From: a bacterium
GTDB taxonomy: Bacteria > Bacillota_I > Bacilli_A > RF39 > UBA660
Assembly (NCBI GenBank): GCA_963641945.1
Contig: CAVIDW010000005.1
Location: 348 to 64,347 of the forward strand
Direction of reading: 5' to 3'
DNA length: 64,000 nucleotides
Part shown: in pieces, positions 1-64,000 of the stretch
Position numbering within the stretch: the first letter of the stretch is position 1
Layout of the letters: each line of letters begins with the position of its first letter
Notes under the pieces: model-generated
Databases searched by the model: none
What the model was told of the DNA's origin: nothing
Seen by the model: only the letters and a program-made list of their open reading frames with translations
Position numbers and translations under genes: made by a program

Positions 1-1
1 A

Positions 2-100
2 GAAATATTGAAACCTTATCCAATTATAGAAATGCTTTGTAAACCATTTAATGAAAAAGATATTGGTGGAGTTATTGAAAAATCAATTAAAAGAACTTAG
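2..100 (+). CDS. 3' end of a gene entering from outside the window; product not identifiable from 32 codons. Its position upstream of spoIIIAH suggests a spoIIIA-operon gene.
   Basis: Open frame from the window edge to TAG at 98-100 (...GGVIEKSIKRT*). A short hairpin agaac/gttct plus a T-run follows at 92-112. Confidence 0.35.
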   Translation, partial: EILKPYPIIEMLCKPFNEKDIGGVIEKSIKRT

Positions 101-145
101 GTTCTTTTTTTTATTGTATTTAATATAATTTAATGGGGTGAAAAA

Positions 146-640
146 ATGAATAAGAAAAATTTATGGTTTTTGACATTATTTTCATTAATACTGATATTAG
201 GGGTGTATTATATAACTTTACCTAGTGAAATATTTAGCGATAAGTATAATACAGATAAAGTAAATAAAAATATTGATATTAATGTTAGTGAAAATAATAA
301 ACTTGTTGCTTTAAGAGTTGAAAGAGATGAAAAAGTTGCTGATTTAATGAGTAAATTACAAGAAAAAATAGTTTCACCATCATCTACTTCAGAAGAAAAA
401 AGTAGTGCTTTTAGTGAACTTCAAGTTTTAAATTTAGCTAAGGGAAAAGAAAAGTATTTAGAGGAGAAAATATTAAAAGACTATAACATTATTTCTTATG
501 TTGAGATTAATAATGATAATATTTATATAACAATATCTTCTAAAAATCATAGTAATACATTAGCTAATAATCTTATGAGAAGTGTTCAGTCTGAATTTGA
601 AACCAAAAAAAATATAACAGTTAAATTTGAAAGTAACTAG
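146..640 (+). CDS. spoIIIAH: SpoIIIAH-like sporulation membrane protein
   Basis: GGGGTG RBS just upstream of the ATG. Single N-terminal TM helix (LWFLTLFSLILILGVYYI). Charged linker with VALRVERDEKV, and a C-terminal YITISSKNHS...ITVKF segment as in the SpoIIIAH family. Motif-level call only. Confidence 0.55.
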   Translation: MNKKNLWFLTLFSLILILGVYYITLPSEIFSDKYNTDKVNKNIDINVSENNKLVALRVERDEKVADLMSKLQEKIVSPSSTSEEKSSAFSELQVLNLAKGKEKYLEEKILKDYNIISYVEINNDNIYITISSKNHSNTLANNLMRSVQSEFETKKNITVKFESN

Positions 641-700
641 GCATATCTAGTAACCTTTGTCTTTTTATTTCATAGATTACTTTAGGAGATAGAGGTGAAT

Positions 701-907
701 ATGACAGGTAATATTTTAACTAAAAGAGAAAAAGATGTCTTTGTATTGCTGATTCAAAATAAAAGCACTAGGGAAATAGCTGAGTCACTTTGTATTAGTG
801 AAAAGACTGTAAGAAATCATATATCTAATGCTATGCAAAAACTTGGTTGTAAGGGAAGAGCAGGAGCTGTTATTGAACTTATAAAATTAGGAGAAATTTC
901 TATATAA
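701..907 (+). CDS. Small LuxR/GerE-type HTH transcriptional regulator
   Basis: 68 aa consisting only of the LuxR C-terminal HTH (LTKREKDVFVLLIQNKSTREIAESLCISEKTVRNHISNAMQKLG). GGAGATAGAGG RBS before the ATG at 701; the ORF track begins at a GTG at 695. Confidence 0.75.
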   Translation: MTGNILTKREKDVFVLLIQNKSTREIAESLCISEKTVRNHISNAMQKLGCKGRAGAVIELIKLGEISI

Positions 908-917
908 AATGACTTAA

Positions 918-1877
918 TTGTCATTTTTTAATTTAAATAACATAAAATTAACTATGATAAAGAAATATGCTATTAATAAAATTGTTATTGCTACATTATG
1001 TTTAGTTTTATTTATGATATTTTATTTTTTTCCAACGACTGAGAATATAAAACCTGAAGTTATAAAAGAAAATAAATCTAATTATGAGAATGTTGTTTAT
1101 TTGATTGATAATGATAATTATGTTTCTAGAGTTATTTGTTATTATGATAAATTGAGTGTTGTTGAAGATATAAAGAAAAAAATTAATTTAATAACCAATT
1201 ATGATTTAGATGGATTTTATACTATTATACCTAAAGGTACTGTTTTAAAAGATGTTAAGGTTGATAAAGATAGTGTTTATTTGAATTTTAGTAAAGATTT
1301 ACTTAATATTAATGTTTATTTTGAAGAAGAAATGATTGAAGGAATAGTATTTACATTAACTGAAATTAATGGAATAAATAATATCTATATTAGTGTAGAA
1401 GGTGAAGAGTTAAAATATTTACCATATTCTAAAAAAGAATTAAATTATCCTCTTACTAGAAATATTGGTATTAATAAAGAGTATAATTTAAATAATTTTA
1501 ATAATATTAATAAAACTACTGTGTATTTTAGTAAAGAGTATGATGATATTTCATATTTTGTTCCTGTTACTAAAGTAATGAATAGTGAATCTGAGAAGAT
1601 TGATATTATTATTGAGGAACTTAAGAGTTCTGTTAATTCTCAAAATAATTTTAAAAGTTATATTAGTGATAATTTAGAATTGGTTAATTATACTCACGAT
1701 GAATCTAAAATGTCACTTGTATTTAACAATTATATATTTAATGATTTTGATAGTAAAAATGTACTTGAAGAAGTAAAATATATAATTGCAAATTCAATTT
1801 TTGAAAATTATAGTGTGAATGAAGTTATTTTTAGTACTGAAAGTGAAGAAAATATTGCAAATATTTTAAAAAAATAG
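918..1877 (+). CDS. GerM-like (GerMN-repeat) sporulation/germination protein, membrane anchored
   Basis: N-terminal hydrophobic anchor (IVIATLCLVLFMIFYFF). Two repeated modules of about 100 aa (…SVYLNFSKDLLN… and …MSLVFNNYIFNDF…). Lies in a sporulation gene neighbourhood. Start is uncertain (TTG at 918 or ATG at 954). Confidence 0.4.
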   Translation: MSFFNLNNIKLTMIKKYAINKIVIATLCLVLFMIFYFFPTTENIKPEVIKENKSNYENVVYLIDNDNYVSRVICYYDKLSVVEDIKKKINLITNYDLDGFYTIIPKGTVLKDVKVDKDSVYLNFSKDLLNINVYFEEEMIEGIVFTLTEINGINNIYISVEGEELKYLPYSKKELNYPLTRNIGINKEYNLNNFNNINKTTVYFSKEYDDISYFVPVTKVMNSESEKIDIIIEELKSSVNSQNNFKSYISDNLELVNYTHDESKMSLVFNNYIFNDFDSKNVLEEVKYIIANSIFENYSVNEVIFSTESEENIANILKK

Positions 1878-1936
1878 AAGAAATGTCTTGAAAATTATAA
1901 ATTAATGTTGTATACTTTATTAGTAATTTTTAAGAC

Positions 1937-2013
1937 GTCCTCGTAGCTCAGTTGGATAGAGCATACGCCTTCTAAGCGTACGGTCAGGCGTTCGAATCGC
2001 CTCGAGGACACCA
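1937..2013 (+). tRNA. tRNA-Arg (anticodon UCU), CCA encoded
   Basis: Cloverleaf folded by hand: acceptor GTCCTCG/CGAGGAC, D-arm GCTC/GAGC, anticodon stem TACGC/GCGTA with loop CT-TCT-AA, T-arm AGGCG-TTCGAAT-CGCCT, discriminator A plus CCA. Total 77 nt. Confidence 0.9.
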
Positions 2014-2152
2014 CTAATGTTTATAAGCTCTTAAATTAGGGCTTTTTTAGTGCATTTTATTATTCTAAACATACTGCTAAACACACTTTTTATAAATTAT
2101 TTAAAATTTTGATTATATTGTCTAATTTACTTTGATACATATATGAGTATAA

Positions 2153-3538
2153 GTTAATCCTAATGCAACACAAGATCAGATTATAGAGAAAATAGCAACG
2201 CATGAGATGACACATGATATAATAAATCAAAAGACTGAAACAGGTACTAATCTATTTAGTGATGTATTAGAATATGCAAAAACAACTGAAAACTATGAAA
2301 GTGTAAGAAAAGATTTAGAAAAATCATATTCTAAGTATTATGATATTACTTCTAAAGATTTCTCACAAAAAATAGATGAAGAGATAGTAGCAAATACATT
2401 AGGAAAACAATTAAGTACTCAAGAATATATAAATAGAATTGTAAATAATAATCCAAACATAGCACAAAAAATATATAGATGGGTAGTAGATAAATTACAA
2501 ACATCTAATATAATAAAAGATAATAATGAAGTAACTGGATTTAAAAGTGAAAAACTATATTGGGAAGGTGTAAAAAATAAATTTGAAAAAGCATATAATG
2601 AGAGAAATGCAGGCTCTTCTGATGATAGTACAAGATATTCAATAGTTGGTTATGAAGGAATAAATAATTTACCAAATAGTCCATTAAAAGATGTAATGAC
2701 AGAAAAATACAAAAAAGCAAAAGAAATGCTTAAAAATAACGGAAGTAATGATTCGATTTTTAAAGAAACAAAATTTTATGTGGGAACAGATGGAAAACTT
2801 AAAATTGAAATTAGCGATGAAATGTTTGACTTAAAGATAAAAGATAATATAAAATCAGGACAAGTGTATAAAATGAAAGATTTTATAGATGATGATTATT
2901 TATTTGCATTTTATCCAGAACTGAAAGATTATGAAATAAAAATTACAAATTATGATGAAGGATTTATGATTAATACAATCAAATATGTTATAAATGGTTT
3001 TAAAAAATCAAATCCAAATGGTTCATATGGTAGTACAACAAAAACAGTATTTTTAAATGAAAATAGAAATACTGAAAAAGCTTTAAAGCAAACTCTAATT
3101 CATGAAATACAATACGCAATACAAGATATAGAAGGATTTGAAAGTGGTGCATCTTCTTTGTTAAGCAAAGAAAAATACATTAAATCAAATGGAGAAAATG
3201 AAGCAAAGTTAACTTCAAAAAGACTAGAATATGATAAAGAATATAGAAAGGCTGATCCATTTTATGCAATTCAAGAAAAACAAACAAAAGAAAGACTTGC
3301 CGCATATTACAAAAATAGAAAGATAATTGATAAATTTAAGGATAAATTATATAATTGTCTTGAAAGGAAGATTAGTCATGAAAATCCTGAAAAAGATAAT
3401 TTTAAAATTGAAACGGAAAAAAGAGGAATTAAAGATAGTGCTTCGAAGAGTAGACTAAGCAAATACGAATATTTAAAAGACGATAGTGGCGAGTTTAAAT
3501 ATTCGCTAAATTCAAAGGAAGAACCTGAAATGATATGA
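2153..3538 (+). pseudogene. 5'-truncated remnant of a large polyvalent protein of phage/conjugative-element type, with metallopeptidase-like motifs
   Basis: The frame is open from a stop at about 2150 with no credible start or RBS. It begins mid-domain (…IEKIATHEMTHDII, an HExxH motif). It also contains …KFYVGTDGKLKIEISDE… and …LIHEIQYAIQDIEGFESG…, motifs I associate with polyvalent-protein LPD-type domains. It lies directly 3' of a tRNA. Confidence 0.5.
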
Positions 3539-3577
3539 ACCTCGTTTCTATTTTGTCCAAGAAACGGGTTTCATATC
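3532..3577. repeat. 46-nt palindromic hairpin, copy A of a three-member repeat family (inverted relative to copies B and C)
   Basis: gatatgaacctcgtttct-attttgtcca-agaaacgggtttcatatc. Its reverse complement matches 63927-63967 with one mismatch over about 41 nt. Confidence 0.8.
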
Positions 3578-3697
3578 AAAAATTAAAATAATCTTCATCT
3601 TTTATTATTTATTAACAATTTTACCAGAACTCAAATAAACATATTAAATAACATTCTAAGATTAAATGCTACTTTTTGAAAACAATTTTTGTTGTGG

Positions 3698-3726
3698 TTG
3701 ACTTTTTTAACAAAATATGTTATAAT
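3698..3726 (+). promoter_or_regulatory. Sigma-A type promoter of the sigma factor gene
   Basis: TTGACT (3698-3703), 17-nt spacer, TATAAT (3721-3726) with a TG extended -10 (tgtTATAAT). Lies about 35 nt upstream of the AAGGGGG RBS and the ATG at 3760. Confidence 0.6.
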
Positions 3727-3759
3727 CTAATCACTTTGAAAAGGGGGTTTTCAAATATT

Positions 3760-5193
3760 ATGAAAGAAAATATTTTTGATGTAGTTTCAAATTATGTTAA
3801 TAAGAATTTTGATGATGGGAGTTTGGCAGTTCAATTATCTAATTATAAAGGACTTATTAATTTACTAAGTGAAAAAAATCTTGTTATAGATATTGATAGT
3901 GCTTTTGATTTATATTATTCTAATGATAAAATAAAAAACATGGTTGATTCTTTAATGTCTAGTAAGAGAACTAGAAGTTTATGTAATAATGATTGTGTTA
4001 AATATTTAATGCAAATTAATGCTGAAGATGTTGAAAAAGATGATGAAGAAAAACTTGGAACTGAAGATGATGTAGATTCTCAAGATGAGAATAAATATAG
4101 TCCTTCTAGATATTCTGTTGGTAAACATTCTCACAAAGGTAATGGTTTAGATATAGTTGGTTTATATATAAAAGAATTACCAGGGGAAGTTTTAAATGCT
4201 GAACAAGAACGTGCTTTATTTACTAGAGTTGCTAATGGAGATGAAAAAGCAAGAGAAGATGCAATTTATTATAATTTACGTTTAGTTATATGCATTGCTA
4301 AAAAATATATTGGTCGTGGTTTATCTTTTGAAGATCTTGTACAAGAAGGAAATCTTGGATTAATGAAAGCAATTGAAAAGTTTGATGTTAAAAAAGGTTA
4401 TAAGTTTAGTACTTATGCAACATCTTGGATAAGACAATCTATTACTAGATCTATTGCAGACCAATCTAGAACAATAAGAATTCCTGTTCATTTACATGAG
4501 AATATGATAAAGATAAAAAAAGCATTTGGTGAGTGGATGATATCTCATCCCTATGAACCAACTATTTCTGATTTATCAGAAGTAACTGGTCTTAAAGAAG
4601 ATCATATTAGCTTTTGTTTAAGTAAAATGGATAATATTATTTCTTTAGATTCGCCTGTTAATAGTGAAGAAGAAGATTCTTATTTGGGTGATTTTATTGC
4701 TTCTGATTCTGAACAATATGAAGATTTTGATTGGAAAGACTATGTAAGCTCTTTTATGGAAGCTGTTGAAAATTCACCTAAAATAAATAAAAAAGAATTA
4801 TATGTTTTAAAAGCTAGATGTGGTATTTTAACTGGTCAACCTATGACTCTTGAAGAAGTTGGAAAAGAACTTGGTATAACTCGTGAAAGAGTAAGACAAA
4901 TTGAATCAAAAGCATTTAGAAAAGCAAGAACTGATAAAATAATTAGAATGTATAATCCTAGTAGATTAAATGATGTTTGTACAAGTCAACAATATGTTTT
5001 AGATTCTAATGGTAATTTTGTTCCTATTAAAAGAAAGTCAAATGATTCATGTGATTATTTTAGATATAGTTATCCACGCATTACTAAAGCAGATGATGAA
5101 CAAAATCAAAATGATGAAGCAAATCGTTTTGATAGACGTAACAAACAATTAGAAGAATATTTTGCATATAAAAAGACATTGAAACATAATTAG
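3760..5193 (+). CDS. RpoD/SigA-like sigma-70 factor with an unusual C-terminal extension of about 88 aa
   Basis: Regions 2-4 are readable: LVICIAKKYIGRGLSFEDLVQEGNLGLMKAIEKFDVKKGYKFSTYATSWIRQSITRSIADQSRTIRIPVH; TLEEVGKELGITRERVRQIESKAFRKAR. ATG at 3760 follows the AAGGGGG RBS. The ORF-track start at 3676 overlaps the promoter, so I reject it. Confidence 0.8.
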   Translation: MKENIFDVVSNYVNKNFDDGSLAVQLSNYKGLINLLSEKNLVIDIDSAFDLYYSNDKIKNMVDSLMSSKRTRSLCNNDCVKYLMQINAEDVEKDDEEKLGTEDDVDSQDENKYSPSRYSVGKHSHKGNGLDIVGLYIKELPGEVLNAEQERALFTRVANGDEKAREDAIYYNLRLVICIAKKYIGRGLSFEDLVQEGNLGLMKAIEKFDVKKGYKFSTYATSWIRQSITRSIADQSRTIRIPVHLHENMIKIKKAFGEWMISHPYEPTISDLSEVTGLKEDHISFCLSKMDNIISLDSPVNSEEEDSYLGDFIASDSEQYEDFDWKDYVSSFMEAVENSPKINKKELYVLKARCGILTGQPMTLEEVGKELGITRERVRQIESKAFRKARTDKIIRMYNPSRLNDVCTSQQYVLDSNGNFVPIKRKSNDSCDYFRYSYPRITKADDEQNQNDEANRFDRRNKQLEEYFAYKKTLKHN

Positions 5194-5269
5194 TAAAAGG
5201 GGTTTTGAAAATCCCTTTTTTCATTGAAAAAAAATATATAGATTGATATAATTATAATGAGGTAATTAT

Positions 5270-6352
5270 ATGAGAAGTGTTTATGTTCATATTCCATTTT
5301 GTAATAGTATATGCTCTTATTGTGACTTTTGTAAGTTTTTATATAGTAATCCTTGGGCAGAAAAATATATTGAAACTCTACAAAGTGAAATACTTGAATA
5401 TTATGAAGGCGAAACTATTAAAACACTATATATTGGAGGGGGGACTCCTTCTAGTTTGAATAGTGATCTTTTAAGAAAATTATTTAATGTTTTAAGGCTT
5501 TTTAAATTAAGTGATGATTATGAATTTACTTTTGAATGTAATATTAATGATATTAATGAAGAACTTTTATATATATTAAAGAGTCATGGAGTTAATAGAA
5601 TTAGTATTGGAGTAGAGAGTTTTAATAAAAATAATTTAAAATTTTTAAATAGGAAACATAATAAAAAAGATATATTTGATAAAATAAAATTAGCTAAATC
5701 ATATGGTTTTGATAATATTAATGTGGATATAATATATGCTCTTCCAATAGAGAGTATGTTTGTTTTAAAGAGTGATATAAGTAATATATTAAAACTTAAT
5801 GTTGATCATGTTAGTACTTATTCATTAATTATAGAAGAACATACTGCATTATATAATAAAGGAATTAAACCAATAGATGAGAATCTTGATTTTAAGATGT
5901 ATAAATATATATGTAAGAAATTAAGAAAAAAAGGATATGAACATTATGAAGTAAGTAATTTTGCCAGAAATGGTAAAATGAGTAAACATAATTTGACATA
6001 TTGGAATAATCAAGAATATTATGGTTTTGGACTTGGAACTACTGGATATGTAAATGGTATGAGATATGAGAATACTAGAAGCTTCAATAAATATTTAAAT
6101 AAAGAATATAGATTTAATGAATTGCTTGTTTCTAATCAAGAAGAAATGGAGAATGAACTTATTCTTGGTCTTAGAAAATTAAAAGGTGTATCTATTAGTG
6201 AATTTGAGAAAAAATATGATAGGAAGATAGATGAAGCTTTTAAATTAGATGAAGCAATTAAAAAGAAATATTTAATTATTAAAGATGATTATTTATTTAT
6301 TAATCCAAGTAAGATATATGTTATGAATGAAATAATTAATATGATAATGTGA
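5270..6352 (+). CDS. hemW: Radical SAM heme chaperone HemW (HemN-like, oxygen-independent coproporphyrinogen oxidase family)
   Basis: N-terminal YVHIPFCNSICSYCDFC (CxxxCxxC), GGGTPS motif, and a C-terminal HemN_C-like region. Confidence 0.8.
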   Translation: MRSVYVHIPFCNSICSYCDFCKFLYSNPWAEKYIETLQSEILEYYEGETIKTLYIGGGTPSSLNSDLLRKLFNVLRLFKLSDDYEFTFECNINDINEELLYILKSHGVNRISIGVESFNKNNLKFLNRKHNKKDIFDKIKLAKSYGFDNINVDIIYALPIESMFVLKSDISNILKLNVDHVSTYSLIIEEHTALYNKGIKPIDENLDFKMYKYICKKLRKKGYEHYEVSNFARNGKMSKHNLTYWNNQEYYGFGLGTTGYVNGMRYENTRSFNKYLNKEYRFNELLVSNQEEMENELILGLRKLKGVSISEFEKKYDRKIDEAFKLDEAIKKKYLIIKDDYLFINPSKIYVMNEIINMIM

Positions 6353-6358
6353 GGAAAT

Positions 6359-8071
6359 ATGAAAGTAATAAGATTAATGAAGGGGTTAATTAAATATATT
6401 GTTCTTATGGCAATATTTTGTGTTATTCAAGTATATTGTGAACTTGAACTTCCAAATGTTATGAGTAATATAGTTGATATTGGTATTGCTAATAATGATA
6501 CAGTATATATTAGTAGTTTAGTTATTAAGATGTTAGTAATAACTGTTATATGTCTAATATCTAATATTTTAGTTATATATTCTACTTCTAAGTTTTCTAA
6601 TCAATATGGATATAACATAAGAGAGGCTTTATATAAAAAGATAAGTGGATTTAGTAAAAAAGAAATTGATGAGTTTGGAGCATCTACACTTATAACTCGC
6701 AGTACTAATAATGTTAGTAATATAACTTCTACTTTTTCTTTTGGATTAAGACTTATAATATTTGCTCCTATTATGGGAATAGGAGCGGCTATTATGGCAT
6801 ATTCTAAAGCACCATCTTTAGCACCTATAGTAATTATATCTGTTAGTGTTTTAATGCTTTTAGTTGTAGTTATATTTGCATGTATTTCACCTAAGTTTGA
6901 AATATTACAAAAATATTTAGATAAATTAAATGCTACTTCTCGTGAAGCACTTAGTGGTATTAGAGTTATTAAAGCTTTTAATAAAAAAGATTATTTTAAA
7001 AAGAGATTTGATAAAGTAAATAGTGATAATAGAGAAATGAATGTTTTTCTTAATAAAATACTTTATTTAATACAACCAATGATGATATTAATAATTAATG
7101 TCGCTACTATAATAATAGTATATATATCTACTAGATATTTAAGTGAAGGAACATTGGAAATTGGATCAATGATGGCATTTATTCAATATTTAGCCATAGT
7201 TTTAACTAGTTTCTTGATGTTACTTGTCATTATATTGAATATACCTAGAGTTATGGTTTCTTTTAAGAGAATAAATGAGGTATTAAATGTTGAAGTGGCT
7301 GTTGTTAATGAAGGAAAGATAAAGCTTAATTCTTTAGAAAGTATTGAATTTAAAAATGTTTATTTTAAGTATGAAAATGCTCATGATGATATGTTAAAGA
7401 ATATTAGTTTTAAAATAGTTAAGGGTGAAAAAGTAGGTATTATTGGATCTAGTGGATGTGGTAAGACTACAATAATTAATTTACTTTTAAGACATATTGA
7501 ATCTACTAGTGGACAAATATTTATTAATGGAATAGATATTCATGAATATGATATTAAGTCTTTAAGAAATATATTTGCATATACTCCACAAAATAATGAG
7601 TTGTTTAAAGGAACAATTAAAGAAAATTTGTCTTTTGATAAAAGAATTAATGCTGATAATTTAGATGAAGCATTAAGTAATGCTCAAATTATGGATTTTA
7701 TAGAAAAGAATGAAGAGGGATATGATTATGAGTTATTCCAATCGGGAGTTAATTTGAGTGGTGGTCAAAGACAAAGAATGTCAATTGCTAGAGCATTGTT
7801 AAGTGGCGGTGAATGTTTACTTTTAGATGATTCATTATCTTCAGTTGATTATATTACTGATAAAAGAATAAGAGAGTCTATATATAAATTATATAAAGAT
7901 AAGATGATAATATTGATTACTCAAAGAGTTAATAATTTAACTGGTTTTGATAAGATAATAGTTATTGAATCAGGTAAGATTGAGATGATTGGTAATTATC
8001 TTGATGTAGTTAATACAAGTAAAGTATTTAATGAATTTATTGAATCTCAAAAGAGGGAGGTGTCAAAATGA
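6359..8071 (+). CDS. ABC exporter permease/ATPase half-transporter with a degenerate catalytic site
   Basis: TMD plus NBD. Walker A GSSGCGKTT, signature LSGGQRQR, Walker B LLLDD with D in place of the catalytic E. Translationally coupled to the next gene (ATGA overlap at 8068). Confidence 0.85.
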   Translation: MKVIRLMKGLIKYIVLMAIFCVIQVYCELELPNVMSNIVDIGIANNDTVYISSLVIKMLVITVICLISNILVIYSTSKFSNQYGYNIREALYKKISGFSKKEIDEFGASTLITRSTNNVSNITSTFSFGLRLIIFAPIMGIGAAIMAYSKAPSLAPIVIISVSVLMLLVVVIFACISPKFEILQKYLDKLNATSREALSGIRVIKAFNKKDYFKKRFDKVNSDNREMNVFLNKILYLIQPMMILIINVATIIIVYISTRYLSEGTLEIGSMMAFIQYLAIVLTSFLMLLVIILNIPRVMVSFKRINEVLNVEVAVVNEGKIKLNSLESIEFKNVYFKYENAHDDMLKNISFKIVKGEKVGIIGSSGCGKTTIINLLLRHIESTSGQIFINGIDIHEYDIKSLRNIFAYTPQNNELFKGTIKENLSFDKRINADNLDEALSNAQIMDFIEKNEEGYDYELFQSGVNLSGGQRQRMSIARALLSGGECLLLDDSLSSVDYITDKRIRESIYKLYKDKMIILITQRVNNLTGFDKIIVIESGKIEMIGNYLDVVNTSKVFNEFIESQKREVSK

Positions 8072-9840
8072 AAAGAAAAGAAAATAATGCACCTACTTTA
8101 AGAGAGGTTATTTCTAAAACATTTAAAATAATAAAAGAATATAGAAAGTCTTATATTTTGATTGTTATATTTTGTATTTTAGCTGCAATATTTGGTTCAA
8201 TTGCACCTTACTTTTTAGGTTATGCAACTGATAGTTTGTATGATTCTATTAGCAAAGGAATAGGATTTAATTATTCTTATTTGAGTAAAATATTATTTTT
8301 AGTATTATGTTGTTATATTATTAATGCTATTTGTACATATTTTAAGAGTTATTTAGCAAGTGATTTAGGTCAAAGAATTGGTTATGATTTAAGACATAAA
8401 TTAATGTCTAAAATATTTAGAATTAAGGTTTCAAGGCTTGATAAGATTAAGAAAGGTGATATTATTAGTAAAATAACTAATGATGTTGAAAGATTAACTG
8501 ATAATATTACTCAAATAATACCTGATTTGGTTTATAATGCTTCTTTAATTATTGGTATAGTTGTTATGATGTTTATTATTGATCCTTTGCTTGCATGTAT
8601 AGCTATAACGGTAATTCCTCTTACTTATTTGTTACTTAGTATAGTGATTAGAAAGACTCAAAAATATTTTGAACTCAATCAAAAAGCAATTGGAAATGTT
8701 AATGCTTTTGTAGAAGAAAGTGTTACGAATAGTGATGTTATTAAGTCTTTTAATAAAGAAAAATATTTTAATAAGAGATTTAATAAAGTTAGTGCACAGT
8801 TAGCTAGTTATGGCTTTAAAAGTAGTTTTTATAGTAGTTTAGCTGTTCCTTTTAATAAGTTAATATGTAATTTGAGTTATATTGCTGTAGTAGGAGTTGG
8901 AAGCATTTCTGTAATTAGAGGTAATTTGAGACTTGGAGCTATTCAATCTTTTCTACAATATATGAAAGACTTTAATAAACCTGTTAATACAATTGCTCAA
9001 GTTGTATCTAATTTACAAATGGCTATTGCTTCTGTAGATAGAGTTTATGAAATACTTGAACTTGAGGAAGAAAAGAATGGTGATTTAGAGTATTTTGCTT
9101 TTAATTCATGTATTGAATTTAAAAATGTTAATTTTAGTTATATTCCTGGTAAACCTGTTCTTAAAAATTTTAATTTAAAAATTAATAAAGGTGAAAAGGT
9201 AGCTATTGTAGGTAAAACTGGTGCTGGGAAAACAACTATAGTTAATTTATTGATGGGATTTTATAATACGTATGAAGGTGATATTTTAATTGATGGTATT
9301 AGTGTTAGGGATTTGGATAAAACTTCATATAGAAAATTAATTGGAATGGTTTTACAAGATACTTGGCTATTTGAAGGAACTATAAAAGAAAATATTGTTT
9401 TTGATAAAAAAATATCAGATGATAAATTAAAAGATATACTTGATGAAGCTAAAATGTTACATATGATAAAGAGTTTACCTGGTAGTTTAAATTTTGAAAT
9501 TAATGAGGAAACTAATAATTTATCTAATGGAGAAAAACAATTATTGACAATAGCACGAGCTTTAGTAACTAGATGTGAAATATTAATTCTTGATGAAGCT
9601 ACTAGTAGTGTTGATACTAGAACTGAGTATTTGATTAATAATTCTATGAAAGAATTAATGAAGAATAAAACATCAATTGTTATAGCACATAGGTTGTCTA
9701 CTATTGTGAATTCTGATAAAATAATAGTCATTAAACATGGAGAAATAATAGAAGAGGGGACACATAAAGAATTATTAAAAAATAAGGGTTATTATTATGA
9801 GTTATATAATAGTCAGTTTGATTTAAATGATGAGGAGTAA
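8068..9840 (+). CDS. ABC exporter permease/ATPase half-transporter (canonical site), partner of the preceding gene
   Basis: Walker A GKTGAGKTT, signature LSNGEKQ, Walker B ILILDEATS, H-loop AHRLST. Confidence 0.85.
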   Translation: MKRKENNAPTLREVISKTFKIIKEYRKSYILIVIFCILAAIFGSIAPYFLGYATDSLYDSISKGIGFNYSYLSKILFLVLCCYIINAICTYFKSYLASDLGQRIGYDLRHKLMSKIFRIKVSRLDKIKKGDIISKITNDVERLTDNITQIIPDLVYNASLIIGIVVMMFIIDPLLACIAITVIPLTYLLLSIVIRKTQKYFELNQKAIGNVNAFVEESVTNSDVIKSFNKEKYFNKRFNKVSAQLASYGFKSSFYSSLAVPFNKLICNLSYIAVVGVGSISVIRGNLRLGAIQSFLQYMKDFNKPVNTIAQVVSNLQMAIASVDRVYEILELEEEKNGDLEYFAFNSCIEFKNVNFSYIPGKPVLKNFNLKINKGEKVAIVGKTGAGKTTIVNLLMGFYNTYEGDILIDGISVRDLDKTSYRKLIGMVLQDTWLFEGTIKENIVFDKKISDDKLKDILDEAKMLHMIKSLPGSLNFEINEETNNLSNGEKQLLTIARALVTRCEILILDEATSSVDTRTEYLINNSMKELMKNKTSIVIAHRLSTIVNSDKIIVIKHGEIIEEGTHKELLKNKGYYYELYNSQFDLNDEE

Positions 9841-9843
9841 AAT

Positions 9844-10278
9844 ATGGATAATTTTTTAGCAAAACTTGATAAATTTAAGATATTAAATGCTGATAATCCA
9901 CTTGGATATATTAGAGATATTAATAGTTGTATCGGTCTTTTGATACATAAAGAAAATTCAACAATAATATATCACTTAGCCGCTTTTGATGAAGGAGATA
10001 TTCCTTCTATAGATACATTTAAAGGTGTTCTTGATTCTAATACTGAAATTGTTGAGATATTTATTGGACCTAACACCAATAAAGAAAATTTGAATACACT
10101 TATAAATATTTTGCTAGATAAAGATATTTCTTATGTGATTAATGATATATTTACTAATAAATCAAATCAAACAAGTTTGGGTTTTGATTATACTAGTAAA
10201 AACTATTATAGTGTTGAAATGAATATGGGAAAACCTGAATTTGTACTTGAATATTCTCTTAATCAAATGAATAGATAA
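9844..10278 (+). CDS. Hypothetical protein (144 aa)
   Basis: ORF begins 4 nt after the ABC gene stop. No recognisable motifs. Confidence 0.45.
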   Translation: MDNFLAKLDKFKILNADNPLGYIRDINSCIGLLIHKENSTIIYHLAAFDEGDIPSIDTFKGVLDSNTEIVEIFIGPNTNKENLNTLINILLDKDISYVINDIFTNKSNQTSLGFDYTSKNYYSVEMNMGKPEFVLEYSLNQMNR

Positions 10279-10394
10279 AGAACTCTTATAATCTATTTAG
10301 AGAAAAAAGTAAATCTTTTTTCTCTTTTATTTACACTATTTTTACAAAAAACTCAAAAGAAACTATTTACTTTTAAGAGTAAAAATAGTAATAT

Positions 10395-10429
10395 AGTGGT
10401 AGGAAGTGAAACAAAGTGGTAGAAAGTGG
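10395..10429 (+). promoter_or_regulatory. MraZ operator: four AGTG(G/A) direct repeats at exact 10-bp spacing
   Basis: AGTGG at 10395, AGTGA at 10405, AGTGG at 10415 and AGTGG at 10425. They lie immediately upstream of the mraZ ATG at 10442. Confidence 0.6.
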
Positions 10430-10441
10430 GGTGCTACAATC

Positions 10442-10879
10442 ATGTTGATGGGTGAGTTTCATCATAATATTGATGAAAAAGGTCGACTAATCATTCCTTC
10501 TAAATTTAGAAGTGAACTTGGTGAAAGATTGATTATTACCAAAGGACTTGATAAATGTTTGTTTATTTATTCTGAAGCAGAATGGAATAAAGTAATGCAA
10601 AAAGTAGGCAGCCTTCAATTTACTAAAAAGAATGTTAGGGCTTTTGAGAGAACTTTCATTGGTGGAGCTTCCATAATTGAATTCGATAAACAAGGTCGAA
10701 TTAATATTACCTCACCGTTAGTTCATTACGCCAATATTCAAAAAGAATGTGTGATTATTGGCGTAAATGAGCGACTTGAAATTTGGGGACTTGAAGAATT
10801 TGATAAATATATGATGGAAAGTGAAGAATCTTTAAGTGATAAACTAGAAGATTTATTTGATTTTAATTATGAAGCATAA
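10442..10879 (+). CDS. mraZ: Transcriptional regulator MraZ
   Basis: MLMGEFHHNIDEKGRLIIPSKFR, with a second half FDKQGRINITSPL (duplicated SpoVT/AbrB-like modules). The ORF-track start at 10406 would read through the operator repeats. Confidence 0.9.
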   Translation: MLMGEFHHNIDEKGRLIIPSKFRSELGERLIITKGLDKCLFIYSEAEWNKVMQKVGSLQFTKKNVRAFERTFIGGASIIEFDKQGRINITSPLVHYANIQKECVIIGVNERLEIWGLEEFDKYMMESEESLSDKLEDLFDFNYEA

Positions 10880-11771
10880 AAGTGTGTTATTAGAAGAGGT
10901 AATAAAATATTTAGATGTTAAAACAGGTGGTAAATATATAGATGCTACCGTTGGATATGGTGGTCATTCTAGTGAAATATTAAAAAAAATAGGAAAAGAA
11001 GGGGTTCTTTTCGCCTTTGATCAAGATGATAATGCTATAGAATTTTCTAATTCTAGATTATCTGAAATAGGAAGTAACTTTACAATATTTAAAAGTAATT
11101 TTGTTAATATGAAAAAATATATTAATGAAGAAGTTGATGGTATTTTATTTGATTTAGGTGTATCTAGTCCTCAATTAGATGAGGCTGATCGTGGATTTAG
11201 TTTTCATAAAGACGCTTTACTTGATATGAGAATGGATCAAAGTAATTCTTTGACTGCAGAAATAGTAGTAAACGAATATAGTTATGAGAAACTAGTTGAT
11301 ATATTTTATAGATTTGGTGAAGAAAAGTATGCTAAACCTATAGCTAAAGCTATTATTCAAAATAGACCAATTAGGACTACGTTGGAATTAGTTGAGGTTA
11401 TAAAAAATAGTGTACCAATTAGTTATAGAAATAAAAGTCATCCTGCTAGAAAAGTATTTCAAGCAATAAGAATAGAGGTTAATCATGAACTTGACATATT
11501 AGAAAGTTCTCTTAGAGATGCTTTTAGTTTATTGAAAGTAGGAGGAAGAATTGCTGTAATATCTTTTCATTCATTAGAAGATAAGATAGTTGCTAATGTA
11601 TTTAAAGATTTATGTAGTGATGATGAAAGTGCCAAAAAATTACCAATTGTACCAGATTACTTAAAGGCAAAAGCAAAAAAAATAGTTAAATTAACTCCAA
11701 GTGATATAGAACTTGAGGATAATAATAGAAGTAGAAGTTCAAAATTAAGAGTAATAGAAAGGGTTTTATGA
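10869..11771 (+). CDS. rsmH: 16S rRNA (cytosine1402-N4)-methyltransferase RsmH
   Basis: HKSVLLEEV, DATVGYGGHS, DLGVSSPQLD and SFHSLEDKIV motifs. Second gene of the dcw cluster. Confidence 0.9.
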   Translation: MKHKSVLLEEVIKYLDVKTGGKYIDATVGYGGHSSEILKKIGKEGVLFAFDQDDNAIEFSNSRLSEIGSNFTIFKSNFVNMKKYINEEVDGILFDLGVSSPQLDEADRGFSFHKDALLDMRMDQSNSLTAEIVVNEYSYEKLVDIFYRFGEEKYAKPIAKAIIQNRPIRTTLELVEVIKNSVPISYRNKSHPARKVFQAIRIEVNHELDILESSLRDAFSLLKVGGRIAVISFHSLEDKIVANVFKDLCSDDESAKKLPIVPDYLKAKAKKIVKLTPSDIELEDNNRSRSSKLRVIERVL

Positions 11772-12055
11772 AAAAGAAAAAATATTTAAAATTTAGGGGT
11801 GAAAATTTGATGTTAACAATTATAGTTGTATCTGTAATTGGTATTTTACTTACTAGTTTTATATTACCAGCTAAGTTGCAATCTTATAATTCTGAGCTTC
11901 AAAGATTAAAAACTAAAATTAATAAACAAGAAGAATTAAATGCTAGTATTCAAATGAAAATAAATGAGCTAGCTTCTTTAGATAATGCATTAGAAGTTGC
12001 AGATACCTTTGGTTTGGAGTATAATAATAATAATATTAGAATAATTTCAGAGTAG
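11768..12055 (+). CDS. ftsL: FtsL-like cell division protein
   Basis: Small bitopic protein (TM LMLTIIVVSVIGILLTSFIL followed by a coiled-coil) between rsmH and the class B PBP. ATGA overlap with rsmH. Confidence 0.6.
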   Translation: MKKKKYLKFRGENLMLTIIVVSVIGILLTSFILPAKLQSYNSELQRLKTKINKQEELNASIQMKINELASLDNALEVADTFGLEYNNNNIRIISE

Positions 12056-12065
12056 AGGTGTATAA

Positions 12066-14246
12066 ATGAAGAAAATAAGAACAATTAATATAAATACAGC
12101 ATTTATAATTGTAGTTGTTTTTATTTTTTTATGTCTAATTTTTAAATTATTTTATGTTGGAACAGGAAATGTTAAAGTAGGTAGTCAATCTTTAAGTCAG
12201 TTTGCTAGTAGTAGAGATACTGTAAAAAAAACTATTAAGGCAAGTAGAGGAACCATATATTCTAGTGGTAAAGAAGTACTAGCTAAAGATGTTAATAGTT
12301 ATACTGTTATTGCTTATTTAGATTCTTCTAGAACTAAAGATGAGAATCATCCATATCATGTAGTCGATAAAAAAACTACTGCTGAAAAGTTAAGTCCATT
12401 AATTAATATGAGTGTAGAAAAGATTATGGAACTTTTAAATACTAAAATGAAAAGTTGTGATGGCAATGAATGCAAGGAAACAATTCCATATCAAGTTGAA
12501 TTAGGTCCTGGTGGAAGGGGAATTACACAACTGGTTAAAGATCAAATTGAAGAATTAGATTTACCTGGAATAGATTTTATTTCTAGTACTAAAAGATATT
12601 ATCCTAATGGAGATTTTTTATCTTATACACTTGGATATGCTAGAAAAGATGATTCTGGTAATTATCAAGGTGAAATGGGATTAGAACAATATTATAATGA
12701 TGAATTAACTGGTAGTGATGGATATATTGAATATCAAGCTGATGTACAAGGTTATCAAATAGGTAGTGTACCTAATGTAAGCAAAGATGCTAAAGCTGGA
12801 AATGATATATATCTTACGATTGATACTAATGTTCAAATATTTGCAGAACAGTCTCTCACTGCATTAGAAGAAGCAGGAGTAGAATGGGCTACTATATCTG
12901 TAATGAATGCTAAGACTGGTGAAATATTAGCTGTTGCGTCTAGTCCTAGTTTTAATAATAATACTTTAGAAATTAAATCTTATTATGATCCATTTAGTGC
13001 TTATACATATGAACCTGGTTCGACTATGAAAATATTTAGTTTTATGGCTGCGATGGAAAATGGAATATATAATGGAAGTGAAAAATATAAAAGTGGTGTT
13101 TTAGTAGTAGATGATGCTAAAATCAAGGATTGGAATAAATATGGATGGGGAGAAATTACATATGATGAAGGATTTATGGGTTCATCAAATGTAGCTGCTT
13201 CTAAATTAGCTTTAAGTCTTGGTAGAGCTAAAATGAAAGATTTTTATACTAAACTAGGATTTGGTGAAAAGACTGGAATCTCTCTTCCTAATGAGGGAAA
13301 TGGTATTGTTAATTTTAAATATAATACTGAGATTGCTTCTGCTTCTTATGGACAAGGTATGACTGTTACTGCTGTTCAAATGTTACAAGCTTTGAGTAGT
13401 GTCGCTAATAAAGGGGTTATGTTAAAGCCATATTTAGTTTCTAAGATTGTTGATAGTGATGGAAATGTTGTTCTTGAGAATAATAAAAATGAAGTTAGAC
13501 AAGTATGTAGTGAAGAAACTGCTAGTAAACTTATTGAATTAATGAGAGGTGTAGTTGACGGTAGTGCTAAGATGTCTACTGGTACTGGGTATTATATTAA
13601 GGGATATGATTTAGTTGGTAAAACTGGTACTGCTGAAATAGCTGGTGGTAGTGGATATTTGACTGGTTCTACTAACTATGTTAAGAGTTTTGCCGGAATA
13701 TTTCCTGGTAATAATCCTGAAATTGTTATTTATGTTGCTGCTTCTAAGTTACAAAAAACTTCTGCTTTAAAAACTGCTGTTAAGGATTTGGTTAAGAATG
13801 TTGGTACATATTTAAATTTATATAGTGATAATAATCAATCTAAGAGTACAATTTTAAATGTTTCATCATATATTAATAAGGATGTTGAAACTGTTAAAAA
13901 GTCTTTAGAAAATGCTAATGTTACTCCTATAATTATAGGTGATGGAGATAAAGTTATTAATCAATATCCATTAGATGGTAGTAAATTAAATTCTGGTTCT
14001 AAAGTTTTTATATTAACTAATGGAATTAATTATACTATGCCTGATATAACTGATTGGTCAAGAAATGATGTAGAAACATTTGCTAAACTTATAAAATTAG
14101 ATGTTTTGTTTGATGGATATGGTTATGTAATTGAATATAGTTTTGATAAAAATTCTAAAATTGATTTAAGTAAATCTTTGTCAGTAACTTTAGAAAAGAA
14201 GTATGAAGAAAAAGAGGAAAAAACAATTACTAAAGAAAATAGTTGA
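12066..14246 (+). CDS. Class B penicillin-binding protein (PBP2B/SpoVD type) with C-terminal PASTA-like domains
   Basis: N-terminal TM; SxxK (PGSTMKIF), SSN (GSSNVA), KTG (GKTGTAE). C-terminal tail of about 130 aa containing two PASTA-like repeats. Confidence 0.85.
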   Translation: MKKIRTININTAFIIVVVFIFLCLIFKLFYVGTGNVKVGSQSLSQFASSRDTVKKTIKASRGTIYSSGKEVLAKDVNSYTVIAYLDSSRTKDENHPYHVVDKKTTAEKLSPLINMSVEKIMELLNTKMKSCDGNECKETIPYQVELGPGGRGITQLVKDQIEELDLPGIDFISSTKRYYPNGDFLSYTLGYARKDDSGNYQGEMGLEQYYNDELTGSDGYIEYQADVQGYQIGSVPNVSKDAKAGNDIYLTIDTNVQIFAEQSLTALEEAGVEWATISVMNAKTGEILAVASSPSFNNNTLEIKSYYDPFSAYTYEPGSTMKIFSFMAAMENGIYNGSEKYKSGVLVVDDAKIKDWNKYGWGEITYDEGFMGSSNVAASKLALSLGRAKMKDFYTKLGFGEKTGISLPNEGNGIVNFKYNTEIASASYGQGMTVTAVQMLQALSSVANKGVMLKPYLVSKIVDSDGNVVLENNKNEVRQVCSEETASKLIELMRGVVDGSAKMSTGTGYYIKGYDLVGKTGTAEIAGGSGYLTGSTNYVKSFAGIFPGNNPEIVIYVAASKLQKTSALKTAVKDLVKNVGTYLNLYSDNNQSKSTILNVSSYINKDVETVKKSLENANVTPIIIGDGDKVINQYPLDGSKLNSGSKVFILTNGINYTMPDITDWSRNDVETFAKLIKLDVLFDGYGYVIEYSFDKNSKIDLSKSLSVTLEKKYEEKEEKTITKENS

Positions 14247-14297
14247 TATTGCAACTAACAATATTTATGTGATAAAATTATTTAAGGAGGAATTATT

Positions 14298-14507
14298 ATG
14301 TGGTGGGATATTTTATATGTAACAATTGGTTTAATAGTTGGAATTATAGTTGGATTTTTTATAGCTAAGAAAATATTTCAAAAGCAATTAAAAGAAAATC
14401 CACCAATCAATGAAGAAATGATAAAAACTTTAATGAGAGGTATGGGTAGAAATCCAAGTCAAAAACAAGTTAATCAATTGATGAAACAAATGCAAAAATA
14501 TCAATAG
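14298..14507 (+). CDS. yneF: UPF0154/YneF family small membrane protein
   Basis: 69 aa. TM helix followed by KKIFQKQLKENPPINEEMIKTLMRGMGRNPSQKQVNQLMKQM, the YneF signature. AAGGAGG RBS. Confidence 0.7.
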   Translation: MWWDILYVTIGLIVGIIVGFFIAKKIFQKQLKENPPINEEMIKTLMRGMGRNPSQKQVNQLMKQMQKYQ

Positions 14508-14550
14508 AAATATTGGTATTTTTTTTGTATAATGTTTATGGTGAAATTAT

Positions 14551-15093
14551 ATGAAGTTTTTTAGACATTTACATACTATTAATAAGCATAGATTTATTGT
14601 ATTTAAATTATGTTGTAAGGTGGGGATTCCTTTTAGGGGGCTTGTTCATGATTTATCTAAGTATTCTTTTGAAGAATTTTTTGAGTCTGCTAGGTATTAC
14701 ACAGATGGTAATTATAGTCCAATTATAAGTGCTAAAATAGATAAAGGATACTCTAGAGCTTGGTTACATCATAAAGGAAGAAATAAGCATCATTTTGAGT
14801 ATTGGTATGACGATGTTGCCTCAAATCCAACGCCAATTATTCCATTTAAATACATGCTTGAAATGATATGTGATAGAGTAGCTGCTTCTAAAACATATAA
14901 TAAGAAGGAATATAAGGATTCTGATTCATTAGAATATTTTCTTAGAACCAAAGATAAAATGTGTATGAATAAATGTTTAATTGATTATTTAGAGTGTGTA
15001 TTTACTGAATTATCTAAAAAAGGTGAAGTTGTTTTAAATAGAAAGACTTTAAAACAATTGTATGATGAGTATACCAAAAATGACACTAATTAA
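14551..15093 (+). CDS. Conserved hypothetical protein with an HD-like motif (DUF5662-like by recollection)
   Basis: 180 aa. Motifs LVHDLSKYSFEEF and AWLHHKGRNKHHFEYW. Confidence 0.5.
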   Translation: MKFFRHLHTINKHRFIVFKLCCKVGIPFRGLVHDLSKYSFEEFFESARYYTDGNYSPIISAKIDKGYSRAWLHHKGRNKHHFEYWYDDVASNPTPIIPFKYMLEMICDRVAASKTYNKKEYKDSDSLEYFLRTKDKMCMNKCLIDYLECVFTELSKKGEVVLNRKTLKQLYDEYTKNDTN

Positions 15094-15097
15094 AGTG

Positions 15098-16660
15098 TCA
15101 TTTTTCAAATGTTAATTCATAAATAGATTTATTATTTATAAAATAATATCCTCCTACATATGTATATGAATCTTCAAATTCTTTTATTAATTCATTATTT
15201 TTATAAATTTTTAATGTTTTGTAATCATTTATAAATCCATATCCATTATCAAGATATTTATATAGTGCATCTTTTTCTGTTATTTCTCTAGAATTTAATA
15301 AGTCTATATAGAAATATGTTGGTTTATCACTACTATTATTTATTTGAATTCTATAATAGTTTTTATTTGTTTCTGTACTATCTATATAGTAATTACTAAT
15401 ACTATCATTGTACTTTGGAGTAAATTTATAATATTCATATAGGTCTAAATCATATATTGTAAATGTTATTTTTTTATCTTTTATATTTTCTGTATAGAAG
15501 TATTTTAAATTATATTTATTTGTTTTATTATCATATTCAAATAGGGGATGAAGTCTGTTGTTAACTATTTTTTCTAATTTTTTATTACTTATTAAATATG
15601 TTTTTAAATATTTGTTTGCTTGTGATTCGTTATATGTTGATAGAATATCATTGAAACTACATTCTGGGAATGTAATTATATATAATTGATTATTTATTTC
15701 TTCAAAAGAATAACTCATTATGTCATCTTCATTATCACAATTACCATTAGGTTCAATAGGAATAGTGTAGTCTACTATTTTTTTACCTGGTTTAGTAAAT
15801 ACACTTAATGTTTTATTTTTGGTAAACATAATATAATTATCTGAATCATTATAGTTATCATTATCTATTTGAACAAGTATTTCATTTTTGAAATTTATTA
15901 AACCATATTTTTTATTTTTATAAACTATGTATGTATTATTAGTTATTTCTTTTATATAATTATATGTGTAATCTATAATAACATTTCCTTTATAATCTAT
16001 TAGTCCACATGCTTCATTTTTATGTTTTTCATCAGTATATTTACATGCTGGGATATAATCTTTATTTCTGATTAAATCTCCATCTATTCTACTCATATTA
16101 GTTAATTCAGCTGTTATTTCTTCAGTATATAAATCATAAATAAAATAGTCATGATCATTTGTTTGGAGAATAAAATATTCACAATCTTTATTATTTTCTT
16201 TATGACATATTGGTGTGATAGATAAATATAAATCAGAAATAGTTTCATTTTTAGTATTTATAAATAGATATTTATCTTCATTTTCATCATATTCAATTTT
16301 ATAATTACCATACTTATTATAAGCATAATTATTTTCTGTATTATCAAGGATTGGAGAATCATATATTTTTCCAAATGAACCAACTATATATTTATAATTA
16401 TCATTATCATGATAGTAAATTTCATTATTGATATTATCATAATTTATATATTCATCATATTTTTTTATAAGTTTAAATGATGCTGTATTAAAGTCTTCTT
16501 TTATTTCAGGAATTTTAGGCTTATCACTTGGAATAACTGTAGGTTTATCATTCTCATTCTTTTTGTAAATAATAAACATTATTAAACATGATGTTAATAG
16601 TAATGAAAAAAATATTATTAGTGATATTCTTATAATTTTATTCTTTTTTGACATAGACAC
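15098..16660 (-). CDS. Membrane-anchored WG-repeat (KWG-like) protein
   Basis: N-terminal TM (IIRISLIIFFSLLLTSCLIMFII). Repeated ...CGLIDYKGNVIIDYTYNYI... and ...KYGLINFKNEILV... units. Convergent with the flanking + strand genes. Confidence 0.6.
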   Translation of the reverse strand: MSMSKKNKIIRISLIIFFSLLLTSCLIMFIIYKKNENDKPTVIPSDKPKIPEIKEDFNTASFKLIKKYDEYINYDNINNEIYYHDNDNYKYIVGSFGKIYDSPILDNTENNYAYNKYGNYKIEYDENEDKYLFINTKNETISDLYLSITPICHKENNKDCEYFILQTNDHDYFIYDLYTEEITAELTNMSRIDGDLIRNKDYIPACKYTDEKHKNEACGLIDYKGNVIIDYTYNYIKEITNNTYIVYKNKKYGLINFKNEILVQIDNDNYNDSDNYIMFTKNKTLSVFTKPGKKIVDYTIPIEPNGNCDNEDDIMSYSFEEINNQLYIITFPECSFNDILSTYNESQANKYLKTYLISNKKLEKIVNNRLHPLFEYDNKTNKYNLKYFYTENIKDKKITFTIYDLDLYEYYKFTPKYNDSISNYYIDSTETNKNYYRIQINNSSDKPTYFYIDLLNSREITEKDALYKYLDNGYGFINDYKTLKIYKNNELIKEFEDSYTYVGGYYFINNKSIYELTFEK

Positions 16661-16746
16661 CTCTTTATCTTTTATATTTAAATTATATCATTTTTTCTTT
16701 TAAAAAACACTAAATTAATATATAATTAAATAAGAGGAAATGAAAT

Positions 16747-17613
16747 ATGAAGAAAGTACAAGAATATATAACTTATTTATCACCAGAATTTATTTATGTT
16801 CCTTTTGATAACATAGAATTATTACATATAAAAAAGAGTAAATTGGTTTACAATAATACATTTTTAGGTACTACTAATGATGGAAAAAAAATATTTAGTC
16901 CAGTTAGTGGAAAAATAATTGGTGTTAAGGATATGATTTATAATAATAAAAATTCTAAAGCATTAGTTATTGAAAATGATTTTATAGATAGGCGTGAAAA
17001 ATTAAATCCTACTAGAAATATGAGTAAACATAAAAGAAGTGAAATAGTTGAGTCATTAGAGAAATATGGATTAAACAAAAAAATTAATAGCAAAACTACA
17101 CTCGTAGTTAATTCTTTATATGATAAGAATAATGATTTAAAAGATATGGTTATTAATTATGAATCATATGAAGAAATACTTGAAGCTATTGATGAATTTA
17201 TGGAAATATTTAATATGAAAACTTGTTATATATGTGTTGATAGAGATGACTTAATATCTATTAGTGCATATGAAAAATATATTAATGCATTTTTAAATAT
17301 TTGTTTAGTTCATTCAAATAAGAAATTTAAGGATAGCACATGTGTTTTTTATAGTGTTGAAGAAATACTTGCTATATATAGGGCAATACATTTAGATTAT
17401 ATGTATGACAATACAATTATAACTATTAATAATGGAAGTCCTACTATAGTTAAAGTTAAATTATATACTCCATTATGTGAATTATTAAGAGCACTTAAAA
17501 TAAATGTTAAAGATGCTTTAATATTTATTAATGGAGAACAAAAAGAAAACATATTGAATTTTGTTATTGATTCAACTGTAAGAAGCGTAACAATAAAGGG
17601 TAAACGTGTATGA
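16747..17613 (+). CDS. Hypothetical protein with an RnfC-N-terminal-like barrel-sandwich segment
   Basis: FSPVSGKIIGVKDM...ALVIENDF resembles the RnfC_N hybrid motif. No Fe-S cysteine clusters. ATGA overlap with holA. Confidence 0.4.
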   Translation: MKKVQEYITYLSPEFIYVPFDNIELLHIKKSKLVYNNTFLGTTNDGKKIFSPVSGKIIGVKDMIYNNKNSKALVIENDFIDRREKLNPTRNMSKHKRSEIVESLEKYGLNKKINSKTTLVVNSLYDKNNDLKDMVINYESYEEILEAIDEFMEIFNMKTCYICVDRDDLISISAYEKYINAFLNICLVHSNKKFKDSTCVFYSVEEILAIYRAIHLDYMYDNTIITINNGSPTIVKVKLYTPLCELLRALKINVKDALIFINGEQKENILNFVIDSTVRSVTIKGKRV

Positions 17614-18536
17614 TATATGTATTTTTAGGAAGTGAAATAAGTGTTTTAAAGAAGAAAATAGATGAAACAATATCTTCTTTAAAAATAAATAATATTATTA
17701 ATTATGACTTTAGTGATTCTAGTATGATAGATATTATTAATGAAGTAAATTATGTTGATTTATTTAATGAAAAGAAATTAATAATAGTAAATAATTTTTC
17801 ATTCAAAAAGTTAAAAGAAAAAGATGAAAATATACTAATTAAATATATAGATAATATGAATGATAATGTTATTATATTTAAATGTATTGATGAAAAGTTA
17901 GATGAACGAAAAAAAGTTATTAAATCTTTGAGAGAAAAATGTAAAGTTATAGTGTGTGAAAAACTAGATTACAAGGGTTTGCATGCTTATGTACAAAATG
18001 TATTTAAAGAAAATAAAAAGGAGATAACTTTTAATCAAATTAAAAAAATATTAGATTTATGTGAATATAATACTGATAAAACTATGAGTGAAGTAGAAAA
18101 ATTATTATTATATAAAATGAATAGTAAAAGTATAAGTGATTCTGATATAGATGATGTAGTAGTTAGAAGTACTGATAAAGAATTATATAGTTTTAATGAA
18201 AATGTTTTGAATAGAAAAATAGGTGCATCTTTTGATTCATTAAAAATACTTCTAAATAAAAATGTAGATAGTATAATTATAATAGATAGTTTAGCTAGAC
18301 AATATAGGCTTTTATATCAAATGAAAGTTTTACATGAAGAAATGAGTTATGATGATATGGCTCGTAGTTTAGGAATTAATTCTTTTGTGATTAAAAAAAT
18401 GATTCCTTTTGTTAATATGTATGAGGAAGAAGAAATAATTGATAAATTAATGAAATTAAGTGATATGGATTATGATATTAAAGCTAATGGATATGATAAA
18501 GATAAAGTTCTTGAGATGTTTTTACTTGCTTTATAG
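17610..18536 (+). CDS. holA: DNA polymerase III delta subunit HolA
   Basis: 308 aa. N-terminal IYVFLGSE...LFNEKKLIIV clamp-loader delta layout. The size fits Firmicute YqeN/HolA. Confidence 0.6.
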   Translation: MIYVFLGSEISVLKKKIDETISSLKINNIINYDFSDSSMIDIINEVNYVDLFNEKKLIIVNNFSFKKLKEKDENILIKYIDNMNDNVIIFKCIDEKLDERKKVIKSLREKCKVIVCEKLDYKGLHAYVQNVFKENKKEITFNQIKKILDLCEYNTDKTMSEVEKLLLYKMNSKSISDSDIDDVVVRSTDKELYSFNENVLNRKIGASFDSLKILLNKNVDSIIIIDSLARQYRLLYQMKVLHEEMSYDDMARSLGINSFVIKKMIPFVNMYEEEEIIDKLMKLSDMDYDIKANGYDKDKVLEMFLLAL

Positions 18537-18619
18537 TACATAAACTTTACATTATTTTTAAAAATAATTATGAAGAATAAATTTATTAAAGTATAATTAT
18601 AAAAAGAGGGTGAATATAT

Positions 18620-19612
18620 ATGTTGATTCTTGCAAAAAGTATATTAGGATTAATGATTGGTTTTTTTGTATCTGTAATATTAGGATTAATATTAATACCT
18701 TTACTTAGAAGATTAAATTTTAAACAAAATATAAGTGTGTTTACTGCATTTAGACATGCATATAAGAAAGGAACTCCAACCATTGGTGGATTAATATTTA
18801 TTATACCAACATTGCTTACTATGTTATTTTTGTATCTAAGAGGAAGTTTAGAAATAACACATAGTTTATTGATTATAATATTTGTGTTTGTTTCTTGTGC
18901 GTTACTTGGTCTTACTGATGATCTATTAAAGGTTAAATTTAAGAATAATGATGGGTTAAGCATTTCTCAAAAATTATTTGTTCAAGTTCTAATTGCATTA
19001 ATATTCTTTTATATTTATATGCAAGGAGGAGGAAATACTTATTTAGTTATTACTTCTCTTGGAATAAATATTAATCTTGGATGGATGTATGGATTGTTTA
19101 TTTTATTCTTATTAGTTGGTTCTTCTAATGCAGTTAATTTATCTGATGGATTAGATGGACTTGCTGGAGGACTTTCATTAATTGCTTTTTTAAGTTTTGG
19201 TATTATTACTTGGGGAACTACATGGGTGGAAGGATATCAAGAAATAGCAATATTTTGTTTTATATTAGTTGGTTCATTACTAGGTTTTCTTGTATATAAT
19301 ACACATCCTGCTAAAGTATTTATGGGTGATACAGGATCGTTATCATTAGGGGCAACATTAGCTGCTATAGCCATATTAACTAAACATGAACTATCTTTAG
19401 CTTTAATAGGTGGTGTATTTGTAATTGAAACATTATCTTCAATAATACAATTAATTAGTATAAAGAAATTTAATAAAAAAGTGTTTTTAATGGCTCCACT
19501 TCATCATCATTTTGAAAAACTTGGTTTTGAAGAAACAGATATAGTTAAAGGATTTTTGATAATTGGATTTATGCTTGGTATGATAGCTATATATTATGGA
19601 GTATGGATGTAA
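18620..19612 (+). CDS. mraY: Phospho-N-acetylmuramoyl-pentapeptide transferase MraY
   Basis: KKGTPTIGGLIF, NAVNLSDGLDGLA, MGDTGSLSLG and APLHHHFE motifs. Confidence 0.9.
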   Translation: MLILAKSILGLMIGFFVSVILGLILIPLLRRLNFKQNISVFTAFRHAYKKGTPTIGGLIFIIPTLLTMLFLYLRGSLEITHSLLIIIFVFVSCALLGLTDDLLKVKFKNNDGLSISQKLFVQVLIALIFFYIYMQGGGNTYLVITSLGININLGWMYGLFILFLLVGSSNAVNLSDGLDGLAGGLSLIAFLSFGIITWGTTWVEGYQEIAIFCFILVGSLLGFLVYNTHPAKVFMGDTGSLSLGATLAAIAILTKHELSLALIGGVFVIETLSSIIQLISIKKFNKKVFLMAPLHHHFEKLGFEETDIVKGFLIIGFMLGMIAIYYGVWM

Positions 19613-19616
19613 TAAA

Positions 19617-19638
19617 AAGAACTTAAGTGTTCTTTTTT
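19617..19638 (+). terminator. Hairpin plus T-run after mraY
   Basis: aagaac-ttaagt-gttctt followed by tttt. Confidence 0.45.
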
Positions 19639-19662
19639 AATTTATAAAAAATAAAATTAAGT

Positions 19663-20646
19663 ATGAATAAAAAAATAATAATACTTACAATTATATTATC
19701 TTTAATAGGAATTTTATCTATATATTCTAGTAGTTATATATGGAGTTCATATAAATATGGATATTCATATAAATATTTATTAAATCAAAGTATATTTTTT
19801 ATAATTGGTATTATTATGATGAAAGTATTTTCTAAAATAAATTATAAGATATATAAAAAATATTCTAATATTTTTCTTGGAATTAGTTTTTTATTACTTG
19901 TTATTGTTCTTATACCTGGGATAGGCAGTGTTAGAAATGGAAGTAGAAGTTGGTTTGGATTATTTGGTTTTGGATTTCAACCAAGTGAAGTTTCTAAATT
20001 ATCACTTATTATTTTTACATCAAAATATTTATCAAATAATGATAATTTAAAAAGAAATACAATTAAATTTATATTACCTATATTAATGGTAATTATTGCC
20101 TTTTTTGGTGTAATAATGTTAGAACCGGATTTTGGTACTGGTATGGTTATTGTTTGTTCTTTAATAGGACTTATATTTATTAGTGGAACGGATGTATCGA
20201 TTTTTATTAAAATTGGAATAGTAGGAGTAGTTGGGATAGTAATTCTTGTTTTAATAGCTCCTTATAGATTAGATAGAATAATGTCATTTTTGAATCCATG
20301 GAGCGACCCTCTTGGAAGTGGATTTCAAATGATACAAAGTTTGTATGCAATTGGACCAGGGGGATTACTTGGCTTTGGACTTTTTAATTCAAGGCAAAAG
20401 CATTTTTATCTTCCAGAACCTCAAACGGATTTTATATTTTCAATTATAAGTGAAGAGTTTGGATTTATTGGTTGTAGTTTTTTAATTGGATTATTCATAT
20501 TACTTTTTTATAATATTGCTTGTAAGGCTATAAAGGAAACTGATTTATTTGGTAAATATTTGATATTTGGATTATTATTTTTACTTATGTTTCAAACAAT
20601 ATTAAATTTATGTGTAGTAGTAGGGCTTGTTCCAGTTACTGGGTAA
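19663..20646 (+). CDS. SEDS family protein (FtsW/RodA/SpoVE), 5' portion of a gene interrupted by a mobile element
   Basis: Polytopic protein with SEDS motifs (GSRSWF, FQPSE, PDFGT, LPEPQTDFIFS). It ends abruptly at ...GLVPVTG* where the conserved VTLPFISYGGSS should follow. That continuation is found at 28818. Confidence 0.85.
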   Translation: MNKKIIILTIILSLIGILSIYSSSYIWSSYKYGYSYKYLLNQSIFFIIGIIMMKVFSKINYKIYKKYSNIFLGISFLLLVIVLIPGIGSVRNGSRSWFGLFGFGFQPSEVSKLSLIIFTSKYLSNNDNLKRNTIKFILPILMVIIAFFGVIMLEPDFGTGMVIVCSLIGLIFISGTDVSIFIKIGIVGVVGIVILVLIAPYRLDRIMSFLNPWSDPLGSGFQMIQSLYAIGPGGLLGFGLFNSRQKHFYLPEPQTDFIFSIISEEFGFIGCSFLIGLFILLFYNIACKAIKETDLFGKYLIFGLLFLLMFQTILNLCVVVGLVPVTG

Positions 20647-20880
20647 GTCCTCCATGGTAACTGATAACGACAATTAAGTTTTGCCCTTATTTTAAGGGAT
20701 TGTTAAAGAATTAGATATTGAAATAATTGATAAAAATGAGTTGATTTTCAAAAATAGTAAAAAAATTAATAAATTTTGCAGAAAAAAAATAGGGTAATTT
20801 TGCCATTACCACAAAAAATTAAACAAAGAATAAAAATATATTTTTGATATGAATAATCTATTTTTTGCATTTTTTAATAT

Positions 20881-20906
20881 TTTAAGAAATTATGTGCATT
20901 TTCCTT
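20881..20906 (+). repeat. 26-bp perfect direct repeat, copy 1
   Basis: tttaagaaattatgtgcattttcctt, identical to 21576-21601. Confidence 0.85.
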
Positions 20907-21047
20907 CAATAATTTGCAAAAAAGTCTCAATTTTTTAAACGCTAACGGGAAAATATTCTCGTTTTGTTTATACAAACAAGAATATCAAAATTCAAGCATA
21001 TTGATGTTGAGTATGACTCTTTTCGATTTTTTTAATAAATGAATTTA

Positions 21048-21335
21048 ATTTTCAAGGATGAGACATCGGTGAAATATTTTTTTTACTTCAATAGCCTTGC
21101 CAAAATTCTTAGAAAACTTTTCATTTTTGGATAATTCTTTTAATTTTAATTCTTGTTCATCAATGGTAACTAATTGATCCTCATTAAATACATTAATAAC
21201 TTGTCAATTTGCCTTAGGAGTAAAACATTTTAAATTATTATTTAAATAAGGCAAATAATATTTTCCATAATATTTAATCGAATTGCCATTATTAATTTTT
21301 CTAGAGGTTAAAACTGCAAGAGTATAATTAATTGT
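21048..21335 (-). pseudogene. Degraded gene remnant in the left arm of the element (no start codon, internal TGA)
   Basis: The minus-strand frame reads TINYTLAVLTSRKINNGNSIKYYGKYYLPYLNNNLKCFTPKAN*QVINVFNEDQLVTIDEQELKLKELSKNEKFSKNFGKAIEVKKIFHRCLILEN. The TGA complement is at 21204-21206. Confidence 0.4.
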
Positions 21336-21575
21336 TTATTAACTAGGAGATTTTTCAAAAACAGATTCAATTTTTTATAATCTTTAAATAATAAATGTTT
21401 ATTTTTTCTTTTTTATATTAAAATAATTATTGTTCAAGTAAATCACTTCTTTCTATAATTGTATTGCAATTTAATTATAAACAATTTACTTGAACTTTTT
21501 CTGTGTAAACTTTTTTAATTTTAAAGTGTAAACCATTCTCACTTAAATAATTCCGGTTTCATTTTAGAATAAAAA

Positions 21576-21601
21576 TTTAAGAAATTATGTGCATTTTCCT
21601 T
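21576..21601 (+). repeat. 26-bp perfect direct repeat, copy 2 (about 50 bp upstream of the cargo operon)
   Basis: Identical to 20881-20906. Overlaps a possible TTGCTT -35 element. Confidence 0.85.
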
Positions 21602-21651
21602 GCTTTTTTCTTTAATTTGTATTAGCATTATAAATAATAGGAGGTAAAAAA

Positions 21652-22305
21652 ATGGAAAAGAATAGAACAGGACAAGTTATTGCATTTATAGCATTATTTG
21701 TTGGAATTATTGGTTTATCTGTTGGCTTCGCTGCATTTTCTAATACATTAACAATTAAATCTAATGCAACAGTCACTCCTGATAATAGCATTTTTAATGT
21801 TGACTTTTCTGATGATTCAACAAAAGTTCTTGTTGACCCTGTAACACCTGTAGTTACACCTAATACTTTAGTTGCTACTAATGGAACTATTGATAATACT
21901 GGTAGCCCTACAATTAGTAATATAAGTGCAACTTTTACAGAACCAGGTCAAAAGGCAGTATATACATTTTATGCTTATAATGCTGGTGAACTTGATGCTT
22001 ATTTAAAGAGTATTGCATTTGCAAATGCTACAGGCGGTTCAACTACTAAAGTTTGTACTGCACTTACTGGTACTACTGATTCTTTAGTCCAAGAAGCATG
22101 TAACGGAATTACACTAAGTGTTCAAGTTGGTAGTGAAGCTGCTACTATTGGTAGTGTTTCAAGCATTACAGGACATAAATTAGCAAAAGCGTCATCTGAT
22201 ACTGTAGTAGTTACTTTAGAATATGCTGCAAATTCATCAAGTGCTGATGGCGATTTCACTGTTAGTTTTGGTGATGTAACTTTAAATTATAGCTCAGCTG
22301 AATAA
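21652..22305 (+). CDS. Secreted TasA/camelysin-like protein with a SipW-cognate signal peptide
   Basis: AGGAGG RBS. The signal region ...GLSVGFAAFSNTLTI resembles the TasA ...GGGTWAAFND cleavage context. A later segment, FTEPGQKAVYTFYAYNAGELDAYL, resembles the TasA/peptidase M73 PGD...N.G motif. Confidence 0.6.
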   Translation: MEKNRTGQVIAFIALFVGIIGLSVGFAAFSNTLTIKSNATVTPDNSIFNVDFSDDSTKVLVDPVTPVVTPNTLVATNGTIDNTGSPTISNISATFTEPGQKAVYTFYAYNAGELDAYLKSIAFANATGGSTTKVCTALTGTTDSLVQEACNGITLSVQVGSEAATIGSVSSITGHKLAKASSDTVVVTLEYAANSSSADGDFTVSFGDVTLNYSSAE

Positions 22306-22310
22306 TTAGG

Positions 22311-23453
22311 ATGGTGATAAATGTGAAGAAAAGTTATATTAAATTAATTTGTTTTAGTTCTTTCTTCGGTTTGTTATCTATCTTCAATAGTTTTGTCTAC
22401 AGATTTCTTAGCCAAATAACATTAGATATTTTATTAGCATTTATGTTAATTATTGCCTATATGTTATTTGGTTTTGAAAAAGATAGACATAGATATATGA
22501 AGGAAATTATACTTGAAATATTGATAGTATTAATATCTTTTTTTCTCATATATTATTTATTTGGAATTATAATAGGATTTGCAAAGGCTGGTAATTATTA
22601 TGCTATAAGTTCTATGATTAATATTATTTTTCCAATTATATTTTATATTTTGCTAGGTGAAATATTACGTTATCAGTTAATGGTTAAGTCAAGTGAATCT
22701 AAATATTTGATGTATTTAGTTTGTGTATTGTTTATAATGATAGATTGTACAATTGCTTTTTCCACACATAGTCTTGATAATCGTAGGGAGTTTTTTTTGC
22801 TTATTGCAACTATTGTATTACCTAGTATTTCCAAAAATATATTATGTTCTTTTTTATGTTTTAATTTTGGATTTAAAACTTCAATTATTTATAGACTTGT
22901 TATGGAACTATATTCTTATTTAGTTTATATTGTTCCTAATCCAAATAGTTATCTTTATTCAATAATATTTTTTTTGTTACCTTTTTATATTTTATTTCAT
23001 ATAAAAAGGTTGCTTAATAAAGATAAAGTTAGTAATATAGTTGAAGTAAGAGGAGAAAAAAGAAATATTCGTTTATTATCTTTTCTTCCATTAGGTGTAA
23101 TTACATTTATTTTGGTATATTTTATATCTGGTTATTTTAGATTCTATGCAATTACAATTGCAAGTGGTTCAATGGAACCAAATATATTAAAAGGGGATGT
23201 AGTTATTGTTGATAAAAATTATGATGATTTAAAAGTTGGAGAAGTTTTAGCATATTATTATGATGACAAAGTTATTGTTCATAGAATTTATAAAATAATA
23301 GATACTAATGGTGAGTATTATATTTATACTAAAGGTGATGCAAACAATAATTATGACAATTATAAAATTGATAGGTCCATGGTTATAGGAATTGTTAAAT
23401 TTAATATCCCTTTAATTGGATATCCTACAGTTTTATTAAATGAATATTGGTAA
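22311..23453 (+). CDS. SipW-type (ER/archaeal-type) signal peptidase I fused to an N-terminal polytopic membrane domain of about 260 aa
   Basis: The C-terminal 120 aa contain ASGSMEPNILKGDVVIVD (catalytic Ser), VIVHRIYKI (His) and TKGDANNNYD. The N-terminal part contains about 8 hydrophobic helices. Confidence 0.7.
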   Translation: MVINVKKSYIKLICFSSFFGLLSIFNSFVYRFLSQITLDILLAFMLIIAYMLFGFEKDRHRYMKEIILEILIVLISFFLIYYLFGIIIGFAKAGNYYAISSMINIIFPIIFYILLGEILRYQLMVKSSESKYLMYLVCVLFIMIDCTIAFSTHSLDNRREFFLLIATIVLPSISKNILCSFLCFNFGFKTSIIYRLVMELYSYLVYIVPNPNSYLYSIIFFLLPFYILFHIKRLLNKDKVSNIVEVRGEKRNIRLLSFLPLGVITFILVYFISGYFRFYAITIASGSMEPNILKGDVVIVDKNYDDLKVGEVLAYYYDDKVIVHRIYKIIDTNGEYYIYTKGDANNNYDNYKIDRSMVIGIVKFNIPLIGYPTVLLNEYW

Positions 23454-23465
23454 GGAGTAAAATAA

Positions 23466-24614
23466 ATGGCAACGAAAAAAGAGGCCCCAAAAAAAGTTTT
23501 GAAAACTGAAGAAAAAAAAGTTTTGAAAACTGAAGAAAAAAAAGTTAAATTAAAACGTTTTCATTTTTCCTTTGGCAGAAGATTACTATTTTATTCTGCT
23601 TCGTTTTTGTGTTTGCTTTTCTTGAGCCTTTACTTTATTGCAAATTCTTTTGATTTAGTGTATGAAGAAAAAGTTTCTTTTAAAGAAACTGGAAATATTG
23701 ATTATTCAGTATGTTTAAATAAGAATGATACTTTTGAAACTGAATGCTTAGGAAAAAATAGTAGTTATAATTATGTTGCTAGCCTAATAAATAATATTTC
23801 TATTAAATTTAATTATACTTTTGGTGGTAATAAATTATATTTAGAAAAACCACTTAAATATAAAATTGTAGGCAAGTTAATTATTAAGAATAAAGAAAAT
23901 TCTTATATATATTCTGAAAAAGAATATGTTTTGAAGAATATTTCGAGTGATAATATTATAACTATTGGTTCTTACTATAGTATTGATGACTCAATTAGTA
24001 TTGATTATAGCTACTATAATAATATTGCTAATCAATTTAAATCTGAGTATGGTGTTGATATTGATAGTTATTTAGATGTTTCATTTATTGTTTATAATGA
24101 AGTTGATGCAAAATATAATATTCCTAATTCAAGTAATTTAAATATTAAGATTCCTCTTTCTTTAAAATCAATTAAATTTGAAGTTAGTGAACTTAATAAT
24201 AATTTGGAACAAACTATTATTAAGGAGTATTTGTCTATTTCTGATTATGTTGCATTAATTTTTGGTATTTTATTATTTAGTTTTTCAATATATTATTTTA
24301 TTCGTTTTATTATTTTGATTTTTCCTTTACTAAGAAAGAAAAACATTTATGACAAAATGTTAAGCAAGTATATGAAGGAATATGATCGACTTATTGTAGA
24401 AACTGAATCTCTTCCTATATTTTCTGATTATAATATGCTTAAAATTAAAAGTTTTGAAGAACTACTTGATGTAAGAGATAATTTAAGATTACCTATTATG
24501 TATTATAATGTAACACCGCATAAAAAAGCTTACTTTTATATATTACATGTAAATAATTTGTATGTGTATACATTGAAAGAGGTTGATTTGATTAATGAAA
24601 AAAAGAGTGAATAA
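23466..24614 (+). CDS. Bitopic membrane protein with a large extracytoplasmic domain (DUF5305-like by recollection), accessory to the SipW locus
   Basis: Lys-rich N-terminus with a tandem KKVLKTEE repeat. TM at LLFYSASFLCLLFLSLYFI and a second TM at VALIFGILLFSFSIYYFIRFIILIF. Overlaps the next gene by 20 nt. Confidence 0.5.
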   Translation: MATKKEAPKKVLKTEEKKVLKTEEKKVKLKRFHFSFGRRLLFYSASFLCLLFLSLYFIANSFDLVYEEKVSFKETGNIDYSVCLNKNDTFETECLGKNSSYNYVASLINNISIKFNYTFGGNKLYLEKPLKYKIVGKLIIKNKENSYIYSEKEYVLKNISSDNIITIGSYYSIDDSISIDYSYYNNIANQFKSEYGVDIDSYLDVSFIVYNEVDAKYNIPNSSNLNIKIPLSLKSIKFEVSELNNNLEQTIIKEYLSISDYVALIFGILLFSFSIYYFIRFIILIFPLLRKKNIYDKMLSKYMKEYDRLIVETESLPIFSDYNMLKIKSFEELLDVRDNLRLPIMYYNVTPHKKAYFYILHVNNLYVYTLKEVDLINEKKSE

Positions 24615-26736
24615 TATAATTAATACTAATTATAAAAGAAGAAATATTTTATTGTGTTTTCTTCTTTCTTTTATTGTAATTTGTTTAAGTGTTGGTTTTT
24701 CTTCTTTTCAAAATAACTTAACTATTGATTCAGCCTTAGCCCATGTTAGAGTTGATAAAGATGTGCGTATTATGGGTGTCCATGTTAATAGTGTTAATGA
24801 TGCTATTAGTAATTATGAAAACTATAATGTCAGTAGCATTGAAGGTGGTGCAATATTAAATTCTGCAGATTCATATGTTATATATGATGTTAATGTATAT
24901 AATTTAGGTAATGTTGATGTAGCTATTGGTAGTATAAATATCGATAATGAAAATTTAAAAGTAGAATTTGTTGATTATAATATAGGTGATAAAATCTGTA
25001 ATGATGATAAGTGTAAATTAGGTGTTAATAAAGTTATTAAGGTGAAAATATCTTATGTTGATGGTAAGTTTGATTCTAGTACTTCAAATCAAGGATTTGT
25101 TGTTAATTTTACTTTTGGTGCAGTTTATAGTGCTACTTATGTTGGGTTTGATGATACTACTGGATTTAATACTACTGCAATTGAAGGTATGGAATTTATT
25201 ACATCTTTTACATATGATTCTTCAAAAAGTTTATCTGTTACTATGAATGGAAAAAGTCTTTCAAGTGGTACTGGTTATACTTATAATAATGGTGTATTTA
25301 GTATTGCAAGTGTTAAAGGTGATATTATTATTACTCTTGGAGATATGAGTTTTATGAAAAGTACAATTATTTCTATAGCTACTAGTGGAGGATCTGAGGA
25401 AGATTTAACTTTATATGATTTGGATACAATGACAACAGATGATAAAACAACTACATTTAGTAATATTGCAACCGATAGTGGTATTATTAGAACTAAAGGT
25501 ATAACTGGTAGTAGTAATGTTCTTGTTTATAGAGGTGATATTACTAATAATTATGTAAGTTTTGCAGGTAATATATGGAGAATTATGCAAGTTGATGAAG
25601 ATGGTAATTTAAGACTTATTTTAAATAATTCTATTGGGTCTAGTAAATATAATACTACATCTTCAATATCAAGTGAGGATCAAGCTGAAACTATTTTGGG
25701 ATATGCAAATAGCATTGTAAAAACTACTTTAGATTCATGGTATACATCAAATTTAACTAATTATAGTGAATATATTGTTACAAGTAAATTTTGTAATGAT
25801 TTCACTTATGAAGAAAAAACAAGTACAGGTGCATCAAATAATGTTTACTATTATCAATCTTATTTGAATGTAGGTTCAGATGCTGCTTTGTATTCTCCTT
25901 CTCTTGTTTGTCCTTCTAGTTCTATTTTTACTAGCAATATTGGTTTAATAAGTGTAGAAGAGGCTGTTCTTGCTGGTACTGCTTATAGGGCAAATAATAC
26001 AAGTTATTATTTATATTCTTCTTCTGCTTGGTGGACTTTATCTCCTGCTTATTATGATTCTGCTCAAGGAAATGGTGGTGTATTCTTTGTTACTGCTTCA
26101 GGTGGTGTAACTGACTGGAGTAATAGTTTACTAACTTCAACTTATGGACTTAGACCTGTCATCACAATTGATGGTAATTTACAGTTTACTGGGGACGGAA
26201 CTTTATCTAATCCATATAAGCTATCTGGTGAATCATCAGCAACAATTTCAAAAGTTAATATAACTGATTTATCAACATTAAGTACAGGAAAGTATTATAT
26301 TACTAATACTGGAGGTAATTATAATGTTGATGGTCTTGTATCTTCTATTGTAAGTGGTATAGGACTTGTTGGTACAAATACTGCAACTTTCTCTGATGAT
26401 AAAGAAACTATTCTTAGTACATCTGGTACATTATTTAGTTTTATAAATGGACAGGAAACTACAGATGGTTATTTATATCAAGTTGTTACTGATGATAACA
26501 AATATTTGACAATAGGGGCAACTGATTATAGTGTTACTTTAAGCGATACTCCTGTATATTTGAAGGTAAGTTTAGTTACAAATTCTAGTTATACTGGTAG
26601 AATTACTATTTCAGATGAAACTGGTACAATGTATTTAAACTTTTATGGTGCTAATAATACAAATGATGATAAATTTGCTGGATGGAATGAACTTGATAAA
26701 AATGATTATATGGCGCTTTATGCTGTTACGTCATAG
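24595..26736 (+). CDS. Large (713 aa) secreted surface protein with a SipW-cognate-like signal motif
   Basis: The signal region ...CLSVGFSSFQNNLTI is paralogous to that of 21652. It has an N-terminal TasA-like domain (YVIYDVNVYNLGNVDVAI). The central region contains IWRIMQVDEDGNLRLI ... AWWTLSPAY ... GLRPVITI motifs, typical of Firmicute surface-protein domains. Confidence 0.6.
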   Translation: MKKRVNNIINTNYKRRNILLCFLLSFIVICLSVGFSSFQNNLTIDSALAHVRVDKDVRIMGVHVNSVNDAISNYENYNVSSIEGGAILNSADSYVIYDVNVYNLGNVDVAIGSINIDNENLKVEFVDYNIGDKICNDDKCKLGVNKVIKVKISYVDGKFDSSTSNQGFVVNFTFGAVYSATYVGFDDTTGFNTTAIEGMEFITSFTYDSSKSLSVTMNGKSLSSGTGYTYNNGVFSIASVKGDIIITLGDMSFMKSTIISIATSGGSEEDLTLYDLDTMTTDDKTTTFSNIATDSGIIRTKGITGSSNVLVYRGDITNNYVSFAGNIWRIMQVDEDGNLRLILNNSIGSSKYNTTSSISSEDQAETILGYANSIVKTTLDSWYTSNLTNYSEYIVTSKFCNDFTYEEKTSTGASNNVYYYQSYLNVGSDAALYSPSLVCPSSSIFTSNIGLISVEEAVLAGTAYRANNTSYYLYSSSAWWTLSPAYYDSAQGNGGVFFVTASGGVTDWSNSLLTSTYGLRPVITIDGNLQFTGDGTLSNPYKLSGESSATISKVNITDLSTLSTGKYYITNTGGNYNVDGLVSSIVSGIGLVGTNTATFSDDKETILSTSGTLFSFINGQETTDGYLYQVVTDDNKYLTIGATDYSVTLSDTPVYLKVSLVTNSSYTGRITISDETGTMYLNFYGANNTNDDKFAGWNELDKNDYMALYAVTS

Positions 26737-26775
26737 TAAATTTGTAAGATTATTTAAAAATTAGTTTGAATTTCT

Positions 26776-26820
26776 GATATGAACCTCATTTCTTGAACAT
26801 AGAAATGAGGTTTTTATATG
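26776..26820 (+). repeat. Hairpin repeat copy B (terminator-like) upstream of the recombinase module
   Basis: gatatgaacctcatttct-tgaacat-agaaatgaggtttttatatg. About 85% identical to copy C, including the following ATG. Confidence 0.75.
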
Positions 26821-26955
26821 TCAAAATTAAATTATGAAAAAACAATTAGCTTATTAAAATTACCAGATAATAATGATGAAAATAAAAATGTAAAAATTAA
26901 TAAACATTATTTTTATTTATCAAGAATAGATTTAATAGAGGTGAACTCTCTATGA
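26818..26955 (+). CDS. Small hypothetical protein (45 aa) of the recombinase module
   Basis: MSKLNYEKTI... Its N-terminus is homologous to the ORF starting at 63972 (MTKISCEERI). Overlaps the next small ORF (ATGA). Confidence 0.35.
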   Translation: MSKLNYEKTISLLKLPDNNDENKNVKINKHYFYLSRIDLIEVNSL

Positions 26956-27086
26956 AACGAATTGATATAAATGGAAAAAAAAGAAAATTAAATATACAGT
27001 TTATTTATAAAAAAGATGGAATAAAACTTGAAGATATACTAAAGGAGGGGTATTTATGCTACTTAAGAAATTTAAAAGTGAAATGA
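26952..27086 (+). CDS. Small basic protein (44 aa), loosely TnpW-like; candidate accessory or directionality factor
   Basis: MKRIDINGKKRKLNIQFIYKKDGIKLEDILKEGYL... Preceded by an AGAGGTG RBS. Lies directly upstream of the serine recombinase. Confidence 0.35.
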   Translation: MKRIDINGKKRKLNIQFIYKKDGIKLEDILKEGYLCYLRNLKVK

Positions 27087-27159
27087 TTTACTTTTTCGAT
27101 GTAATAAGGCATCATGAGGTATTAGTATTGCATAAATTAAATTTGGAGGGACTTTATTA

Positions 27160-28731
27160 ATGGAATATATTTGTGGCGCTTATGATAGATTATCTGATGC
27201 TGACAATAAAATTGATGAAAGTTCTTCTATTCAAAGCCAAAAAATTATAATTGATTCTTTTGCTAAATTTAATAATCTAAAAATATATAAACATTATGTA
27301 GATGATGGATACTCTGGAGGAAATTTTGATAGACCTGGATTTCAAGAAATGATAAGTGATATTGAAAAAGGAAAAATTAATTGTGTTATTACAAAAGACC
27401 TATCTCGTTTAGGTCGTGAAATGTATAAAACTGGTAAATATATAGAAGAATATTTTCTAGAAAAAGGCATTAGATATATTGCAATTAATGATTCCTATGA
27501 TTCTAATATAGGGGATTCTATGTTAGGAATTAGATTAAGTGTTAATGATTTATATTTAAGAGATGTTTCTAAAAAGGTTAAGACTTCTCTTCGTGCTAAA
27601 CAGAATAGAGGAGATTATATAGGATCTTTTCCATTATATGGATATAAAAAAGATCCTAATGATAGACATAAATTAATTGTTGATGAAGATGTTAGACATA
27701 TTGTTGAGTTAATTTATGATTTAGCACTAGAAGGTAAATCAGCCAATAAGATAGCAGAACATCTAACATTAAAGAAAATACCTATTCCAATTGTTTATAA
27801 AGGAGATCCTAGAGCAAAAGATGTAGTTGAAAATGATGGTTATGGTATATGGAAAAGACAAACTATCAAAGGAATTTTAACTAATCAAATGTATATTGGT
27901 AATATGGTTCAAAATACACATAATAAGATAAGCTATAACTCTAAAAAACTAAGAAAAACTGCAGAAGATGAATTAATTATTGTTGAAGGTACACATGAAG
28001 GTATAATATCCAAAGAAATATTTGAAAAAGTACAAGAAATAATTAATAGTAAAACCAAGACAAGAGTTACAAGTCGTCAATTAGAATATTTACTAGGTGG
28101 TTTACTTATATGTAGGGAATGTGGTCGCTCTATAAGAATTGGTGAAGATGTTATTAAATCTGGCATAAGGCATTATACACAGTGTAATTTATATACAAGA
28201 AAAGGGAAATTTGGAGTATGTTCATCACATAGAATTAATTACGATTGGCTAGAAGAAGATGTTATTGAATATTTACAAGAAGTGTGTAAAAAATTTTGTA
28301 AATATTATGATATAAATAATTTAGCTGATAATTCTAAAAATATTGTTATTAAAAATATTAATGAAATTAAAAAGAAAATTGAAAGATTTGAAGTTTTATT
28401 AAGTTCTCATCAAACAACCATTGATAATTTATATATTGATAAAGTTAAGGGATTAGTTGATGAAGAAATGTATAAAAGAATCTATGAAAAAACAAAAACT
28501 GAAATAACTAAAATAAATCATGAATTAGAGATTTTAAATAAAAGACTTTTAGCTAATCAAAATGAAAAGTCTAGTACAAGCTTTAATAGATGTAAAAGTG
28601 CTGTTATGGATTATATGTCTTTAAAGAATCCAACTAAAGAACAAATTCAAAGATTGGTAAAAAAGATTGAGATTGACAAAGATAAAAAAGTATATGTGTA
28701 TTTAAAATTTCCAGAATTAGAAGAGATTTAA
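27160..28731 (+). CDS. Large serine recombinase (523 aa)
   Basis: Resolvase catalytic domain: YDRLSDAD (nucleophile Ser), DDGYSGGNFDRPGFQEM, KDLSRLGRE. Recombinase domain. Zinc ribbon: CRECGRS...C...C. C-terminal coiled-coil. GGAGGG RBS. Confidence 0.9.
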   Translation: MEYICGAYDRLSDADNKIDESSSIQSQKIIIDSFAKFNNLKIYKHYVDDGYSGGNFDRPGFQEMISDIEKGKINCVITKDLSRLGREMYKTGKYIEEYFLEKGIRYIAINDSYDSNIGDSMLGIRLSVNDLYLRDVSKKVKTSLRAKQNRGDYIGSFPLYGYKKDPNDRHKLIVDEDVRHIVELIYDLALEGKSANKIAEHLTLKKIPIPIVYKGDPRAKDVVENDGYGIWKRQTIKGILTNQMYIGNMVQNTHNKISYNSKKLRKTAEDELIIVEGTHEGIISKEIFEKVQEIINSKTKTRVTSRQLEYLLGGLLICRECGRSIRIGEDVIKSGIRHYTQCNLYTRKGKFGVCSSHRINYDWLEEDVIEYLQEVCKKFCKYYDINNLADNSKNIVIKNINEIKKKIERFEVLLSSHQTTIDNLYIDKVKGLVDEEMYKRIYEKTKTEITKINHELEILNKRLLANQNEKSSTSFNRCKSAVMDYMSLKNPTKEQIQRLVKKIEIDKDKKVYVYLKFPELEEI

Positions 28732-28817
28732 ATTTAAGTTATTTGGAAGTACTACCTTTAATTTTCAGTTATTTCGTAAGTGTAACCATGTAAAAACAGT
28801 TATTATGGCAATCTATG

Positions 28818-28910
28818 AGGTGTCACTCTTCCTTTTATAAGTTATGGTGGTTCATCACTTCTTGTTAGTATGGCAAGCATTGGAATAATACTTAATATTG
28901 GTGGTAAATA
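28818..28910 (+). pseudogene. 3' fragment of the split SEDS gene, carrying a +1 frameshift
   Basis: ggt gtc act ctt cct ttt ata agt tat ggt ggt tca tca ctt translates to GVTLPFISYGGSSL. An extra c (cttCctt at about 28860) then shifts the frame. The expected tail LVSMASIGIILNIGGK* is in the +1 frame. Confidence 0.8.
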
Positions 28911-29180
28911 ATATATCCATTGTATAAAATTAAAAAATGAAATAATTGTTGAAGCAAAAGAAGATTATCAGTTGTATAATGATTTACTTAATAATTTTAA
29001 AAGTCAGTATGATGTTTCTAATGATGGACTTTTAATTGTTTCTTTTGTTATTGATAATAATATTGAAAGTGATTTAATTGATAGAAAAATAAATAAAGAA
29101 AGTACTATTGAATTAAATATTCCATTTTATAGCAGTATATAATTAATGTAGAAGTAATTCTGCATTTTTTAATAATTGTA

Positions 29181-29207
29181 TTAGCACTCTATATTGACAA
29201 GTGCTAA
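29181..29207 (+). promoter_or_regulatory. CIRCE operator (HrcA binding site) overlapping the clpB promoter
   Basis: TTAGCACTC-tatattgac-AAGTGCTAA compared with the consensus TTAGCACTC-N9-GAGTGCTAA (one mismatch). TTGACA (29194-29199) and TATAAT (29216-29221) are embedded in and next to it. Confidence 0.8.
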
Positions 29208-29248
29208 TTTTTGAGTATAATATAGTATGTAAATAAGAAGGGATAGAT

Positions 29249-31345
29249 ATGTTTAATATGAATAATGAAGAAAATGAAAATGTATTGGAAAAATATGGTC
29301 GTAATATAAATGAAGATGTTAAAAATCATAAGATTGATCCTATTATTGGACGTGATGATGAAATTCGTAGTATAACTAGAATTTTATCTAGAAAAACTAA
29401 AAATAATCCAGTTCTTATTGGTGAACCTGGAGTAGGTAAAACAGCAATTGTGGAAGGACTTGCTCAAAGAATTGTTAAAGGTGATGTACCTGAAAGTTTA
29501 AAAAATAAAACTGTTTGGGAACTTAATATGGCATCTTTAATAGCTGGTGCCAAATATAGAGGTGAATTTGAAGAAAGACTTAAAAAAGTTCTTGATGAAG
29601 TTAAAAAGAGTGAAGGAAATTTAATTATGTTTATTGATGAAATTCACTTAATAGTTGGTACTGGTGCTGTAGATGGAGCTATGGATACTGGTAATATTTT
29701 AAAACCAATGCTGGCTCGTGGTGAAATTCATGTGATAGGTGCAACTACTTTAAATGAATATAGAATGTATATTGAAAAAGATGGTGCTTTAGAACGTAGA
29801 TTTCAAAAAGTAATTATTAGTGAGCCAACTGTTGAAGATACTATAACAATACTTCGTGGACTTAAAGAAAGATTTGAAATTTATCATGGAGTTACTATAC
29901 AAGATAAAGCATTAGTTAGTGCTGCAACGTTATCAAATAGATATATTACTGATAGATTTTTACCTGATAAAGCAATTGATTTAGTTGATGAAGCATGTGC
30001 AACTATTAGAGTTCAAATGGATAGCGTTCCAACCTCTCTTGATGAAATAACTAGAAAAATATTAACTTTACAAGTTGAAAAAGAAGCATTAAAGAAAGAA
30101 AAAGATGAATTATCTATTAAAAGGCTTGAAAAAATTGATAATGAACTTTATACATTAAAGGGAAAAGAACAAGAACTTAGTTCTAAATGGAAAGAAGAAA
30201 AAACTATTAATGAAGAAATTAAGAAAGTTAAGTCTGATATTTCTAAATATACTTTTGAGTTTGAAGAGGCTAAAAATAATTATGATTTAGAAACTGCTGC
30301 TAGAATTAAGAATGGAGTTCTTCCTAAATTACAACAAAAACTTAAAGAATTATCTCAAGAAGGAAAAGATGGAATTTTATCTGATACTGTTACAAGTGAA
30401 GATATAGCTAATGTAATTAGTAAGTGGACTAATGTTCCAATCACTAAACTTATGAGTAGTGAAAAAGATAAAATATTACATTTGGAAGAAAATTTAAGAA
30501 AGCGTGTTAAAGGTCAAGATAAAGCTTTAAAACTTGTTAGTGATGCTATTTTAAGATCTAGAAGTGGAATTAAAGATCCTAATAGACCAATTGGTTCATT
30601 TATGTTTTTAGGACCTACTGGTGTAGGAAAAACTGAGGTTGCTAGAAGTCTTGCTTATGAACTTTTTGATGATGAACATCATATGATTAGAATTGATATG
30701 AGTGAATATATGGAAAAATATTCTGTATCAAGGTTAATAGGCGCAGCTCCTGGATATGTTGGATATGAAGAAGGTGGTCAATTAACTGAGAAAGTTAGAA
30801 GAAATCCTTATTCAATAGTACTTTTTGATGAGATTGAGAAAGCACACCCTGATGTACTTAACTTGTTATTACAAATACTTGATGAAGGAAGACTTACTGA
30901 TTCAAATGGTAGAACTGTTAACTTTAAGAATACAATTATTATTATGACATCTAATGTTGGAAGTGAATATGTTATAGGTAATGAAGAAGATAAAGTTAAA
31001 AGTGAATTAAATAAATATTTTAGACCAGAATTTTTAAATAGACTTGATGAGATTATTGTGTTTGATAAACTTTCTAAAGATGATTTAAGAGAAATTTTAG
31101 ATAAAATTATTAGTGAGATAGAAGAGAGATTAAGTGATATAAATATCAAAATTGAATTAAGTGATTCTGTTAAAGATTACTTTATTGATAATGGATATGA
31201 TCCATATTATGGAGCAAGACCTCTTAAGAGACTTGTAAATAATAAACTTGAAACTTTAATTGCTCGTAAACTTATTAATAATGAAATTAAACAAAATACT
31301 CATATTAAAGTTGATTATATTGATGGAGAACTTAATATTGATTAG
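29249..31345 (+). CDS. clpB: ClpB disaggregase lacking the N-terminal domain (698 aa)
   Basis: Begins at the ...LEKYGRNI...[38 protein letters not shown] segment, which is about residue 155 in full-length ClpB. Long coiled-coil M-domain. Second AAA+ module GPTGVGKTE. Confidence 0.85.
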
Positions 31346-31348
31346 TAT

Positions 31349-31379
31349 AAACAAGATGTTTTTGTGCATCTTGTTTTTT
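31349..31379 (+). terminator. Rho-independent terminator of clpB
   Basis: aaacaagatg-tttttgtg-catcttgttt plus a T-run. Confidence 0.75.
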
Positions 31380-31452
31380 AATTTCTTGACAAATTTTTTT
31401 TTAATGTATAATATTATTTAGAGGGAAAGATAATATTAATAAAAGGAGAAAT

Positions 31453-33522
31453 ATGAAAAATCTTGTTATTGTAGAAAGCCCTAGTAAAAGTAAGACTATT
31501 GAAAAATATTTGGGTAAAGATTATAAAGTATTATCTTCTAAAGGTCATATTCGTGATTTAGCAACTACTGGGAAGTTTGGTCTTGGAGTTGATTTAGAAG
31601 ATCATTTTAAACCTAATTATATTTTAATGAAGGGTAAGAGTAAACTTGTTAATGAATTAAAAAAAGAGGCTAAAGGTGCAGACAATGTTATTTTAGCAAC
31701 TGACCCCGATCGTGAAGGGGAAGCTATTAGTTGGCATTTAAAAGAAGCATTAAATTTAAAAGATAATTATGGTAGAGTAGTTTTTAATGAAATTACTGAA
31801 CCAGCTATCAAAGAAGCATTTAAGAAACCTAGAGATATTGATATGGAACTTGTTCATAGTCAAGAATCTAGAAGAATATTAGATAGAATAATTGGTTTTA
31901 GACTTAGTAGATTAATGCAAACTAAAACTGATGGTAAGAGTGCTGGTAGAGTACAAAGTGTAGCATTAAAATTAATTGTAGATAGAGAAAGAGAAATTGA
32001 AGCTTTTGTACCTGAAGAATATTATACTATTGAAGCTAATTTTAAAGATTTTAAAGCTGAACTTAAAAAATATAGAGGAAAAGATATTGAAATTAAGACT
32101 TCTGTTGAGGCTGATGAAATCTTATCTAAATTATCTAATGCATTTAATATTGATGGAGTTGAAACTAAACTTAAGAATAAACCTAGTAAACTACCATTTA
32201 CTACTAGTACTTTGACACAAATGGCTTCTAATAGACTTGGATATCCAGCTTCTAAAACTATGATGATTGCTCAAAAGTTATATGAAGGAGTCAATATTGG
32301 AAGTGAAACTGTTGGTTTAATTTCTTATATGAGAACTGATTCTATTAGATTATCTGATTTATTTGTTAGTGATACTAAAAAATATATTAAAGCAAATTAT
32401 GGTGAAGATTATGTAGGGTATGCTAAGAGTAGTAAAAAGACAGAGAATGTTCAAGACGCTCATGAAGCTATTAGACCTACTAGTATTAATAGAACTCCTG
32501 AATCTGTTAAAAAGTATTTAACTCCAGAAGAGTTTAAGCTATATAACTTAATATATATTAGAACACTTAGTTCTTTAATGGCTGATGCTAAAGTTGAAGC
32601 TACTAGTGTTGATTTAGAAAATCATGAATATATGTTTAGAGTTAATGGACAAATATGTGTTTTTGATGGTTATTTAAAAGTATATAAAGACTTTGAAGAG
32701 AGTGAAGATGTAATATTACCAGATTTTAAAAATTATAAATCTAAAGTAATAGTATGCAGTGATATTAAAAAGATACAACATTTTACTGAACCTAAACCTA
32801 GATTTACAGAAGCTAAATTAATAGCTGAAATGGAGAAGTTAGGAATTGGAAGACCAAGTACATATGCTAAAATAATAAGTGTATTAAAAGAAAGAAAATA
32901 TGTCACTATTAAGGATAAAAAATTCTATCCAACTGAAATAGGTATTAAAGTAACTGATAAACTACAAGAATTCTTTTCATCTATAATTAATGTTAATTAT
33001 ACTGCTAATATGGAAGAAGAACTTGATGAAGTTGCTTTAGGTAAAATGGTTTGGTATGAAATAATAGATAAATTTTATAAAGATTTTGAACCACTTTTAA
33101 ATACTGCATTTAAAGAAATGGAAAAGGATGCTCCTGTTGAGACTGGAGAAATGTGTCCAAATTGTAATAGTCCTTTAGTAGTTAGAAAAGGTAAATATGG
33201 AGAATTTACAGCATGCTCAAATTATCCAGAGTGTAAATACATTCAAAAAGAAGAAAAAGAAGAACCACGTGAGACTGGAGAAATGTGTCCTAAATGCAAA
33301 AACCCTTTAGTGATAAGAAAGGGCAAGTATGGAGAATTTACTGCATGCTCAAATTATCCAAAATGTAAATATATTAAAGAAGAAGAACCTGTTTTGTTAG
33401 ATGAAGAGTGTCCTGAATGTGGAAATAAATTATCAATAAGATATGGAAGATATGGAAAATTTACAGCATGTTCTAATTATCCAAAGTGTAAGTATATAAA
33501 AAAGAAAGATAAGAGTGAATAA
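31453..33522 (+). CDS. topA: DNA topoisomerase I with three C-terminal C4 zinc ribbons
   Basis: Toprim LVIVESPSKSKTIEKYLG and ATDPDREGEAISWH. Active-site region GLISYMRTDS. Three CP(N/K/E)C...GKYG(E/K)FTACSNYP(E/K)CKY repeats, visible also as DNA repeats at about 33140-33500. Confidence 0.92.
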   Translation: MKNLVIVESPSKSKTIEKYLGKDYKVLSSKGHIRDLATTGKFGLGVDLEDHFKPNYILMKGKSKLVNELKKEAKGADNVILATDPDREGEAISWHLKEALNLKDNYGRVVFNEITEPAIKEAFKKPRDIDMELVHSQESRRILDRIIGFRLSRLMQTKTDGKSAGRVQSVALKLIVDREREIEAFVPEEYYTIEANFKDFKAELKKYRGKDIEIKTSVEADEILSKLSNAFNIDGVETKLKNKPSKLPFTTSTLTQMASNRLGYPASKTMMIAQKLYEGVNIGSETVGLISYMRTDSIRLSDLFVSDTKKYIKANYGEDYVGYAKSSKKTENVQDAHEAIRPTSINRTPESVKKYLTPEEFKLYNLIYIRTLSSLMADAKVEATSVDLENHEYMFRVNGQICVFDGYLKVYKDFEESEDVILPDFKNYKSKVIVCSDIKKIQHFTEPKPRFTEAKLIAEMEKLGIGRPSTYAKIISVLKERKYVTIKDKKFYPTEIGIKVTDKLQEFFSSIINVNYTANMEEELDEVALGKMVWYEIIDKFYKDFEPLLNTAFKEMEKDAPVETGEMCPNCNSPLVVRKGKYGEFTACSNYPECKYIQKEEKEEPRETGEMCPKCKNPLVIRKGKYGEFTACSNYPKCKYIKEEEPVLLDEECPECGNKLSIRYGRYGKFTACSNYPKCKYIKKKDKSE

Positions 33523-33658
33523 AGTTATTTACTTATAAATATGAATATTTTGTAAAAAAAAGTGCATAATTGCTTGCAATTTTAGGTAGTTATGCTACAA
33601 TTGATGTATAAGCATTGTATATGTAGACGATGCTTAATAATATGGGAGGTAATTTACG

Positions 33659-33931
33659 ATGAGTAAAACTGAATTAGTAGAATTCATTGCTGCAAAAGCT
33701 GGATTAACTAAAGCTGATGCTACAAGAGCATTAGATGCTACAATTGAAGGAATCACAACTGGTCTTAAAAAAGAAGGAAAAGTTGCACTAGTTGGATTTG
33801 GAACTTTCACAGCTAAAAAAAGAGCTGCTAGAGAAGGAATTAATCCTTTAACTAAGAAGTCAATTAAGATTCCTGCAAAAGTTGTTGCTGGATTTAAAGC
33901 TGGAAGTAAATTAAAAGACGCTTTAAATTAA
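33659..33931 (+). CDS. hup: Nucleoid protein HU
   Basis: MSKTELVEFIAAKAGLTKADATRALDA...GFGTF...RAAREGINPLT, 90 aa. Confidence 0.92.
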   Translation: MSKTELVEFIAAKAGLTKADATRALDATIEGITTGLKKEGKVALVGFGTFTAKKRAAREGINPLTKKSIKIPAKVVAGFKAGSKLKDALN

Positions 33932-33937
33932 TTTATG

Positions 33938-33958
33938 AAGCCCATGTGGGCTTTTTTT
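33938..33958 (+). terminator. Rho-independent terminator of hup
   Basis: aagccca-tg-tgggctt followed by ttttt. Confidence 0.7.
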
Positions 33959-33995
33959 AATGACTTTTTTTTAGTGTTGTGATATTATATAATAT

Positions 33996-35057
33996 ATGAA
34001 TAATAGTGTTGTTGAAAAATTAAAAAATAGGGGTTATGAAGCTTATATAGTTGGTGGTTATGTTAGAGATTATTTGCTTGGAATAGACTCTCGTGATATT
34101 GATATTTGTACTAATGCAAGTATTGATGAAATAAAAGAAATATTTGAAGATGAAGGTAGGTCTTATGATAAATATTTTAGTTATCATTTAGATAGAGATG
34201 GATATTCTTATGATATTACTTCTTATAGAAAAGAACTAAAATATAAAAATAATAAACCAACTAAATTAGAATATGCTAGAACTTTAAAAGAAGATTTAGA
34301 AAGAAGAGATTTTACTATTAATACTTTAGCTATAGATAGTGGAGGTAAATTAGTTGATATATTTAATAGTAAAAGTGACTTAAATTCTAAAACTATTAAG
34401 GTAGTTGGTGATACTGAAAAGAGACTTACTGAAGATAAGACTAGAATAATTAGAGCTATAAGACTTTGCTGTACTTTAGACTTTAATTTAAATATGGAAA
34501 TAATGTCTTTCTTATCTAAATATGGAAGTTATTTAAAAGATATTCCTAGAGAATATATTAAAAAAGAATTAGATAAAATATTTGATGAGGGAGGATATAA
34601 TAAATTTTATTCTTTAGTTATATATTTTAAACTAGAAGATTATTTAAATATTAAATTAAAAAAGATAGCTAATGTTTATGATAGATATGGTGTTTGGGCT
34701 CAAATAGAGAGTGGTTTACCTTTTACTAGAGTAGAAAAAGATAAAATAAATAAAATAAAAACTATTTTGAGTAAATATTATATAGATTTTTCTGATTTAA
34801 AAGAGTATGATAATGATATTATTTTGAATGCAGCAAGAATTCTTAATATGGATAAAGAAGTAGAGGCTATGAAAGGTCTTGAAGATTTACATAGTATTAT
34901 TGATATAGATATTTCTATAAATACAATGTTAAACTATGTAAGTGTTAATAATATTAGAAAGATTTATAAAATAATAGAGAGAAATATTATTGAAGGTAAA
35001 CTTGATAATAATAGTTATTCTATTGAAGAATTTTTGAGAAAGAGAAATTATGAGTGA
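33996..35057 (+). CDS. cca: CCA-adding enzyme / poly(A) polymerase family tRNA nucleotidyltransferase
   Basis: YIVGGYVRDYLLGIDSRDIDICT nucleotidyltransferase motif and RRDFTINTLA. Confidence 0.75.
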   Translation: MNNSVVEKLKNRGYEAYIVGGYVRDYLLGIDSRDIDICTNASIDEIKEIFEDEGRSYDKYFSYHLDRDGYSYDITSYRKELKYKNNKPTKLEYARTLKEDLERRDFTINTLAIDSGGKLVDIFNSKSDLNSKTIKVVGDTEKRLTEDKTRIIRAIRLCCTLDFNLNMEIMSFLSKYGSYLKDIPREYIKKELDKIFDEGGYNKFYSLVIYFKLEDYLNIKLKKIANVYDRYGVWAQIESGLPFTRVEKDKINKIKTILSKYYIDFSDLKEYDNDIILNAARILNMDKEVEAMKGLEDLHSIIDIDISINTMLNYVSVNNIRKIYKIIERNIIEGKLDNNSYSIEEFLRKRNYE

Positions 35058-35646
35058 TTTAAGAAGTGTATTTACTAGTAAAGATTTTGTTATTAATTCT
35101 AATGTTATTAAGTGTATTAGTAATCTTGATATTACATTAGATGAGTTTTTACTTGTTTTATACTTTATAAATGTATCTAATTATTTAAATAATGATGATA
35201 TTAAAGATAAGCTTGGTTTTGATGATGATAAGATTTTTAACACTTTTAGTAGTCTATTAAATAAAAAATATATTGAGATGGTTGTTACTAATAAGAATGG
35301 GGAAGTTATTGAACAGATTAAATTAGATCCTTTTTATGATAGATTACTTTTGAATAAGAAGTCTGAGGATAAGAGTAGTGATATTTATAGTTTATTTGAG
35401 AGTGAACTTGCTAGAACTTTGTCTTCTTATGAGTATGAGCTTATTAATAAATGGTTGCAACAAGGGGTTAGTGAGGAAACTATTAAAAATGCATTAAAAG
35501 AAGCTATTTTAAACGATGTTAGAAATTTTAAGTATATTGATAAGATTATTTATGAATGGACTAAGAATGGTGTTAAAAGGCGTGTTAAAGAAGAAAAAGA
35601 GAATGAAGAAATGTTTGATTATGATTGGTTAGATGATAATGAATAG
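35050..35646 (+). CDS. dnaD: DnaD-domain replication initiation/remodelling protein
   Basis: C-terminal DnaD/DnaB_2 motif LFESELARTLSSYEYELINKWL...YIDKIIYEWTKNGV. The dnaD-nth synteny matches Bacillus. Confidence 0.7.
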   Translation: MSDLRSVFTSKDFVINSNVIKCISNLDITLDEFLLVLYFINVSNYLNNDDIKDKLGFDDDKIFNTFSSLLNKKYIEMVVTNKNGEVIEQIKLDPFYDRLLLNKKSEDKSSDIYSLFESELARTLSSYEYELINKWLQQGVSEETIKNALKEAILNDVRNFKYIDKIIYEWTKNGVKRRVKEEKENEEMFDYDWLDDNE

Positions 35647-36256
35647 AAAAGCAATTGAAAATGAATTAGATAGATTGTTTTATGATGCTAGGTGTGAATT
35701 AAATTATACCCATGATTATGAATTGTTGCTTTCTGTTATGTTATCGGCTCAAACCACTGATAAAAGTGTTAATATGGTTACTGGTTCTTTATATAGTAAA
35801 TATAATAGTTTAGAAAAATTAAATACTTTAAGTATTAGTGAAATAGATAGTTATATTAGAATACTTGGTTTTCATAATACTAAATCTAAAAATTTTAAAA
35901 TTATTGTTTCTGATTTATTAAAAATAGGATATGTACCTAACGATAGAAAATATTTAGAAAGTTTACCTGGTGTTGGTAGAAAAACAGCAAGTGTGGTACT
36001 TGGAATTTTATTTGATGAGCCTTCTTTTGCGGTTGATACTCACGTATTTAGAGTTTCAAATAGACTGGGTATTACTAAAGATGTGGATGATGTTATTAGT
36101 ACTGAAATAAAGTTAAAGAAATTTTTTGAAAAAGAAAAATGGAATAGAGTTAATTCACAAATGGTTTTATTTGGAAGATATGTATGTAAGAGTAGAAATC
36201 CTAATTGTGAATCATGTAATTTAAAAAGTATTTGTGAGTATTATAAAAACCATTAG
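35633..36256 (+). CDS. nth: Endonuclease III
   Basis: HhH-GPD motif LPGVGRKTASVVL and Fe-S cluster CKSRNPNCESCNLKSIC. Confidence 0.9.
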   Translation: MIMNRKAIENELDRLFYDARCELNYTHDYELLLSVMLSAQTTDKSVNMVTGSLYSKYNSLEKLNTLSISEIDSYIRILGFHNTKSKNFKIIVSDLLKIGYVPNDRKYLESLPGVGRKTASVVLGILFDEPSFAVDTHVFRVSNRLGITKDVDDVISTEIKLKKFFEKEKWNRVNSQMVLFGRYVCKSRNPNCESCNLKSICEYYKNH

Positions 36257-36274
36257 AAATTCTAATGGTTTTAT

Positions 36275-39082
36275 TTATTTAACTAATATTGTTTGAGTAA
36301 ATGTTCTTGATATGGATTTTGATTTATATGTAAATGTTACTGAATATGTTACTTTATATGTTCCTGATGCTGTATTTATTTTATTAAATTCTATTTTATT
36401 ATTATTTTTTGTAACATTTGTTACTGAAACATTTAATCCTGTAATATCCGTTTTTATATCAGTTGATTTATATTTGATTGAATCTATTGCTGAACTTGAA
36501 AGTTCACTTAAATTATCTCCAACTTTTATTACTTGATTTAGTCCATTCATTTTTACTTCAATATCGCTATCTTTAATTTCATTAGTTGTGTCTTGAGTAT
36601 CTGGTGTTATTTTACTATCACTTGCGAATAATAATTTGACGCCTTCACTTGCATTAGATTTAAATTTTGAATATGAGCTTCTAATAATTGCTCCATCATA
36701 ACCAGGATATGCACTTAAATCTATTGTATATGTTGTATCTGTAATCCATGCTATATGTTTTTCTGTAGTGCCTTGTGTTAGGTAAATATCAAATCCAAAG
36801 TCTCCAATATTATTTGTATTATAAGTAATTCTTTTATTTAAATAATCTTCTGCCCAAATTGTGTATCCTTCAGTGAAGTAATTTGTTAAATATGCTTTGT
36901 CTATTGCATTTGGAGTACCAGGTGATACCCATGATAATGTGACTTTTTTACCACTCATACTATAACTTACATTAATAGGTGAGGATAGTTTTGAAAATCT
37001 TGTAGAAGTTTCACTTGGCTCAGTTCCACTTATAAACATAAATTCTCCTTTTAAACTACTTGGTGTATATTCACTAGGTGAAGCAGCTGGGATAGTTTCT
37101 AATTCTACGCTTGCATTTGTTAAACCTTTAGGTCTTGTAAATTTAGCATTTGTTTCATATATTCTTTTAGCAAGTGTTGCTTGTATTTTAACTCTATCAG
37201 TATTTGCTTGGCTCATTAACATATATTGTTTGTCTTTTGCATTTTGTGCTGTTAATCCTTCAGGGAAGCCTAGCCAAATTGCCATTGCATAATCTTTTGT
37301 ATAACTTGATGTCCATGAATCTGGTATTACTGAACTTGATAATCCATATTTTTTTAGAAAATCTGTATCATAAGATGTTGTTCCTGTTTTTGTAGCTATT
37401 TGAGTTCCTGAAACCTTAACTGAACCGCTTGTTGCACTGGTTAATATACTTGTAATCATGTAAGCAGTTGTTTCTTTCATGACTCTTTTTCTTTCATGCT
37501 TTGGTTCATATGTTTCTTCTGTTTCTCTATAAACTATTTTAGTATATGAATATGGTTTTGTATAATAACCTCCATTTGCAAAAGCAGCATAAGCACCAGC
37601 AAGAACTACTGGAGTAGCACTATTGAATGTACCAATTGAATATGAATCAGGAAGAGTAGTGATATCTCCAAAATCAATTCCTAGACTTGTGGCAAATTCA
37701 TATTTTTGCTCATTTGTAGTAAGTCTAAATGCTTGTAATGCACATGTATTGACGGAGTTCTTTAAGCAATCTCTTGTTGTCATAAAACCTTTATTGCTTC
37801 CATTAAAGTTTCTCATGTATTCATTTCCATATGGTGTCTTTTCATCTATGAATGGTCCATATGTACTAAGATTTGCATATTCTATTGCTGGCCCATAGTC
37901 AATTATTGGCTTTGCTGTTGAACCAGGCATTCTTTTTGTTTGACCATAGAATGTAGCTAAATTTAATGTCATAGCTCCAGTTTTGTTTTTTCCAGCTCCT
38001 ACTGCTACTAAAGCACCTGTGTTTACATCAACTACTGCAATTCCTGCATCTTGTTTTGTTTTTCTAAATTTATATGTTTTATAAAAGTCATTTATTGCAT
38101 CTTGCTTTGAGGTAATCATTGTTGTGTAAATGTCCATTGGAACGTTGTAAGGGTTATTTCCAGTTTCATCTATAATTTCTTGTACTACTGTATCAATGAA
38201 TCCTTGATATTCATTTGTTTCAGTTGTAGAGTTGGCCAACATATCAGCTATTTCAATTGATCTTCCTGCATTATATTGCTCTTCACTAATATAGCCATGT
38301 CTTTTCATAAGATATAATACTGTATTTTTTCTATTATTTGCGTCATTTGGATTTACATAAGGATTATATCCGTTAGGTGACTGAAACATACCAGCTATTT
38401 GAGCAGCTTCTACGAGATTTAAGTCTTGAACATCTTTTCCAAAATAATATCGACTTGCTTGTTGAACTCCATATATATTTCCACCAAGACATGGTGTATT
38501 TACATAATATTCAATTATTTCTTCTTTGGTAAGGTTCTTTTCCATTTTAAATACAGCCATATATATATCTGTAAATTTTCTTACTATACCATCGAATCCT
38601 TCACTAACAAAATCAGTAAATGCTAATTTTGAAAGCTGCATTGTTAGAGTAGAAGCGCCTCCACCACCTTTACCAAGTATTTGACTAAAAGATGCTTTTA
38701 AAAATCTTGGGGCATCAAATCCATTATGCTGGAAGAATCTTGAGTCTTCTGTAGCTATAATTGCATCAATTAATACTTGTGGTAATTCATCATAAACTAC
38801 TTTTTGTCTTTGTTCTGATCCTAATGTTGTGATTAAGTTTCCTTCTGAACTATATACTCTTGATGCTTCTTTTTCAAACATTTGATTAATATCATATTCT
38901 GGAGCACTTTTAACTATATAATAGCAAAATCCAATTCCTGCTAATACACAAAGTATTCCTAATGATACTATAACTACCATAATCCAGTACCAAACTCTAA
39001 TTTTCTTTTTACCATTTTTGACACTATTTGTTTTTTTTGATAATATTTTCTTTTTCATATTACTCCTTAAAGTAAGCTTCAT
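36275..39082 (-). CDS. ponA: Class A bifunctional penicillin-binding protein (PBP1A/PonA) with a long C-terminal extension
   Basis: Glycosyltransferase motifs ATEDSRFFQHNGFD and GASTLTMQL. Transpeptidase motifs PGSTAKP and KTGTT. recU-ponA operon arrangement. Confidence 0.9.
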   Translation of the reverse strand: MKLTLRSNMKKKILSKKTNSVKNGKKKIRVWYWIMVVIVSLGILCVLAGIGFCYYIVKSAPEYDINQMFEKEASRVYSSEGNLITTLGSEQRQKVVYDELPQVLIDAIIATEDSRFFQHNGFDAPRFLKASFSQILGKGGGGASTLTMQLSKLAFTDFVSEGFDGIVRKFTDIYMAVFKMEKNLTKEEIIEYYVNTPCLGGNIYGVQQASRYYFGKDVQDLNLVEAAQIAGMFQSPNGYNPYVNPNDANNRKNTVLYLMKRHGYISEEQYNAGRSIEIADMLANSTTETNEYQGFIDTVVQEIIDETGNNPYNVPMDIYTTMITSKQDAINDFYKTYKFRKTKQDAGIAVVDVNTGALVAVGAGKNKTGAMTLNLATFYGQTKRMPGSTAKPIIDYGPAIEYANLSTYGPFIDEKTPYGNEYMRNFNGSNKGFMTTRDCLKNSVNTCALQAFRLTTNEQKYEFATSLGIDFGDITTLPDSYSIGTFNSATPVVLAGAYAAFANGGYYTKPYSYTKIVYRETEETYEPKHERKRVMKETTAYMITSILTSATSGSVKVSGTQIATKTGTTSYDTDFLKKYGLSSSVIPDSWTSSYTKDYAMAIWLGFPEGLTAQNAKDKQYMLMSQANTDRVKIQATLAKRIYETNAKFTRPKGLTNASVELETIPAASPSEYTPSSLKGEFMFISGTEPSETSTRFSKLSSPINVSYSMSGKKVTLSWVSPGTPNAIDKAYLTNYFTEGYTIWAEDYLNKRITYNTNNIGDFGFDIYLTQGTTEKHIAWITDTTYTIDLSAYPGYDGAIIRSSYSKFKSNASEGVKLLFASDSKITPDTQDTTNEIKDSDIEVKMNGLNQVIKVGDNLSELSSSAIDSIKYKSTDIKTDITGLNVSVTNVTKNNNKIEFNKINTASGTYKVTYSVTFTYKSKSISRTFTQTILVK

Positions 39083-39584
39083 CTACACAATCTAAATATT
39101 TTAGTCTTGGCGTATAGCTTTCTTTTATTTGATATCCTTTTTTCATAATATAATCATATTCAATAGATTTTCTTTCATTATTATTTGTATAATCTATTAA
39201 ATCTTCTCCTTTTAATAAATAAAATTTATCATTCATAAAAATAATTAGAAATACTATTCCTTTTTGTTTTATAACTCTTTTAATATGTTCTAATTGATGG
39301 CTTTTTATATTAGCAAGTGGAAATGATGTTTTAGAATGACATTCTTTAGCATCAAATTCAATATATTTTTCTCTATAAATACCATTATAATCTAATGTAG
39401 ATATATTTGAATAAACAGCTTTATCTATTAAATGTGATGAACTTGAAGGGTAACTTACATTTAATACTTTAATAGGTGTAGGTTTTTTATATATTAAACA
39501 TTTTTCTATGCTGTTATAGTAAGTGTTTGCATCATTTAATATATTTTCTAAAAACATACCTCTATTTTTAAATGAAGAGTCCTT
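39060..39584 (-). CDS. recU: Holliday junction resolvase RecU
   Basis: ...NRGMFLENILNDANTYYNSIEKCLIYKKPTPIKV... and the ...YIEFDAKEC... nuclease core. GGTGA RBS before the ATG at 39584. The ORF-track TTG start at 39632 is rejected. Confidence 0.85.
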   Translation of the reverse strand, partial: KDSSFKNRGMFLENILNDANTYYNSIEKCLIYKKPTPIKVLNVSYPSSSSHLIDKAVYSNISTLDYNGIYREKYIEFDAKECHSKTSFPLANIKSHQLEHIKRVIKQKGIVFLIIFMNDKFYLLKGEDLIDYTNNNERKSIEYDYIMKKGYQIKESYTPRLKYLDCVDEAYFKE

Positions 39585-39722
39585 CATCAAAATCACCAAT
39601 ATAATTATACTATATTTGTACTTTTTTTTCAAAAAAGTATTATTTGATAGTGTAAACTAATTAAATATTTATTTTTTCTTATTTGTATGTTATAATAATT
39701 TTTGTTTTTAAAGGGAGATAAT

Positions 39723-40115
39723 ATGAAGAAAGTTTTATATTGTTTATTGTTAATTAGTTTCTTATTTATAAATATAACAAGTTTAAGTGCTGAGAGTGAT
39801 ACTGGAATAGAAACACCTGAAAATTGGAAAATATCAGAAGAAGATATGACTTGTGAAGAATTGCTTGGTAGTAATTTAACTAAAATAGTACATTTATGTG
39901 TAACAGTCGTTAAGGTTATTGGTGCTATTGGTGCTATTTTGTATGGAATTATTATGTTCCTACCTGTTATTATGGTTGATGATCCAAAAGAATTAAATAA
40001 AGCATTAAGCAAAGCAGTTAAAATGTTAATAGTATTAATTTTAATTCTTTTGTTACCATCTTTAATTAAAATAATAGGAAATATATTTGACTTTGATTTA
40101 ACATGCTTGATATAG
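39723..40115 (+). CDS. Small secreted/membrane protein: signal peptide plus a conserved two-TM C-terminal module (paralog of 40190)
   Basis: AGGGAG RBS. Signal peptide ...NITSLSA|ESD. The 99-aa module PENWKISEEDMTCEELLGSNLTKIV...FDFDLTCLI is about 60% identical to the C-terminus of the next gene. Terminator gacac-ttttt-gtgtc plus T-run at 40117-40137. Confidence 0.6.
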   Translation: MKKVLYCLLLISFLFINITSLSAESDTGIETPENWKISEEDMTCEELLGSNLTKIVHLCVTVVKVIGAIGAILYGIIMFLPVIMVDDPKELNKALSKAVKMLIVLILILLLPSLIKIIGNIFDFDLTCLI

Positions 40116-40189
40116 ACACTTTTTGTGTCTTTTTTATTGAAATATATTTTTTCTAATGATAAAATTGTATTAACAATGTAGGTGATAAT

Positions 40190-41509
40190 ATGAAAAAATA
40201 TATAAAATGCGTCTTTTTATTTTTTACTACTTTTATTTTGTTTAGTTCAACATTATTCGCTGAAGCAACTTCTTGTATTAATGATTTTAAAGATAGAAAA
40301 TGTGATTTTAGTGTTGGCGTATTTTATAAATGTAATAATTTGTCTTATTCAAAAGCATATAAAGGGCATTATACTGATGTTAAAAATAGAAGTAGAGAAA
40401 TATATGCATTTTGCTATTATGCAGGTGATGGAAAGTATTTTTATGAGTTGGTTTATGATGGCTATAATGGATGTAAGAGAGGCGGCAAAAATTATTATGT
40501 AATTAATAAAAATAATCGTCTAGTTCAAACTCAAGATTTGTCTGAGTCTATATCTGTTCTTGGAGATGATGCTATAACATCACAAAATGTTGGATGTGCA
40601 CCATATTTCTTTTATGATGAAACAAGATCAAAAACAAAAGCAATTTTTTCTTATACAAAATTGGATGAATATGATTGGTTTCCTAATGAAAATTTAGAAT
40701 TTACAACTGCTGATACAGAATCTGGAAATAAAATTAAGACGTGTGTTTCAAAAAAACTCAGTTCAAGTAGTTTTTGCAATTCTTCTAACAAAAAAAATTT
40801 TGTTTCAAATGCGATTGATAGTTGTATGAAGAAGCAAGGCCTTGCTTATGAAAAAGATAGTGATGCATATAAAACTTTAATTAATGAATTGAATACTTCG
40901 TTTAATAATAAATACATTCAAGATTCTATTTATGCTTGTAAATTTAAAGAGTGTGGGGTTAGTTCTGAAAGTATTACAAAATACTTCAATTCATCTGCAT
41001 CTAATGGTGCATATAGTGATGAAACTCTAATGCAAAATGCTGGATTTACTAGTACTCAAATTTCATGTGCTCTTAAAGTAATTAATTCAGAAGAAATTAA
41101 AGAAGAAATTAATGATGTTGCTGATACCGCAAGTGAACAAATTGATTCTACAATGGAGGATATTCAAAGCGATTTAGATTTTAAGAGTGATGGTGATAGC
41201 CCTAATGTACCTGACGGATGGAATATATCCGATGAAGAGATGACTTGTGAAGAATTACTTGGCAGTAATTTAACTAAGATAGTAAATGTAGGTGTAACAG
41301 CAATTAGAGTAATTGGAGCACTTGCAACTATAATATTTGGAATAGTTGCCTACATACCTGCAGTTAGTGGAGATAATCCTGAATTATTAAAAAAAGCAAA
41401 TTCAAAAGCTATAAAACTGGGTATAATACTTATATTTATTTTATTGCTTCCATCTCTTGTTAAAATAATAGGAAATGTATTTGACTTTGATTTAACTTGT
41501 TTAATGTAA
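40190..41509 (+). CDS. Secreted Cys-rich protein (439 aa) ending in the same two-TM module
   Basis: Signal peptide ...SSTLFA|EA. Cys-rich ectodomain of about 320 aa. C-terminal PDGWNISDEEMTCEELLGSNLTKIV...FDFDLTCLM. A terminator hairpin acacgtaa/ttacgtgt follows. Confidence 0.6.
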   Translation: MKKYIKCVFLFFTTFILFSSTLFAEATSCINDFKDRKCDFSVGVFYKCNNLSYSKAYKGHYTDVKNRSREIYAFCYYAGDGKYFYELVYDGYNGCKRGGKNYYVINKNNRLVQTQDLSESISVLGDDAITSQNVGCAPYFFYDETRSKTKAIFSYTKLDEYDWFPNENLEFTTADTESGNKIKTCVSKKLSSSSFCNSSNKKNFVSNAIDSCMKKQGLAYEKDSDAYKTLINELNTSFNNKYIQDSIYACKFKECGVSSESITKYFNSSASNGAYSDETLMQNAGFTSTQISCALKVINSEEIKEEINDVADTASEQIDSTMEDIQSDLDFKSDGDSPNVPDGWNISDEEMTCEELLGSNLTKIVNVGVTAIRVIGALATIIFGIVAYIPAVSGDNPELLKKANSKAIKLGIILIFILLLPSLVKIIGNVFDFDLTCLM

Positions 41510-41679
41510 CACGTAAGAAATTACGTGTTTTTTGTTGAAATAAATGCTTATGTGTGATAAAATAATTTCGCTTTAAGAAAAAAGACATATTTGTTGATTT
41601 AATATTCCAGTGCTTAAATTTTTTAAGTGAATATTAATTTTAAGACAAATAGAAGTAAAAACGAAGGGAGAGAAGAAAT

Positions 41680-42582
41680 ATGGCAGTAATTGCAAAAAGT
41701 TATTTATTAGAAGCTGGTGTACATTTTGGACATCAAGCTAAAAGATGGAATCCTAAAATGAAGGAATACATTTTTACAACAAGAGATGACATTCATATTA
41801 TTGATTTACAAAAAACTGTTGACAAAATAGAAGAGGCTTACGCTGAACTTCTTAAAGCATGTGAAAATGGTGGTAAGGTTCTATTTGTTGGTACTAAGAA
41901 ACAAGCTAAAGAAGCTAGTATTGAAGAAGCAGCAAGATGTCAAAGTTTTTATGTAACTGAAAGATGGTTGGGAGGAACTTTAACTAATTTTAGAACAATT
42001 AGAGATAGAGTTAAAAGACTAATCGAAATTGAAAAAATGGAAAGTGATGGTAAGTTTGAATTACTTCCTAAAAAAGAAGTTGCTAAAATTCAAAAGGAAT
42101 ATGAAAGATTAAACAAACTTCTTGGTGGAATTAGAGAAATGGATAAATTACCAAAAGCTATCATTGTTGTTGATCCTAGAGTAGAAATTAATGCTATTCG
42201 TGAAGCTAGAAAATTACATATTCCTGTATTTGGAATTGTGGATACTAACTGTGATCCTGATGATGTAGATTTCCCAATTCCAGCAAATGATGATGCTGTT
42301 AGAAGTGTTAAAGTTGTTTTGGGTGTATTGGCTAACGCTGTATGTGAAGCTAATGGTCTTGAATTAGTTGATTATGTAACTGAAGATGAAACAGCTAAAA
42401 ATACTAAAGAAATTAAAGTTGAAACTAAAGTAGTTGAACTTGACAATTTCGAAGAAGAAAAGAATAGTGAATCTGATTATGAAGGAATGACAGTTTCTGA
42501 TTTAAAAAAGATTGCTAAAGAAAAAGGTATTGCTGGTTATTCAACTATGAAAAAAGATGAATTAATCGAAGCATTAAAGTAG
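41680..42582 (+). CDS. rpsB: 30S ribosomal protein S2 with a C-terminal Rho_N/SAP-like tail
   Basis: [15 protein letters not shown] core. Acidic linker of about 60 aa. The tail [31 protein letters not shown] is the extra part. Confidence 0.92.
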
Positions 42583-42591
42583 GAGGAAATT

Positions 42592-43464
42592 ATGGATATT
42601 AGTGCAAGCATGGTTAAAGAATTAAGAGAAAAAACTGGTGCTGGAATGATGGACTGCAAAAAAGCTTTGGTTGAAAGTAATGGAGACATGGATAAAGCAG
42701 TTGATTATTTAAGAGAAAAAGGAATTTCTAAAGCAGCTAAGAAAGCTGAAAGAATTGCTGCTGAAGGATTATCTAATATTTATATTAAGGGAAATAAAGC
42801 TGTAGTAGTTGAATTAAACTCAGAAACTGATTTTGTTGCTAAGAATGAAGAATTTAAAGGATTATTAGATAAAATTGGTAATACCATTTTAGATAATAAT
42901 GTTTCTACTATGGAAGATGCTTTAAATAGTAAATGTGGTAATGAAACAGTTAATGATTTAATTGTTAATGCTACTGCTAAAATTGGTGAAAAGATTAGTT
43001 TAAGAAGATTTGAAGTTGTAGAAAAAGCTGATAATGAAGTATTCGGTTCATATTTGCATATGGGCGGTAAGATTTCATCATTAACTGTAGTTGAAGGTGA
43101 AAATGAAGAAGTAGCTCGTGATGTAGCAATGCAAGCAGCAGCTATGAGACCATTATATACAAATATTGATAGTGTTCCAGCTGAAGATTTAGAACATGAA
43201 AAATCTGTAATTAAAGAACAAGTAATCAATGAAGGTAAGAAACCTGAATTTGCTGAAAAAATTGTTGAAGGTAGAATTAGAAAATTCTACGAAGAAACAG
43301 TTTTAGAAGAACAAGCATTTATTAAAGATTCTGGTTTAACTGTTAAAGCTTATTTAGAAAATAATAATTCTAAATTAGTTAAATTAGTTAAATATGAAGT
43401 AGGCGAAGGTATGGAAAAAAGAAATGATAACTTTGCTGAAGAAGTAATGAGTCAAATAAAGTAA
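42592..43464 (+). CDS. tsf: Elongation factor Ts
   Basis: N-terminal UBA-like MVKELREKTGAGMMDCKKAL. rpsB-tsf operon. Confidence 0.92.
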   Translation: MDISASMVKELREKTGAGMMDCKKALVESNGDMDKAVDYLREKGISKAAKKAERIAAEGLSNIYIKGNKAVVVELNSETDFVAKNEEFKGLLDKIGNTILDNNVSTMEDALNSKCGNETVNDLIVNATAKIGEKISLRRFEVVEKADNEVFGSYLHMGGKISSLTVVEGENEEVARDVAMQAAAMRPLYTNIDSVPAEDLEHEKSVIKEQVINEGKKPEFAEKIVEGRIRKFYEETVLEEQAFIKDSGLTVKAYLENNNSKLVKLVKYEVGEGMEKRNDNFAEEVMSQIK

Positions 43465-43467
43465 TTT

Positions 43468-43495
43468 AAAAATCTTTCTTTTGAAAGATTTTTTG
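43468..43495 (+). terminator. Rho-independent terminator of rpsB-tsf
   Basis: aaaaatctttc-tttt-gaaagattttt. Confidence 0.75.
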
Positions 43496-43588
43496 CTTAT
43501 TTAAATTTAATTTTATTGTATAATTTACTTGAAATTTGGTACTTTTTGTACTATAATCAAATATAGTCATGAAGGGAGGGAAGAAATA

Positions 43589-43780
43589 ATGACACACGTT
43601 GAAGTAAAAGATGGTAATGTTGAGGGTGCATTAAAACGTTTTAAAATGAAAGTGCAAAGAAGCGGAGTCCCTACTGAAATGAAGAAAAGAAGAGAATACT
43701 TAAAAGCTGGAGTAGTTAGAAGAGAAGCAAAAAAAGAAGCTATTAGAAACGCTAAAAAACATAATAAACAAAGATATTAA
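43589..43780 (+). CDS. rpsU: 30S ribosomal protein S21
   Basis: MTHVEVKDGNVEGALKRFKMKVQRSG..., 63 aa. GGGAGGGAAG RBS. The ORF-track upstream TTG start is rejected. Confidence 0.88.
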   Translation: MTHVEVKDGNVEGALKRFKMKVQRSGVPTEMKKRREYLKAGVVRREAKKEAIRNAKKHNKQRY

Positions 43781-43805
43781 TAATATTAAATAAGGAGTGA
43801 ATGCT

Positions 43806-44255
43806 ATGTTATATGAAACTATATCAAATGATATGAAAGAAGCTATGAAAGCTCATGATAAAGATTCATTAAATACTATTAGATTATTAAAATCAGCTAT
43901 TGATTTATATTTAGTTAATAATAAAATGGATAGAAATGCTTGTAGTGATGAGATTGTTATAGATGTAGTAAGTAAACAGGTTAAAACTCATAAAGAAAGC
44001 ATTGAGGAATTTAAAAAAGGTAATAGACAAGATTTAGTAGATGGATTATTAAAAGAAATTGAATTATTAAGTAAGTATTTACCTGAACAATTATCTGAAG
44101 AAGATGTAAAAAAAGAAATAGATAAAGCGTTTGATAAAATAAAACCTACTTCTATGAAAGATATGGGTGCTTTAATGAAAGAATTAATGCCTATACTTAA
44201 AGGTAAAGCTGATATGAGTCAAGTCAATGCTATTATTAGAGAAAAATTAAATTAG
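43806..44255 (+). CDS. yqeY: GatB/YqeY domain protein
   Basis: MLYETISNDMKEAMKAHDK..LNTIRLLKSAI... rpsU-yqeY synteny. AAGGAG RBS 8 nt upstream of the ATG at 43806. Confidence 0.8.
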   Translation: MLYETISNDMKEAMKAHDKDSLNTIRLLKSAIDLYLVNNKMDRNACSDEIVIDVVSKQVKTHKESIEEFKKGNRQDLVDGLLKEIELLSKYLPEQLSEEDVKKEIDKAFDKIKPTSMKDMGALMKELMPILKGKADMSQVNAIIREKLN

Positions 44256-44695
44256 AACATATTTTTGTTCTTTTTTATTGTTTTTATATATTGTTTAACA
44301 GTTGAATCCTTTATATTATTGATATATAGTATATGATAAGAGGAACGAAAAATATATTAGTGAATCTATAAAATATAAAAAGATATCTACAAAAAGTTTT
44401 TAAAGATAGATATGATTGGAGAAGAATTGGATTATTGTATAATTCTTAATAGTCAATGTTAAGTAGAAAAATTAGTTGTAGTTAATAATTCATATTATAT
44501 AATACTTAGTGATGTTTAAAATATAAATTCTATAATAAAAGGAAATATACAAGAAGGTAAATAAAGTGTTATGTTTTTGCATTTGAAATTAAAACATGAA
44601 AAATATGTTTAAATTAAAAATAAATCAAAAATAATTCATATATAATTAAATGATAGTGACTTTTATAGTCACTTTTAATGTGATATAATTTTTTT

Positions 44696-45577
44696 ATGAT
44701 GATTATTGTATATTTATTTATATTAATTATGATTGGTTTGATAGTGTATTTATGTACTTTAAATATTATTTTTTGTGTAATTATAATTATTTTAACTATT
44801 ATATTTTTAATCTTGTTATTGATGAGTCATGTTAAATTTGAGGTTAATAAGTTTGATATAGTTAGTCATAAAATAGATAAAAACATTAAAATAATGTTGA
44901 TGGCTGATATGCATAATAGAGAAATATTAAATAGGATTGTTAAAACTATAAGTGAAGAAACGCCAGATTATATTATTATGTGTGGTGATATGATTAATGA
45001 AAATCTAAAAGATATTAAAAATTTCATAAAATTATTAGATAAAATAGATAGCAATAAAATTTATTATATATTTGGCAATCATGAAGAAGAGTTATGTAAA
45101 AATGATAAAGATGAATATTACAAGATATTAAAAAAATATAAGATAAATTTGCTTAATAATAAAAGCGTTAAACTTAGTAATAATATTATATTAAATGGTA
45201 TTTGTGTTCCATATGAATTTTATAAGTTTATGGGTAAAAAGATTTCTAAAAAAGATTTTGATAAATATTTAAATAAATGTGAAACGGACAAATATAATAT
45301 ATTAGTTGCTCATAATCCATTATGGAATCTGTATTATAAAGAATTTAATTATGATTTATGTTTGAGTGGTCACATTCATGGTGGAATGTTTAGGTTTCCT
45401 GTTATTGGTGGTTTACTTTCCCCAGATTATAAGTTTTTCCCTAAATATTCTAAAGGAAAATATGAAGTTGGAAAAATGACTAGTATAGTTTCTAGTGGAA
45501 TTGGTTATAGTAGAAGAATAAAAATGAGAATATTAAATCCTGGCGAAGTGGTAATTATAAACTTATTAAAAAAATAA
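44696..45577 (+). CDS. Membrane-anchored metallophosphoesterase
   Basis: N-terminal TM helices. Motifs MADMHN, CGDMIN, GNHE and SGHIHGG. Confidence 0.7.
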   Translation: MMIIVYLFILIMIGLIVYLCTLNIIFCVIIIILTIIFLILLLMSHVKFEVNKFDIVSHKIDKNIKIMLMADMHNREILNRIVKTISEETPDYIIMCGDMINENLKDIKNFIKLLDKIDSNKIYYIFGNHEEELCKNDKDEYYKILKKYKINLLNNKSVKLSNNIILNGICVPYEFYKFMGKKISKKDFDKYLNKCETDKYNILVAHNPLWNLYYKEFNYDLCLSGHIHGGMFRFPVIGGLLSPDYKFFPKYSKGKYEVGKMTSIVSSGIGYSRRIKMRILNPGEVVIINLLKK

Positions 45578-45611
45578 CAAAATTATGATATACTATGTTA
45601 TGGAGTAGAAT

Positions 45612-46217
45612 ATGAATTATTTTATTTATAAAGTTGTAAGGTTTATTGGAAGACCAATTTATAAAATTGTTTTTAGACCTAAATATTATGGTGTAGATAA
45701 TATTCCTAGAAAAGGGGCAGTTATACTTGCTGGTAATCATACTAATAATTTAGATGCAGTTATGATGATAGGAGCACCTAAAAGGGTTGTACACATGATG
45801 TCAAAAAAAGAATTATTTAGTAATAAAATATCTAATTGCTTTTTTAGAAGTATGGGTTGTATTAGTGTAAATAGAGGTATACATGATGAGTATGCTAAAA
45901 GTGAAGCAATAGATGTTTTAAAAAAAAATGAGGTTCTTGGTATATTTCCAGAAGGGACAGTCAATAAAACATTATATAAAGATAATGAAAAATTAATATT
46001 GCCATTTAAATATGGAGCAGTTTCTTTTGCTAAAAAGACTAATGCATATATAGTGCCTTTTGCTATTAATGGAAAGTATAAAATATTTAGTAAAGACTTA
46101 AAAATAACTTTTGGTAAACCATATAAAGTTACAGGTGATTTAGAAAATGAAAATGAGAAGTTAATGAATATTGTTAGTAAAATGATACTGGAGGGAAGAA
46201 ATGAAAAAAGAAAGTGA
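45612..46217 (+). CDS. Lysophospholipid (1-acylglycerol-3-phosphate) acyltransferase family protein
   Basis: HxxxxD motif (NHTNNLD) and FPEGT motif. 201 aa. Confidence 0.75.
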   Translation: MNYFIYKVVRFIGRPIYKIVFRPKYYGVDNIPRKGAVILAGNHTNNLDAVMMIGAPKRVVHMMSKKELFSNKISNCFFRSMGCISVNRGIHDEYAKSEAIDVLKKNEVLGIFPEGTVNKTLYKDNEKLILPFKYGAVSFAKKTNAYIVPFAINGKYKIFSKDLKITFGKPYKVTGDLENENEKLMNIVSKMILEGRNEKRK

Positions 46218-47818
46218 TAAAGATTATCCATGGTTTAAATATTATAAAGATATGAGATTTCATATTGATTACCCTGATGTCTCTATGTATGAAATGGTTA
46301 AAAGAACTGTTAAAAAATATCCTAGTAGTATAGCATATAAATATTATGGGAATGAAGTAACATATAGATCATTACTTAGAAGAATAGATGATTCTGCTTG
46401 TGCTTTTGTAAGACTTGGAGTTAAAAAGAAAGATGTGGTTACTATATGTATGCCTAATACTCCTGAAGCAATAATAAGTGTTTATGCTTTAAATAAATTA
46501 GGTGCTATATGTAATATGATGCATCCTTTATCTAGTGAGGAGGAATTAAAGCAAGGAATAAATTTAGTTAATTCAAATTATGTAATAGTTGCCGATATAG
46601 CATTTTCTAAAATAAAGAATATTAAAAAAGATATTTCAGTTAATAAAATAATATATTTACCTATATGTGAATCTATGGATCCATTAACTAGATTAGGATA
46701 TAGATTAACTACAGGAAGAGGAGTTCTTGCTCCTATAGGAGAAGATGTTATTCCATATTATAGATTTATAGCTAGAGCTAAGTATCATAAAGAAACTATT
46801 AAAGATGAAGGAGTAGGTAGTGATACTGCTATTATTTTACATAGTGGTGGTACTACTGGTTCTCCTAAGGGAATAGCATTAACTAATATGAATTTTAATG
46901 CTCTTGCGTTAAGCGGAGTAGAAATTAACAAAACATTGGGACATGGTAATAGTATACTTGCTATAATGCCAATATTTCATGGATTTGGTTTAGGATGTAC
47001 ATTTCATGCATCATTTGTTAGTGGAGCAACTGCTATAATACTTCCTAGTGTTAATCCACGTAAATTTGATAGTACATTACTTAAATATAAGCCTAATATT
47101 ATAGCTTGTGTTCCAAGTTTATTAGAAGGACTTACTAATAGTAAGAAACTTGTAGATGAAGATTTATCTTTCTTAAAATGTGTTGTTTGTGGAGGAGATG
47201 TTTTAAGCCCTAAGTTAGCAAAAAAAATAGATGAATTTTTATATGATCATGGTAGTGATACTTTCGTTAGAACTGCATTTGGTATGACTGAGTGTACTGC
47301 TGGTGCTGCTATGATACCTATTGAAGAATCACGTGAAAAATCTATTGGCATACCTATACCTGATTGTTATATAAAGATATGCAAACAAGGTACTATTGAA
47401 GAATGTAATTATGGTGAAATAGGTGAAATTTGTATAAATGGCCCTACTGTAATGAAAGGATATATAAATAATAAAAAAGAAACTGATATAGTTTTAAAGA
47501 AACATAAAGATGGTAAGATTTGGCTTCATAGTGGAGATGCTGGATATATGGATAAAGATGGGTTTGTTTATTTTGAAGCTAGAATTAAAAGAATGATTGT
47601 TTCTAGTGGATATAATATTTATCCTGGACAATTAGAAGATATAATATGTGAACATCCTTATGTTAAAACTTGTGCTGTAGTTGGTGTTCCTCATCCGTAT
47701 AAAAAAGAAGTTGTTAAAGTATATATAGTTCTTAAAGATGGACTTGTACTTAATAGTGAAATAAAAAAGAGTATTAGAGAATATTGTGAAAAAAATATTG
47801 CTGCTTATGCTCTTCCAT
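46167..47818 (+). repeat. 1652-bp duplication, copy 1 (offset 1743 bp to copy 2)
   Basis: Spot comparison of several lines shows nucleotide identity. The encoded proteins are identical for 539 aa, and the 34 nt upstream of each ATG are also identical. Confidence 0.85.
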
Positions 47819-47910
47819 GTTCATATAATTATATAAATGAACTACCAAAAACTAAAATTGGTAAAGTTGCATATAAAGAGTTTATTAAAAATGATAATGT
47901 TGGAAAATAA
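46201..47910 (+). CDS. AMP-dependent acyl-CoA/acyl-ACP synthetase (long-chain fatty acid ligase family), copy 1
   Basis: AMP-binding motif ILHSGGTTGSPKG. Also GEICINGPTVMKGY and SGDAGYMDKDGFVYFEARIKRMI. Confidence 0.85.
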   Translation: MKKESDKDYPWFKYYKDMRFHIDYPDVSMYEMVKRTVKKYPSSIAYKYYGNEVTYRSLLRRIDDSACAFVRLGVKKKDVVTICMPNTPEAIISVYALNKLGAICNMMHPLSSEEELKQGINLVNSNYVIVADIAFSKIKNIKKDISVNKIIYLPICESMDPLTRLGYRLTTGRGVLAPIGEDVIPYYRFIARAKYHKETIKDEGVGSDTAIILHSGGTTGSPKGIALTNMNFNALALSGVEINKTLGHGNSILAIMPIFHGFGLGCTFHASFVSGATAIILPSVNPRKFDSTLLKYKPNIIACVPSLLEGLTNSKKLVDEDLSFLKCVVCGGDVLSPKLAKKIDEFLYDHGSDTFVRTAFGMTECTAGAAMIPIEESREKSIGIPIPDCYIKICKQGTIEECNYGEIGEICINGPTVMKGYINNKKETDIVLKKHKDGKIWLHSGDAGYMDKDGFVYFEARIKRMIVSSGYNIYPGQLEDIICEHPYVKTCAVVGVPHPYKKEVVKVYIVLKDGLVLNSEIKKSIREYCEKNIAAYALPCSYNYINELPKTKIGKVAYKEFIKNDNVGK

Positions 47911-49561
47911 ATATTGTTAGTAAAATGATACTGGAGGGAAGAAATGAAAAAAGAAAGTGATAAAGATTATCCATGGTTTAAATATTATAAAGATATGAGA
48001 TTTCATATTGATTACCCTGATGTCTCTATGTATGAAATGGTTAAAAGAACTGTTAAAAAATATCCTAGTAGTATAGCATATAAATATTATGGGAATGAAG
48101 TAACATATAGATCATTACTTAGAAGAATAGATGATTCTGCTTGTGCTTTTGTAAGACTTGGAGTTAAAAAGAAAGATGTGGTTACTATATGTATGCCTAA
48201 TACTCCTGAAGCAATAATAAGTGTTTATGCTTTAAATAAATTAGGTGCTATATGTAATATGATGCATCCTTTATCTAGTGAGGAGGAATTAAAGCAAGGA
48301 ATAAATTTAGTTAATTCAAATTATGTAATAGTTGCCGATATAGCATTTTCTAAAATAAAGAATATTAAAAAAGATATTTCAGTTAATAAAATAATATATT
48401 TACCTATATGTGAATCTATGGATCCATTAACTAGATTAGGATATAGATTAACTACAGGAAGAGGAGTTCTTGCTCCTATAGGAGAAGATGTTATTCCATA
48501 TTATAGATTTATAGCTAGAGCTAAGTATCATAAAGAAACTATTAAAGATGAAGGAGTAGGTAGTGATACTGCTATTATTTTACATAGTGGTGGTACTACT
48601 GGTTCTCCTAAGGGAATAGCATTAACTAATATGAATTTTAATGCTCTTGCGTTAAGCGGAGTAGAAATTAACAAAACATTGGGACATGGTAATAGTATAC
48701 TTGCTATAATGCCAATATTTCATGGATTTGGTTTAGGATGTACATTTCATGCATCATTTGTTAGTGGAGCAACTGCTATAATACTTCCTAGTGTTAATCC
48801 ACGTAAATTTGATAGTACATTACTTAAATATAAGCCTAATATTATAGCTTGTGTTCCAAGTTTATTAGAAGGACTTACTAATAGTAAGAAACTTGTAGAT
48901 GAAGATTTATCTTTCTTAAAATGTGTTGTTTGTGGAGGAGATGTTTTAAGCCCTAAGTTAGCAAAAAAAATAGATGAATTTTTATATGATCATGGTAGTG
49001 ATACTTTCGTTAGAACTGCATTTGGTATGACTGAGTGTACTGCTGGTGCTGCTATGATACCTATTGAAGAATCACGTGAAAAATCTATTGGCATACCTAT
49101 ACCTGATTGTTATATAAAGATATGCAAACAAGGTACTATTGAAGAATGTAATTATGGTGAAATAGGTGAAATTTGTATAAATGGCCCTACTGTAATGAAA
49201 GGATATATAAATAATAAAAAAGAAACTGATATAGTTTTAAAGAAACATAAAGATGGTAAGATTTGGCTTCATAGTGGAGATGCTGGATATATGGATAAAG
49301 ATGGGTTTGTTTATTTTGAAGCTAGAATTAAAAGAATGATTGTTTCTAGTGGATATAATATTTATCCTGGACAATTAGAAGATATAATATGTGAACATCC
49401 TTATGTTAAAACTTGTGCTGTAGTTGGTGTTCCTCATCCGTATAAAAAAGAAGTTGTTAAAGTATATATAGTTCTTAAAGATGGACTTGTACTTAATAGT
49501 GAAATAAAAAAGAGTATTAGAGAATATTGTGAAAAAAATATTGCTGCTTATGCTCTTCCAT
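47910..49561 (+). repeat. 1652-bp duplication, copy 2
   Basis: See copy 1. Identity ends after ...gctcttccat (codons AYALP). Confidence 0.85.
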
Positions 49562-49653
49562 ATGCGTATGGTTATAGAAAAGAATTACCTAAAACTAAAA
49601 TTGGTAAAGTTGCATATAAAGAACTTGCTGTAAGTGATGATGGTGAAGAATAA
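47944..49653 (+). CDS. AMP-dependent acyl-CoA/acyl-ACP synthetase, copy 2 (differs only in the last 30 aa)
   Basis: Identical to copy 1 up to ...AAYALP, then YAYGYRKELPKTKIGKVAYKELAVSDDGEE. The stop overlaps the start of the next acyltransferase gene (ATGA). Confidence 0.85.
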   Translation: MKKESDKDYPWFKYYKDMRFHIDYPDVSMYEMVKRTVKKYPSSIAYKYYGNEVTYRSLLRRIDDSACAFVRLGVKKKDVVTICMPNTPEAIISVYALNKLGAICNMMHPLSSEEELKQGINLVNSNYVIVADIAFSKIKNIKKDISVNKIIYLPICESMDPLTRLGYRLTTGRGVLAPIGEDVIPYYRFIARAKYHKETIKDEGVGSDTAIILHSGGTTGSPKGIALTNMNFNALALSGVEINKTLGHGNSILAIMPIFHGFGLGCTFHASFVSGATAIILPSVNPRKFDSTLLKYKPNIIACVPSLLEGLTNSKKLVDEDLSFLKCVVCGGDVLSPKLAKKIDEFLYDHGSDTFVRTAFGMTECTAGAAMIPIEESREKSIGIPIPDCYIKICKQGTIEECNYGEIGEICINGPTVMKGYINNKKETDIVLKKHKDGKIWLHSGDAGYMDKDGFVYFEARIKRMIVSSGYNIYPGQLEDIICEHPYVKTCAVVGVPHPYKKEVVKVYIVLKDGLVLNSEIKKSIREYCEKNIAAYALPYAYGYRKELPKTKIGKVAYKELAVSDDGEE

Positions 49654-50252
49654 TGAAAAGTTATAAAAGAGAGTTTGGTTATAGATTGTTAAAACCCTTT
49701 ATAAAGACTGTGTTTAAATTAAAATATAAGCCAACTATTATAGGAAAAGAAAATATTCCTAAAAGTGGTCCTGTTGTATTTTGTGGTAACCATATACATA
49801 AGGATGATCAATATAATGTTATGATTGTTACTAATAGAGTCATTCATTACATGGCTAAGGAAGAGTATTTCGAAGGTAATATGGCATGGTTTTATAGATT
49901 TGTAGGTTGTATTAAGGTTGATAGGAAAATTCATGATGAGAATGCTAAAAGTGAAGCTCTGGATATTTTAAAAAGTGGAGGTGCTTTAGGTATATTCCCT
50001 GAGGGAACTAGAAATAAGACTTTTGGAACTAAAGATGAGGTTGTTATGTTACCATTTAAGTTTGGAGCAGTTAGTTTGGCCCAAAAAACTAATGCTTTAA
50101 TTGTACCTTTTGGTATAAGTGGAAAGTATACTAGAGATGGAAAATTAACTACTAGAATAGGTAAGCCTTTTAGTGTTAATGATATGTCTTTGGAAGATGC
50201 TAATAAACTTTTGAGAAAAAAAATACTTAAATTAATGCAAAAAAGTGAATAA
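49653..50252 (+). CDS. Lysophospholipid acyltransferase family protein (second paralog)
   Basis: HxxxxD (NHIHKDD) and FPEGTRN motifs. Confidence 0.75.
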   Translation: MKSYKREFGYRLLKPFIKTVFKLKYKPTIIGKENIPKSGPVVFCGNHIHKDDQYNVMIVTNRVIHYMAKEEYFEGNMAWFYRFVGCIKVDRKIHDENAKSEALDILKSGGALGIFPEGTRNKTFGTKDEVVMLPFKFGAVSLAQKTNALIVPFGISGKYTRDGKLTTRIGKPFSVNDMSLEDANKLLRKKILKLMQKSE

Positions 50253-50286
50253 TAGTATATAATATACAAATGTGAGGTGAAACTCT

Positions 50287-51393
50287 ATGAAATTTATTTT
50301 AACTGCTGGTGGAACAGGGGGTCATATATATCCTGCTTTAGCAGTACTTGATGAAATAAAGAAAGATAAGAGTAATGAATACTTATATATTGGTACTAAG
50401 AATAGAATGGAAAATGAACTTATACCTGGTATGGGGATTCCTTATGATGGTATAGAAATTTATGGATTATCTAAAACTAATATGATAAGAAATCTAAAAA
50501 ATATTAAGTGTATTTCTAATTCTTATAAAAAGTGTCTTGCTATAATGGATGCTTTTAAACCTGATGCTGTAATTGCTTTTGGTGGTTATGTTACATTACC
50601 TGTTTGTTTGGCAGCAAAAAAATGTGGCATTAAAGTATTCTTACATGAACAAAATATGTTACCTGGCAAAACAAATATTTTTTTATCTAAAAAAGTTGAT
50701 GCTGTATTTGTATCATTTAAAGAAGGAACTAGAAAACTAAAATGTAAAAATATCATTTATACGGGTAATCCTGTTAGTCAAAGAGCTATTGAATGTAAAA
50801 AATTTAATAAAGTTGAATTAGGATTTGATAAGAATAAAAAATTAATAATAATAGTTATGGGTTCTCTTGGAAGTACGTCTGTTAATGAAAGACTTTTAGA
50901 TTTCTTAAGAACATATGAAAGAGAAGATACTGAAATATTATTTATTACTGGTAAATCTAGTTATGCAGCATTAAACAATAATTTAATTGTTCCAAAGAGT
51001 ACAAAAATAGTACCATTCTTTGACAATTTGCCAAGTTTAATGAAAAGTGCTGACTTGATAATATCAAGAGCTGGAGCTTCTACTATTGCAGAAATAATGG
51101 CAACTAAAACTCCATCTATATTAATACCAAGCCCTTATGTAGCAAATAATCATCAATATTATAATGCTCTTGATTTAGTACAAAAAAATATAAGTTTATT
51201 AATTGAAGAAAAAGATTTAGATAAAAATGCTTTAATTGAAGCTATAGATGAAATGTTTGATGAAAAAACATTTAAAGAAGTAAAAAAGAATTTATCAGAA
51301 ATAAAAGATATGAGTTCAAGTACTATAATATTAGAAGAAGTAAAAAAGATAATAAAGGGTAAGAATGAAAAAAAAGGTAAAAAGAAGATTTAA
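50287..51393 (+). CDS. murG: UDP-GlcNAc:undecaprenyl-PP-MurNAc-pentapeptide GlcNAc transferase MurG
   Basis: LTAGGTGGHIYPALAV N-terminus. C-terminal ...SRAGASTIAEI... motif. Confidence 0.9.
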   Translation: MKFILTAGGTGGHIYPALAVLDEIKKDKSNEYLYIGTKNRMENELIPGMGIPYDGIEIYGLSKTNMIRNLKNIKCISNSYKKCLAIMDAFKPDAVIAFGGYVTLPVCLAAKKCGIKVFLHEQNMLPGKTNIFLSKKVDAVFVSFKEGTRKLKCKNIIYTGNPVSQRAIECKKFNKVELGFDKNKKLIIIVMGSLGSTSVNERLLDFLRTYEREDTEILFITGKSSYAALNNNLIVPKSTKIVPFFDNLPSLMKSADLIISRAGASTIAEIMATKTPSILIPSPYVANNHQYYNALDLVQKNISLLIEEKDLDKNALIEAIDEMFDEKTFKEVKKNLSEIKDMSSSTIILEEVKKIIKGKNEKKGKKKI

Positions 51394-52042
51394 TTTTTTA
51401 AGATTTATTACGTTTATAATAATATTATTTATATTATATATAGTTATAAGTTTTTTACTTAGTATTAAAACTAAAAATATAGTCATATTAAATAATAATT
51501 ATTATAATGATGAAATAATAATGGAAAAAGCTGGGATTCAAAATTATCCTAAGTTTCTACTTTTAAATTCTAATAAAGTTAAAAAGAAAATTGAATCTTT
51601 AGATTTAGTTAGTAGTGTTACAGTTAAAAAGAAATTAAATTTTATATTAGAAATAACTGTAAATGAAAAGAAGATTTTATACTATAATAAATCTAATAAC
51701 TATTATAAATTGTCTGACGGAAGTACATATAAATCAAATGATATATATGGAGTACCTACTTTGATAAATTATATTCCAGAAGATATAGAAGCTAAATTTA
51801 TAAAGAAATTTAGTAAAGTTGATAGTAATATAATTGGTTTAATAAGTGAAATAGAGTATAGTAAAACTGAATTTGATAGTGAAAGATTCTTACTTTACAT
51901 GTGTGATGAAAATTTAGTATATATTACTGTTAGTAAAACAGAATTATTAAATAAATATTTAGATATAGTTGAAATACTAGAGGGTAAAAAAGGTATATTA
52001 TATTTAGATAGTGGTAATTATTTTGAAATAAAAGAAAAATGA
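51365..52042 (+). CDS. ftsQ: FtsQ/DivIB-like cell division protein (POTRA domain)
   Basis: Basic N-terminus, single TM, and a POTRA-like segment IVILNNNYYNDEIIMEKAGI. Lies downstream of murG. Confidence 0.6.
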   Translation: MKKKVKRRFNFLRFITFIIILFILYIVISFLLSIKTKNIVILNNNYYNDEIIMEKAGIQNYPKFLLLNSNKVKKKIESLDLVSSVTVKKKLNFILEITVNEKKILYYNKSNNYYKLSDGSTYKSNDIYGVPTLINYIPEDIEAKFIKKFSKVDSNIIGLISEIEYSKTEFDSERFLLYMCDENLVYITVSKTELLNKYLDIVEILEGKKGILYLDSGNYFEIKEK

Positions 52043-52078
52043 TATGTATAAAGCATATCTTTTTTAATATAATTTAAT

Positions 52079-52426
52079 ATGGAAAAGTTAGATAAATTTA
52101 AAAAATTTGTTTCAAATCATCCAGGATTTGTAGATTATGTCAAAAAAAATAATGTTTCATGGCAAACCTTATATGAACTATATGATATTTATGGTGAAGA
52201 TGATAAAATTTGGAATAAATATATTAAGAATGATATAAAAGATTCTATTAATATAAAAGGACTTTTAAATGCTCTTAAAAACATTAATTTAGATTCTTTA
52301 GAAGAAAATATATCTTCTATACAAAAAGCAGTTGGTTTAGTAGAAGAATTGACTCGTGAAGATGATAAAAAAGATGGTGAAGTAAAAGTAAAAGAAGAAA
52401 AGATAGATAAACTTTATGGTGAATAA
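52079..52426 (+). CDS. YlbD-like (putative coat protein family) protein
   Basis: FKKFVSNHPGFVDYVKKNNVSWQTLYELYDIYGEDDKIWNKY matches my recollection of the YlbD_coat motif. Confidence 0.55.
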   Translation: MEKLDKFKKFVSNHPGFVDYVKKNNVSWQTLYELYDIYGEDDKIWNKYIKNDIKDSINIKGLLNALKNINLDSLEENISSIQKAVGLVEELTREDDKKDGEVKVKEEKIDKLYGE

Positions 52427-52650
52427 TGAAATATGAGGTATTAGAAAAATTACGTAAAGATCCTAAGTATTTAGAATTCTTGAGACAAAATTCTTATTGG
52501 TATAAAAAATTAAATAGGAATCCTGATTCTTATAGTGAATTTATTGATGAAATGAAAGCAAAATATAAACTTAGAACTATAGATAAAATAGATAATATTG
52601 TTGATAGCGCAGACTTAATAAGCAAAATTATAAATATAACAAATCAGTAA
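52426..52650 (+). CDS. YlbE-like protein
   Basis: MKYEVLEKLRKDPKYLEFLRQNSYWYKKLNRNPDSY matches the YlbE family N-terminus. Overlaps the ylbD-like stop. Confidence 0.55.
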   Translation: MKYEVLEKLRKDPKYLEFLRQNSYWYKKLNRNPDSYSEFIDEMKAKYKLRTIDKIDNIVDSADLISKIINITNQ

Positions 52651-52695
52651 AATTTCATATAATTTACACTTTTTATATATTTTTATTTTTTAATG

Positions 52696-52725
52696 TTGAC
52701 ATCTAATTTATCTTGTTGTTATAAT
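52696..52725 (+). promoter_or_regulatory. Sigma-A type promoter of the pilin gene
   Basis: TTGACA (52696-52701), 18-nt spacer, TGtTATAAT (TATAAT at 52720-52725). Confidence 0.55.
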
Positions 52726-52778
52726 TAGAATATAAAGATAAAGGGTAAAACCCTATAGGAAAGGAAAGTGAAAATATA

Positions 52779-53261
52779 ATGAATAAGAAAGGATTTACAT
52801 TAGTTGAATTATTGGCTGTTATCGCTATTTTAGCAATCTTAGTTATTATAGCTTTACCAAACGTATTAGGTATGTTTAACAATGCTAAGAAGAGTACATT
52901 CAATACTGAAACTCAAAATATCTTAAAACAAGCTCAAACTGATTTTGTTCAAGATAGTATAACTGCTGCTGGAGCTCAAATTTATTGCCAAGATATTACT
53001 GGCGTTACAATTTGTCCTTCTACAGGATCTAAAAAATTAAATTTAGAATCAACTAAAGCTTATTATGTAAGTGTTGATGCTAATGGTAACATTACAAATA
53101 TCGTTGTAATCGATGGTTCATTTAAGTATGGAAAAACTGGTACTGCTAGTGCTCCAATTAAAGTAACTGATATTAAACAAGATGATGTTAAGGATATCGG
53201 TGATACTACTTATGCTACACCAGATGCTAGTTCAGTTGCAAGCTTCGATACAACTAAATAG
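52779..53261 (+). CDS. Type IV pilin / pseudopilin with an N-terminal methylation motif
   Basis: MNKKG|FTLVELLAVIAILAILVIIALPN class III signal. 160 aa. GGAAAGGAAAG RBS region. Confidence 0.85.
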   Translation: MNKKGFTLVELLAVIAILAILVIIALPNVLGMFNNAKKSTFNTETQNILKQAQTDFVQDSITAAGAQIYCQDITGVTICPSTGSKKLNLESTKAYYVSVDANGNITNIVVIDGSFKYGKTGTASAPIKVTDIKQDDVKDIGDTTYATPDASSVASFDTTK

Positions 53262-53275
53262 TTATTGAATAAATT

Positions 53276-53298
53276 AGGCTTTATTAAAAGCCTTTTTA
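53276..53298 (+). terminator. Rho-independent terminator of the pilin gene
   Basis: aggcttt-atta-aaagcct plus ttttt. Confidence 0.7.
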
Positions 53299-53389
53299 TT
53301 TTGTCAAAAATTAATAAATTATTTTTTTAGTGTTGCAATAAAAAATGATTAATGATAAAATTTATATAGAATATGTGAGGGTGTTAGTG

Positions 53390-53914
53390 ATGGAAGAAAA
53401 ACCAAATGTAGAAGTTGTTACAAATATGGAAAATACAAAGAAAAATAGAAAAGATTTAATTGTAAATTTAGTTTTAATTTTTGTTTTGTTAGTGGTATTT
53501 TTAGCAATTATTATTCCTTTAATTAAAGATACATTTGTTACTACTGCTAAAGATACTTTTGTTGCTAACTTGCAAGAAATAGTAAGAACTGCTGGAGAAA
53601 AATATGATGCTAGTAGTAGAGATGAGATAATATTTAATAATGCAACAGGTGATTCTGCTGATGCAACACTTTGTAATGATGGATTAGATGCTGATATAAG
53701 TGATGATGAATTATTATATTCAATAATAATAGATTATAAAGGACGTGTTAAACATTTTGCTGCAACAAATGGTTCATATGAATATTTATATGATATGGAT
53801 GAAGATTCAATAAATTATTTAACATTTGATATGATTGAACAAAATAGTATTAGAATGATTACTGAAGAAAATAAAAATTTGACTAGAGTTAGTTTAGAAA
53901 AATGTAGTTATTAA
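53390..53914 (+). CDS. Membrane-anchored hypothetical protein, pilin-like after the TM helix but lacking the prepilin cleavage motif
   Basis: TM LIVNLVLIFVLLVVFLAIIIPLI followed by TTAKDTFVANLQEIV, compared with the pilin NNAKKSTFNTETQNIL. ATG at 53390 after a GTGAGGGTG RBS. Confidence 0.5.
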   Translation: MEEKPNVEVVTNMENTKKNRKDLIVNLVLIFVLLVVFLAIIIPLIKDTFVTTAKDTFVANLQEIVRTAGEKYDASSRDEIIFNNATGDSADATLCNDGLDADISDDELLYSIIIDYKGRVKHFAATNGSYEYLYDMDEDSINYLTFDMIEQNSIRMITEENKNLTRVSLEKCSY

Positions 53915-53972
53915 GACTTTTAAAGTCTTTTTTTTATGATTAAAATGTTATATAATTTTTTATGGTGGTTAT

Positions 53973-54854
53973 ATGGGTTTGATAATTGGAAGTCATGTTA
54001 AATTTAATAATAATAAACAATTACTTGGAAGTGTTATGGAAGCTGTTAGTTATAATGCTAATACATTTATGTTTTATACTGGTTCTACTCAAAGTACAAG
54101 CAGATGTGAAATTAATGATAATTTAACATATGAAGCATTTAAATTAATGCTTGAAAATAATATTAATAGTGATAATGTTATTGTTCATGCTCCTTATATA
54201 GTTAATTTAGCTAATAGAGGTGATGAAAAAAAATATAATTTTTATTTAGATTTTTTTAGTGAAGAATTAAATAGAGTTAAAAAACTAGGTTTTAATAAAA
54301 TTGTTTTACATCCTGGCAGTGCAGTTAATTGTAGTAGAGATGAAGGATTAAAAAATATTATTTATGGATTAAATAAAGTTTTTGATAATACTTTAGATAC
54401 TATTGTTTTACTTGAATTTATGGCAGGAAAAGGTAATGAACTTGGTACATCTATTGATGAGATTAAATATATAATTGATGGTATTAAAGATAAAAATAGA
54501 GTTGGCGTTTGTTTAGATAGTTGTCATATGAATGATGCTGGAGTGGATATATCTAAATTGAATGAGTTTTTAGATGAATTTGATAATAAGATTGGTGTTG
54601 ATAAAATAAAATGTTTTCATTTAAATGATAGTAAAAATCAAATTGGTTCTCATAAAGATAGACATGATAATATTGGATATGGAACTATTGGGTTTGATAA
54701 CTTAATTAATATTACTACTAATAAAAGATTAGAGAAAATTCCTTTTATATTAGAAACACCATATATTAATAGAAATTCAAAAGAAGAGTTTCCTCCATAT
54801 AAATATGAAATAGAGAATGTTAGAAATAAAAAGTTTATTGATTTTATTCAATAA
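53973..54854 (+). CDS. nfo: Endonuclease IV
   Basis: IGSHV..., HAPYIVNLA and LHPGS motifs, ending ...LETP. 293 aa TIM-barrel AP endonuclease layout. Confidence 0.85.
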   Translation: MGLIIGSHVKFNNNKQLLGSVMEAVSYNANTFMFYTGSTQSTSRCEINDNLTYEAFKLMLENNINSDNVIVHAPYIVNLANRGDEKKYNFYLDFFSEELNRVKKLGFNKIVLHPGSAVNCSRDEGLKNIIYGLNKVFDNTLDTIVLLEFMAGKGNELGTSIDEIKYIIDGIKDKNRVGVCLDSCHMNDAGVDISKLNEFLDEFDNKIGVDKIKCFHLNDSKNQIGSHKDRHDNIGYGTIGFDNLINITTNKRLEKIPFILETPYINRNSKEEFPPYKYEIENVRNKKFIDFIQ

Positions 54855-55098
54855 ACTTTTTATATTCGTTGTATTTTTCTATTATTCCTTGATATAGATG
54901 TTTGTTAAAGTTTAATTCATATTTTGAGATATAACTTATGAAATTTGAATCTAATATTTTATCATAATCATTTTTAATTACGTTATAGATTAAATCTATT
55001 TCTTCATTTGATGCTGGAATACATTCTTTACTTAGATAATTTATAATATCTTGTTTTGTTAATTTACTAATGTAACTTTTTAATAATTCTTTTTTCAT
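54844..55098 (-). CDS. YqfT-like (DUF2624) small protein
   Basis: 84 aa with ISKLTKQDIINYLSKECIPASNEE. The nfo(yqfS)-yqfT neighbourhood matches B. subtilis. Confidence 0.5.
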   Translation of the reverse strand: MKKELLKSYISKLTKQDIINYLSKECIPASNEEIDLIYNVIKNDYDKILDSNFISYISKYELNFNKHLYQGIIEKYNEYKKFIE

Positions 55099-55139
55099 AA
55101 TAAAAGCCTCCTATTAAAGTTTATTAATAGAAGGTTTTT

Positions 55140-56360
55140 TTATTCACTTAATGATTTTATTGCACTTATAATAGATAATTTACCATATTCATATGTTAAA
55201 CTTCCTTGTTGGAATAATACGTATGGTTTTTTGAGTGGACCATCACAAGATAATTCTATTGAAGAACCTTGCGTAAATGATGGGGACGCCATAATTATCT
55301 TATGTTCATATCCTGGCATTGGAGAAGGGTATGGCGTAACATGTGAATCTATAGCTCCTGATGATTGAATGGAGGACGCATATTTGATGATTTCTTCTTC
55401 TGTGTTAAAATATATTAATTCTACAATATCTGCTCGTGGTTCGTTATATTTTGGTGAAACTTTATAGTTTAGTTCTTCTAAAACTTTACTTGTAAGAACA
55501 GATATTTTTAATGCATTTGATACTACTGATGGGGCAAAGTACAGTCCTAGTAAAAACATTCTATTAGCATTATCTGAAGGACCTACATGCTTTCCTTCAC
55601 CTGGAAGTGTTAATCTTTCTGCACATAAGTTAATTAAATTTTCTTTACCAACTATATATGCTCCATTTGTTGATATTCCTGCACCTAAATTTTTAATTAG
55701 GGACCCAACACATATATCTGCTCCAACTTTACATGGAGTAGTGGTTTCTACAAATTCACAGTAACAATTATCTACAAAAATTATTGTGTTTGGACTTGTT
55801 TCTTTAATTAGTTTAATTACTTTTTCTACTTTATCTATTGTTAGTGAGTTTCTTAGACTATATCCTCTTGATCTTTGAATGTGTATTACTTTTATTGATT
55901 CTTTTTCTAATGTTTCTTTTATTTTTTTATAGTTAAAGTTATTTTCTATTAAATCTATTTCTTTATATTTGACATTATAACTCATTAGTGAACTATTATT
56001 ATGCTTGATTCCAATTACTTCATGTAATGTATCATATGGAGTTCCTGAAATAGCTAAAAGTGTCTCATTTGGTCTTAAAAGTGCCTGTAATGCAACATTT
56101 ATAGCATGTGAACCTGATATAAATTGATTTCTTACGATTCCACTTTCTGCATCTAATACTTTTGCAAATATTTGATCTATTTTATCTCTTCCTTCATCGT
56201 TGTATCCATAACCATTAGTTCCTTTTAAATCATTTTCACTTATTTTAAATTCATGGAATGCATTTATTACTTTTTTACTGTTTTCTAATGTATTTTTATC
56301 TATTTGATCAAATATGTTTTTTAATTCTGTTTCACATTTATTGACTAAATCTTCTAGCAT
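55140..56360 (-). CDS. PLP-dependent YnbB / methionine gamma-lyase-like (aluminium resistance) family protein
   Basis: GTNGYGYNDEGRDKIDQIFAKVL...VRNQFISGSHAI N-terminal signature. 406 aa. Confidence 0.7.
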   Translation of the reverse strand: MLEDLVNKCETELKNIFDQIDKNTLENSKKVINAFHEFKISENDLKGTNGYGYNDEGRDKIDQIFAKVLDAESGIVRNQFISGSHAINVALQALLRPNETLLAISGTPYDTLHEVIGIKHNNSSLMSYNVKYKEIDLIENNFNYKKIKETLEKESIKVIHIQRSRGYSLRNSLTIDKVEKVIKLIKETSPNTIIFVDNCYCEFVETTTPCKVGADICVGSLIKNLGAGISTNGAYIVGKENLINLCAERLTLPGEGKHVGPSDNANRMFLLGLYFAPSVVSNALKISVLTSKVLEELNYKVSPKYNEPRADIVELIYFNTEEEIIKYASSIQSSGAIDSHVTPYPSPMPGYEHKIIMASPSFTQGSSIELSCDGPLKKPYVLFQQGSLTYEYGKLSIISAIKSLSE

Positions 56361-57103
56361 TTTTTACCTCCATCTATTTTGATAATACTATCATTTATAT
56401 AACTTGCTTCTTCTGTACTTAAAAAATATACTAATGAAGCTATTTCTTTAGGACTTGCAAATCTTCTTAGTAAAATTTTATCTATTTCTTTTTGCTTAAA
56501 ACTTTCATCTAAATCTTTATTCATTGGTGTATCTATCCATCCAGGACAAACACAATTTACATTAATATATGGACTATAATGATTAGCTAAATTATGCGTT
56601 AGATTTATAACTCCTGCTTTTGATGCATCATAGTCTAAACTATATTCATAATAGGAATCTATTCCATTAGTAGAAGCTATATTTATTATTTTACCTTTTT
56701 TATTTTCTAACATTAAATTACCAAATGTTCTACTAACTAAGAATAGAGAAACTAAATTTGTATCTAATGTTTTTATAAAGTTTTCTTTTGTTTTTAGACT
56801 AAAATCTGTATCTATAGCAATTCCTGCATTATTAACTAAACAATCTAATGTTCCAAATTCTTTTATTATGATTTGTTTCATATCTTCTATTTGTGATTCA
56901 TTTGTTATATCGCATTTTATAGTTATTGCTTTTGTATGATAAGTATTTTCTATATATTTTTTTAATTCTTCAGCTTCTTTTTTACTTTTATTATAATTTA
57001 TTATAACATTGTAATTATGACTTGCAAATATTTCTATTATGGATCTACCTAATCCTATACTAGAACCTGTTACTAATACTACTTTTTTATCCATGTTTTT
57101 CAC
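56354..57103 (-). CDS. Short-chain dehydrogenase/reductase (FabG-like)
   Basis: VTGSSIGLG (TGxxxGxG), NNAG, and YxxxK (YDASKAG). Confidence 0.8.
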   Translation of the reverse strand: MKNMDKKVVLVTGSSIGLGRSIIEIFASHNYNVIINYNKSKKEAEELKKYIENTYHTKAITIKCDITNESQIEDMKQIIIKEFGTLDCLVNNAGIAIDTDFSLKTKENFIKTLDTNLVSLFLVSRTFGNLMLENKKGKIINIASTNGIDSYYEYSLDYDASKAGVINLTHNLANHYSPYINVNCVCPGWIDTPMNKDLDESFKQKEIDKILLRRFASPKEIASLVYFLSTEEASYINDSIIKIDGGKKC

Positions 57104-57182
57104 CTGCGCATATTATATCACGTTTTATATAAAAATTTTATATTTTTTTAATTTTATGTTATCATTAATATGAGGTAAAAAT

Positions 57183-57653
57183 ATGAATGAAATATATTTA
57201 ACTGATTTGGTTGTAATACCAACTAGAGAAGTTTTAAAGAAAAGATTTAAGGATGAAAAGTTTATTTATGTATCAGATATACATAAGTTTTTAAGTAAAA
57301 AAGTTATTGTTAGAAAAACTGAAAATGGATTATATGAAGAAATAGTGACACATAGATTATTTAATTCTTTACCACTTGATATGCTTGCTACTTTTATTGT
57401 AAGTAATATTTCTGGTTATGTCATTATTCCTAGTGAACTTGGAAGTAGACTTGATGATAGTAGTTTTGGATATAAAGTAATAAAAGAATATGTAAGTTGT
57501 CATAAAAGTGAAGAGTATAATAAAGAATTAAATGAGTTTATATTGAATGCTAATAATTTTAATAAAAAATATGTAAATAAAGAAAAAAATGAAAAAGAAG
57601 TATGCAAAAATGCATCTGAGAAACTATTAACTTTAGAAAATAGGGGTAAATAA
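57183..57653 (+). CDS. Hypothetical protein (156 aa)
   Basis: GAGG RBS. No recognisable motifs. Confidence 0.45.
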   Translation: MNEIYLTDLVVIPTREVLKKRFKDEKFIYVSDIHKFLSKKVIVRKTENGLYEEIVTHRLFNSLPLDMLATFIVSNISGYVIIPSELGSRLDDSSFGYKVIKEYVSCHKSEEYNKELNEFILNANNFNKKYVNKEKNEKEVCKNASEKLLTLENRGK

Positions 57654-57664
57654 ATAATTTTTTC

Positions 57665-57693
57665 TTGTAAATCGATTATTTATTTGCTATAAT
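57665..57693 (+). promoter_or_regulatory. Sigma-A type promoter of rpmG-efp
   Basis: TTGTAA, 17 nt, TATAAT (57688-57693). Confidence 0.5.
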
Positions 57694-57724
57694 CTTTAAT
57701 GTATAAAAAAAGGAGGGCAATAAT

Positions 57725-57895
57725 ATGGCAAAGAAAGAAAATAGAGAAGGTATTGCTTTACAATGTACTGCTTGTAAGAATATTAACTATTTAACAAGTA
57801 AAAACAAGAAAAATAGTGATGGTAAATTAGAAATTAAGAAATTCTGTCCTAAATGCAATAAAACAACTGATCATAAAGAAAGAAAGGCTGCGTAA
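57725..57895 (+). CDS. rpmG: 50S ribosomal protein L33 (zinc-ribbon type); not in the ORF track because it is only 56 aa
   Basis: [66 protein letters not shown]. Confidence 0.85.
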
Positions 57896-57901
57896 TAAAA
57901 T

Positions 57902-58459
57902 ATGTTTAATATAAATGACATTAAAAATGGTATGACAATTAAATATGAAGGTGTAATTTATCAGGTAGTTGATTTTCAACATGTTAAACCTGGTAAGGGA
58001 AGTGCTTTTGTAAAAACTAAGCTTAAGAATTTAAAAGCTGGTACTACTCAAGAAATTACATTTAATGCTGGTATTAAGATGGAAAAGGCTGATGTAAGAA
58101 AGAATCAATTGTCTTATTTATATCAAGCTGGTGATAATTATGTATTTATGGATAATAATACATATGATCAAATTGAATTACCTGGAAGTTTACTTGTAGA
58201 TGAAGCTAAATTCTTAAAAGAGGGTATGAATGTTGAATCTATGACAATTGAAGGAGAAGTAATTGGTATAAGCTTACCAGAAAAAGTTTCTTATAAAGTT
58301 ATTAGTGCTCCTGATGCTGTTAAAGGAAATACAACTAGTAGTGCTCAAAAAGATATAACTATTGAAACTGGTTATACATTAAAAGCACCTTTGTTTATTT
58401 CTGAAGGTGAAGAAATAGTAATTACTACAAGAGATGGTAAATACTTTAGTAGAGGCTAA
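57902..58459 (+). CDS. efp: Elongation factor P
   Basis: ...DFQHVKPGKGSAFVKTKLKNL... with the KPGKG loop. 185 aa. Confidence 0.92.
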   Translation: MFNINDIKNGMTIKYEGVIYQVVDFQHVKPGKGSAFVKTKLKNLKAGTTQEITFNAGIKMEKADVRKNQLSYLYQAGDNYVFMDNNTYDQIELPGSLLVDEAKFLKEGMNVESMTIEGEVIGISLPEKVSYKVISAPDAVKGNTTSSAQKDITIETGYTLKAPLFISEGEEIVITTRDGKYFSRG

Positions 58460-58690
58460 TTAAATTAGCTTTTTTTTTGAAAACTTTGACTTTATTATTA
58501 TTTTATGTTATAATATGCACGAAATTAAAAGGGGAAAAGATTTGTGAATAATGTTAAAGTTAATAATAAGCAATCTCGTCTTTTAAGAACAACTTAGTTA
58601 TAAAGAAGTATACAAGAAGTTTGAAAGAGAAGTAAATGAAATTTTTGATGAAATAGATTCTCATAAAAAGTTAGAAAGGAAAAAATAATA

Positions 58691-59413
58691 ATGAATGATT
58701 TTTATTTAAGAAGAAATGGAAAAACTATTATATTTGATGAAAAAGGTGAAGAAACTTCAAGAGAATATGAAGATGGAATGAGGAGTATACTTGAAAGTGA
58801 AAATAAAATAGAAAGAATTGAAAACAATATAACTGCCAACAAAAAGTTAAATAAACAATTTAAATTTATGAGACTAGTTAATATGTTTACAACTGCTTGT
58901 TTTAGTTCTCTTGCGTTATATTTTGCATATCAATTTGTGGATGTTCCTGAAACTACTATTTATAATATACCATTAATTGTTTCTTCATTGTGTATACCAT
59001 TTAGTGCAATATGTATGGAAGCATTTAATAAAAAAGTTAAAGGTATTAATTATAGTGATACTATATTGAATGAAGAATTAGAACATGAAAATACAAGACT
59101 TCAAGAATTAAAAGAAAATAAATCTAAAGAAATTACCGATGAAAAAGATTATGGTAAAGTTCCTAGAACAGGGATCAAAAGTGTAGATAAGAAAAGTAGA
59201 GTGTCTTTTGAATTTGGTCAAAGAAGAAATTTTTATTATCAAAAATATAAAAATAAGGGATTAACTAATTATTTAAAGAAAAAAGGCTATGATGAAGAAA
59301 AAATTAATATGTTATATGAATTAATTGCTAGAGATTTACAATTAGAGATTGATAATATTAATGAAAAAACTCAAGCCAAATCTGAAGAATTAACAAGAAA
59401 ATTAGAAATGTAA
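58691..59413 (+). CDS. Hypothetical membrane protein (240 aa)
   Basis: Two central TM helices (FTTACFSSLALYFAYQF and PLIVSSLCIPFSAICM) flanked by charged coiled-coil-like regions. Confidence 0.5.
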   Translation: MNDFYLRRNGKTIIFDEKGEETSREYEDGMRSILESENKIERIENNITANKKLNKQFKFMRLVNMFTTACFSSLALYFAYQFVDVPETTIYNIPLIVSSLCIPFSAICMEAFNKKVKGINYSDTILNEELEHENTRLQELKENKSKEITDEKDYGKVPRTGIKSVDKKSRVSFEFGQRRNFYYQKYKNKGLTNYLKKKGYDEEKINMLYELIARDLQLEIDNINEKTQAKSEELTRKLEM

Positions 59414-59448
59414 TTGACAAAAAAAATTAAATAATTTATACTTATTTC

Positions 59449-59647
59449 ATTAAGCGATGAAGAAATAATATTAATTATAATATTTAGATTATAGAAAGTT
59501 AGTGGTTGATGGAAACTAATATATATTATAATGAAGTTACATATTTTAGAGTTTAAAGGTGATGCTTTATAATCTATGAGTTAGATTTTATCTATGAATT
59601 AAGGTGGTACCACGATATATGTCGTCCTTATATGTGGTGCCTTTTTT
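59449..59647 (+). promoter_or_regulatory. T-box leader (tyrosine specifier) with a terminator/antiterminator
   Basis: Promoter TTGACA (59414-19), 17 nt, TATACT (59437-42). Candidate specifier UAC-A at 59538-41. T-box sequence AAGGTGGTACCACG at 59601-14. Terminator ggtaccacgatata/tatatgtggtgcc plus T6 at 59606-59647. Confidence 0.65.
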
Positions 59648-59659
59648 GTTGGAGGAAAA

Positions 59660-60148
59660 ATGAGAAAGTTTGAAAAAATAAGTTTTGAGCAATTTAAGAA
59701 AGATGTGTGTGATGATAAAAAATTATATGAAAGTATTGTTCTTCCTAAGAGAAGTACGAAGTTAAGTGCTGCTTATGATATTAGAAGTGCCAATGATGGA
59801 GTTATTCATTCAGGTGAAACATGTATATTTAGTACAGGACTTAAAGTTGCTATGAATGATGATGAAGTATTTAATATATATTGTAGAAGTTCTCTTGGAT
59901 ATAAATATAATGTTTGCCTTGTAAATAGTGTTGGAGTTATTGATGCTGATTATTATAATAATGAAGATAATGAAGGCCATTTTAAAGTAAAACTTATTAA
60001 TCATGGAAAAGAAGATTTTGAAGTTAAGTTCGGAGATAGGATAGCTCAAGGTATATTTATGAAGTATTTAACTGTTGATGATGAAGAAGAAATAAAAAAT
60101 AAAAGAAAAGGTGGAATTGGTTCTACTAATAAGAAGGAAGGTAATTAA
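59660..60148 (+). CDS. dut: dUTPase-like protein (trimeric dUTPase/dCTP deaminase superfamily)
   Basis: GGAGGA RBS. Motifs SAAYDIRS, RSSLGYKY, GVIDADYY and RIAQGIF. Confidence 0.7.
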   Translation: MRKFEKISFEQFKKDVCDDKKLYESIVLPKRSTKLSAAYDIRSANDGVIHSGETCIFSTGLKVAMNDDEVFNIYCRSSLGYKYNVCLVNSVGVIDADYYNNEDNEGHFKVKLINHGKEDFEVKFGDRIAQGIFMKYLTVDDEEEIKNKRKGGIGSTNKKEGN

Positions 60149-60149
60149 T

Positions 60150-61358
60150 ATGAATTTTTTTGAAGAATTAGAGTGGAGAGGCGTAGTTAAAGATATAAGT
60201 AGTCCTGATTTGAAAGATAAACTAAATAATGAAAAATTAACATTTTATTTAGGAACGGATCCTACTGCGGATAGTTTACATATTGGACATTATGCATCTT
60301 TTGTTACTGCTAAAAGACTTGCTATGCATGGACATAAACCAATTATATTAGTAGGTGGTGCTACAGGTTTAATTGGAGATCCTAGACCTACTGCTGAAAG
60401 AGAAATAATATCAAAAGAGAAAGTTAGTGAAAATATTAAAGGTTTAACTAAGCAAGTAACTAAATTGTTAGATGGTAAAGCTAAAGTAGTTAATAATTAT
60501 GATTGGACTAAAGATGTAACATTCTTAGACTTTTTAAGAGATATTGGAAAGTATATTAATGTTAACTATATGTTAAATAAAGATATTATATCTAGAAGAC
60601 TTGATACGGGTATTACTTATGCTGAATTTAGTTATACATTACTTCAAGGTTTTGATTTCTTGCATTTATTTAATAATGAAAATTGTTTATTGCAAGCAGC
60701 CGGAAGTGATCAATGGGGTAATATTACTACTGGAATTGAGTTAATTCGTAAAATTGAAGGAAAAGAAGCATATGGATTTACAATGCCATTAATACTTGAT
60801 AGTACTGGAAAAAAATTTGGTAAAAGTGAAGGAAATGCTTTATGGCTTGATAAAGAAAAAACTAGTCCATATAAAATCTATCAATACTTAATTAATTCAG
60901 AAGATTCTAAAGTAGTAGAATACTTAAAAGTGTTTACATTCTTATCTCGTGAAGAAATAGAAATTTTAGAAAAAGATACTTTAGAACATCCTGAATTAAG
61001 AAAAGCACAAAAAGCTTTAGCATATGAAGTAGTTAAAGATTTGCATGGAGTAGAAGAAGCCGAAATAGCTAGAAAAACTAGTGAAGAAGTATTCTCTAAA
61101 GGATATAGTGAGGAAGGTATGCCTAGTGAAGATATTAAACTAGAAGAAAATACTAATATTTTAGATTTACTAGTGTTAAGCAAAGTTGCTCCTTCTAAGA
61201 GTGAGGCTAGAAGACTAGTTCAAGGAAATGGAATTAGTATTAATGGTGAAAAAGTAAGTGATGTTAATATGATTATTGATGAAAAGTTATTTAAAGATAA
61301 TTCATTAGTAATTAGTAAAGGTAAAAAGACTCATATAAAAGTTAACTTAGTAAAATAA
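60150..61358 (+). CDS. tyrS: Tyrosyl-tRNA synthetase
   Basis: HIGH (LHIGHY), KFGKS (KMSKS-like), C-terminal S4 domain. AAGGAAGG RBS before the ATG at 60150. The ORF-track start at 60111 lies inside dut. Confidence 0.92.
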   Translation: MNFFEELEWRGVVKDISSPDLKDKLNNEKLTFYLGTDPTADSLHIGHYASFVTAKRLAMHGHKPIILVGGATGLIGDPRPTAEREIISKEKVSENIKGLTKQVTKLLDGKAKVVNNYDWTKDVTFLDFLRDIGKYINVNYMLNKDIISRRLDTGITYAEFSYTLLQGFDFLHLFNNENCLLQAAGSDQWGNITTGIELIRKIEGKEAYGFTMPLILDSTGKKFGKSEGNALWLDKEKTSPYKIYQYLINSEDSKVVEYLKVFTFLSREEIEILEKDTLEHPELRKAQKALAYEVVKDLHGVEEAEIARKTSEEVFSKGYSEEGMPSEDIKLEENTNILDLLVLSKVAPSKSEARRLVQGNGISINGEKVSDVNMIIDEKLFKDNSLVISKGKKTHIKVNLVK

Positions 61359-61419
61359 GTTAACTTTTTCTTTTATAAAGATGAGTGTTGTTATATAATT
61401 ATAATAAGGATGTGATAAT

Positions 61420-62127
61420 ATGATTATGAAGTGTTCTAAAGATAGACCATGGTATGTTAACTTATTATTTTGTTTTATATGTTTAGTTGGAATAGTAGTT
61501 CTACCTACGGTACTTTCGTTGATGTATAGCGAGTTTATTAAATCAGAAGTAATAAGTACATTTTTATCTGAAGTTACTTTTGTTTTAATACTTGTAGCGA
61601 TGTATTATAAAGATTTAATAAATGAAGCTAAAATATTTAAAAAGAATTTTAAGAAGTCTATGAAGAGTTCATTCAAATATTATGTAGTGGGCATAATGAG
61701 TATGATATTTTTTAATTTACTTATCACTATGATTCTTAAAAATGATATTTCTACTAATGAAAGTCAAGTAAGAGAAATGTTATTTAATAATACCATATTT
61801 GCATTAATTAATATATCTTTATATGCTCCAATAAGTGAAGAAATTATATTCAGAAAAAGTATTCAACCATTAATAAGTAATAAATGGTTATATGCACTAG
61901 TATGTGGGATTTTATTTGGAGGAGCTCATATATTAACTAATGTACTTGGTGGTACTTTTGTGATAAGTGATTTAATTTATATATTGCCTTATGGTTCTTT
62001 AGGGGTTGCTTTTGCATTAATGGATTATGAAAATAAAAGTGTATTTAATTCTATGACAATTCATTGTTTACATAATACTATGACTGCTTTATTATTACTT
62101 TCTATGTTTTATTTAGGTGTTGCATAA
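61420..62127 (+). CDS. CPBP family intramembrane glutamic endopeptidase (CAAX protease-like)
   Basis: EEIIFRK, FGGAH and HCLHN motifs in a polytopic protein. Confidence 0.75.
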   Translation: MIMKCSKDRPWYVNLLFCFICLVGIVVLPTVLSLMYSEFIKSEVISTFLSEVTFVLILVAMYYKDLINEAKIFKKNFKKSMKSSFKYYVVGIMSMIFFNLLITMILKNDISTNESQVREMLFNNTIFALINISLYAPISEEIIFRKSIQPLISNKWLYALVCGILFGGAHILTNVLGGTFVISDLIYILPYGSLGVAFALMDYENKSVFNSMTIHCLHNTMTALLLLSMFYLGVA

Positions 62128-63026
62128 TGAGTGAGATAGAGAAAGATAATCACGAATTAGAGGAAAAAGAAGGTCATAAGAAAAAACATCATTTTTTGAA
62201 CTTTTTAATATTTATAGTTGTTTTATTAGTTGGATGTGTTTTCTATTCTAAATACGTTGGTATTAAAGGATTAATAGTAAAAGAATATAGAGTAGAGAGT
62301 AGTATATTAACGGAAAATTTTAGTGGTATTAAAATAGTTCATTTTAGTGATTTGTTATATAAATCTACAGTTGATAGTGAGGATATTAAAAGCCTTGTAA
62401 ATAAAATTAATGAATTAAGACCTGATATAGTGGTTTTTACTGGTGATTTAGTTATTAAAGATGCTAAAATAAGCACAGAAGATAAAGAAATGTTAATTAA
62501 TGAATTATCATCAATTAAAGCTAGTATTGGAAAGTATGCTATTAATGGTGATAATGATTATTCTTATAGTGATTATAATGAAGTTATGAATAGAAGTGAT
62601 TTTAAAGTACTAAATAATCAATATGAAGAAGTATTTTATAAAACTAATGAATCTTTATATATAGTTGGGTTACCTTGTTCATTTAAGGATAAAATAAATT
62701 TAGATGAAGCTTTTAAGTTTTATAGTGATGAAAATAGACATTATATAATTGTATTAGCTCATGATGGTAAAACTCTTAAGTATTTAGATGAAAGTACATA
62801 TGAAGTTGATTTAGTATTACTTGGACATTCTTTGAATGGTAGTGTTGTTATACCTTTTTATGGAGGATTATTTGTAGATGATAACTCATATAAATATTAT
62901 AATGAGCATTATGAAAAAGGAATAACTAATATATATGTTTCTAGTGGTATTGGAACATTAAAATATAAGTATAGATTTATGAATAAACCATCTTTTAATT
63001 TATATCGTTTAAAAGCACAACCATAG
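62127..63026 (+). CDS. Membrane-anchored metallophosphoesterase
   Basis: TM helix, then the motifs VHFSDL, TGDL, NGDND, LAHDG and LGHSLNG. Confidence 0.7.
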   Translation: MSEIEKDNHELEEKEGHKKKHHFLNFLIFIVVLLVGCVFYSKYVGIKGLIVKEYRVESSILTENFSGIKIVHFSDLLYKSTVDSEDIKSLVNKINELRPDIVVFTGDLVIKDAKISTEDKEMLINELSSIKASIGKYAINGDNDYSYSDYNEVMNRSDFKVLNNQYEEVFYKTNESLYIVGLPCSFKDKINLDEAFKFYSDENRHYIIVLAHDGKTLKYLDESTYEVDLVLLGHSLNGSVVIPFYGGLFVDDNSYKYYNEHYEKGITNIYVSSGIGTLKYKYRFMNKPSFNLYRLKAQP

Positions 63027-63065
63027 TTGTGCTTTTTTCATAAGATAATTTAGAGGTGAATAGTT

Positions 63066-63227
63066 ATGTATGGAAAGTTTAAATATACAAAAAATAATAG
63101 ATTTGGTTTTGCTGCTCCATTTTTATTAGGTGCTTTAACTGGTGGAGTAGCAGTAGATTATTTTAGTCCTTATAGACCAAGACCAGTTTATTATAATAAT
63201 CCTTATGGATATTATCCTTATTATTGA
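63066..63227 (+). CDS. Small Gly/Tyr/Pro-rich membrane peptide (53 aa)
   Basis: AGAGGTGAA RBS. MYGKFKYTKNNRFGFAAPFLLGALTGGVAVDYFSPYRPRPVYYNNPYGYYPYY*. Confidence 0.4.
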   Translation: MYGKFKYTKNNRFGFAAPFLLGALTGGVAVDYFSPYRPRPVYYNNPYGYYPYY

Positions 63228-63276
63228 TAATATAAGAATATAATGATATAATATGCTCTTGTTATAGGGGTGTATT

Positions 63277-63919
63277 ATGGAATATATAAGTAAAGATTTA
63301 TGTAAAAAAATGTGATGGATATTGTTGTAAGAAATCTGATTGTGATTATGATGTAGATAATTTTGATATTGTTACACTAAATAAAGTACTTGAAGTATTA
63401 AATAGTGGTAAAGCTTCTATTGTAGCTGCATTATTTTTTGAAACTAATTCTTCTGGTTCTGAATATATATCACCATTTTTGTATTTAAGAGCTAGAAATA
63501 TCAATAGAGATAAGGTTGACTTATTATCTATGAAAACCACATGTTCGCTACTTAAGAGTGATGGATGTTCTCTTACATTAGAAGCAAGATCTAAAGGTGG
63601 AGTGAATTTAATACCTGATAGTATTAAATGTTATCCTCTAGAAGATTCATTCAAAATGGTTGATGAATGGAAGAAATATCAACATATATTAGCTAAAGCA
63701 GTTAGAAAACTCACTGGTAAAAGTGTTAATGAAAAACTATCTGAAGATATAGAAAATTTGATATATGATGTTCAAATGCAACATTTTGATCATGTAGCAG
63801 TAAGAGAAAGAATAGAGATTCTATCTCTTATAAAAGAACTTGATAGAGTTTGCCTAGAAGAATGTAGTAGAGGACTACAAAGAGCTAAAAAAGATAAATT
63901 AGTTATAACAAAAAGATGA
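63277..63919 (+). pseudogene. CxxCxxCC (YkgJ-like Zn/Fe-S) family gene interrupted by a frameshift in an A7 run
   Basis: ATG at 63277 reads MEYISKDLCKKM*. With one A fewer (A-run at 63304-63310) the frame continues ...CKKCDGYCCKKSDCDYD... through to the stop at 63919. Confidence 0.6.
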
Positions 63920-63926
63920 TTTTAAT

Positions 63927-63974
63927 GATATGAACCCCGTTTCTTGGACAAAATAGAAACGAGGTTTTTGTATG
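63927..63974 (+). repeat. Hairpin repeat copy C
   Basis: gatatgaaccccgtttct-tggacaaaat-agaaacgaggtttttgtatg. Homologous to copy B and, in inverted orientation, to copy A. Confidence 0.75.
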
Positions 63975-64000
63975 ACCAAAATAAGTTGTGAAGAAAGAAT
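63972..64000 (+). CDS. Start of a small ORF homologous to 26818-26955, truncated by the window edge
   Basis: MTKISCEERI compared with MSKLNYEKTI, in the same position relative to the hairpin repeat. Confidence 0.3.

Follow-up and report, generated by a model that had tools for sequence, protein, structure and literature searches.

In a gut bacterium of the Bacilli that is uncultured and RF39-like, a SEDS gene is split by a non-phage element of 8.2 kb. The large serine recombinase (LSR) that the element encodes inserted it, with crossover at the GG of an invariant glycine codon, and the element belongs to a family that uses the same SEDS codon in many species. The interruption is probably reversible, and it may be linked to sporulation. 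With it, a SEDS polymerase gene is added as a new target to those of the known gene-intervening elements; no report naming spoVE or ftsW as a target of such elements was found in the literature, in line with the preliminary description, which regarded the target gene as new. That description as a whole was partly supported. Coordinates refer to the window, i.e. the whole 64-kb stretch of DNA that was analyzed.

The split SEDS gene and its junctions

The 5' part of the gene (19663–20642, plus strand) encodes residues 1–326 and contributes GG, the first two bases of the Gly327 codon. Unjoined, it reads GGG TAA, with the stop ending at 20646, and the resulting ORF (19663–20646) comprises 327 aa with the C terminus ...GLVPVTG, exactly as first described. 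The 3' part (28821–28911, plus strand) provides the third base of Gly327 and residues 328–356, which take in the last hydrophobic helix, and it closes with the stop codon (28909–28911). The continuation GVTLPFISYGGSSLLVSMASIGIILNIGGK had been correctly located downstream on the same strand, but its first codon, GGT, occupies 28819–28821 and does not start at 28818. The left junction, attL (20615–20670), is composed of a host half-site ending in CCAGTTACT, the GG core (20641–20642), and the element arm GTAAGTCCTCCATGGTAACTGATAACG. The right junction, attR (28770–28845), is composed of an element arm ending in CAGTTATTATGGCAATCTATGA, the GG core (28819–28820), and a host half-site beginning with TGTCACTCTTCC. 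Joining 19663–20642 to the sequence from 28821 onward at the shared GG yielded an ORF of 356 aa, in frame as first described, and its product matched PF01098 from end to end (residues 5–353, profile positions 4–350 of 356, 354 bits). The proposed alignment with uninterrupted orthologues showed the joined ORF to be colinear with those of L001 (94% identity) and L004 (96%), and the junction was crossed without an indel. The attL junction of the window was also present in L087, L088, and L041, and attR was present in L002 and L003. As L087, L088, L002, and L003 are independent assemblies, the split in the window is not an assembly chimera. The insertion takes away GVTLPFxSYGGSS, the most conserved SEDS motif of the family, together with the last transmembrane helix.

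Judged by model cut-offs, the proposed spoVE/ftsW identity was borne out for FtsW only. The joined protein passed the NCBIfam FtsW equivalog (378 bits; cut-off, 337.5) and failed the SpoVE model (394.5 bits; cut-off, 448.8), although the latter gave its highest raw score. The gene follows mraY; murD is absent from the 64-kb window and murG lies ~21 kb away. Outside the insertions, the SEDS gene is very strongly conserved across the lineage.

The intervening element and its family

The element occupies 20643–28820 (plus strand; 8,178 bp, the GG core being counted once). Neither phage genes within it nor close relatives in phage collections were found. Its left end is a conserved module of ~180 bp (20643–20822), comprising the P' arm, a small hairpin (CCCTTA-ttt-TAAGGG), and a GGTAATtttgccATTACC repeat, which is common to elements with different cargo. 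An ORF-free stretch (20875–21601) is flanked by 32-nt direct repeats (20875–20906 and 21570–21601, 94% identical), the second of which is located 50 bp upstream of the cargo operon. The operon, on the plus strand, encodes a 217-aa secreted protein (21652–22305) without a family match in the profile search, a multi-pass membrane protein (22311–23453) with a C-terminal SipW/archaeal-type signal peptidase I domain (TIGR02228, 83.8 bits; Peptidase_S24/S26 matched as well), a protein with a DUF5305 domain match (23466–24614), and a 713-aa secreted protein (24595–26736) that belongs to no known family. The signal-peptide motif LSVGFAAFSNTLTI is common to the two secreted proteins, and a terminator-like hairpin (26781–26813, plus strand) marks the end of the operon. 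Promoter-like matches did not exceed the frequency expected by chance, and no sporulation promoter was recognizable.

The LSR gene (27160–28731, plus strand) encodes 523 aa with Pfam matches to Resolvase, Recombinase, and Zn_ribbon_recom, confirming the earlier assignment; it ends 89 bp from the right junction and not 87 bp as first given. A short ORF upstream (27056–27160, plus strand), whose counterpart in related elements is a gene call of 57 aa, has a stop codon overlapping the LSR start codon (TAATG). A basic, conserved 44-aa ORF, MKRIDINGKKRKLNIQFIYKKDGIKLEDILKEGYLCYLRNLKVK (26952–27086, plus strand), is always situated just upstream of the LSR gene in the element family, and we infer a candidate role as directionality factor. 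Among solved structures, the LSR catalytic domain matched TnpX best (2mhc, 5e-28), a protein of a mobilisable transposon. The match with SprA of SPbeta (6e-15) points to only distant kinship with LSRs of sporulation elements, and the NCBIfam XisF model was hit weakly (101 bits, far under the cut-off of 375).

The same Gly codon (residue 326/327) is cut in 6 of 80 related species-representative genomes. About 20 metagenome contigs carry LSRs of 53–94% identity, and these are almost always followed, 85–115 bp on, by an FtsW 3' fragment starting from this codon. The LSR and its 44-aa partner ORF are constant, the cargo is interchangeable, and the elements range from 3.4 to over 10 kb with one LSR each. 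The earlier view of a site-specific LSR element whose precise excision would rebuild the gene was supported, and recombinase and target are constant across differing cargo. "Skin-like" likewise fits the recombinase and target pattern, the kinship of the LSR to those of sporulation elements being distant. The target is a coding dyad, GTnAC-nGG-nGTnAC (protein motif P-V-T-G-V-T), the GG of which is invariant in 75 intact genes. The family is essentially limited to one codon of one gene. A 53%-identical LSR lies at a non-ftsW site, on a conjugative-type element with a type IV coupling protein, which makes an ordinary mobile-element lifestyle a live alternative. Some family variants contain a RelB/ParE addiction module. 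Within the species itself, the intact allele was found on hundreds of contigs versus two to three for the split allele. Contigs of 63 to 317 kb run through the integrated state without a break, implying that it is the majority genotype in the populations concerned and that carriers are viable.

Probable reversibility and possible role of the split

Among the occupied sites compared, split genes were always accompanied by an intact LSR and intact gene fragments; in no case did a split gene occur where the LSR is dead or lacking, and none of ~20 occupied sites showed a decayed gene half. Islands lacking an LSR (L021, L045, L018, and L031) and one with a pseudogenised LSR (L116) adjoin an intact SEDS gene. 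Leftover 3' copies beside such restored genes are decaying: the copy in L116 is frameshifted and that in L045 has degenerated. All 3' fragments beside intact LSRs, by contrast, are still in frame and retain GVTLPF(I/L)SYGGSS, with at least 12 variants specific to their hosts. This association, drawn from few independent cases, favors the view that the split can be undone and that the gene remains important. In addition, the same codon was struck by related elements in many species, which argues that the split is probably reversible. In metagenome contig L089, the right end of the element is joined to an element left end, forming an attP-type junction. This junction, seen over 14 nt at the end of the contig and possibly derived from a tandem copy instead, suggests an excised circle. 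Contigs L015, L051, L062, and L098 break exactly at the GG core.

We tentatively prefer, with somewhat less than even confidence, an explanation in which the LSR splits the gene reversibly, the gene is unneeded vegetatively yet kept, and excision most likely takes place in the sporulation mother cell. Recombination of attL with attR by the LSR would release a circle and rebuild the 356-aa gene exactly. Carriers would not need the split SEDS gene for vegetative growth, though it would still matter to them and would for this reason be kept as two intact halves while the recombinase works. The likeliest occasion for excision would be the terminally differentiating mother cell, where the dcw-cluster SEDS protein would act like SpoVE in cortex synthesis; this is the least secure step. 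The germ line, forespore or spore, would retain the element by analogy with skin, SPbeta, and gin. Counted in favor of this explanation were the in-frame join, the colinearity, the shared codon in the 6 of 80 genomes and ~20 contigs, the invariant GG, the attP-type junction, the integrated state as majority genotype, the intact halves, and the decaying leftover copies.

The SpoIIIAH-, GerM- (Germane), GerE-, and YlbD-type (YlbD_coat) genes listed in the preliminary description were all found in the window, and a related carrier host has a Spore_YunB gene. The SpoIIIAH-like gene is not preceded by a spoIIIAA-AG operon, and within the 64 kb plus flanks, the sole stretch covered, no Spo0A, sporulation sigma factor, or further SEDS gene was detected. 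Stand-alone SpoIIIAH together with GerM is a reported pattern in spore-forming Erysipelotrichia, and a reduced complement of sporulation genes is predicted to persist in RF39. These host genes, YunB, the stand-alone pattern, the reduced set, the SpoVE raw score, and the sharing of only the recombinase among skin elements were likewise counted for the explanation. Counted against it were the failed SpoVE and passed FtsW cut-offs, the missing spoIIIAA-AG, Spo0A, and sigma factor genes, the rarity within the species, the unrecognized sporulation promoter, the shortness of the attP evidence, and the few LSR-state cases, as were three ordinary mobile-DNA hallmarks: the TnpX-like catalytic domain, the coupling-protein element, and the RelB/ParE module.

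A plain mobile insertion is a serious, if doubtful, competitor. The site would be chosen only for the VTGVT dyad that is invariant across hosts, excision would serve nothing but transfer of the element, and carriers would simply be without SEDS function, the gene being dispensable owing to another FtsW/RodA, a class A PBP, or relaxed wall selection in a wall-reducing lineage. Serine integrases commonly place their elements within non-essential genes. The rarity in its own species, the related LSR on a conjugative-type element, the addiction modules, and the TnpX-like domain all fit such an insertion, and so do the class A PBP gene in the window (36275–39082; Transgly and Transpeptidase matches) and the repeated loss of peptidoglycan genes reported for RF39 and related orders. 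However, ~20 occupied sites showed no decayed half, whereas redundant 3' copies are decaying in restored arrays; no split gene lay beside a dead LSR or without one; and the SEDS gene is otherwise very strongly conserved.

It is unlikely that the truncated 326-aa SEDS protein still works, which would render the insertion neutral and both excision and redundancy unnecessary. In several populations the carrier genotype predominates, and every carrier has an intact 5' ORF, but the cut removes GVTLPFxSYGGSS and the last hydrophobic helix, the elements supply 0–8 unrelated residues and no substitute helix, and orphan 3' fragments would have no cause to stay intact. Mutagenesis of the equivalent region in Escherichia coli FtsW, loop 9/10 (P368), reportedly impairs function. 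Slightly more improbable still is a vegetative on/off switch resembling active lysogeny, with excision and re-integration in growing cells and no link to sporulation. The attP-type junction and the contig breaks at the GG core, which suggest mixed occupied and empty states per sample, are compatible with it, as is the TnpX-like catalytic domain, which may permit both reaction directions without strict control; strain mixtures, or one element in several genomes of a sample, explain the breaks equally well. False joining of element and gene halves in assembly or binning has a negligible probability: the source is a metagenome-derived assembly and contigs of a related MAG break within the element, but the same attL and attR occur in independent assemblies and samples and this arrangement was found again in many species and on long contigs.

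Comparison with known gene-intervening elements

In heterocyst-forming cyanobacteria, XisF, also an LSR, excises the fdxN element from the gene it interrupts when the cell differentiates terminally; phylum, target, and developmental program all differ from the present case. The Listeria comK prophage (A118/phi10403S) is a serine-integrase element in a non-essential gene, and under particular physiological conditions the gene is made whole again by its excision ("active lysogeny"). It is, however, a phage, its target is a regulatory gene, and its host does not form spores; nothing in the present data shows excision without element loss. Tn4451/Tn4453 (TnpX) and further mobilisable or conjugative elements driven by LSRs resemble the present family in being small, non-phage, and loaded with accessory cargo and in having a circular intermediate, but TnpX elements insert at many GA-containing sites, whereas the family described here uses essentially one codon of one gene.

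SPbeta in spsM (SprA/SprB), vfbin in spoVFB, and vrin in spoVR are LSR-mediated splits of mother-cell sporulation genes that are reversed during sporulation; these elements are prophages or prophage remnants, whereas the present family is without phage genes. The gin element in gerE of Bacillus cereus ATCC 10987 is excised by GirC with the directionality factor GirX (PMC5595907). It, too, is non-phage and encodes both a serine recombinase and a small accessory protein, the putative counterpart of the latter here being the conserved small ORF beside the LSR gene, but it measures 28.6 kb and has three recombinase genes, and the role of GirX is demonstrated while that of the 44-aa ORF is inferred. 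The skin elements in sigK (B. subtilis, Clostridioides difficile, and others; SpoIVCA/CD1231) split a sigma factor gene instead of a SEDS peptidoglycan polymerase gene, and developmental control and mother-cell expression of the target are only putative for the present element. Like the latter, skin is an LSR element splitting a conserved gene, its precise excision rebuilds the ORF, and the integrated form is the inherited one. Skin elements do not share their cargo; in both systems recombinase and target are constant and the cargo is variable.

Structure and identity of the split SEDS gene

The preliminary description held that a SEDS gene (FtsW/SpoVE-type peptidoglycan polymerase) is split by an element bearing a large serine recombinase (LSR) and that its halves join in frame, and both the window sequence and the recurrence of its junctions bore this out. 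The open reading frame at 19663-20646 encodes 327 amino acids and ends with GLVPVTG. The remainder of the C terminus, GVTLPFISYGGSSLLVSMASIGIILNIGGK, is encoded downstream in the same orientation; its coding sequence opens with GGT at 28819-28821 and closes with a stop codon at 28909-28911. Location and strand of this continuation had been described correctly, and its start, formerly placed at 28818, was one base off. When the insert of 8,178 bp (20643-28820) was removed in silico and 19663-20642 was joined to 28821 onward, an in-frame reading frame for a protein of 356 amino acids was obtained, which matched PF01098 over its full length (residues 5-353, 354 bits). The insertion truncates the SEDS protein ahead of its last helix. 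The expectation that the joined frame would align with uninterrupted orthologues was also confirmed. Two intact orthologues were colinear with it and neither gained nor lost a base across the junction: L001, which is 94% identical and preceded by the same gene order (mraZ-rsmH-ftsL-PBP...holA-mraY), and L004, which is 96% identical. The left junction (attL) of the window recurred in L087 and L088 and the right junction (attR) in L002 and L003, all from other assemblies and samples. Thus, the split structure is real and not a chimera. An exact look-up of the joined 356-residue protein in the collection gave no match, and an empty site of the same strain was not found. Two window proteins, looked up to widen the context, gave no match either. 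Homologues of 336-341 residues were considered as truncated alleles and rejected, as they are full length with a start codon merely called later. The two SEDS matches in one metagenome-assembled genome (L055 and L057) were likewise rejected as paralogues, being a single locus assembled twice (99.96% identical). Annotation pipelines will label split genes of this kind as truncated FtsW pseudogenes, a point that the present result flags.

The joined protein was compared with curated NCBIfam models. The best-scoring model was SpoVE (TIGR02615) with 394.5 bits, under the cut-off of 448.8; the FtsW equivalog model (TIGR02614) gave 378.2 bits, over its cut-off of 337.5, and the RodA model gave 311.5 bits, under cut-off. 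Source annotations of the SEDS homologues read FtsW. By curated rules the protein is FtsW, with a raw score tilting slightly to SpoVE. The gene lies 3' of mraY in a broken-up dcw cluster (10406-20646), in which mraZ-rsmH-ftsL-PBP is followed by three unrelated genes and holA and then by mraY-SEDS. The genes murG (at 50287) and divIB are found at 50287-52042, about 21 kb further on once the element is subtracted, and murD, murE, and murF were not seen within the window. A spoVE gene would be expected between murD and murG, with mother-cell (sigma-E) expression. A terminator-like hairpin (19613-19662), in which AAGAAC-ttaagt-GTTCTT precedes a T run, separates mraY from the SEDS start codon; this codon has no obvious ribosome-binding site.

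The recombinase, its att sites, and the element family

The LSR gene (27160-28731) encodes 523 amino acids, within the roughly 450-700 of such recombinases, and ends 89 bp from the right junction. Its product comprises a catalytic resolvase domain with the serine nucleophile (PF00239, residues 7-152, 75.4 bits, motif YDRLSDAD), a Recombinase domain (PF07508, 78.5 bits), and a zinc-ribbon domain (Zn_ribbon_recom, PF13408, 44.9 bits), and it matched PHROG 95 'integrase' with 324 bits. The same layout, with the LSR beside an att site, was present in every family member examined.

attL and attR have only GG(G/T) in common, and long direct repeats are lacking. The empty gene site, attB, is a dyad, GTnAC-nGG-nGTnAC, with two invariant G bases at its centre, which is formed by the codons for V-T-G-V-T; in 75 intact genes the target reads CCnGTnACnGGnGTnACnYTnCCnTTY. 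The reconstructed circle junction, attP, has the arms CAGTTATTATGG and CCATGGTAACTG, each located about 10 nt from GG. The junction sequences include …CCAGTTACTGGTGTCACTCTTCC… for attB and …GGCAATCTATGAGGGTAAGTCCTCC… for attP. An in-frame join resulted only when the crossover was placed at GG. As expected of a serine integrase, the att sites are short and their 2-bp crossover is central to imperfect dyads. LSR-type insertion takes place at GG, and this site specificity is family-wide. Whatever its biology, this natural serine integrase family, with its attB, attP, GG crossover, and candidate small partner protein, supplies a set of the kind that is useful in integrase engineering.

The partner protein of 44 residues is encoded just upstream of the LSR gene (26952-27086) and may be a directionality factor. 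A promoter scan found sigma-70-type matches no more often than in shuffled sequence. Inspection of the conserved spacer by eye yielded nothing beyond a sigma-70-like TTGCTT-17-TAACAT, which is present in relatives; sigma-E and sigma-K motifs were not recognizable. An Rfam scan of the element and its flanks returned no match.

In a genome survey, the SEDS match stopped at residue 326 or 327 in 6 of the 80 best species-representative loci. An LSR scan of metagenomes retrieved relatives spanning 94% to 31% identity. Where DNA was available, nearly all LSRs of at least 53% identity were followed 85-115 bp further on by an FtsW 3' fragment beginning at the same codon, with four exceptions noted here, L089, L091, L109, and L098; no such fragment followed relatives of 40% identity or less. 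At the first of these exceptions an attP-type junction takes the place of the fragment, as described below. L091 (9736-11346) has an intact LSR, 83% identical; to the right of it lie 1.6 kb of AT-rich DNA devoid of open reading frames. Neither FtsW nor a recognizable P' arm was found in this stretch, which bears only a loose likeness to the left-end module. In L109 (1-21575) an LSR of 53% identity forms the end of an element that also encodes surface proteins of the Big_2/cohesin type, a type IV coupling protein, and a DNA methylase. This element borders on relA/spoT and cysS, not on ftsW, and is thus a relative of conjugative type with a different target; L109 was accordingly rejected as an attP junction or circle.

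The family has constant parts, namely the left ~180 bp, a small basic reading frame immediately upstream of the LSR gene (44-47 residues; 81 in the 53% clade), a conserved spacer that includes a short upstream reading frame, and the LSR itself. The smallest elements measure 3.4 kb and the largest exceed 10 kb, and the cargo is interchangeable. L041, which lies in a 317-kb contig and has 78% host identity, has an LSR 94% identical to that of the window and an element of the same length class with near-identical ends, and its cargo, unlike that of the window, consists of a sortase and a surface protein of 1,278 residues. Even the species of the window has a second variant, L087, in which the gene is truncated likewise and the element agrees over its first ~180 bp before other cargo sets in. 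L080, with an LSR of 53% identity, carries about 10 kb of metabolic cargo, L025 has a left end of a third type, and the smallest element (L103) contains a queuosine-salvage gene, a small reading frame, the LSR gene, and little else. In L176 (9027-9621), and also in L177-L179, a RelB/ParE toxin-antitoxin pair lies directly upstream of the small reading frame and LSR. Cargo of the window element is a secretion module with a SipW/archaeal-type signal peptidase domain, a DUF5305 protein, and two further proteins that have an unusual signal-peptide motif in common. The DUF5305 gene contains a perfect 24-nt tandem repeat (23489-23536) encoding KKVLKTEE twice. Upstream of the cargo operon, 32-nt direct repeats (20875-20906 and 21570-21601, 94% identical) flank 695 bp without a reading frame; a promoter/operator may have been duplicated here, or a cassette may have been lost and left this remnant.

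Phage structural, packaging, and lysis genes are absent from the element, and the LSR is its only gene matching a PHROG, which speaks against a prophage. No phage record exceeded 40% identity. In IMG/VR the LSR scan gave no relative above 42% identity, and the attP pattern scan gave no match. The ftsW 3' end is, whatever the biology, a hot spot for islands with surface-protein, secretion, salvage, and toxin-antitoxin cargo.

Probable excision, the host, and competing explanations

At L089 (4170-4283, sample ERZ808252), whose LSR is 94% identical to that of the window, the right end of the element is followed not by FtsW but by GG|GTAAGTCCTCCGTG, the first 14 nt of an L041-type left end; the contig ends 14 nt past this attP-type junction. 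The arrangement suggests either the attP of a circle released by excision or a tandem copy of the element, which would produce the same picture. The many occupied sites together with this one junction give indirect evidence for the predicted catalysis of attP x attB integration and, with a directionality factor, of attL x attR excision. Contigs L015, L051, L062, and L098 end exactly at the GG core, which fits mixed states within a sample and equally mixtures of strains. Assembly ran unbroken through the integrated state in the window, L041, L101, L103, L105, and L108, whose contigs measure 63-317 kb, so that the gene is split in most cells of those populations and carriers are viable. Because carriers are thus the majority genotype in long contigs, the SEDS gene appears dispensable in vegetative carriers. 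There are good grounds for assuming that excision occurs, that it would rebuild the gene exactly, and that carriers can do without SEDS during vegetative growth.

The state of the gene followed that of the recombinase. Beside an intact LSR, all 3' fragments keep the frame, GVTLPF(I/L)SYGGSS, and a normal stop codon, in at least 12 host-specific variants, and every 5' part of a split gene is a single uninterrupted match. Family-derived islands without LSR presented a different picture, with an intact SEDS gene, the island, and a second 3' copy preceded by the right arm of the element. In L021 (11063-13355) two LSR-less cassettes follow an intact ftsW, giving three 3' copies in all. The leftover 3' copy is degenerate in L045, where the LSR is absent, and frameshifted in L116, where it is a pseudogene; in L018 and L031 the gene is intact and is accompanied by an island and by a 3' duplicate of greater length. 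Abortive attL cleavage, repaired from a sister copy that had been excised, is one possible origin of the restored arrays. No split gene was seen whose LSR was dead or missing, in a small set of loci that was partly shaped by the manner of its collection. Small as the numbers are, the pattern agrees with what would be predicted if the split were reversible and the gene useful, unlike the prediction of a simple knockout of a useless gene. The SEDS gene is thus probably still selected for in carriers, excision making the split tolerable.

The window has a G+C content of 20-30%. The host is probably RF39-like, as judged from the nearest SEDS homologues, which belong to gut metagenome-assembled genomes under the labels Bacilli, Tenericutes, Mycoplasmatota, or 'Clostridium sp.', and from the SEDS protein of Candidatus Fimihabitans (59% identity), an organism assigned to order RF39. 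Candidate sporulation genes encode a SpoIIIAH-like protein (146-640; 29 bits, just below the Pfam cut-off), a GerE-type protein of 68 residues (~701-907), a Germane/GerM protein (918-1877), and a YlbD_coat protein (52079-52426). A spoIIIAA-AG operon was not found upstream of the SpoIIIAH-like gene, as judged from the window together with L084. The same pattern has been reported for spore-forming Erysipelotrichia, which keep just SpoIIIAH, SpoIIQ, and GerM, and a reduced sporulation gene set including spoIIIAH is predicted for RF39 genomes. Within the 64 kb and flanks covered, Spo0A, the sporulation sigma factors, and further SEDS genes were not seen. In an L176-type carrier, a Spore_YunB gene lies in the host flank, as does a YutD-like gene.

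Several other features of the region were recorded. Just upstream of the SpoIIIAH/GerE/GerM group (146-1877), as seen with L084, a hybrid histidine kinase is encoded together with a small protein that resembles a receiver. Downstream of the YlbD-like gene, 52779-53261 encodes a protein that resembles type IV pilins and has an N-terminal methylation motif. AMP-dependent ligase genes are duplicated in tandem (46201-47910 and 47944-49653) and are 98% identical save for the last ~25 residues; each copy is adjoined by a PlsC-like acyltransferase gene (45612-46217 and 49653-50252). Two secreted proteins (39702-40115 and 40190-41509) have a near-identical C-terminal part of ~90 residues, …WNISDEEMTCEELLGSNLTKIV…DFDLTCL, with a hydrophobic stretch inside and no family assignment.

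Our tentative first choice is that the split is reversible and may be linked to sporulation. The LSR inserted the element at GG of the SEDS gene and so truncated the protein before its last helix; according to this proposal, excision by the LSR would rebuild the gene exactly, and it might be timed to sporulation in the mother cell, with the 44-residue protein as putative directionality factor. A more far-reaching version, which we regard as possible and rather doubtful, makes the dcw-cluster SEDS gene of RF39-like gut Bacilli a programmed-rearrangement gene, split by LSR elements in the germ line and freed of them in the terminal sporulating mother cell. Skin-like sporulation excision in spoVE, as originally proposed, stands in part: it is strengthened by the family-level evidence and weakened by the SpoVE score under cut-off, and its link to sporulation is hypothetical.

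Plain insertion of an element into a dispensable gene is a serious competitor, again possible and doubtful. In the species of the window, intact alleles of 357 residues occur on 74, 57, and 55 contigs versus two contigs for the 327-residue allele. An LSR of 53% identity ends an element with a type IV coupling protein and DNA methylase that adjoins relA/cysS and not ftsW, and one variant carries RelB/ParE. Among solved structures, the catalytic domain is best matched by TnpX of Tn4451 (5e-28), with SprA of SPbeta farther off (6e-15). Peptidoglycan genes have been repeatedly reduced in RF39 and its sister orders, so that relaxed selection on the SEDS gene is conceivable. However, a plain knockout of a useless gene fails to predict intact halves beside an intact LSR and restored genes beside LSR-less islands. 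That the truncated SEDS protein, deprived of its last helix, is itself functional appears improbable, and a switch operating in vegetative cells appears slightly more so. An artefact is scarcely conceivable with junctions that recur across assemblies and samples.

Relation to known intervening elements

The literature searched yielded no paper linking spoVE/ftsW to an intervening element or serine recombinase, and the supplement of PMC10868615 contains no ftsW, spoVE, or rodA entries. Target gene and host lineage would both be new for gene-intervening elements, with sporulation as the hypothetical link. If this is true, a cortex/peptidoglycan polymerase gene (spoVE/ftsW) would be a previously undescribed skin-type target, and the system would be the first among reduced-genome, uncultured relatives of the Mollicutes. 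Should excision be developmental, the list of genes rearranged during sporulation (sigK, spsM, spoVFB, spoVR, and gerE) would be extended by a cell-wall polymerase, and there would be indirect genetic evidence for a sporulation programme and a dedicated SEDS protein in uncultured RF39-type gut bacteria.

A gene is interrupted here that precise excision would return to an open frame, as indicated by the in silico join and orthologue colinearity, and this is a property of sporulation intervening elements. By structure the window element may be placed in that class, with provisional membership and a SpoVE score under cut-off; the biological traits of the class, namely an endospore-forming host, a target needed just in the mother cell, and developmental timing of excision by sporulation-specific expression of recombinase or directionality factor, are hypothetical in its case. 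It resembles the elements of spore formers, i.e. skin (sigK), SPbeta (spsM), vfbin (spoVFB), vrin (spoVR), and gin (gerE). The pattern 'same recombinase, different cargo' reported for skin elements matches that of its family. Closest in kind is gin, which, like the window element, is not a phage and combines an LSR with a small accessory protein.

Follow-up and report, generated by a model that had tools for sequence, protein, structure and literature searches.

A mobile element-borne operon of a gut bacterium that most likely encodes an AbpX-like surface fibre and its dedicated signal peptidase

The 64-kb stretch of DNA analysed here (the window) comes from an uncultured, very AT-rich gut bacterium. 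ORF calls place four tightly packed genes, P1 to P4, on its + strand (Table 1), as an earlier reading of the sequence alone had described. The first two genes are 5 nt apart, P2 and P3 are separated by 12 nt, and P3 and P4 overlap by 20 nt; a ribosome-binding site (AGGAGG) lies upstream of P1 and a 13-bp hairpin 3' of P4. In this genome, the operon sits between two halves of an ftsW/spoVE gene and beside a large serine recombinase, which bears out the earlier view that it is cargo of a serine-recombinase element within a division or sporulation gene. The element measures 8.2 kb. The 5' part of the split gene matches PF01098 (E 9e-92, profile positions 4-324 of 356) and, owing to its missing C-terminal end, does not reach the TIGR02615 and TIGR02614 cut-offs, while four relatives (L011, L022, L023, and L025) have an intact gene that reads ...PVTGVTLPF[IL]SYGGSS. 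The same split-gene arrangement was found in an independent assembly (L009).

Table 1. Features of the operon, its products, and the surrounding element (nucleotide positions in the window unless given as residues)
Feature	Position	Strand	Description
ftsW/spoVE 5' part	19663..20646	+	327 aa, ends ...GLVPVTG then stop
Element left end	20643..20819	+	attL, crossover within GGT at 20642-20644; about 175 bp backbone
ORF-poor stretch, about 0.8 kb	20875..21601	+	no ORF longer than 42 aa
P1	21652-22305	+	217 aa
P1 signal helix	residues 5-28		
P2	22311-23453	+	380 aa
P3	23466-24614	+	382 aa
P4	24595-26736	+	713 aa
P4 beta domains	residues 57-183 and 194-249		
P4 DUF6273-like alpha/beta domain	residues about 253-540		WWTLSP...YGLRPVITI
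P4 C-terminal beta-trefoil	residues about 549-711		lectin-like
80-nt repeat with hairpin	26775..26854	+	hairpin 26781-26813, terminator-like; operon/backbone junction
Element backbone	26880..28731	+	conserved upstream stretch and recombinase
44-aa ORF	26952-27086	+	within conserved stretch upstream of recombinase
Large serine recombinase	27160-28731	+	523 aa; Resolvase, Recombinase, Zn_ribbon_recom domains
attR and ftsW/spoVE 3' part	28819..28911	+	GVTLPFISYGGSSLLVSMASIGIILNIGGK, then stop
DUF5305 gene relic	28924..29142	+	outside element, just 3' of split gene

Judging from its profile matches, P2 is a dedicated ER/archaeal-type signal peptidase I, with 83.8 bits against TIGR02228 (cut-off 51.85, E 1.1e-23) and additional matches to Peptidase_S24 and Peptidase_S26. 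Its N-terminus contains about nine hydrophobic segments (residues 8-278), followed by a catalytic domain with SGSMEP, VHRI, and TKGDAN motifs. The previous label of SipW-type peptidase therefore holds for the dedicated ER-type enzyme but not for a small SipW, which has about two membrane helices, since P2 reaches only 55.8 bits against the SipW equivalog (cut-off 190). P2 aligns at the same coordinates with the 380-aa peptidase encoded beside abpX in Pyrodictium abyssi (35% identity, E 6e-21), and the ungapped correlation of their hydropathy profiles is 0.46, with shifted controls at most 0.24. P3 is a DUF5305 protein (PF17231, E 4.8e-13), in keeping with the accessory membrane protein proposed earlier. 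It had been called bitopic, but hydropathy gives it one membrane segment at about 40-62 and a second at about 257-286, which flank an outside domain of about 195 aa, and a cytoplasmic tail of about 95 aa. By analogy with published Tafi and AbpX loci, where the DUF5305 protein is sometimes fused to the peptidase (PMC11821415, PMC12337348; bioRxiv 10.64898/2026.01.04.697558), P3 may be a TafG-like peptidase accessory.

The two remaining products, P1 and P4, share the motif ...LSVGF(AA/SS)F(S/Q)N(T/N)LTI right after the signal helix (GFS↓SFQNNLTI in P4, the arrow marking the predicted cut), with 45% identity over 33 aligned residues (pairwise E 3e-5). The sequence-only reading was thus correct in seeing two putative substrates with a common motif at the predicted cleavage site. 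No other ORF in the window carries this motif, which is the best-conserved part of both families: frequencies among 133 diverse P1-family representatives are G100-F93-A93-A89-F86-S80-x-x-L92-x-I92, and P4 relatives (n = 33) follow the pattern G-F/Y-S-A/S-F/Y-Q-N-x-L-x-I. By analogy with TasA (...TWA↓AFND) and AbpX (...TYA↓QWSE), cleavage would occur after G-F-(A/S), which in P1 corresponds to a predicted cut after G-F-A27 and a candidate donor strand A28-FSNTLTIKSNATV. In TasA and P1 alike, an aromatic residue and Ala precede the cut and Ala-Phe follows it.

Several properties of this region argue for a strand that does more than direct processing. The conserved stretch runs 12-15 residues past any plausible cleavage site, with an alternating hydrophobic pattern. 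If cut after GFA, P1 would begin A1 F2 S3 N4 T5 L6 T7 I8, in the same register as AbpX (Q1 W2 S3 E4 T5 L6 S7 L8), both having an aromatic residue at position 2, Leu at 6, and a hydrophobic residue at 8. In the AF2 models of P1 (pLDDT 92.8) and P4 (pLDDT 88.2), the sandwich is confident, but the residues that follow the signal helix pair with nothing and are modelled with low confidence: residues 29-49 of P1 are coil, with mean pLDDT of 82 and 64 for the 10-residue blocks over 21-40, and residues 40-52 of P4 are below 50. Other observations point the other way. Position 4 is Asn or Ser in the P1 family and acidic in AbpX, where this acidic residue has been described as critical for Ca-mediated complementation (bioRxiv 10.64898/2026.01.04.697558), so calcium bridging may not apply to P1. 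The similarity between P1 and the N-terminal domain of P4 is convincing only if the comparison covers signal and strand (E 6e-9; 0.02 once these are removed).

Downstream of the candidate strand, P1, the putative major fibre subunit, is predicted to fold into a beta sandwich that is jelly-roll-like and has two conserved Cys. Its family is large (927 hits in one search and 1187 clusters at 50% identity in another), and no Pfam or NCBIfam family is assigned to it. In 42% of the family representatives, the same module bears C-terminal extensions, many of them DUF6273-like, which favours a fibre, as does the pI of 4.16 of mature P1; its D+E content of 9.5%, not about 15%, counts against. Profile comparison by hhalign gave a collinear alignment of P1 and AbpX over 155 columns (E 1.1e-4, Prob 57%) with the signal peptides included. 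Without them, the score was 21.2 (E 0.018), compared with 21.8 for the best of 200 column shuffles, so at the sequence level the overall resemblance appears weak and that of the mature domains at noise level. The proposed likeness to TasA and camelysin found no backing in direct searches. Neither P1 nor P4, nor any of 90 P1 relatives, matches Peptidase_M73, and neither N-terminus matches TIGR04088 even at E<=10 (TasA control, 41.6 bits). The Foldseek matches listed for the P1 model were confined to generic jelly-roll folds and carbohydrate-binding modules (best E 2e-3) and to chaperone-usher pilins (E about 0.03; TM below 0.3). No TasA, AbpA, or AbpX chain was among the 50 best matches, although the AbpX chains 9SJ2 and 9RHP, present in the PDB sequence file, may not be in the Foldseek library searched. 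Of the PG...N.G motifs claimed for both secreted proteins, P1 has one (P98-G99...N110-x-G112), but P4 has only YNLGN and no PG.

P4 continues beyond its beta domains into a DUF6273-like domain and a beta-trefoil. DUF6273 is matched by P4 relatives, and the C-terminus resembles ricin-B-like lectins in Foldseek (3nbe, 4ion, and 5xg5; prob 1.00, target TM about 0.6). In seven relatives (L019, L020, L022, L030, L034, L038, and L039), the fourth gene shares only the first 250-270 residues with P4 and differs beyond. We therefore regard P4, which has the same N-terminal module as P1, as a putative tip or minor subunit that would join the fibre and bind a ligand through its C-terminal domains.

Taken together, these findings suggest that the operon most likely encodes a surface fibre of the TasA/AbpX type whose tip binds sugars, together with its own signal peptidase, and we put the probability of a TasA-superfamily fibre with an organisation closest to AbpX loci at roughly 55%. 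This reading draws on the ER-type peptidase with a polytopic N-terminus next to a DUF5305 protein, a combination reported for AbpX loci, on the lengths of P1 and P2, which are those of P. abyssi AbpX and its peptidase, with peptidases that align and match in hydropathy, and on the lectin match of P4. Further points in its favour are the P1-P2-P3 synteny in about 30 loci from metagenome-assembled genomes of gut Bacilli and a dN/dS of 0.17-0.26 for all four genes relative to an 85% identical chromosomal copy, which indicates purifying selection. The operon itself encodes no LPXTG or SLH anchor and no sortase, which counts against. In the mechanism we propose, Sec would export P1 and P4 by their long signal helix, and the multi-spanning P2, aided by P3, would cleave both after G-F-(A/S). 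Cleavage would free the amphipathic N-terminal strand (A-F-S-N-T-L-T-I...), which could enter the next subunit, whose beta sandwich is open, by donor-strand complementation. P1 would thereby polymerise into the shaft, and P4 would display its DUF6273-like and lectin-like domains, probably binding host or dietary glycans.

A competing explanation, which we consider possible but rather unlikely, is that the operon is a secretion module with a dedicated peptidase and without polymerisation. In this scheme, P1 would be a CBM-like glycan binder and P4 a multidomain lectin or adhesin, both monomers that are released or held at the membrane, and the shared motif would be only a recognition and cleavage signal. 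Such a scheme agrees with the restriction of P1 fold matches to generic carbohydrate-binding jelly rolls, the lectin-like end of P4, the lack of TasA matches by HMM or structure, the concentration of P1/P4 and P1/AbpX similarity in the signal region, and the lack of an anchor or nucleator gene. However, peptidase recognition needs no alternating stretch conserved so far past the cut, this stretch is unpaired in both models, and the peptidase/DUF5305 pair serves donor-strand fibres in characterised systems.

Comparison with known systems places the fibre reading closer to AbpX than to TasA. AbpX loci encode minor subunits and tip proteins besides a DUF5305 accessory and a peptidase with ten TM helices (bioRxiv 10.64898/2026.01.04.697558), and the peptidase/DUF5305 pair is characteristic of the AbpX and Tafi fibre loci that archaea and bacteria have within the TasA superfamily (bioRxiv 10.64898/2026.01.04.697558; PMC11821415, PMC12337348). 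With P. abyssi and the bacterial and archaeal abpX-like clusters, our locus shares a beta-sandwich subunit that is acidic and about 217 aa long, a signal peptidase I of 380 aa that is rich in membrane helices, and the DUF5305 accessory, as well as one more gene whose product starts with this N-terminal strand and might be a tip or minor subunit. It differs in position 4 of P1, the lower D+E content, the noise-level similarity of the mature domain, its Mollicutes-like gut host, its location on a mobile element, and the lack of SLH/LPXTG anchor, sortase, kinase, or c-di-GMP genes near the operon. In haloarchaeal Tafi (TafA/TafE pilins, TafD peptidase, and TafG DUF5305 protein), peptidase and DUF5305 protein are likewise encoded alongside pilins and a tip protein, and deleting the peptidase gene prevents both the processing of pilins and the formation of fibres (PMC11821415, PMC12337348). 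Tafi pilins have Tat signals, whereas P1 and P4 lack a twin-arginine motif, and TafD, with four membrane helices and two domains on the outside, differs from P2 with its about nine helices and single catalytic domain. Bacillus subtilis tapA-sipW-tasA and Clostridium perfringens sipW-bsaA (PMC7395162) also encode a dedicated ER-type peptidase with its substrates; two substrates share a signal class, and the N-terminal strand of TasA is the donor strand. No TapA-like gene is present here, and the Bacillus operon lacks DUF5305 as described in the AbpX preprint (bioRxiv 10.64898/2026.01.04.697558). The idea of a SipW/TasA-like fibre operon hence survives at the level of locus architecture, of the AbpX/Tafi kind, but not in the TasA HMM and Foldseek tests, and AbpX-like is the better label. 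The operon is a further member of this recently described kind of locus, not a new kind.

The element resembles TnpX/TndX-type elements and the skin element in sigK by its recombinase domains, its short crossover core (GGT), the precise split of one gene into halves of the same orientation, and the use of the same site in many genomes: recombinases 76-94% identical occupy this target in about 20 contigs. The split-gene end and left end (20566-20819) match ftsW-splitting elements in L064, L059, and L061, and the stretch upstream of the recombinase (26880-27167) is 78-81% identical in L045, L048, L049, L063, and L064. It differs from TnpX/TndX-type elements and skin in its target, ftsW/spoVE, and in that this copy carries the fibre operon only, with no transfer, replication, or phage genes. 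The operon might instead serve the element, as an adhesin or fibre that aids cell-cell contact for transfer in the manner of Gram-positive conjugative aggregation substances. Related elements do carry ICE-like genes, which encode a 675-aa protein similar to TraG/VirD4, a DNA methylase, and very large proteins, and an element of this kind contains the operon both here and in one other species (L013). We nevertheless find this very improbable, because the about 20 related elements all carry other cargo, the element in the window has no transfer genes, and about 30 relatives, one of them with an 85% identical copy, have the operon in the chromosome.

Large serine recombinases split sporulation genes in some Firmicutes. 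The suggested link to the spore surface, with an element that excises during sporulation as skin does, is the least credible of the alternatives. The SpoVE model does give the split gene its highest score (349 bits, short of the 448.8 cut-off), but its FtsW score is almost equal (330.9 bits, cut-off 337.5) with 30 residues missing, and it belongs to a division cluster that includes mraY and a PBP2X/SpoVD-like gene. None of the 20 other ORFs in the window is sporulation-specific, nothing links P1-P4 to spores, nothing here indicates developmental excision as for skin, and the hosts are gut Bacilli, Mollicutes-like and represented solely by metagenome-assembled genomes.

As to whether related operons are also mobile, L013 is the one further species whose operon is carried by an element; most relatives have it in the chromosome, frequently beside an intact ftsW/spoVE gene and downstream of it in L023 and L011. 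Among relatives, carriage by an element is exceptional. The ORF-poor stretch is flanked by a 32-nt direct repeat (20875-20906 and 21570-21601, 25 nt exact) that was not found in the 44 loci L001-L044, and its second copy lies 50 nt upstream of P1. At the operon/backbone junction, the 80-nt repeat looks like the start of an IS3-like element, being 83% identical to the 5' end of the IS in L011, and it occurs again at 3538-3580 and 63926-64000. This IS-like remnant suggests that the operon was inserted into the element backbone by secondary capture, which again speaks against a role in transfer. The DUF5305 gene relic is 44% identical to P3 residues 180-215 (pairwise E 5e-8) and also matches P3 homologues in many loci. 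It lies where relatives have their operon and is probably a leftover of a resident copy, which appears to have decayed beside ftsW/spoVE.

The cargo of the 8.2-kb serine-recombinase element that splits ftsW/spoVE consists of four genes encoding a putative subunit (P1), a signal peptidase (P2), a DUF5305 protein (P3) and a putative tip protein (P4), in a window with a G+C content of ~25%. They are tightly spaced, with 5 nt between P1 and P2, 12 nt between P2 and P3 and a 20-nt overlap between P3 and P4, and are bracketed by an AGGAGG site upstream of P1 and a 13-bp hairpin downstream of P4. P1 and P4 have in common the motif ...LSVGF(AA/SS)F(S/Q)N(T/N)LTI directly after the hydrophobic helix, which no other ORF in the 64-kb window displays, and they align over 33 residues with 45% identity (pairwise E 3e-5). 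The ORF coordinates and this alignment bear out the four-gene operon with a shared P1/P4 motif proposed by the sequence-only reading. The PG...N.G strand motif claimed for both proteins holds for P1, but P4 has an N.G motif without the "PG". An Rfam search of 19-30 kb gave no match, and promoter-scan matches were no better than those in shuffles. The non-coding stretch upstream of P1 is flanked by a direct repeat of 32 nt, of which 25 are exact (none expected by chance). Each copy includes ATGTGCATTTTCCTT, and the repeat is absent from the 44 related loci searched (L001-L044).

Positions of the operon, the element and other features in the window
Feature	Position	Strand	Size
Hairpin repeat, copy 1	3538-3580
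ORF with N-terminal membrane helix	15098-16660	-	520 aa
ftsW/spoVE 5' half	19663-20646
Stop of ftsW/spoVE 5' half	20644-20646
Direct repeat, copy 1	20875-20906		32 nt
Direct repeat, copy 2	21570-21601		32 nt
P1	21652-22305	+	217 aa
P2	22311-23453	+	380 aa
P3	23466-24614	+	382 aa
P4	24595-26736	+	713 aa
Hairpin repeat, copy 2	26775-26854
ORF resembling IS orfA at its start	26818 (start)		45 aa
TnpX-like large serine recombinase	27160-28731
ftsW/spoVE 3' half	28819-28911
DUF5305 relic	28924-29142		72 codons
Promoter match, clpB	29194-29221
clpB	29194-31345 (with promoter match)		698 aa
Hairpin repeat, copy 3	63926-64000

P2 is an archaeal/ER-type signal peptidase I, since its C-terminal 125 residues match TIGR02228 with 83.8 bits, above the cut-off of 51.85, and the Ser/His/Asp motifs can be read from the sequence as SGSMEP, VHRI and TKGDAN. 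It had been taken for a SipW-type enzyme, but it is far larger than the small, two-helix SipW, with ~9 hydrophobic segments ahead of the catalytic domain, and it scores 55.8 bits against the SipW equivalog NF046067, where the cut-off is 190. P3 is a DUF5305 protein (PF17231, E 4.8e-13) with two membrane segments (~40-62 and ~257-286), rather than the bitopic protein first described. In the literature that we searched, all mentions of DUF5305 concern archaeal donor-strand fibres. In Haloarcula Tafi, deletion of the peptidase TafD leads to loss of pilin processing and fibre formation, and the DUF5305 protein TafG is its proposed partner (PMC11821415, PMC12337348). Tafi pilins have Tat signals, whereas there is no RR motif in the N-termini of P1 and P4, and TafD, with four helices and two domains, differs from P2 in topology. 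The abpX-like loci of archaea and Bacillota combine a ten-membrane-helix peptidase and a DUF5305 accessory with genes for minor subunits and tip proteins (bioRxiv 10.64898/2026.01.04.697558). P2 shows 35% identity to the Pyrodictium abyssi peptidase (E 6e-21, same coordinates), with an ungapped hydropathy correlation of 0.46 (shifted controls <=0.24), and in the P. abyssi locus AbpX and the peptidase have 217 and 380 aa, which are the exact lengths of P1 and P2. In the closest relative, a second, paralogous operon lies 8 kb downstream of the first (L004 19244-21362; also in L005 and L006). Its products are a 183-aa protein, in which the motif reads SVGFAAYAQTLNI, a peptidase of 379 aa and a DUF5305 protein. 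The presence of a second peptidase suggests that each has substrates of its own.

The family of P1 is large (927 matches in one search; another gave 1187 clusters at 50% identity) and has no Pfam or NCBIfam model. The best-conserved stretch of the family is G-F-A-A-F-S-x-x-L-x-I-x-S-S-A-x-V. By likeness to TasA (...TWA/AFND) and AbpX (...TYA/QWSE), we infer that P1 is cut after G-F-A. With this cleavage, P1 would start with A1 F2 S3 N4 T5 L6 T7 I8, in the same register as the AbpX donor strand Q1 W2 S3 E4 T5 L6 S7 L8. Under the same assumption, among 133 representatives the mature protein would have F (86%) or Y (10%) at position 2, N (35%), S (26%) or T (11%) at position 4, L at position 6 (92%) and I at position 8 (92%). 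The AF2 model of P1 (pLDDT 92.8) consists of a signal helix, an unpaired stretch at 29-49 and a beta sandwich, with mean pLDDT values of 82 and 64 for the 10-residue blocks covering 21-40. In the P4 model (pLDDT 88.2), the stretch after the signal helix is unstructured, with residues 40-52 below 50. The unpaired N-terminal stretch seen in both single-chain models would be compatible with donor-strand polymerisation.

In its architecture, the locus resembles abpX-like loci. A ~ten-helix signal peptidase I beside the subunit gene has its counterpart in P2, and the two-helix DUF5305 accessory protein in P3. The amphipathic donor strand, aromatic at mature position 2, would be found in P1 as well, given cleavage after G-F-A, and P4, in which the motif recurs, corresponds to the additional subunit or tip genes that share this strand. 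The pI of ~4 also agrees (4.16 for mature P1). P1 differs in that AbpX has an acidic residue at position 4 and ~15% Asp/Glu, compared with Asn/Ser and 9.5% here; in AbpX this acidic residue is critical for calcium-mediated complementation (bioRxiv 10.64898/2026.01.04.697558).

The tests for TasA itself came out negative. Neither P1 nor P4 matched the TasA/camelysin models PF12389 (Peptidase_M73) and NF046066 at E<=1, and their N-terminal 60 and 70 residues did not match TIGR04088, the model of SipW-dependent signal peptides, at E<=10; this model gave TasA, our positive control, 41.6 bits (cut-off 19). In a Foldseek search of the P1 model against the PDB, the best E was 2e-3 and no TasA or other TasA-superfamily chain was among the top 50, which is no proof of a different fold because Foldseek is weak on beta sandwiches. 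Since the HMM, signal-peptide and fold tests all failed, we do not place the operon in the TasA family in the narrow sense, as had been suggested. Sequence searches of Pfam, NCBIfam and the PDB with P1, P4 and a P1 profile yielded nothing useful (AbpX chains 9SJ2 and 9RHP are present in the PDB sequence file), and 90 P1 relatives showed only weak Ig-like or CARDB-type matches, with none to Peptidase_M73. An apparent chain from P1 through the P4 N-domain and P0335, a member of the P4 alignment, to Peptidase_M73 looked strong, but we rejected it when it disappeared on leave-out, because the targets had sat in the query alignment. P0335 is the sole Peptidase_M73 match in that alignment (E 9e-4, below gathering score) and has only the central domain in common with P4. 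With hhalign, P1 matched TasA (one sequence, first 60 residues confirmed) in the PG..N.G stretch only (E 0.03). Against AbpX profiles it gave Prob 57% and E 1.1e-4 over 155 collinear columns; with signal peptides removed, the score was 21.2 (E 0.018), and column shuffles reach 21.8. A search for bridging homologues with AbpX as query returned only five matches, all close Pyrodictium relatives. The assignment to the AbpX-like group is based on the layout of the locus and on the N-terminal strand rather than on any homology that could be demonstrated for the core domain.

What P4 might contribute is indicated by its model, which shows two beta domains followed by an alpha/beta domain with the sequence WWTLSP...YGLRPVITI that matches DUF6273 in P4 relatives. 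Its C-terminal domain resembles ricin-B-like lectins (Foldseek prob 1.00, target TM ~0.6). Fourth genes with the motif occur in 11 related loci; fourth genes in relatives retain the first 250-270 residues of P4 and differ in the remainder. In addition, C-terminal extensions are found in 42% of the P1-family representatives; many of these resemble DUF6273, and LPXTG is absent from all of them. This modularity is that expected for tip or minor subunits plugging into a common shaft.

Taken together, we favour, with a probability of roughly 0.55, an AbpX-like fibre system of the TasA superfamily. P2 and P3 would cleave both P1 and P4 within the motif that these have in common, the strand set free in this way would drive donor-strand polymerisation of P1, and P4 would add a lectin-bearing tip. 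The main alternative, that this peptidase module serves only to process two glycan-binding proteins that do not polymerise, we regard as less likely. In its favour, the P1 model matches only generic jelly rolls and carbohydrate-binding modules in the PDB and viral libraries, with TM <0.3. As a fibre, the system belongs to a kind described in 2025-2026 and is no new kind of system. It is notable for the missing acidic residue, the large unannotated family in gut Bacilli and the carriage on an ftsW-splitting element.

P1 relatives are encoded in 35 loci of species-representative genomes, nearly all of them gut metagenome-assembled genomes labelled as uncultured Bacilli, Tenericutes, Mollicutes or Mycoplasma (a few short contigs are otherwise labelled), and the order P1-P2-P3 is conserved in ~30 of them. 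The closest copy (L004-L006, L010) is 85% identical over window positions 21629-26725 and not beyond. It is chromosomal, flanked by genes for PBP5 and diacylglycerol kinase, with no recombinase nearby, and in the comparison with the window each of its four genes has a dN/dS within 0.17-0.26. In four other loci (L011, L022, L023 and L025), the operon adjoins an intact ftsW/spoVE. In two further species, the fibre operon has another large serine recombinase as its immediate neighbour (L025 9073-10734 and L013 488-2104), and one of these loci has an intact ftsW/spoVE nearby; proximity to recombinases is thus recurrent for the operon.

In the window, the 5' half of ftsW/spoVE ends in ...PVTG and the 3' half begins with GVTLPFISYGGSS..., and the recombinase has Resolvase, Recombinase and zinc-ribbon domains. 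With a recombinase at one end, co-oriented target halves and a site reused elsewhere, this is an integrative element. The right-hand arrangement is repeated in an independent assembly. In another species (L013), the same split accompanies P1-P3, a P4 in decay and a recombinase of 76% identity. A recombinase of 76-94% identity followed by the same 3' half is present in ~20 metagenome contigs, four of which contain both halves, but the cargo of those elements is either TraG/VirD4-like, methylase and very large proteins or two small genes, not the fibre operon. The predicted junctions are GTTCCAGTTACTGG/TGTCACTCTTCC for attB and ...CAATCTATGAGG/GTAAGTCCTCC for attP; a search of metagenome contigs for the 26-mer predicted for the empty site gave no match. 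Across ~20 gut-metagenome contigs (L046, L048-L053, L055, L057-L061, L064, L066-L069), ftsW/spoVE is split at exactly the same codon (PVTG / VTLPF[IL]SYGGSS). Since these elements bring no substitute 3' end and sporulation genes are absent among the host ORFs sampled, they appear to interrupt a division gene that is probably essential.

Homology to the element backbone covers 20566-20819 and resumes from 26880 on, so that the operon and the non-coding ~0.8 kb before it form an insert in the backbone. We dropped capture by imprecise excision from a neighbouring resident locus, because the left end of the element is unlike the 3' end of the split gene. The preferred explanation, an IS-associated insertion, is suggested only by one repeat, an 80-nt hairpin at the right junction of the insert that is like the end of an IS3-like element. 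There are three copies of this ~80-nt repeat in the window, with 83-93% identity to the 5' end of an IS3-like element in a related genome (L011 3538-3620). The 45-aa ORF starts like the orfA of that IS (MSKLNYEK vs MSKLTYEDK). The DUF5305 relic, 44% identical to P3 residues 180-215, is outside the element, just 3' of the split gene, where relatives have a resident operon.

To our knowledge, nothing is known about attachment in the small, AT-rich, uncultured gut Bacilli recorded as Tenericutes, Mollicutes or Mycoplasma. Kept across dozens of their genomes, often in multiple copies, the operon offers a specific candidate for a fibre with a lectin tip. AbpX/Tafi-type systems, with a multi-spanning peptidase and DUF5305, would thereby extend from extremophile archaea and a few Clostridia to the human gut, and the presence of the operon on a mobile element demonstrates that adhesion modules of this sort can pass between strains. 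Since the P1 family is large and unannotated, naming it would better many gut-metagenome annotations. A bolder joint reading, to which we give little credence, is that the P1 family is a calcium-independent donor-strand branch and that the operon moved into the ftsW-splitting element as a switch. If so, this family of 1187 clusters, with Asn for the calcium-binding acidic residue, would be an unrecognised branch, and its fibre the principal appendage by which uncultured gut Bacilli with a reduced wall adhere. The operon would have moved from its resident place beside ftsW, and excision, by restoring the division gene and deleting the adhesin in one step, would be a genetic switch coupling attachment with growth.

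A link to the spore surface had also been thought conceivable, but we found nothing that connects the operon with spores: none of 20 other window ORFs is sporulation-specific, and the split gene, which scores similarly against SpoVE and FtsW models, sits in a division cluster. The 520-aa ORF lies in a stretch of 19-20% G+C with reversed skew and has no NCBIfam match. ClpB, of only 698 aa, lacks its usual N-terminal domain, and there is a perfect TTGACA-16-TATAAT promoter match at 29194-29221.
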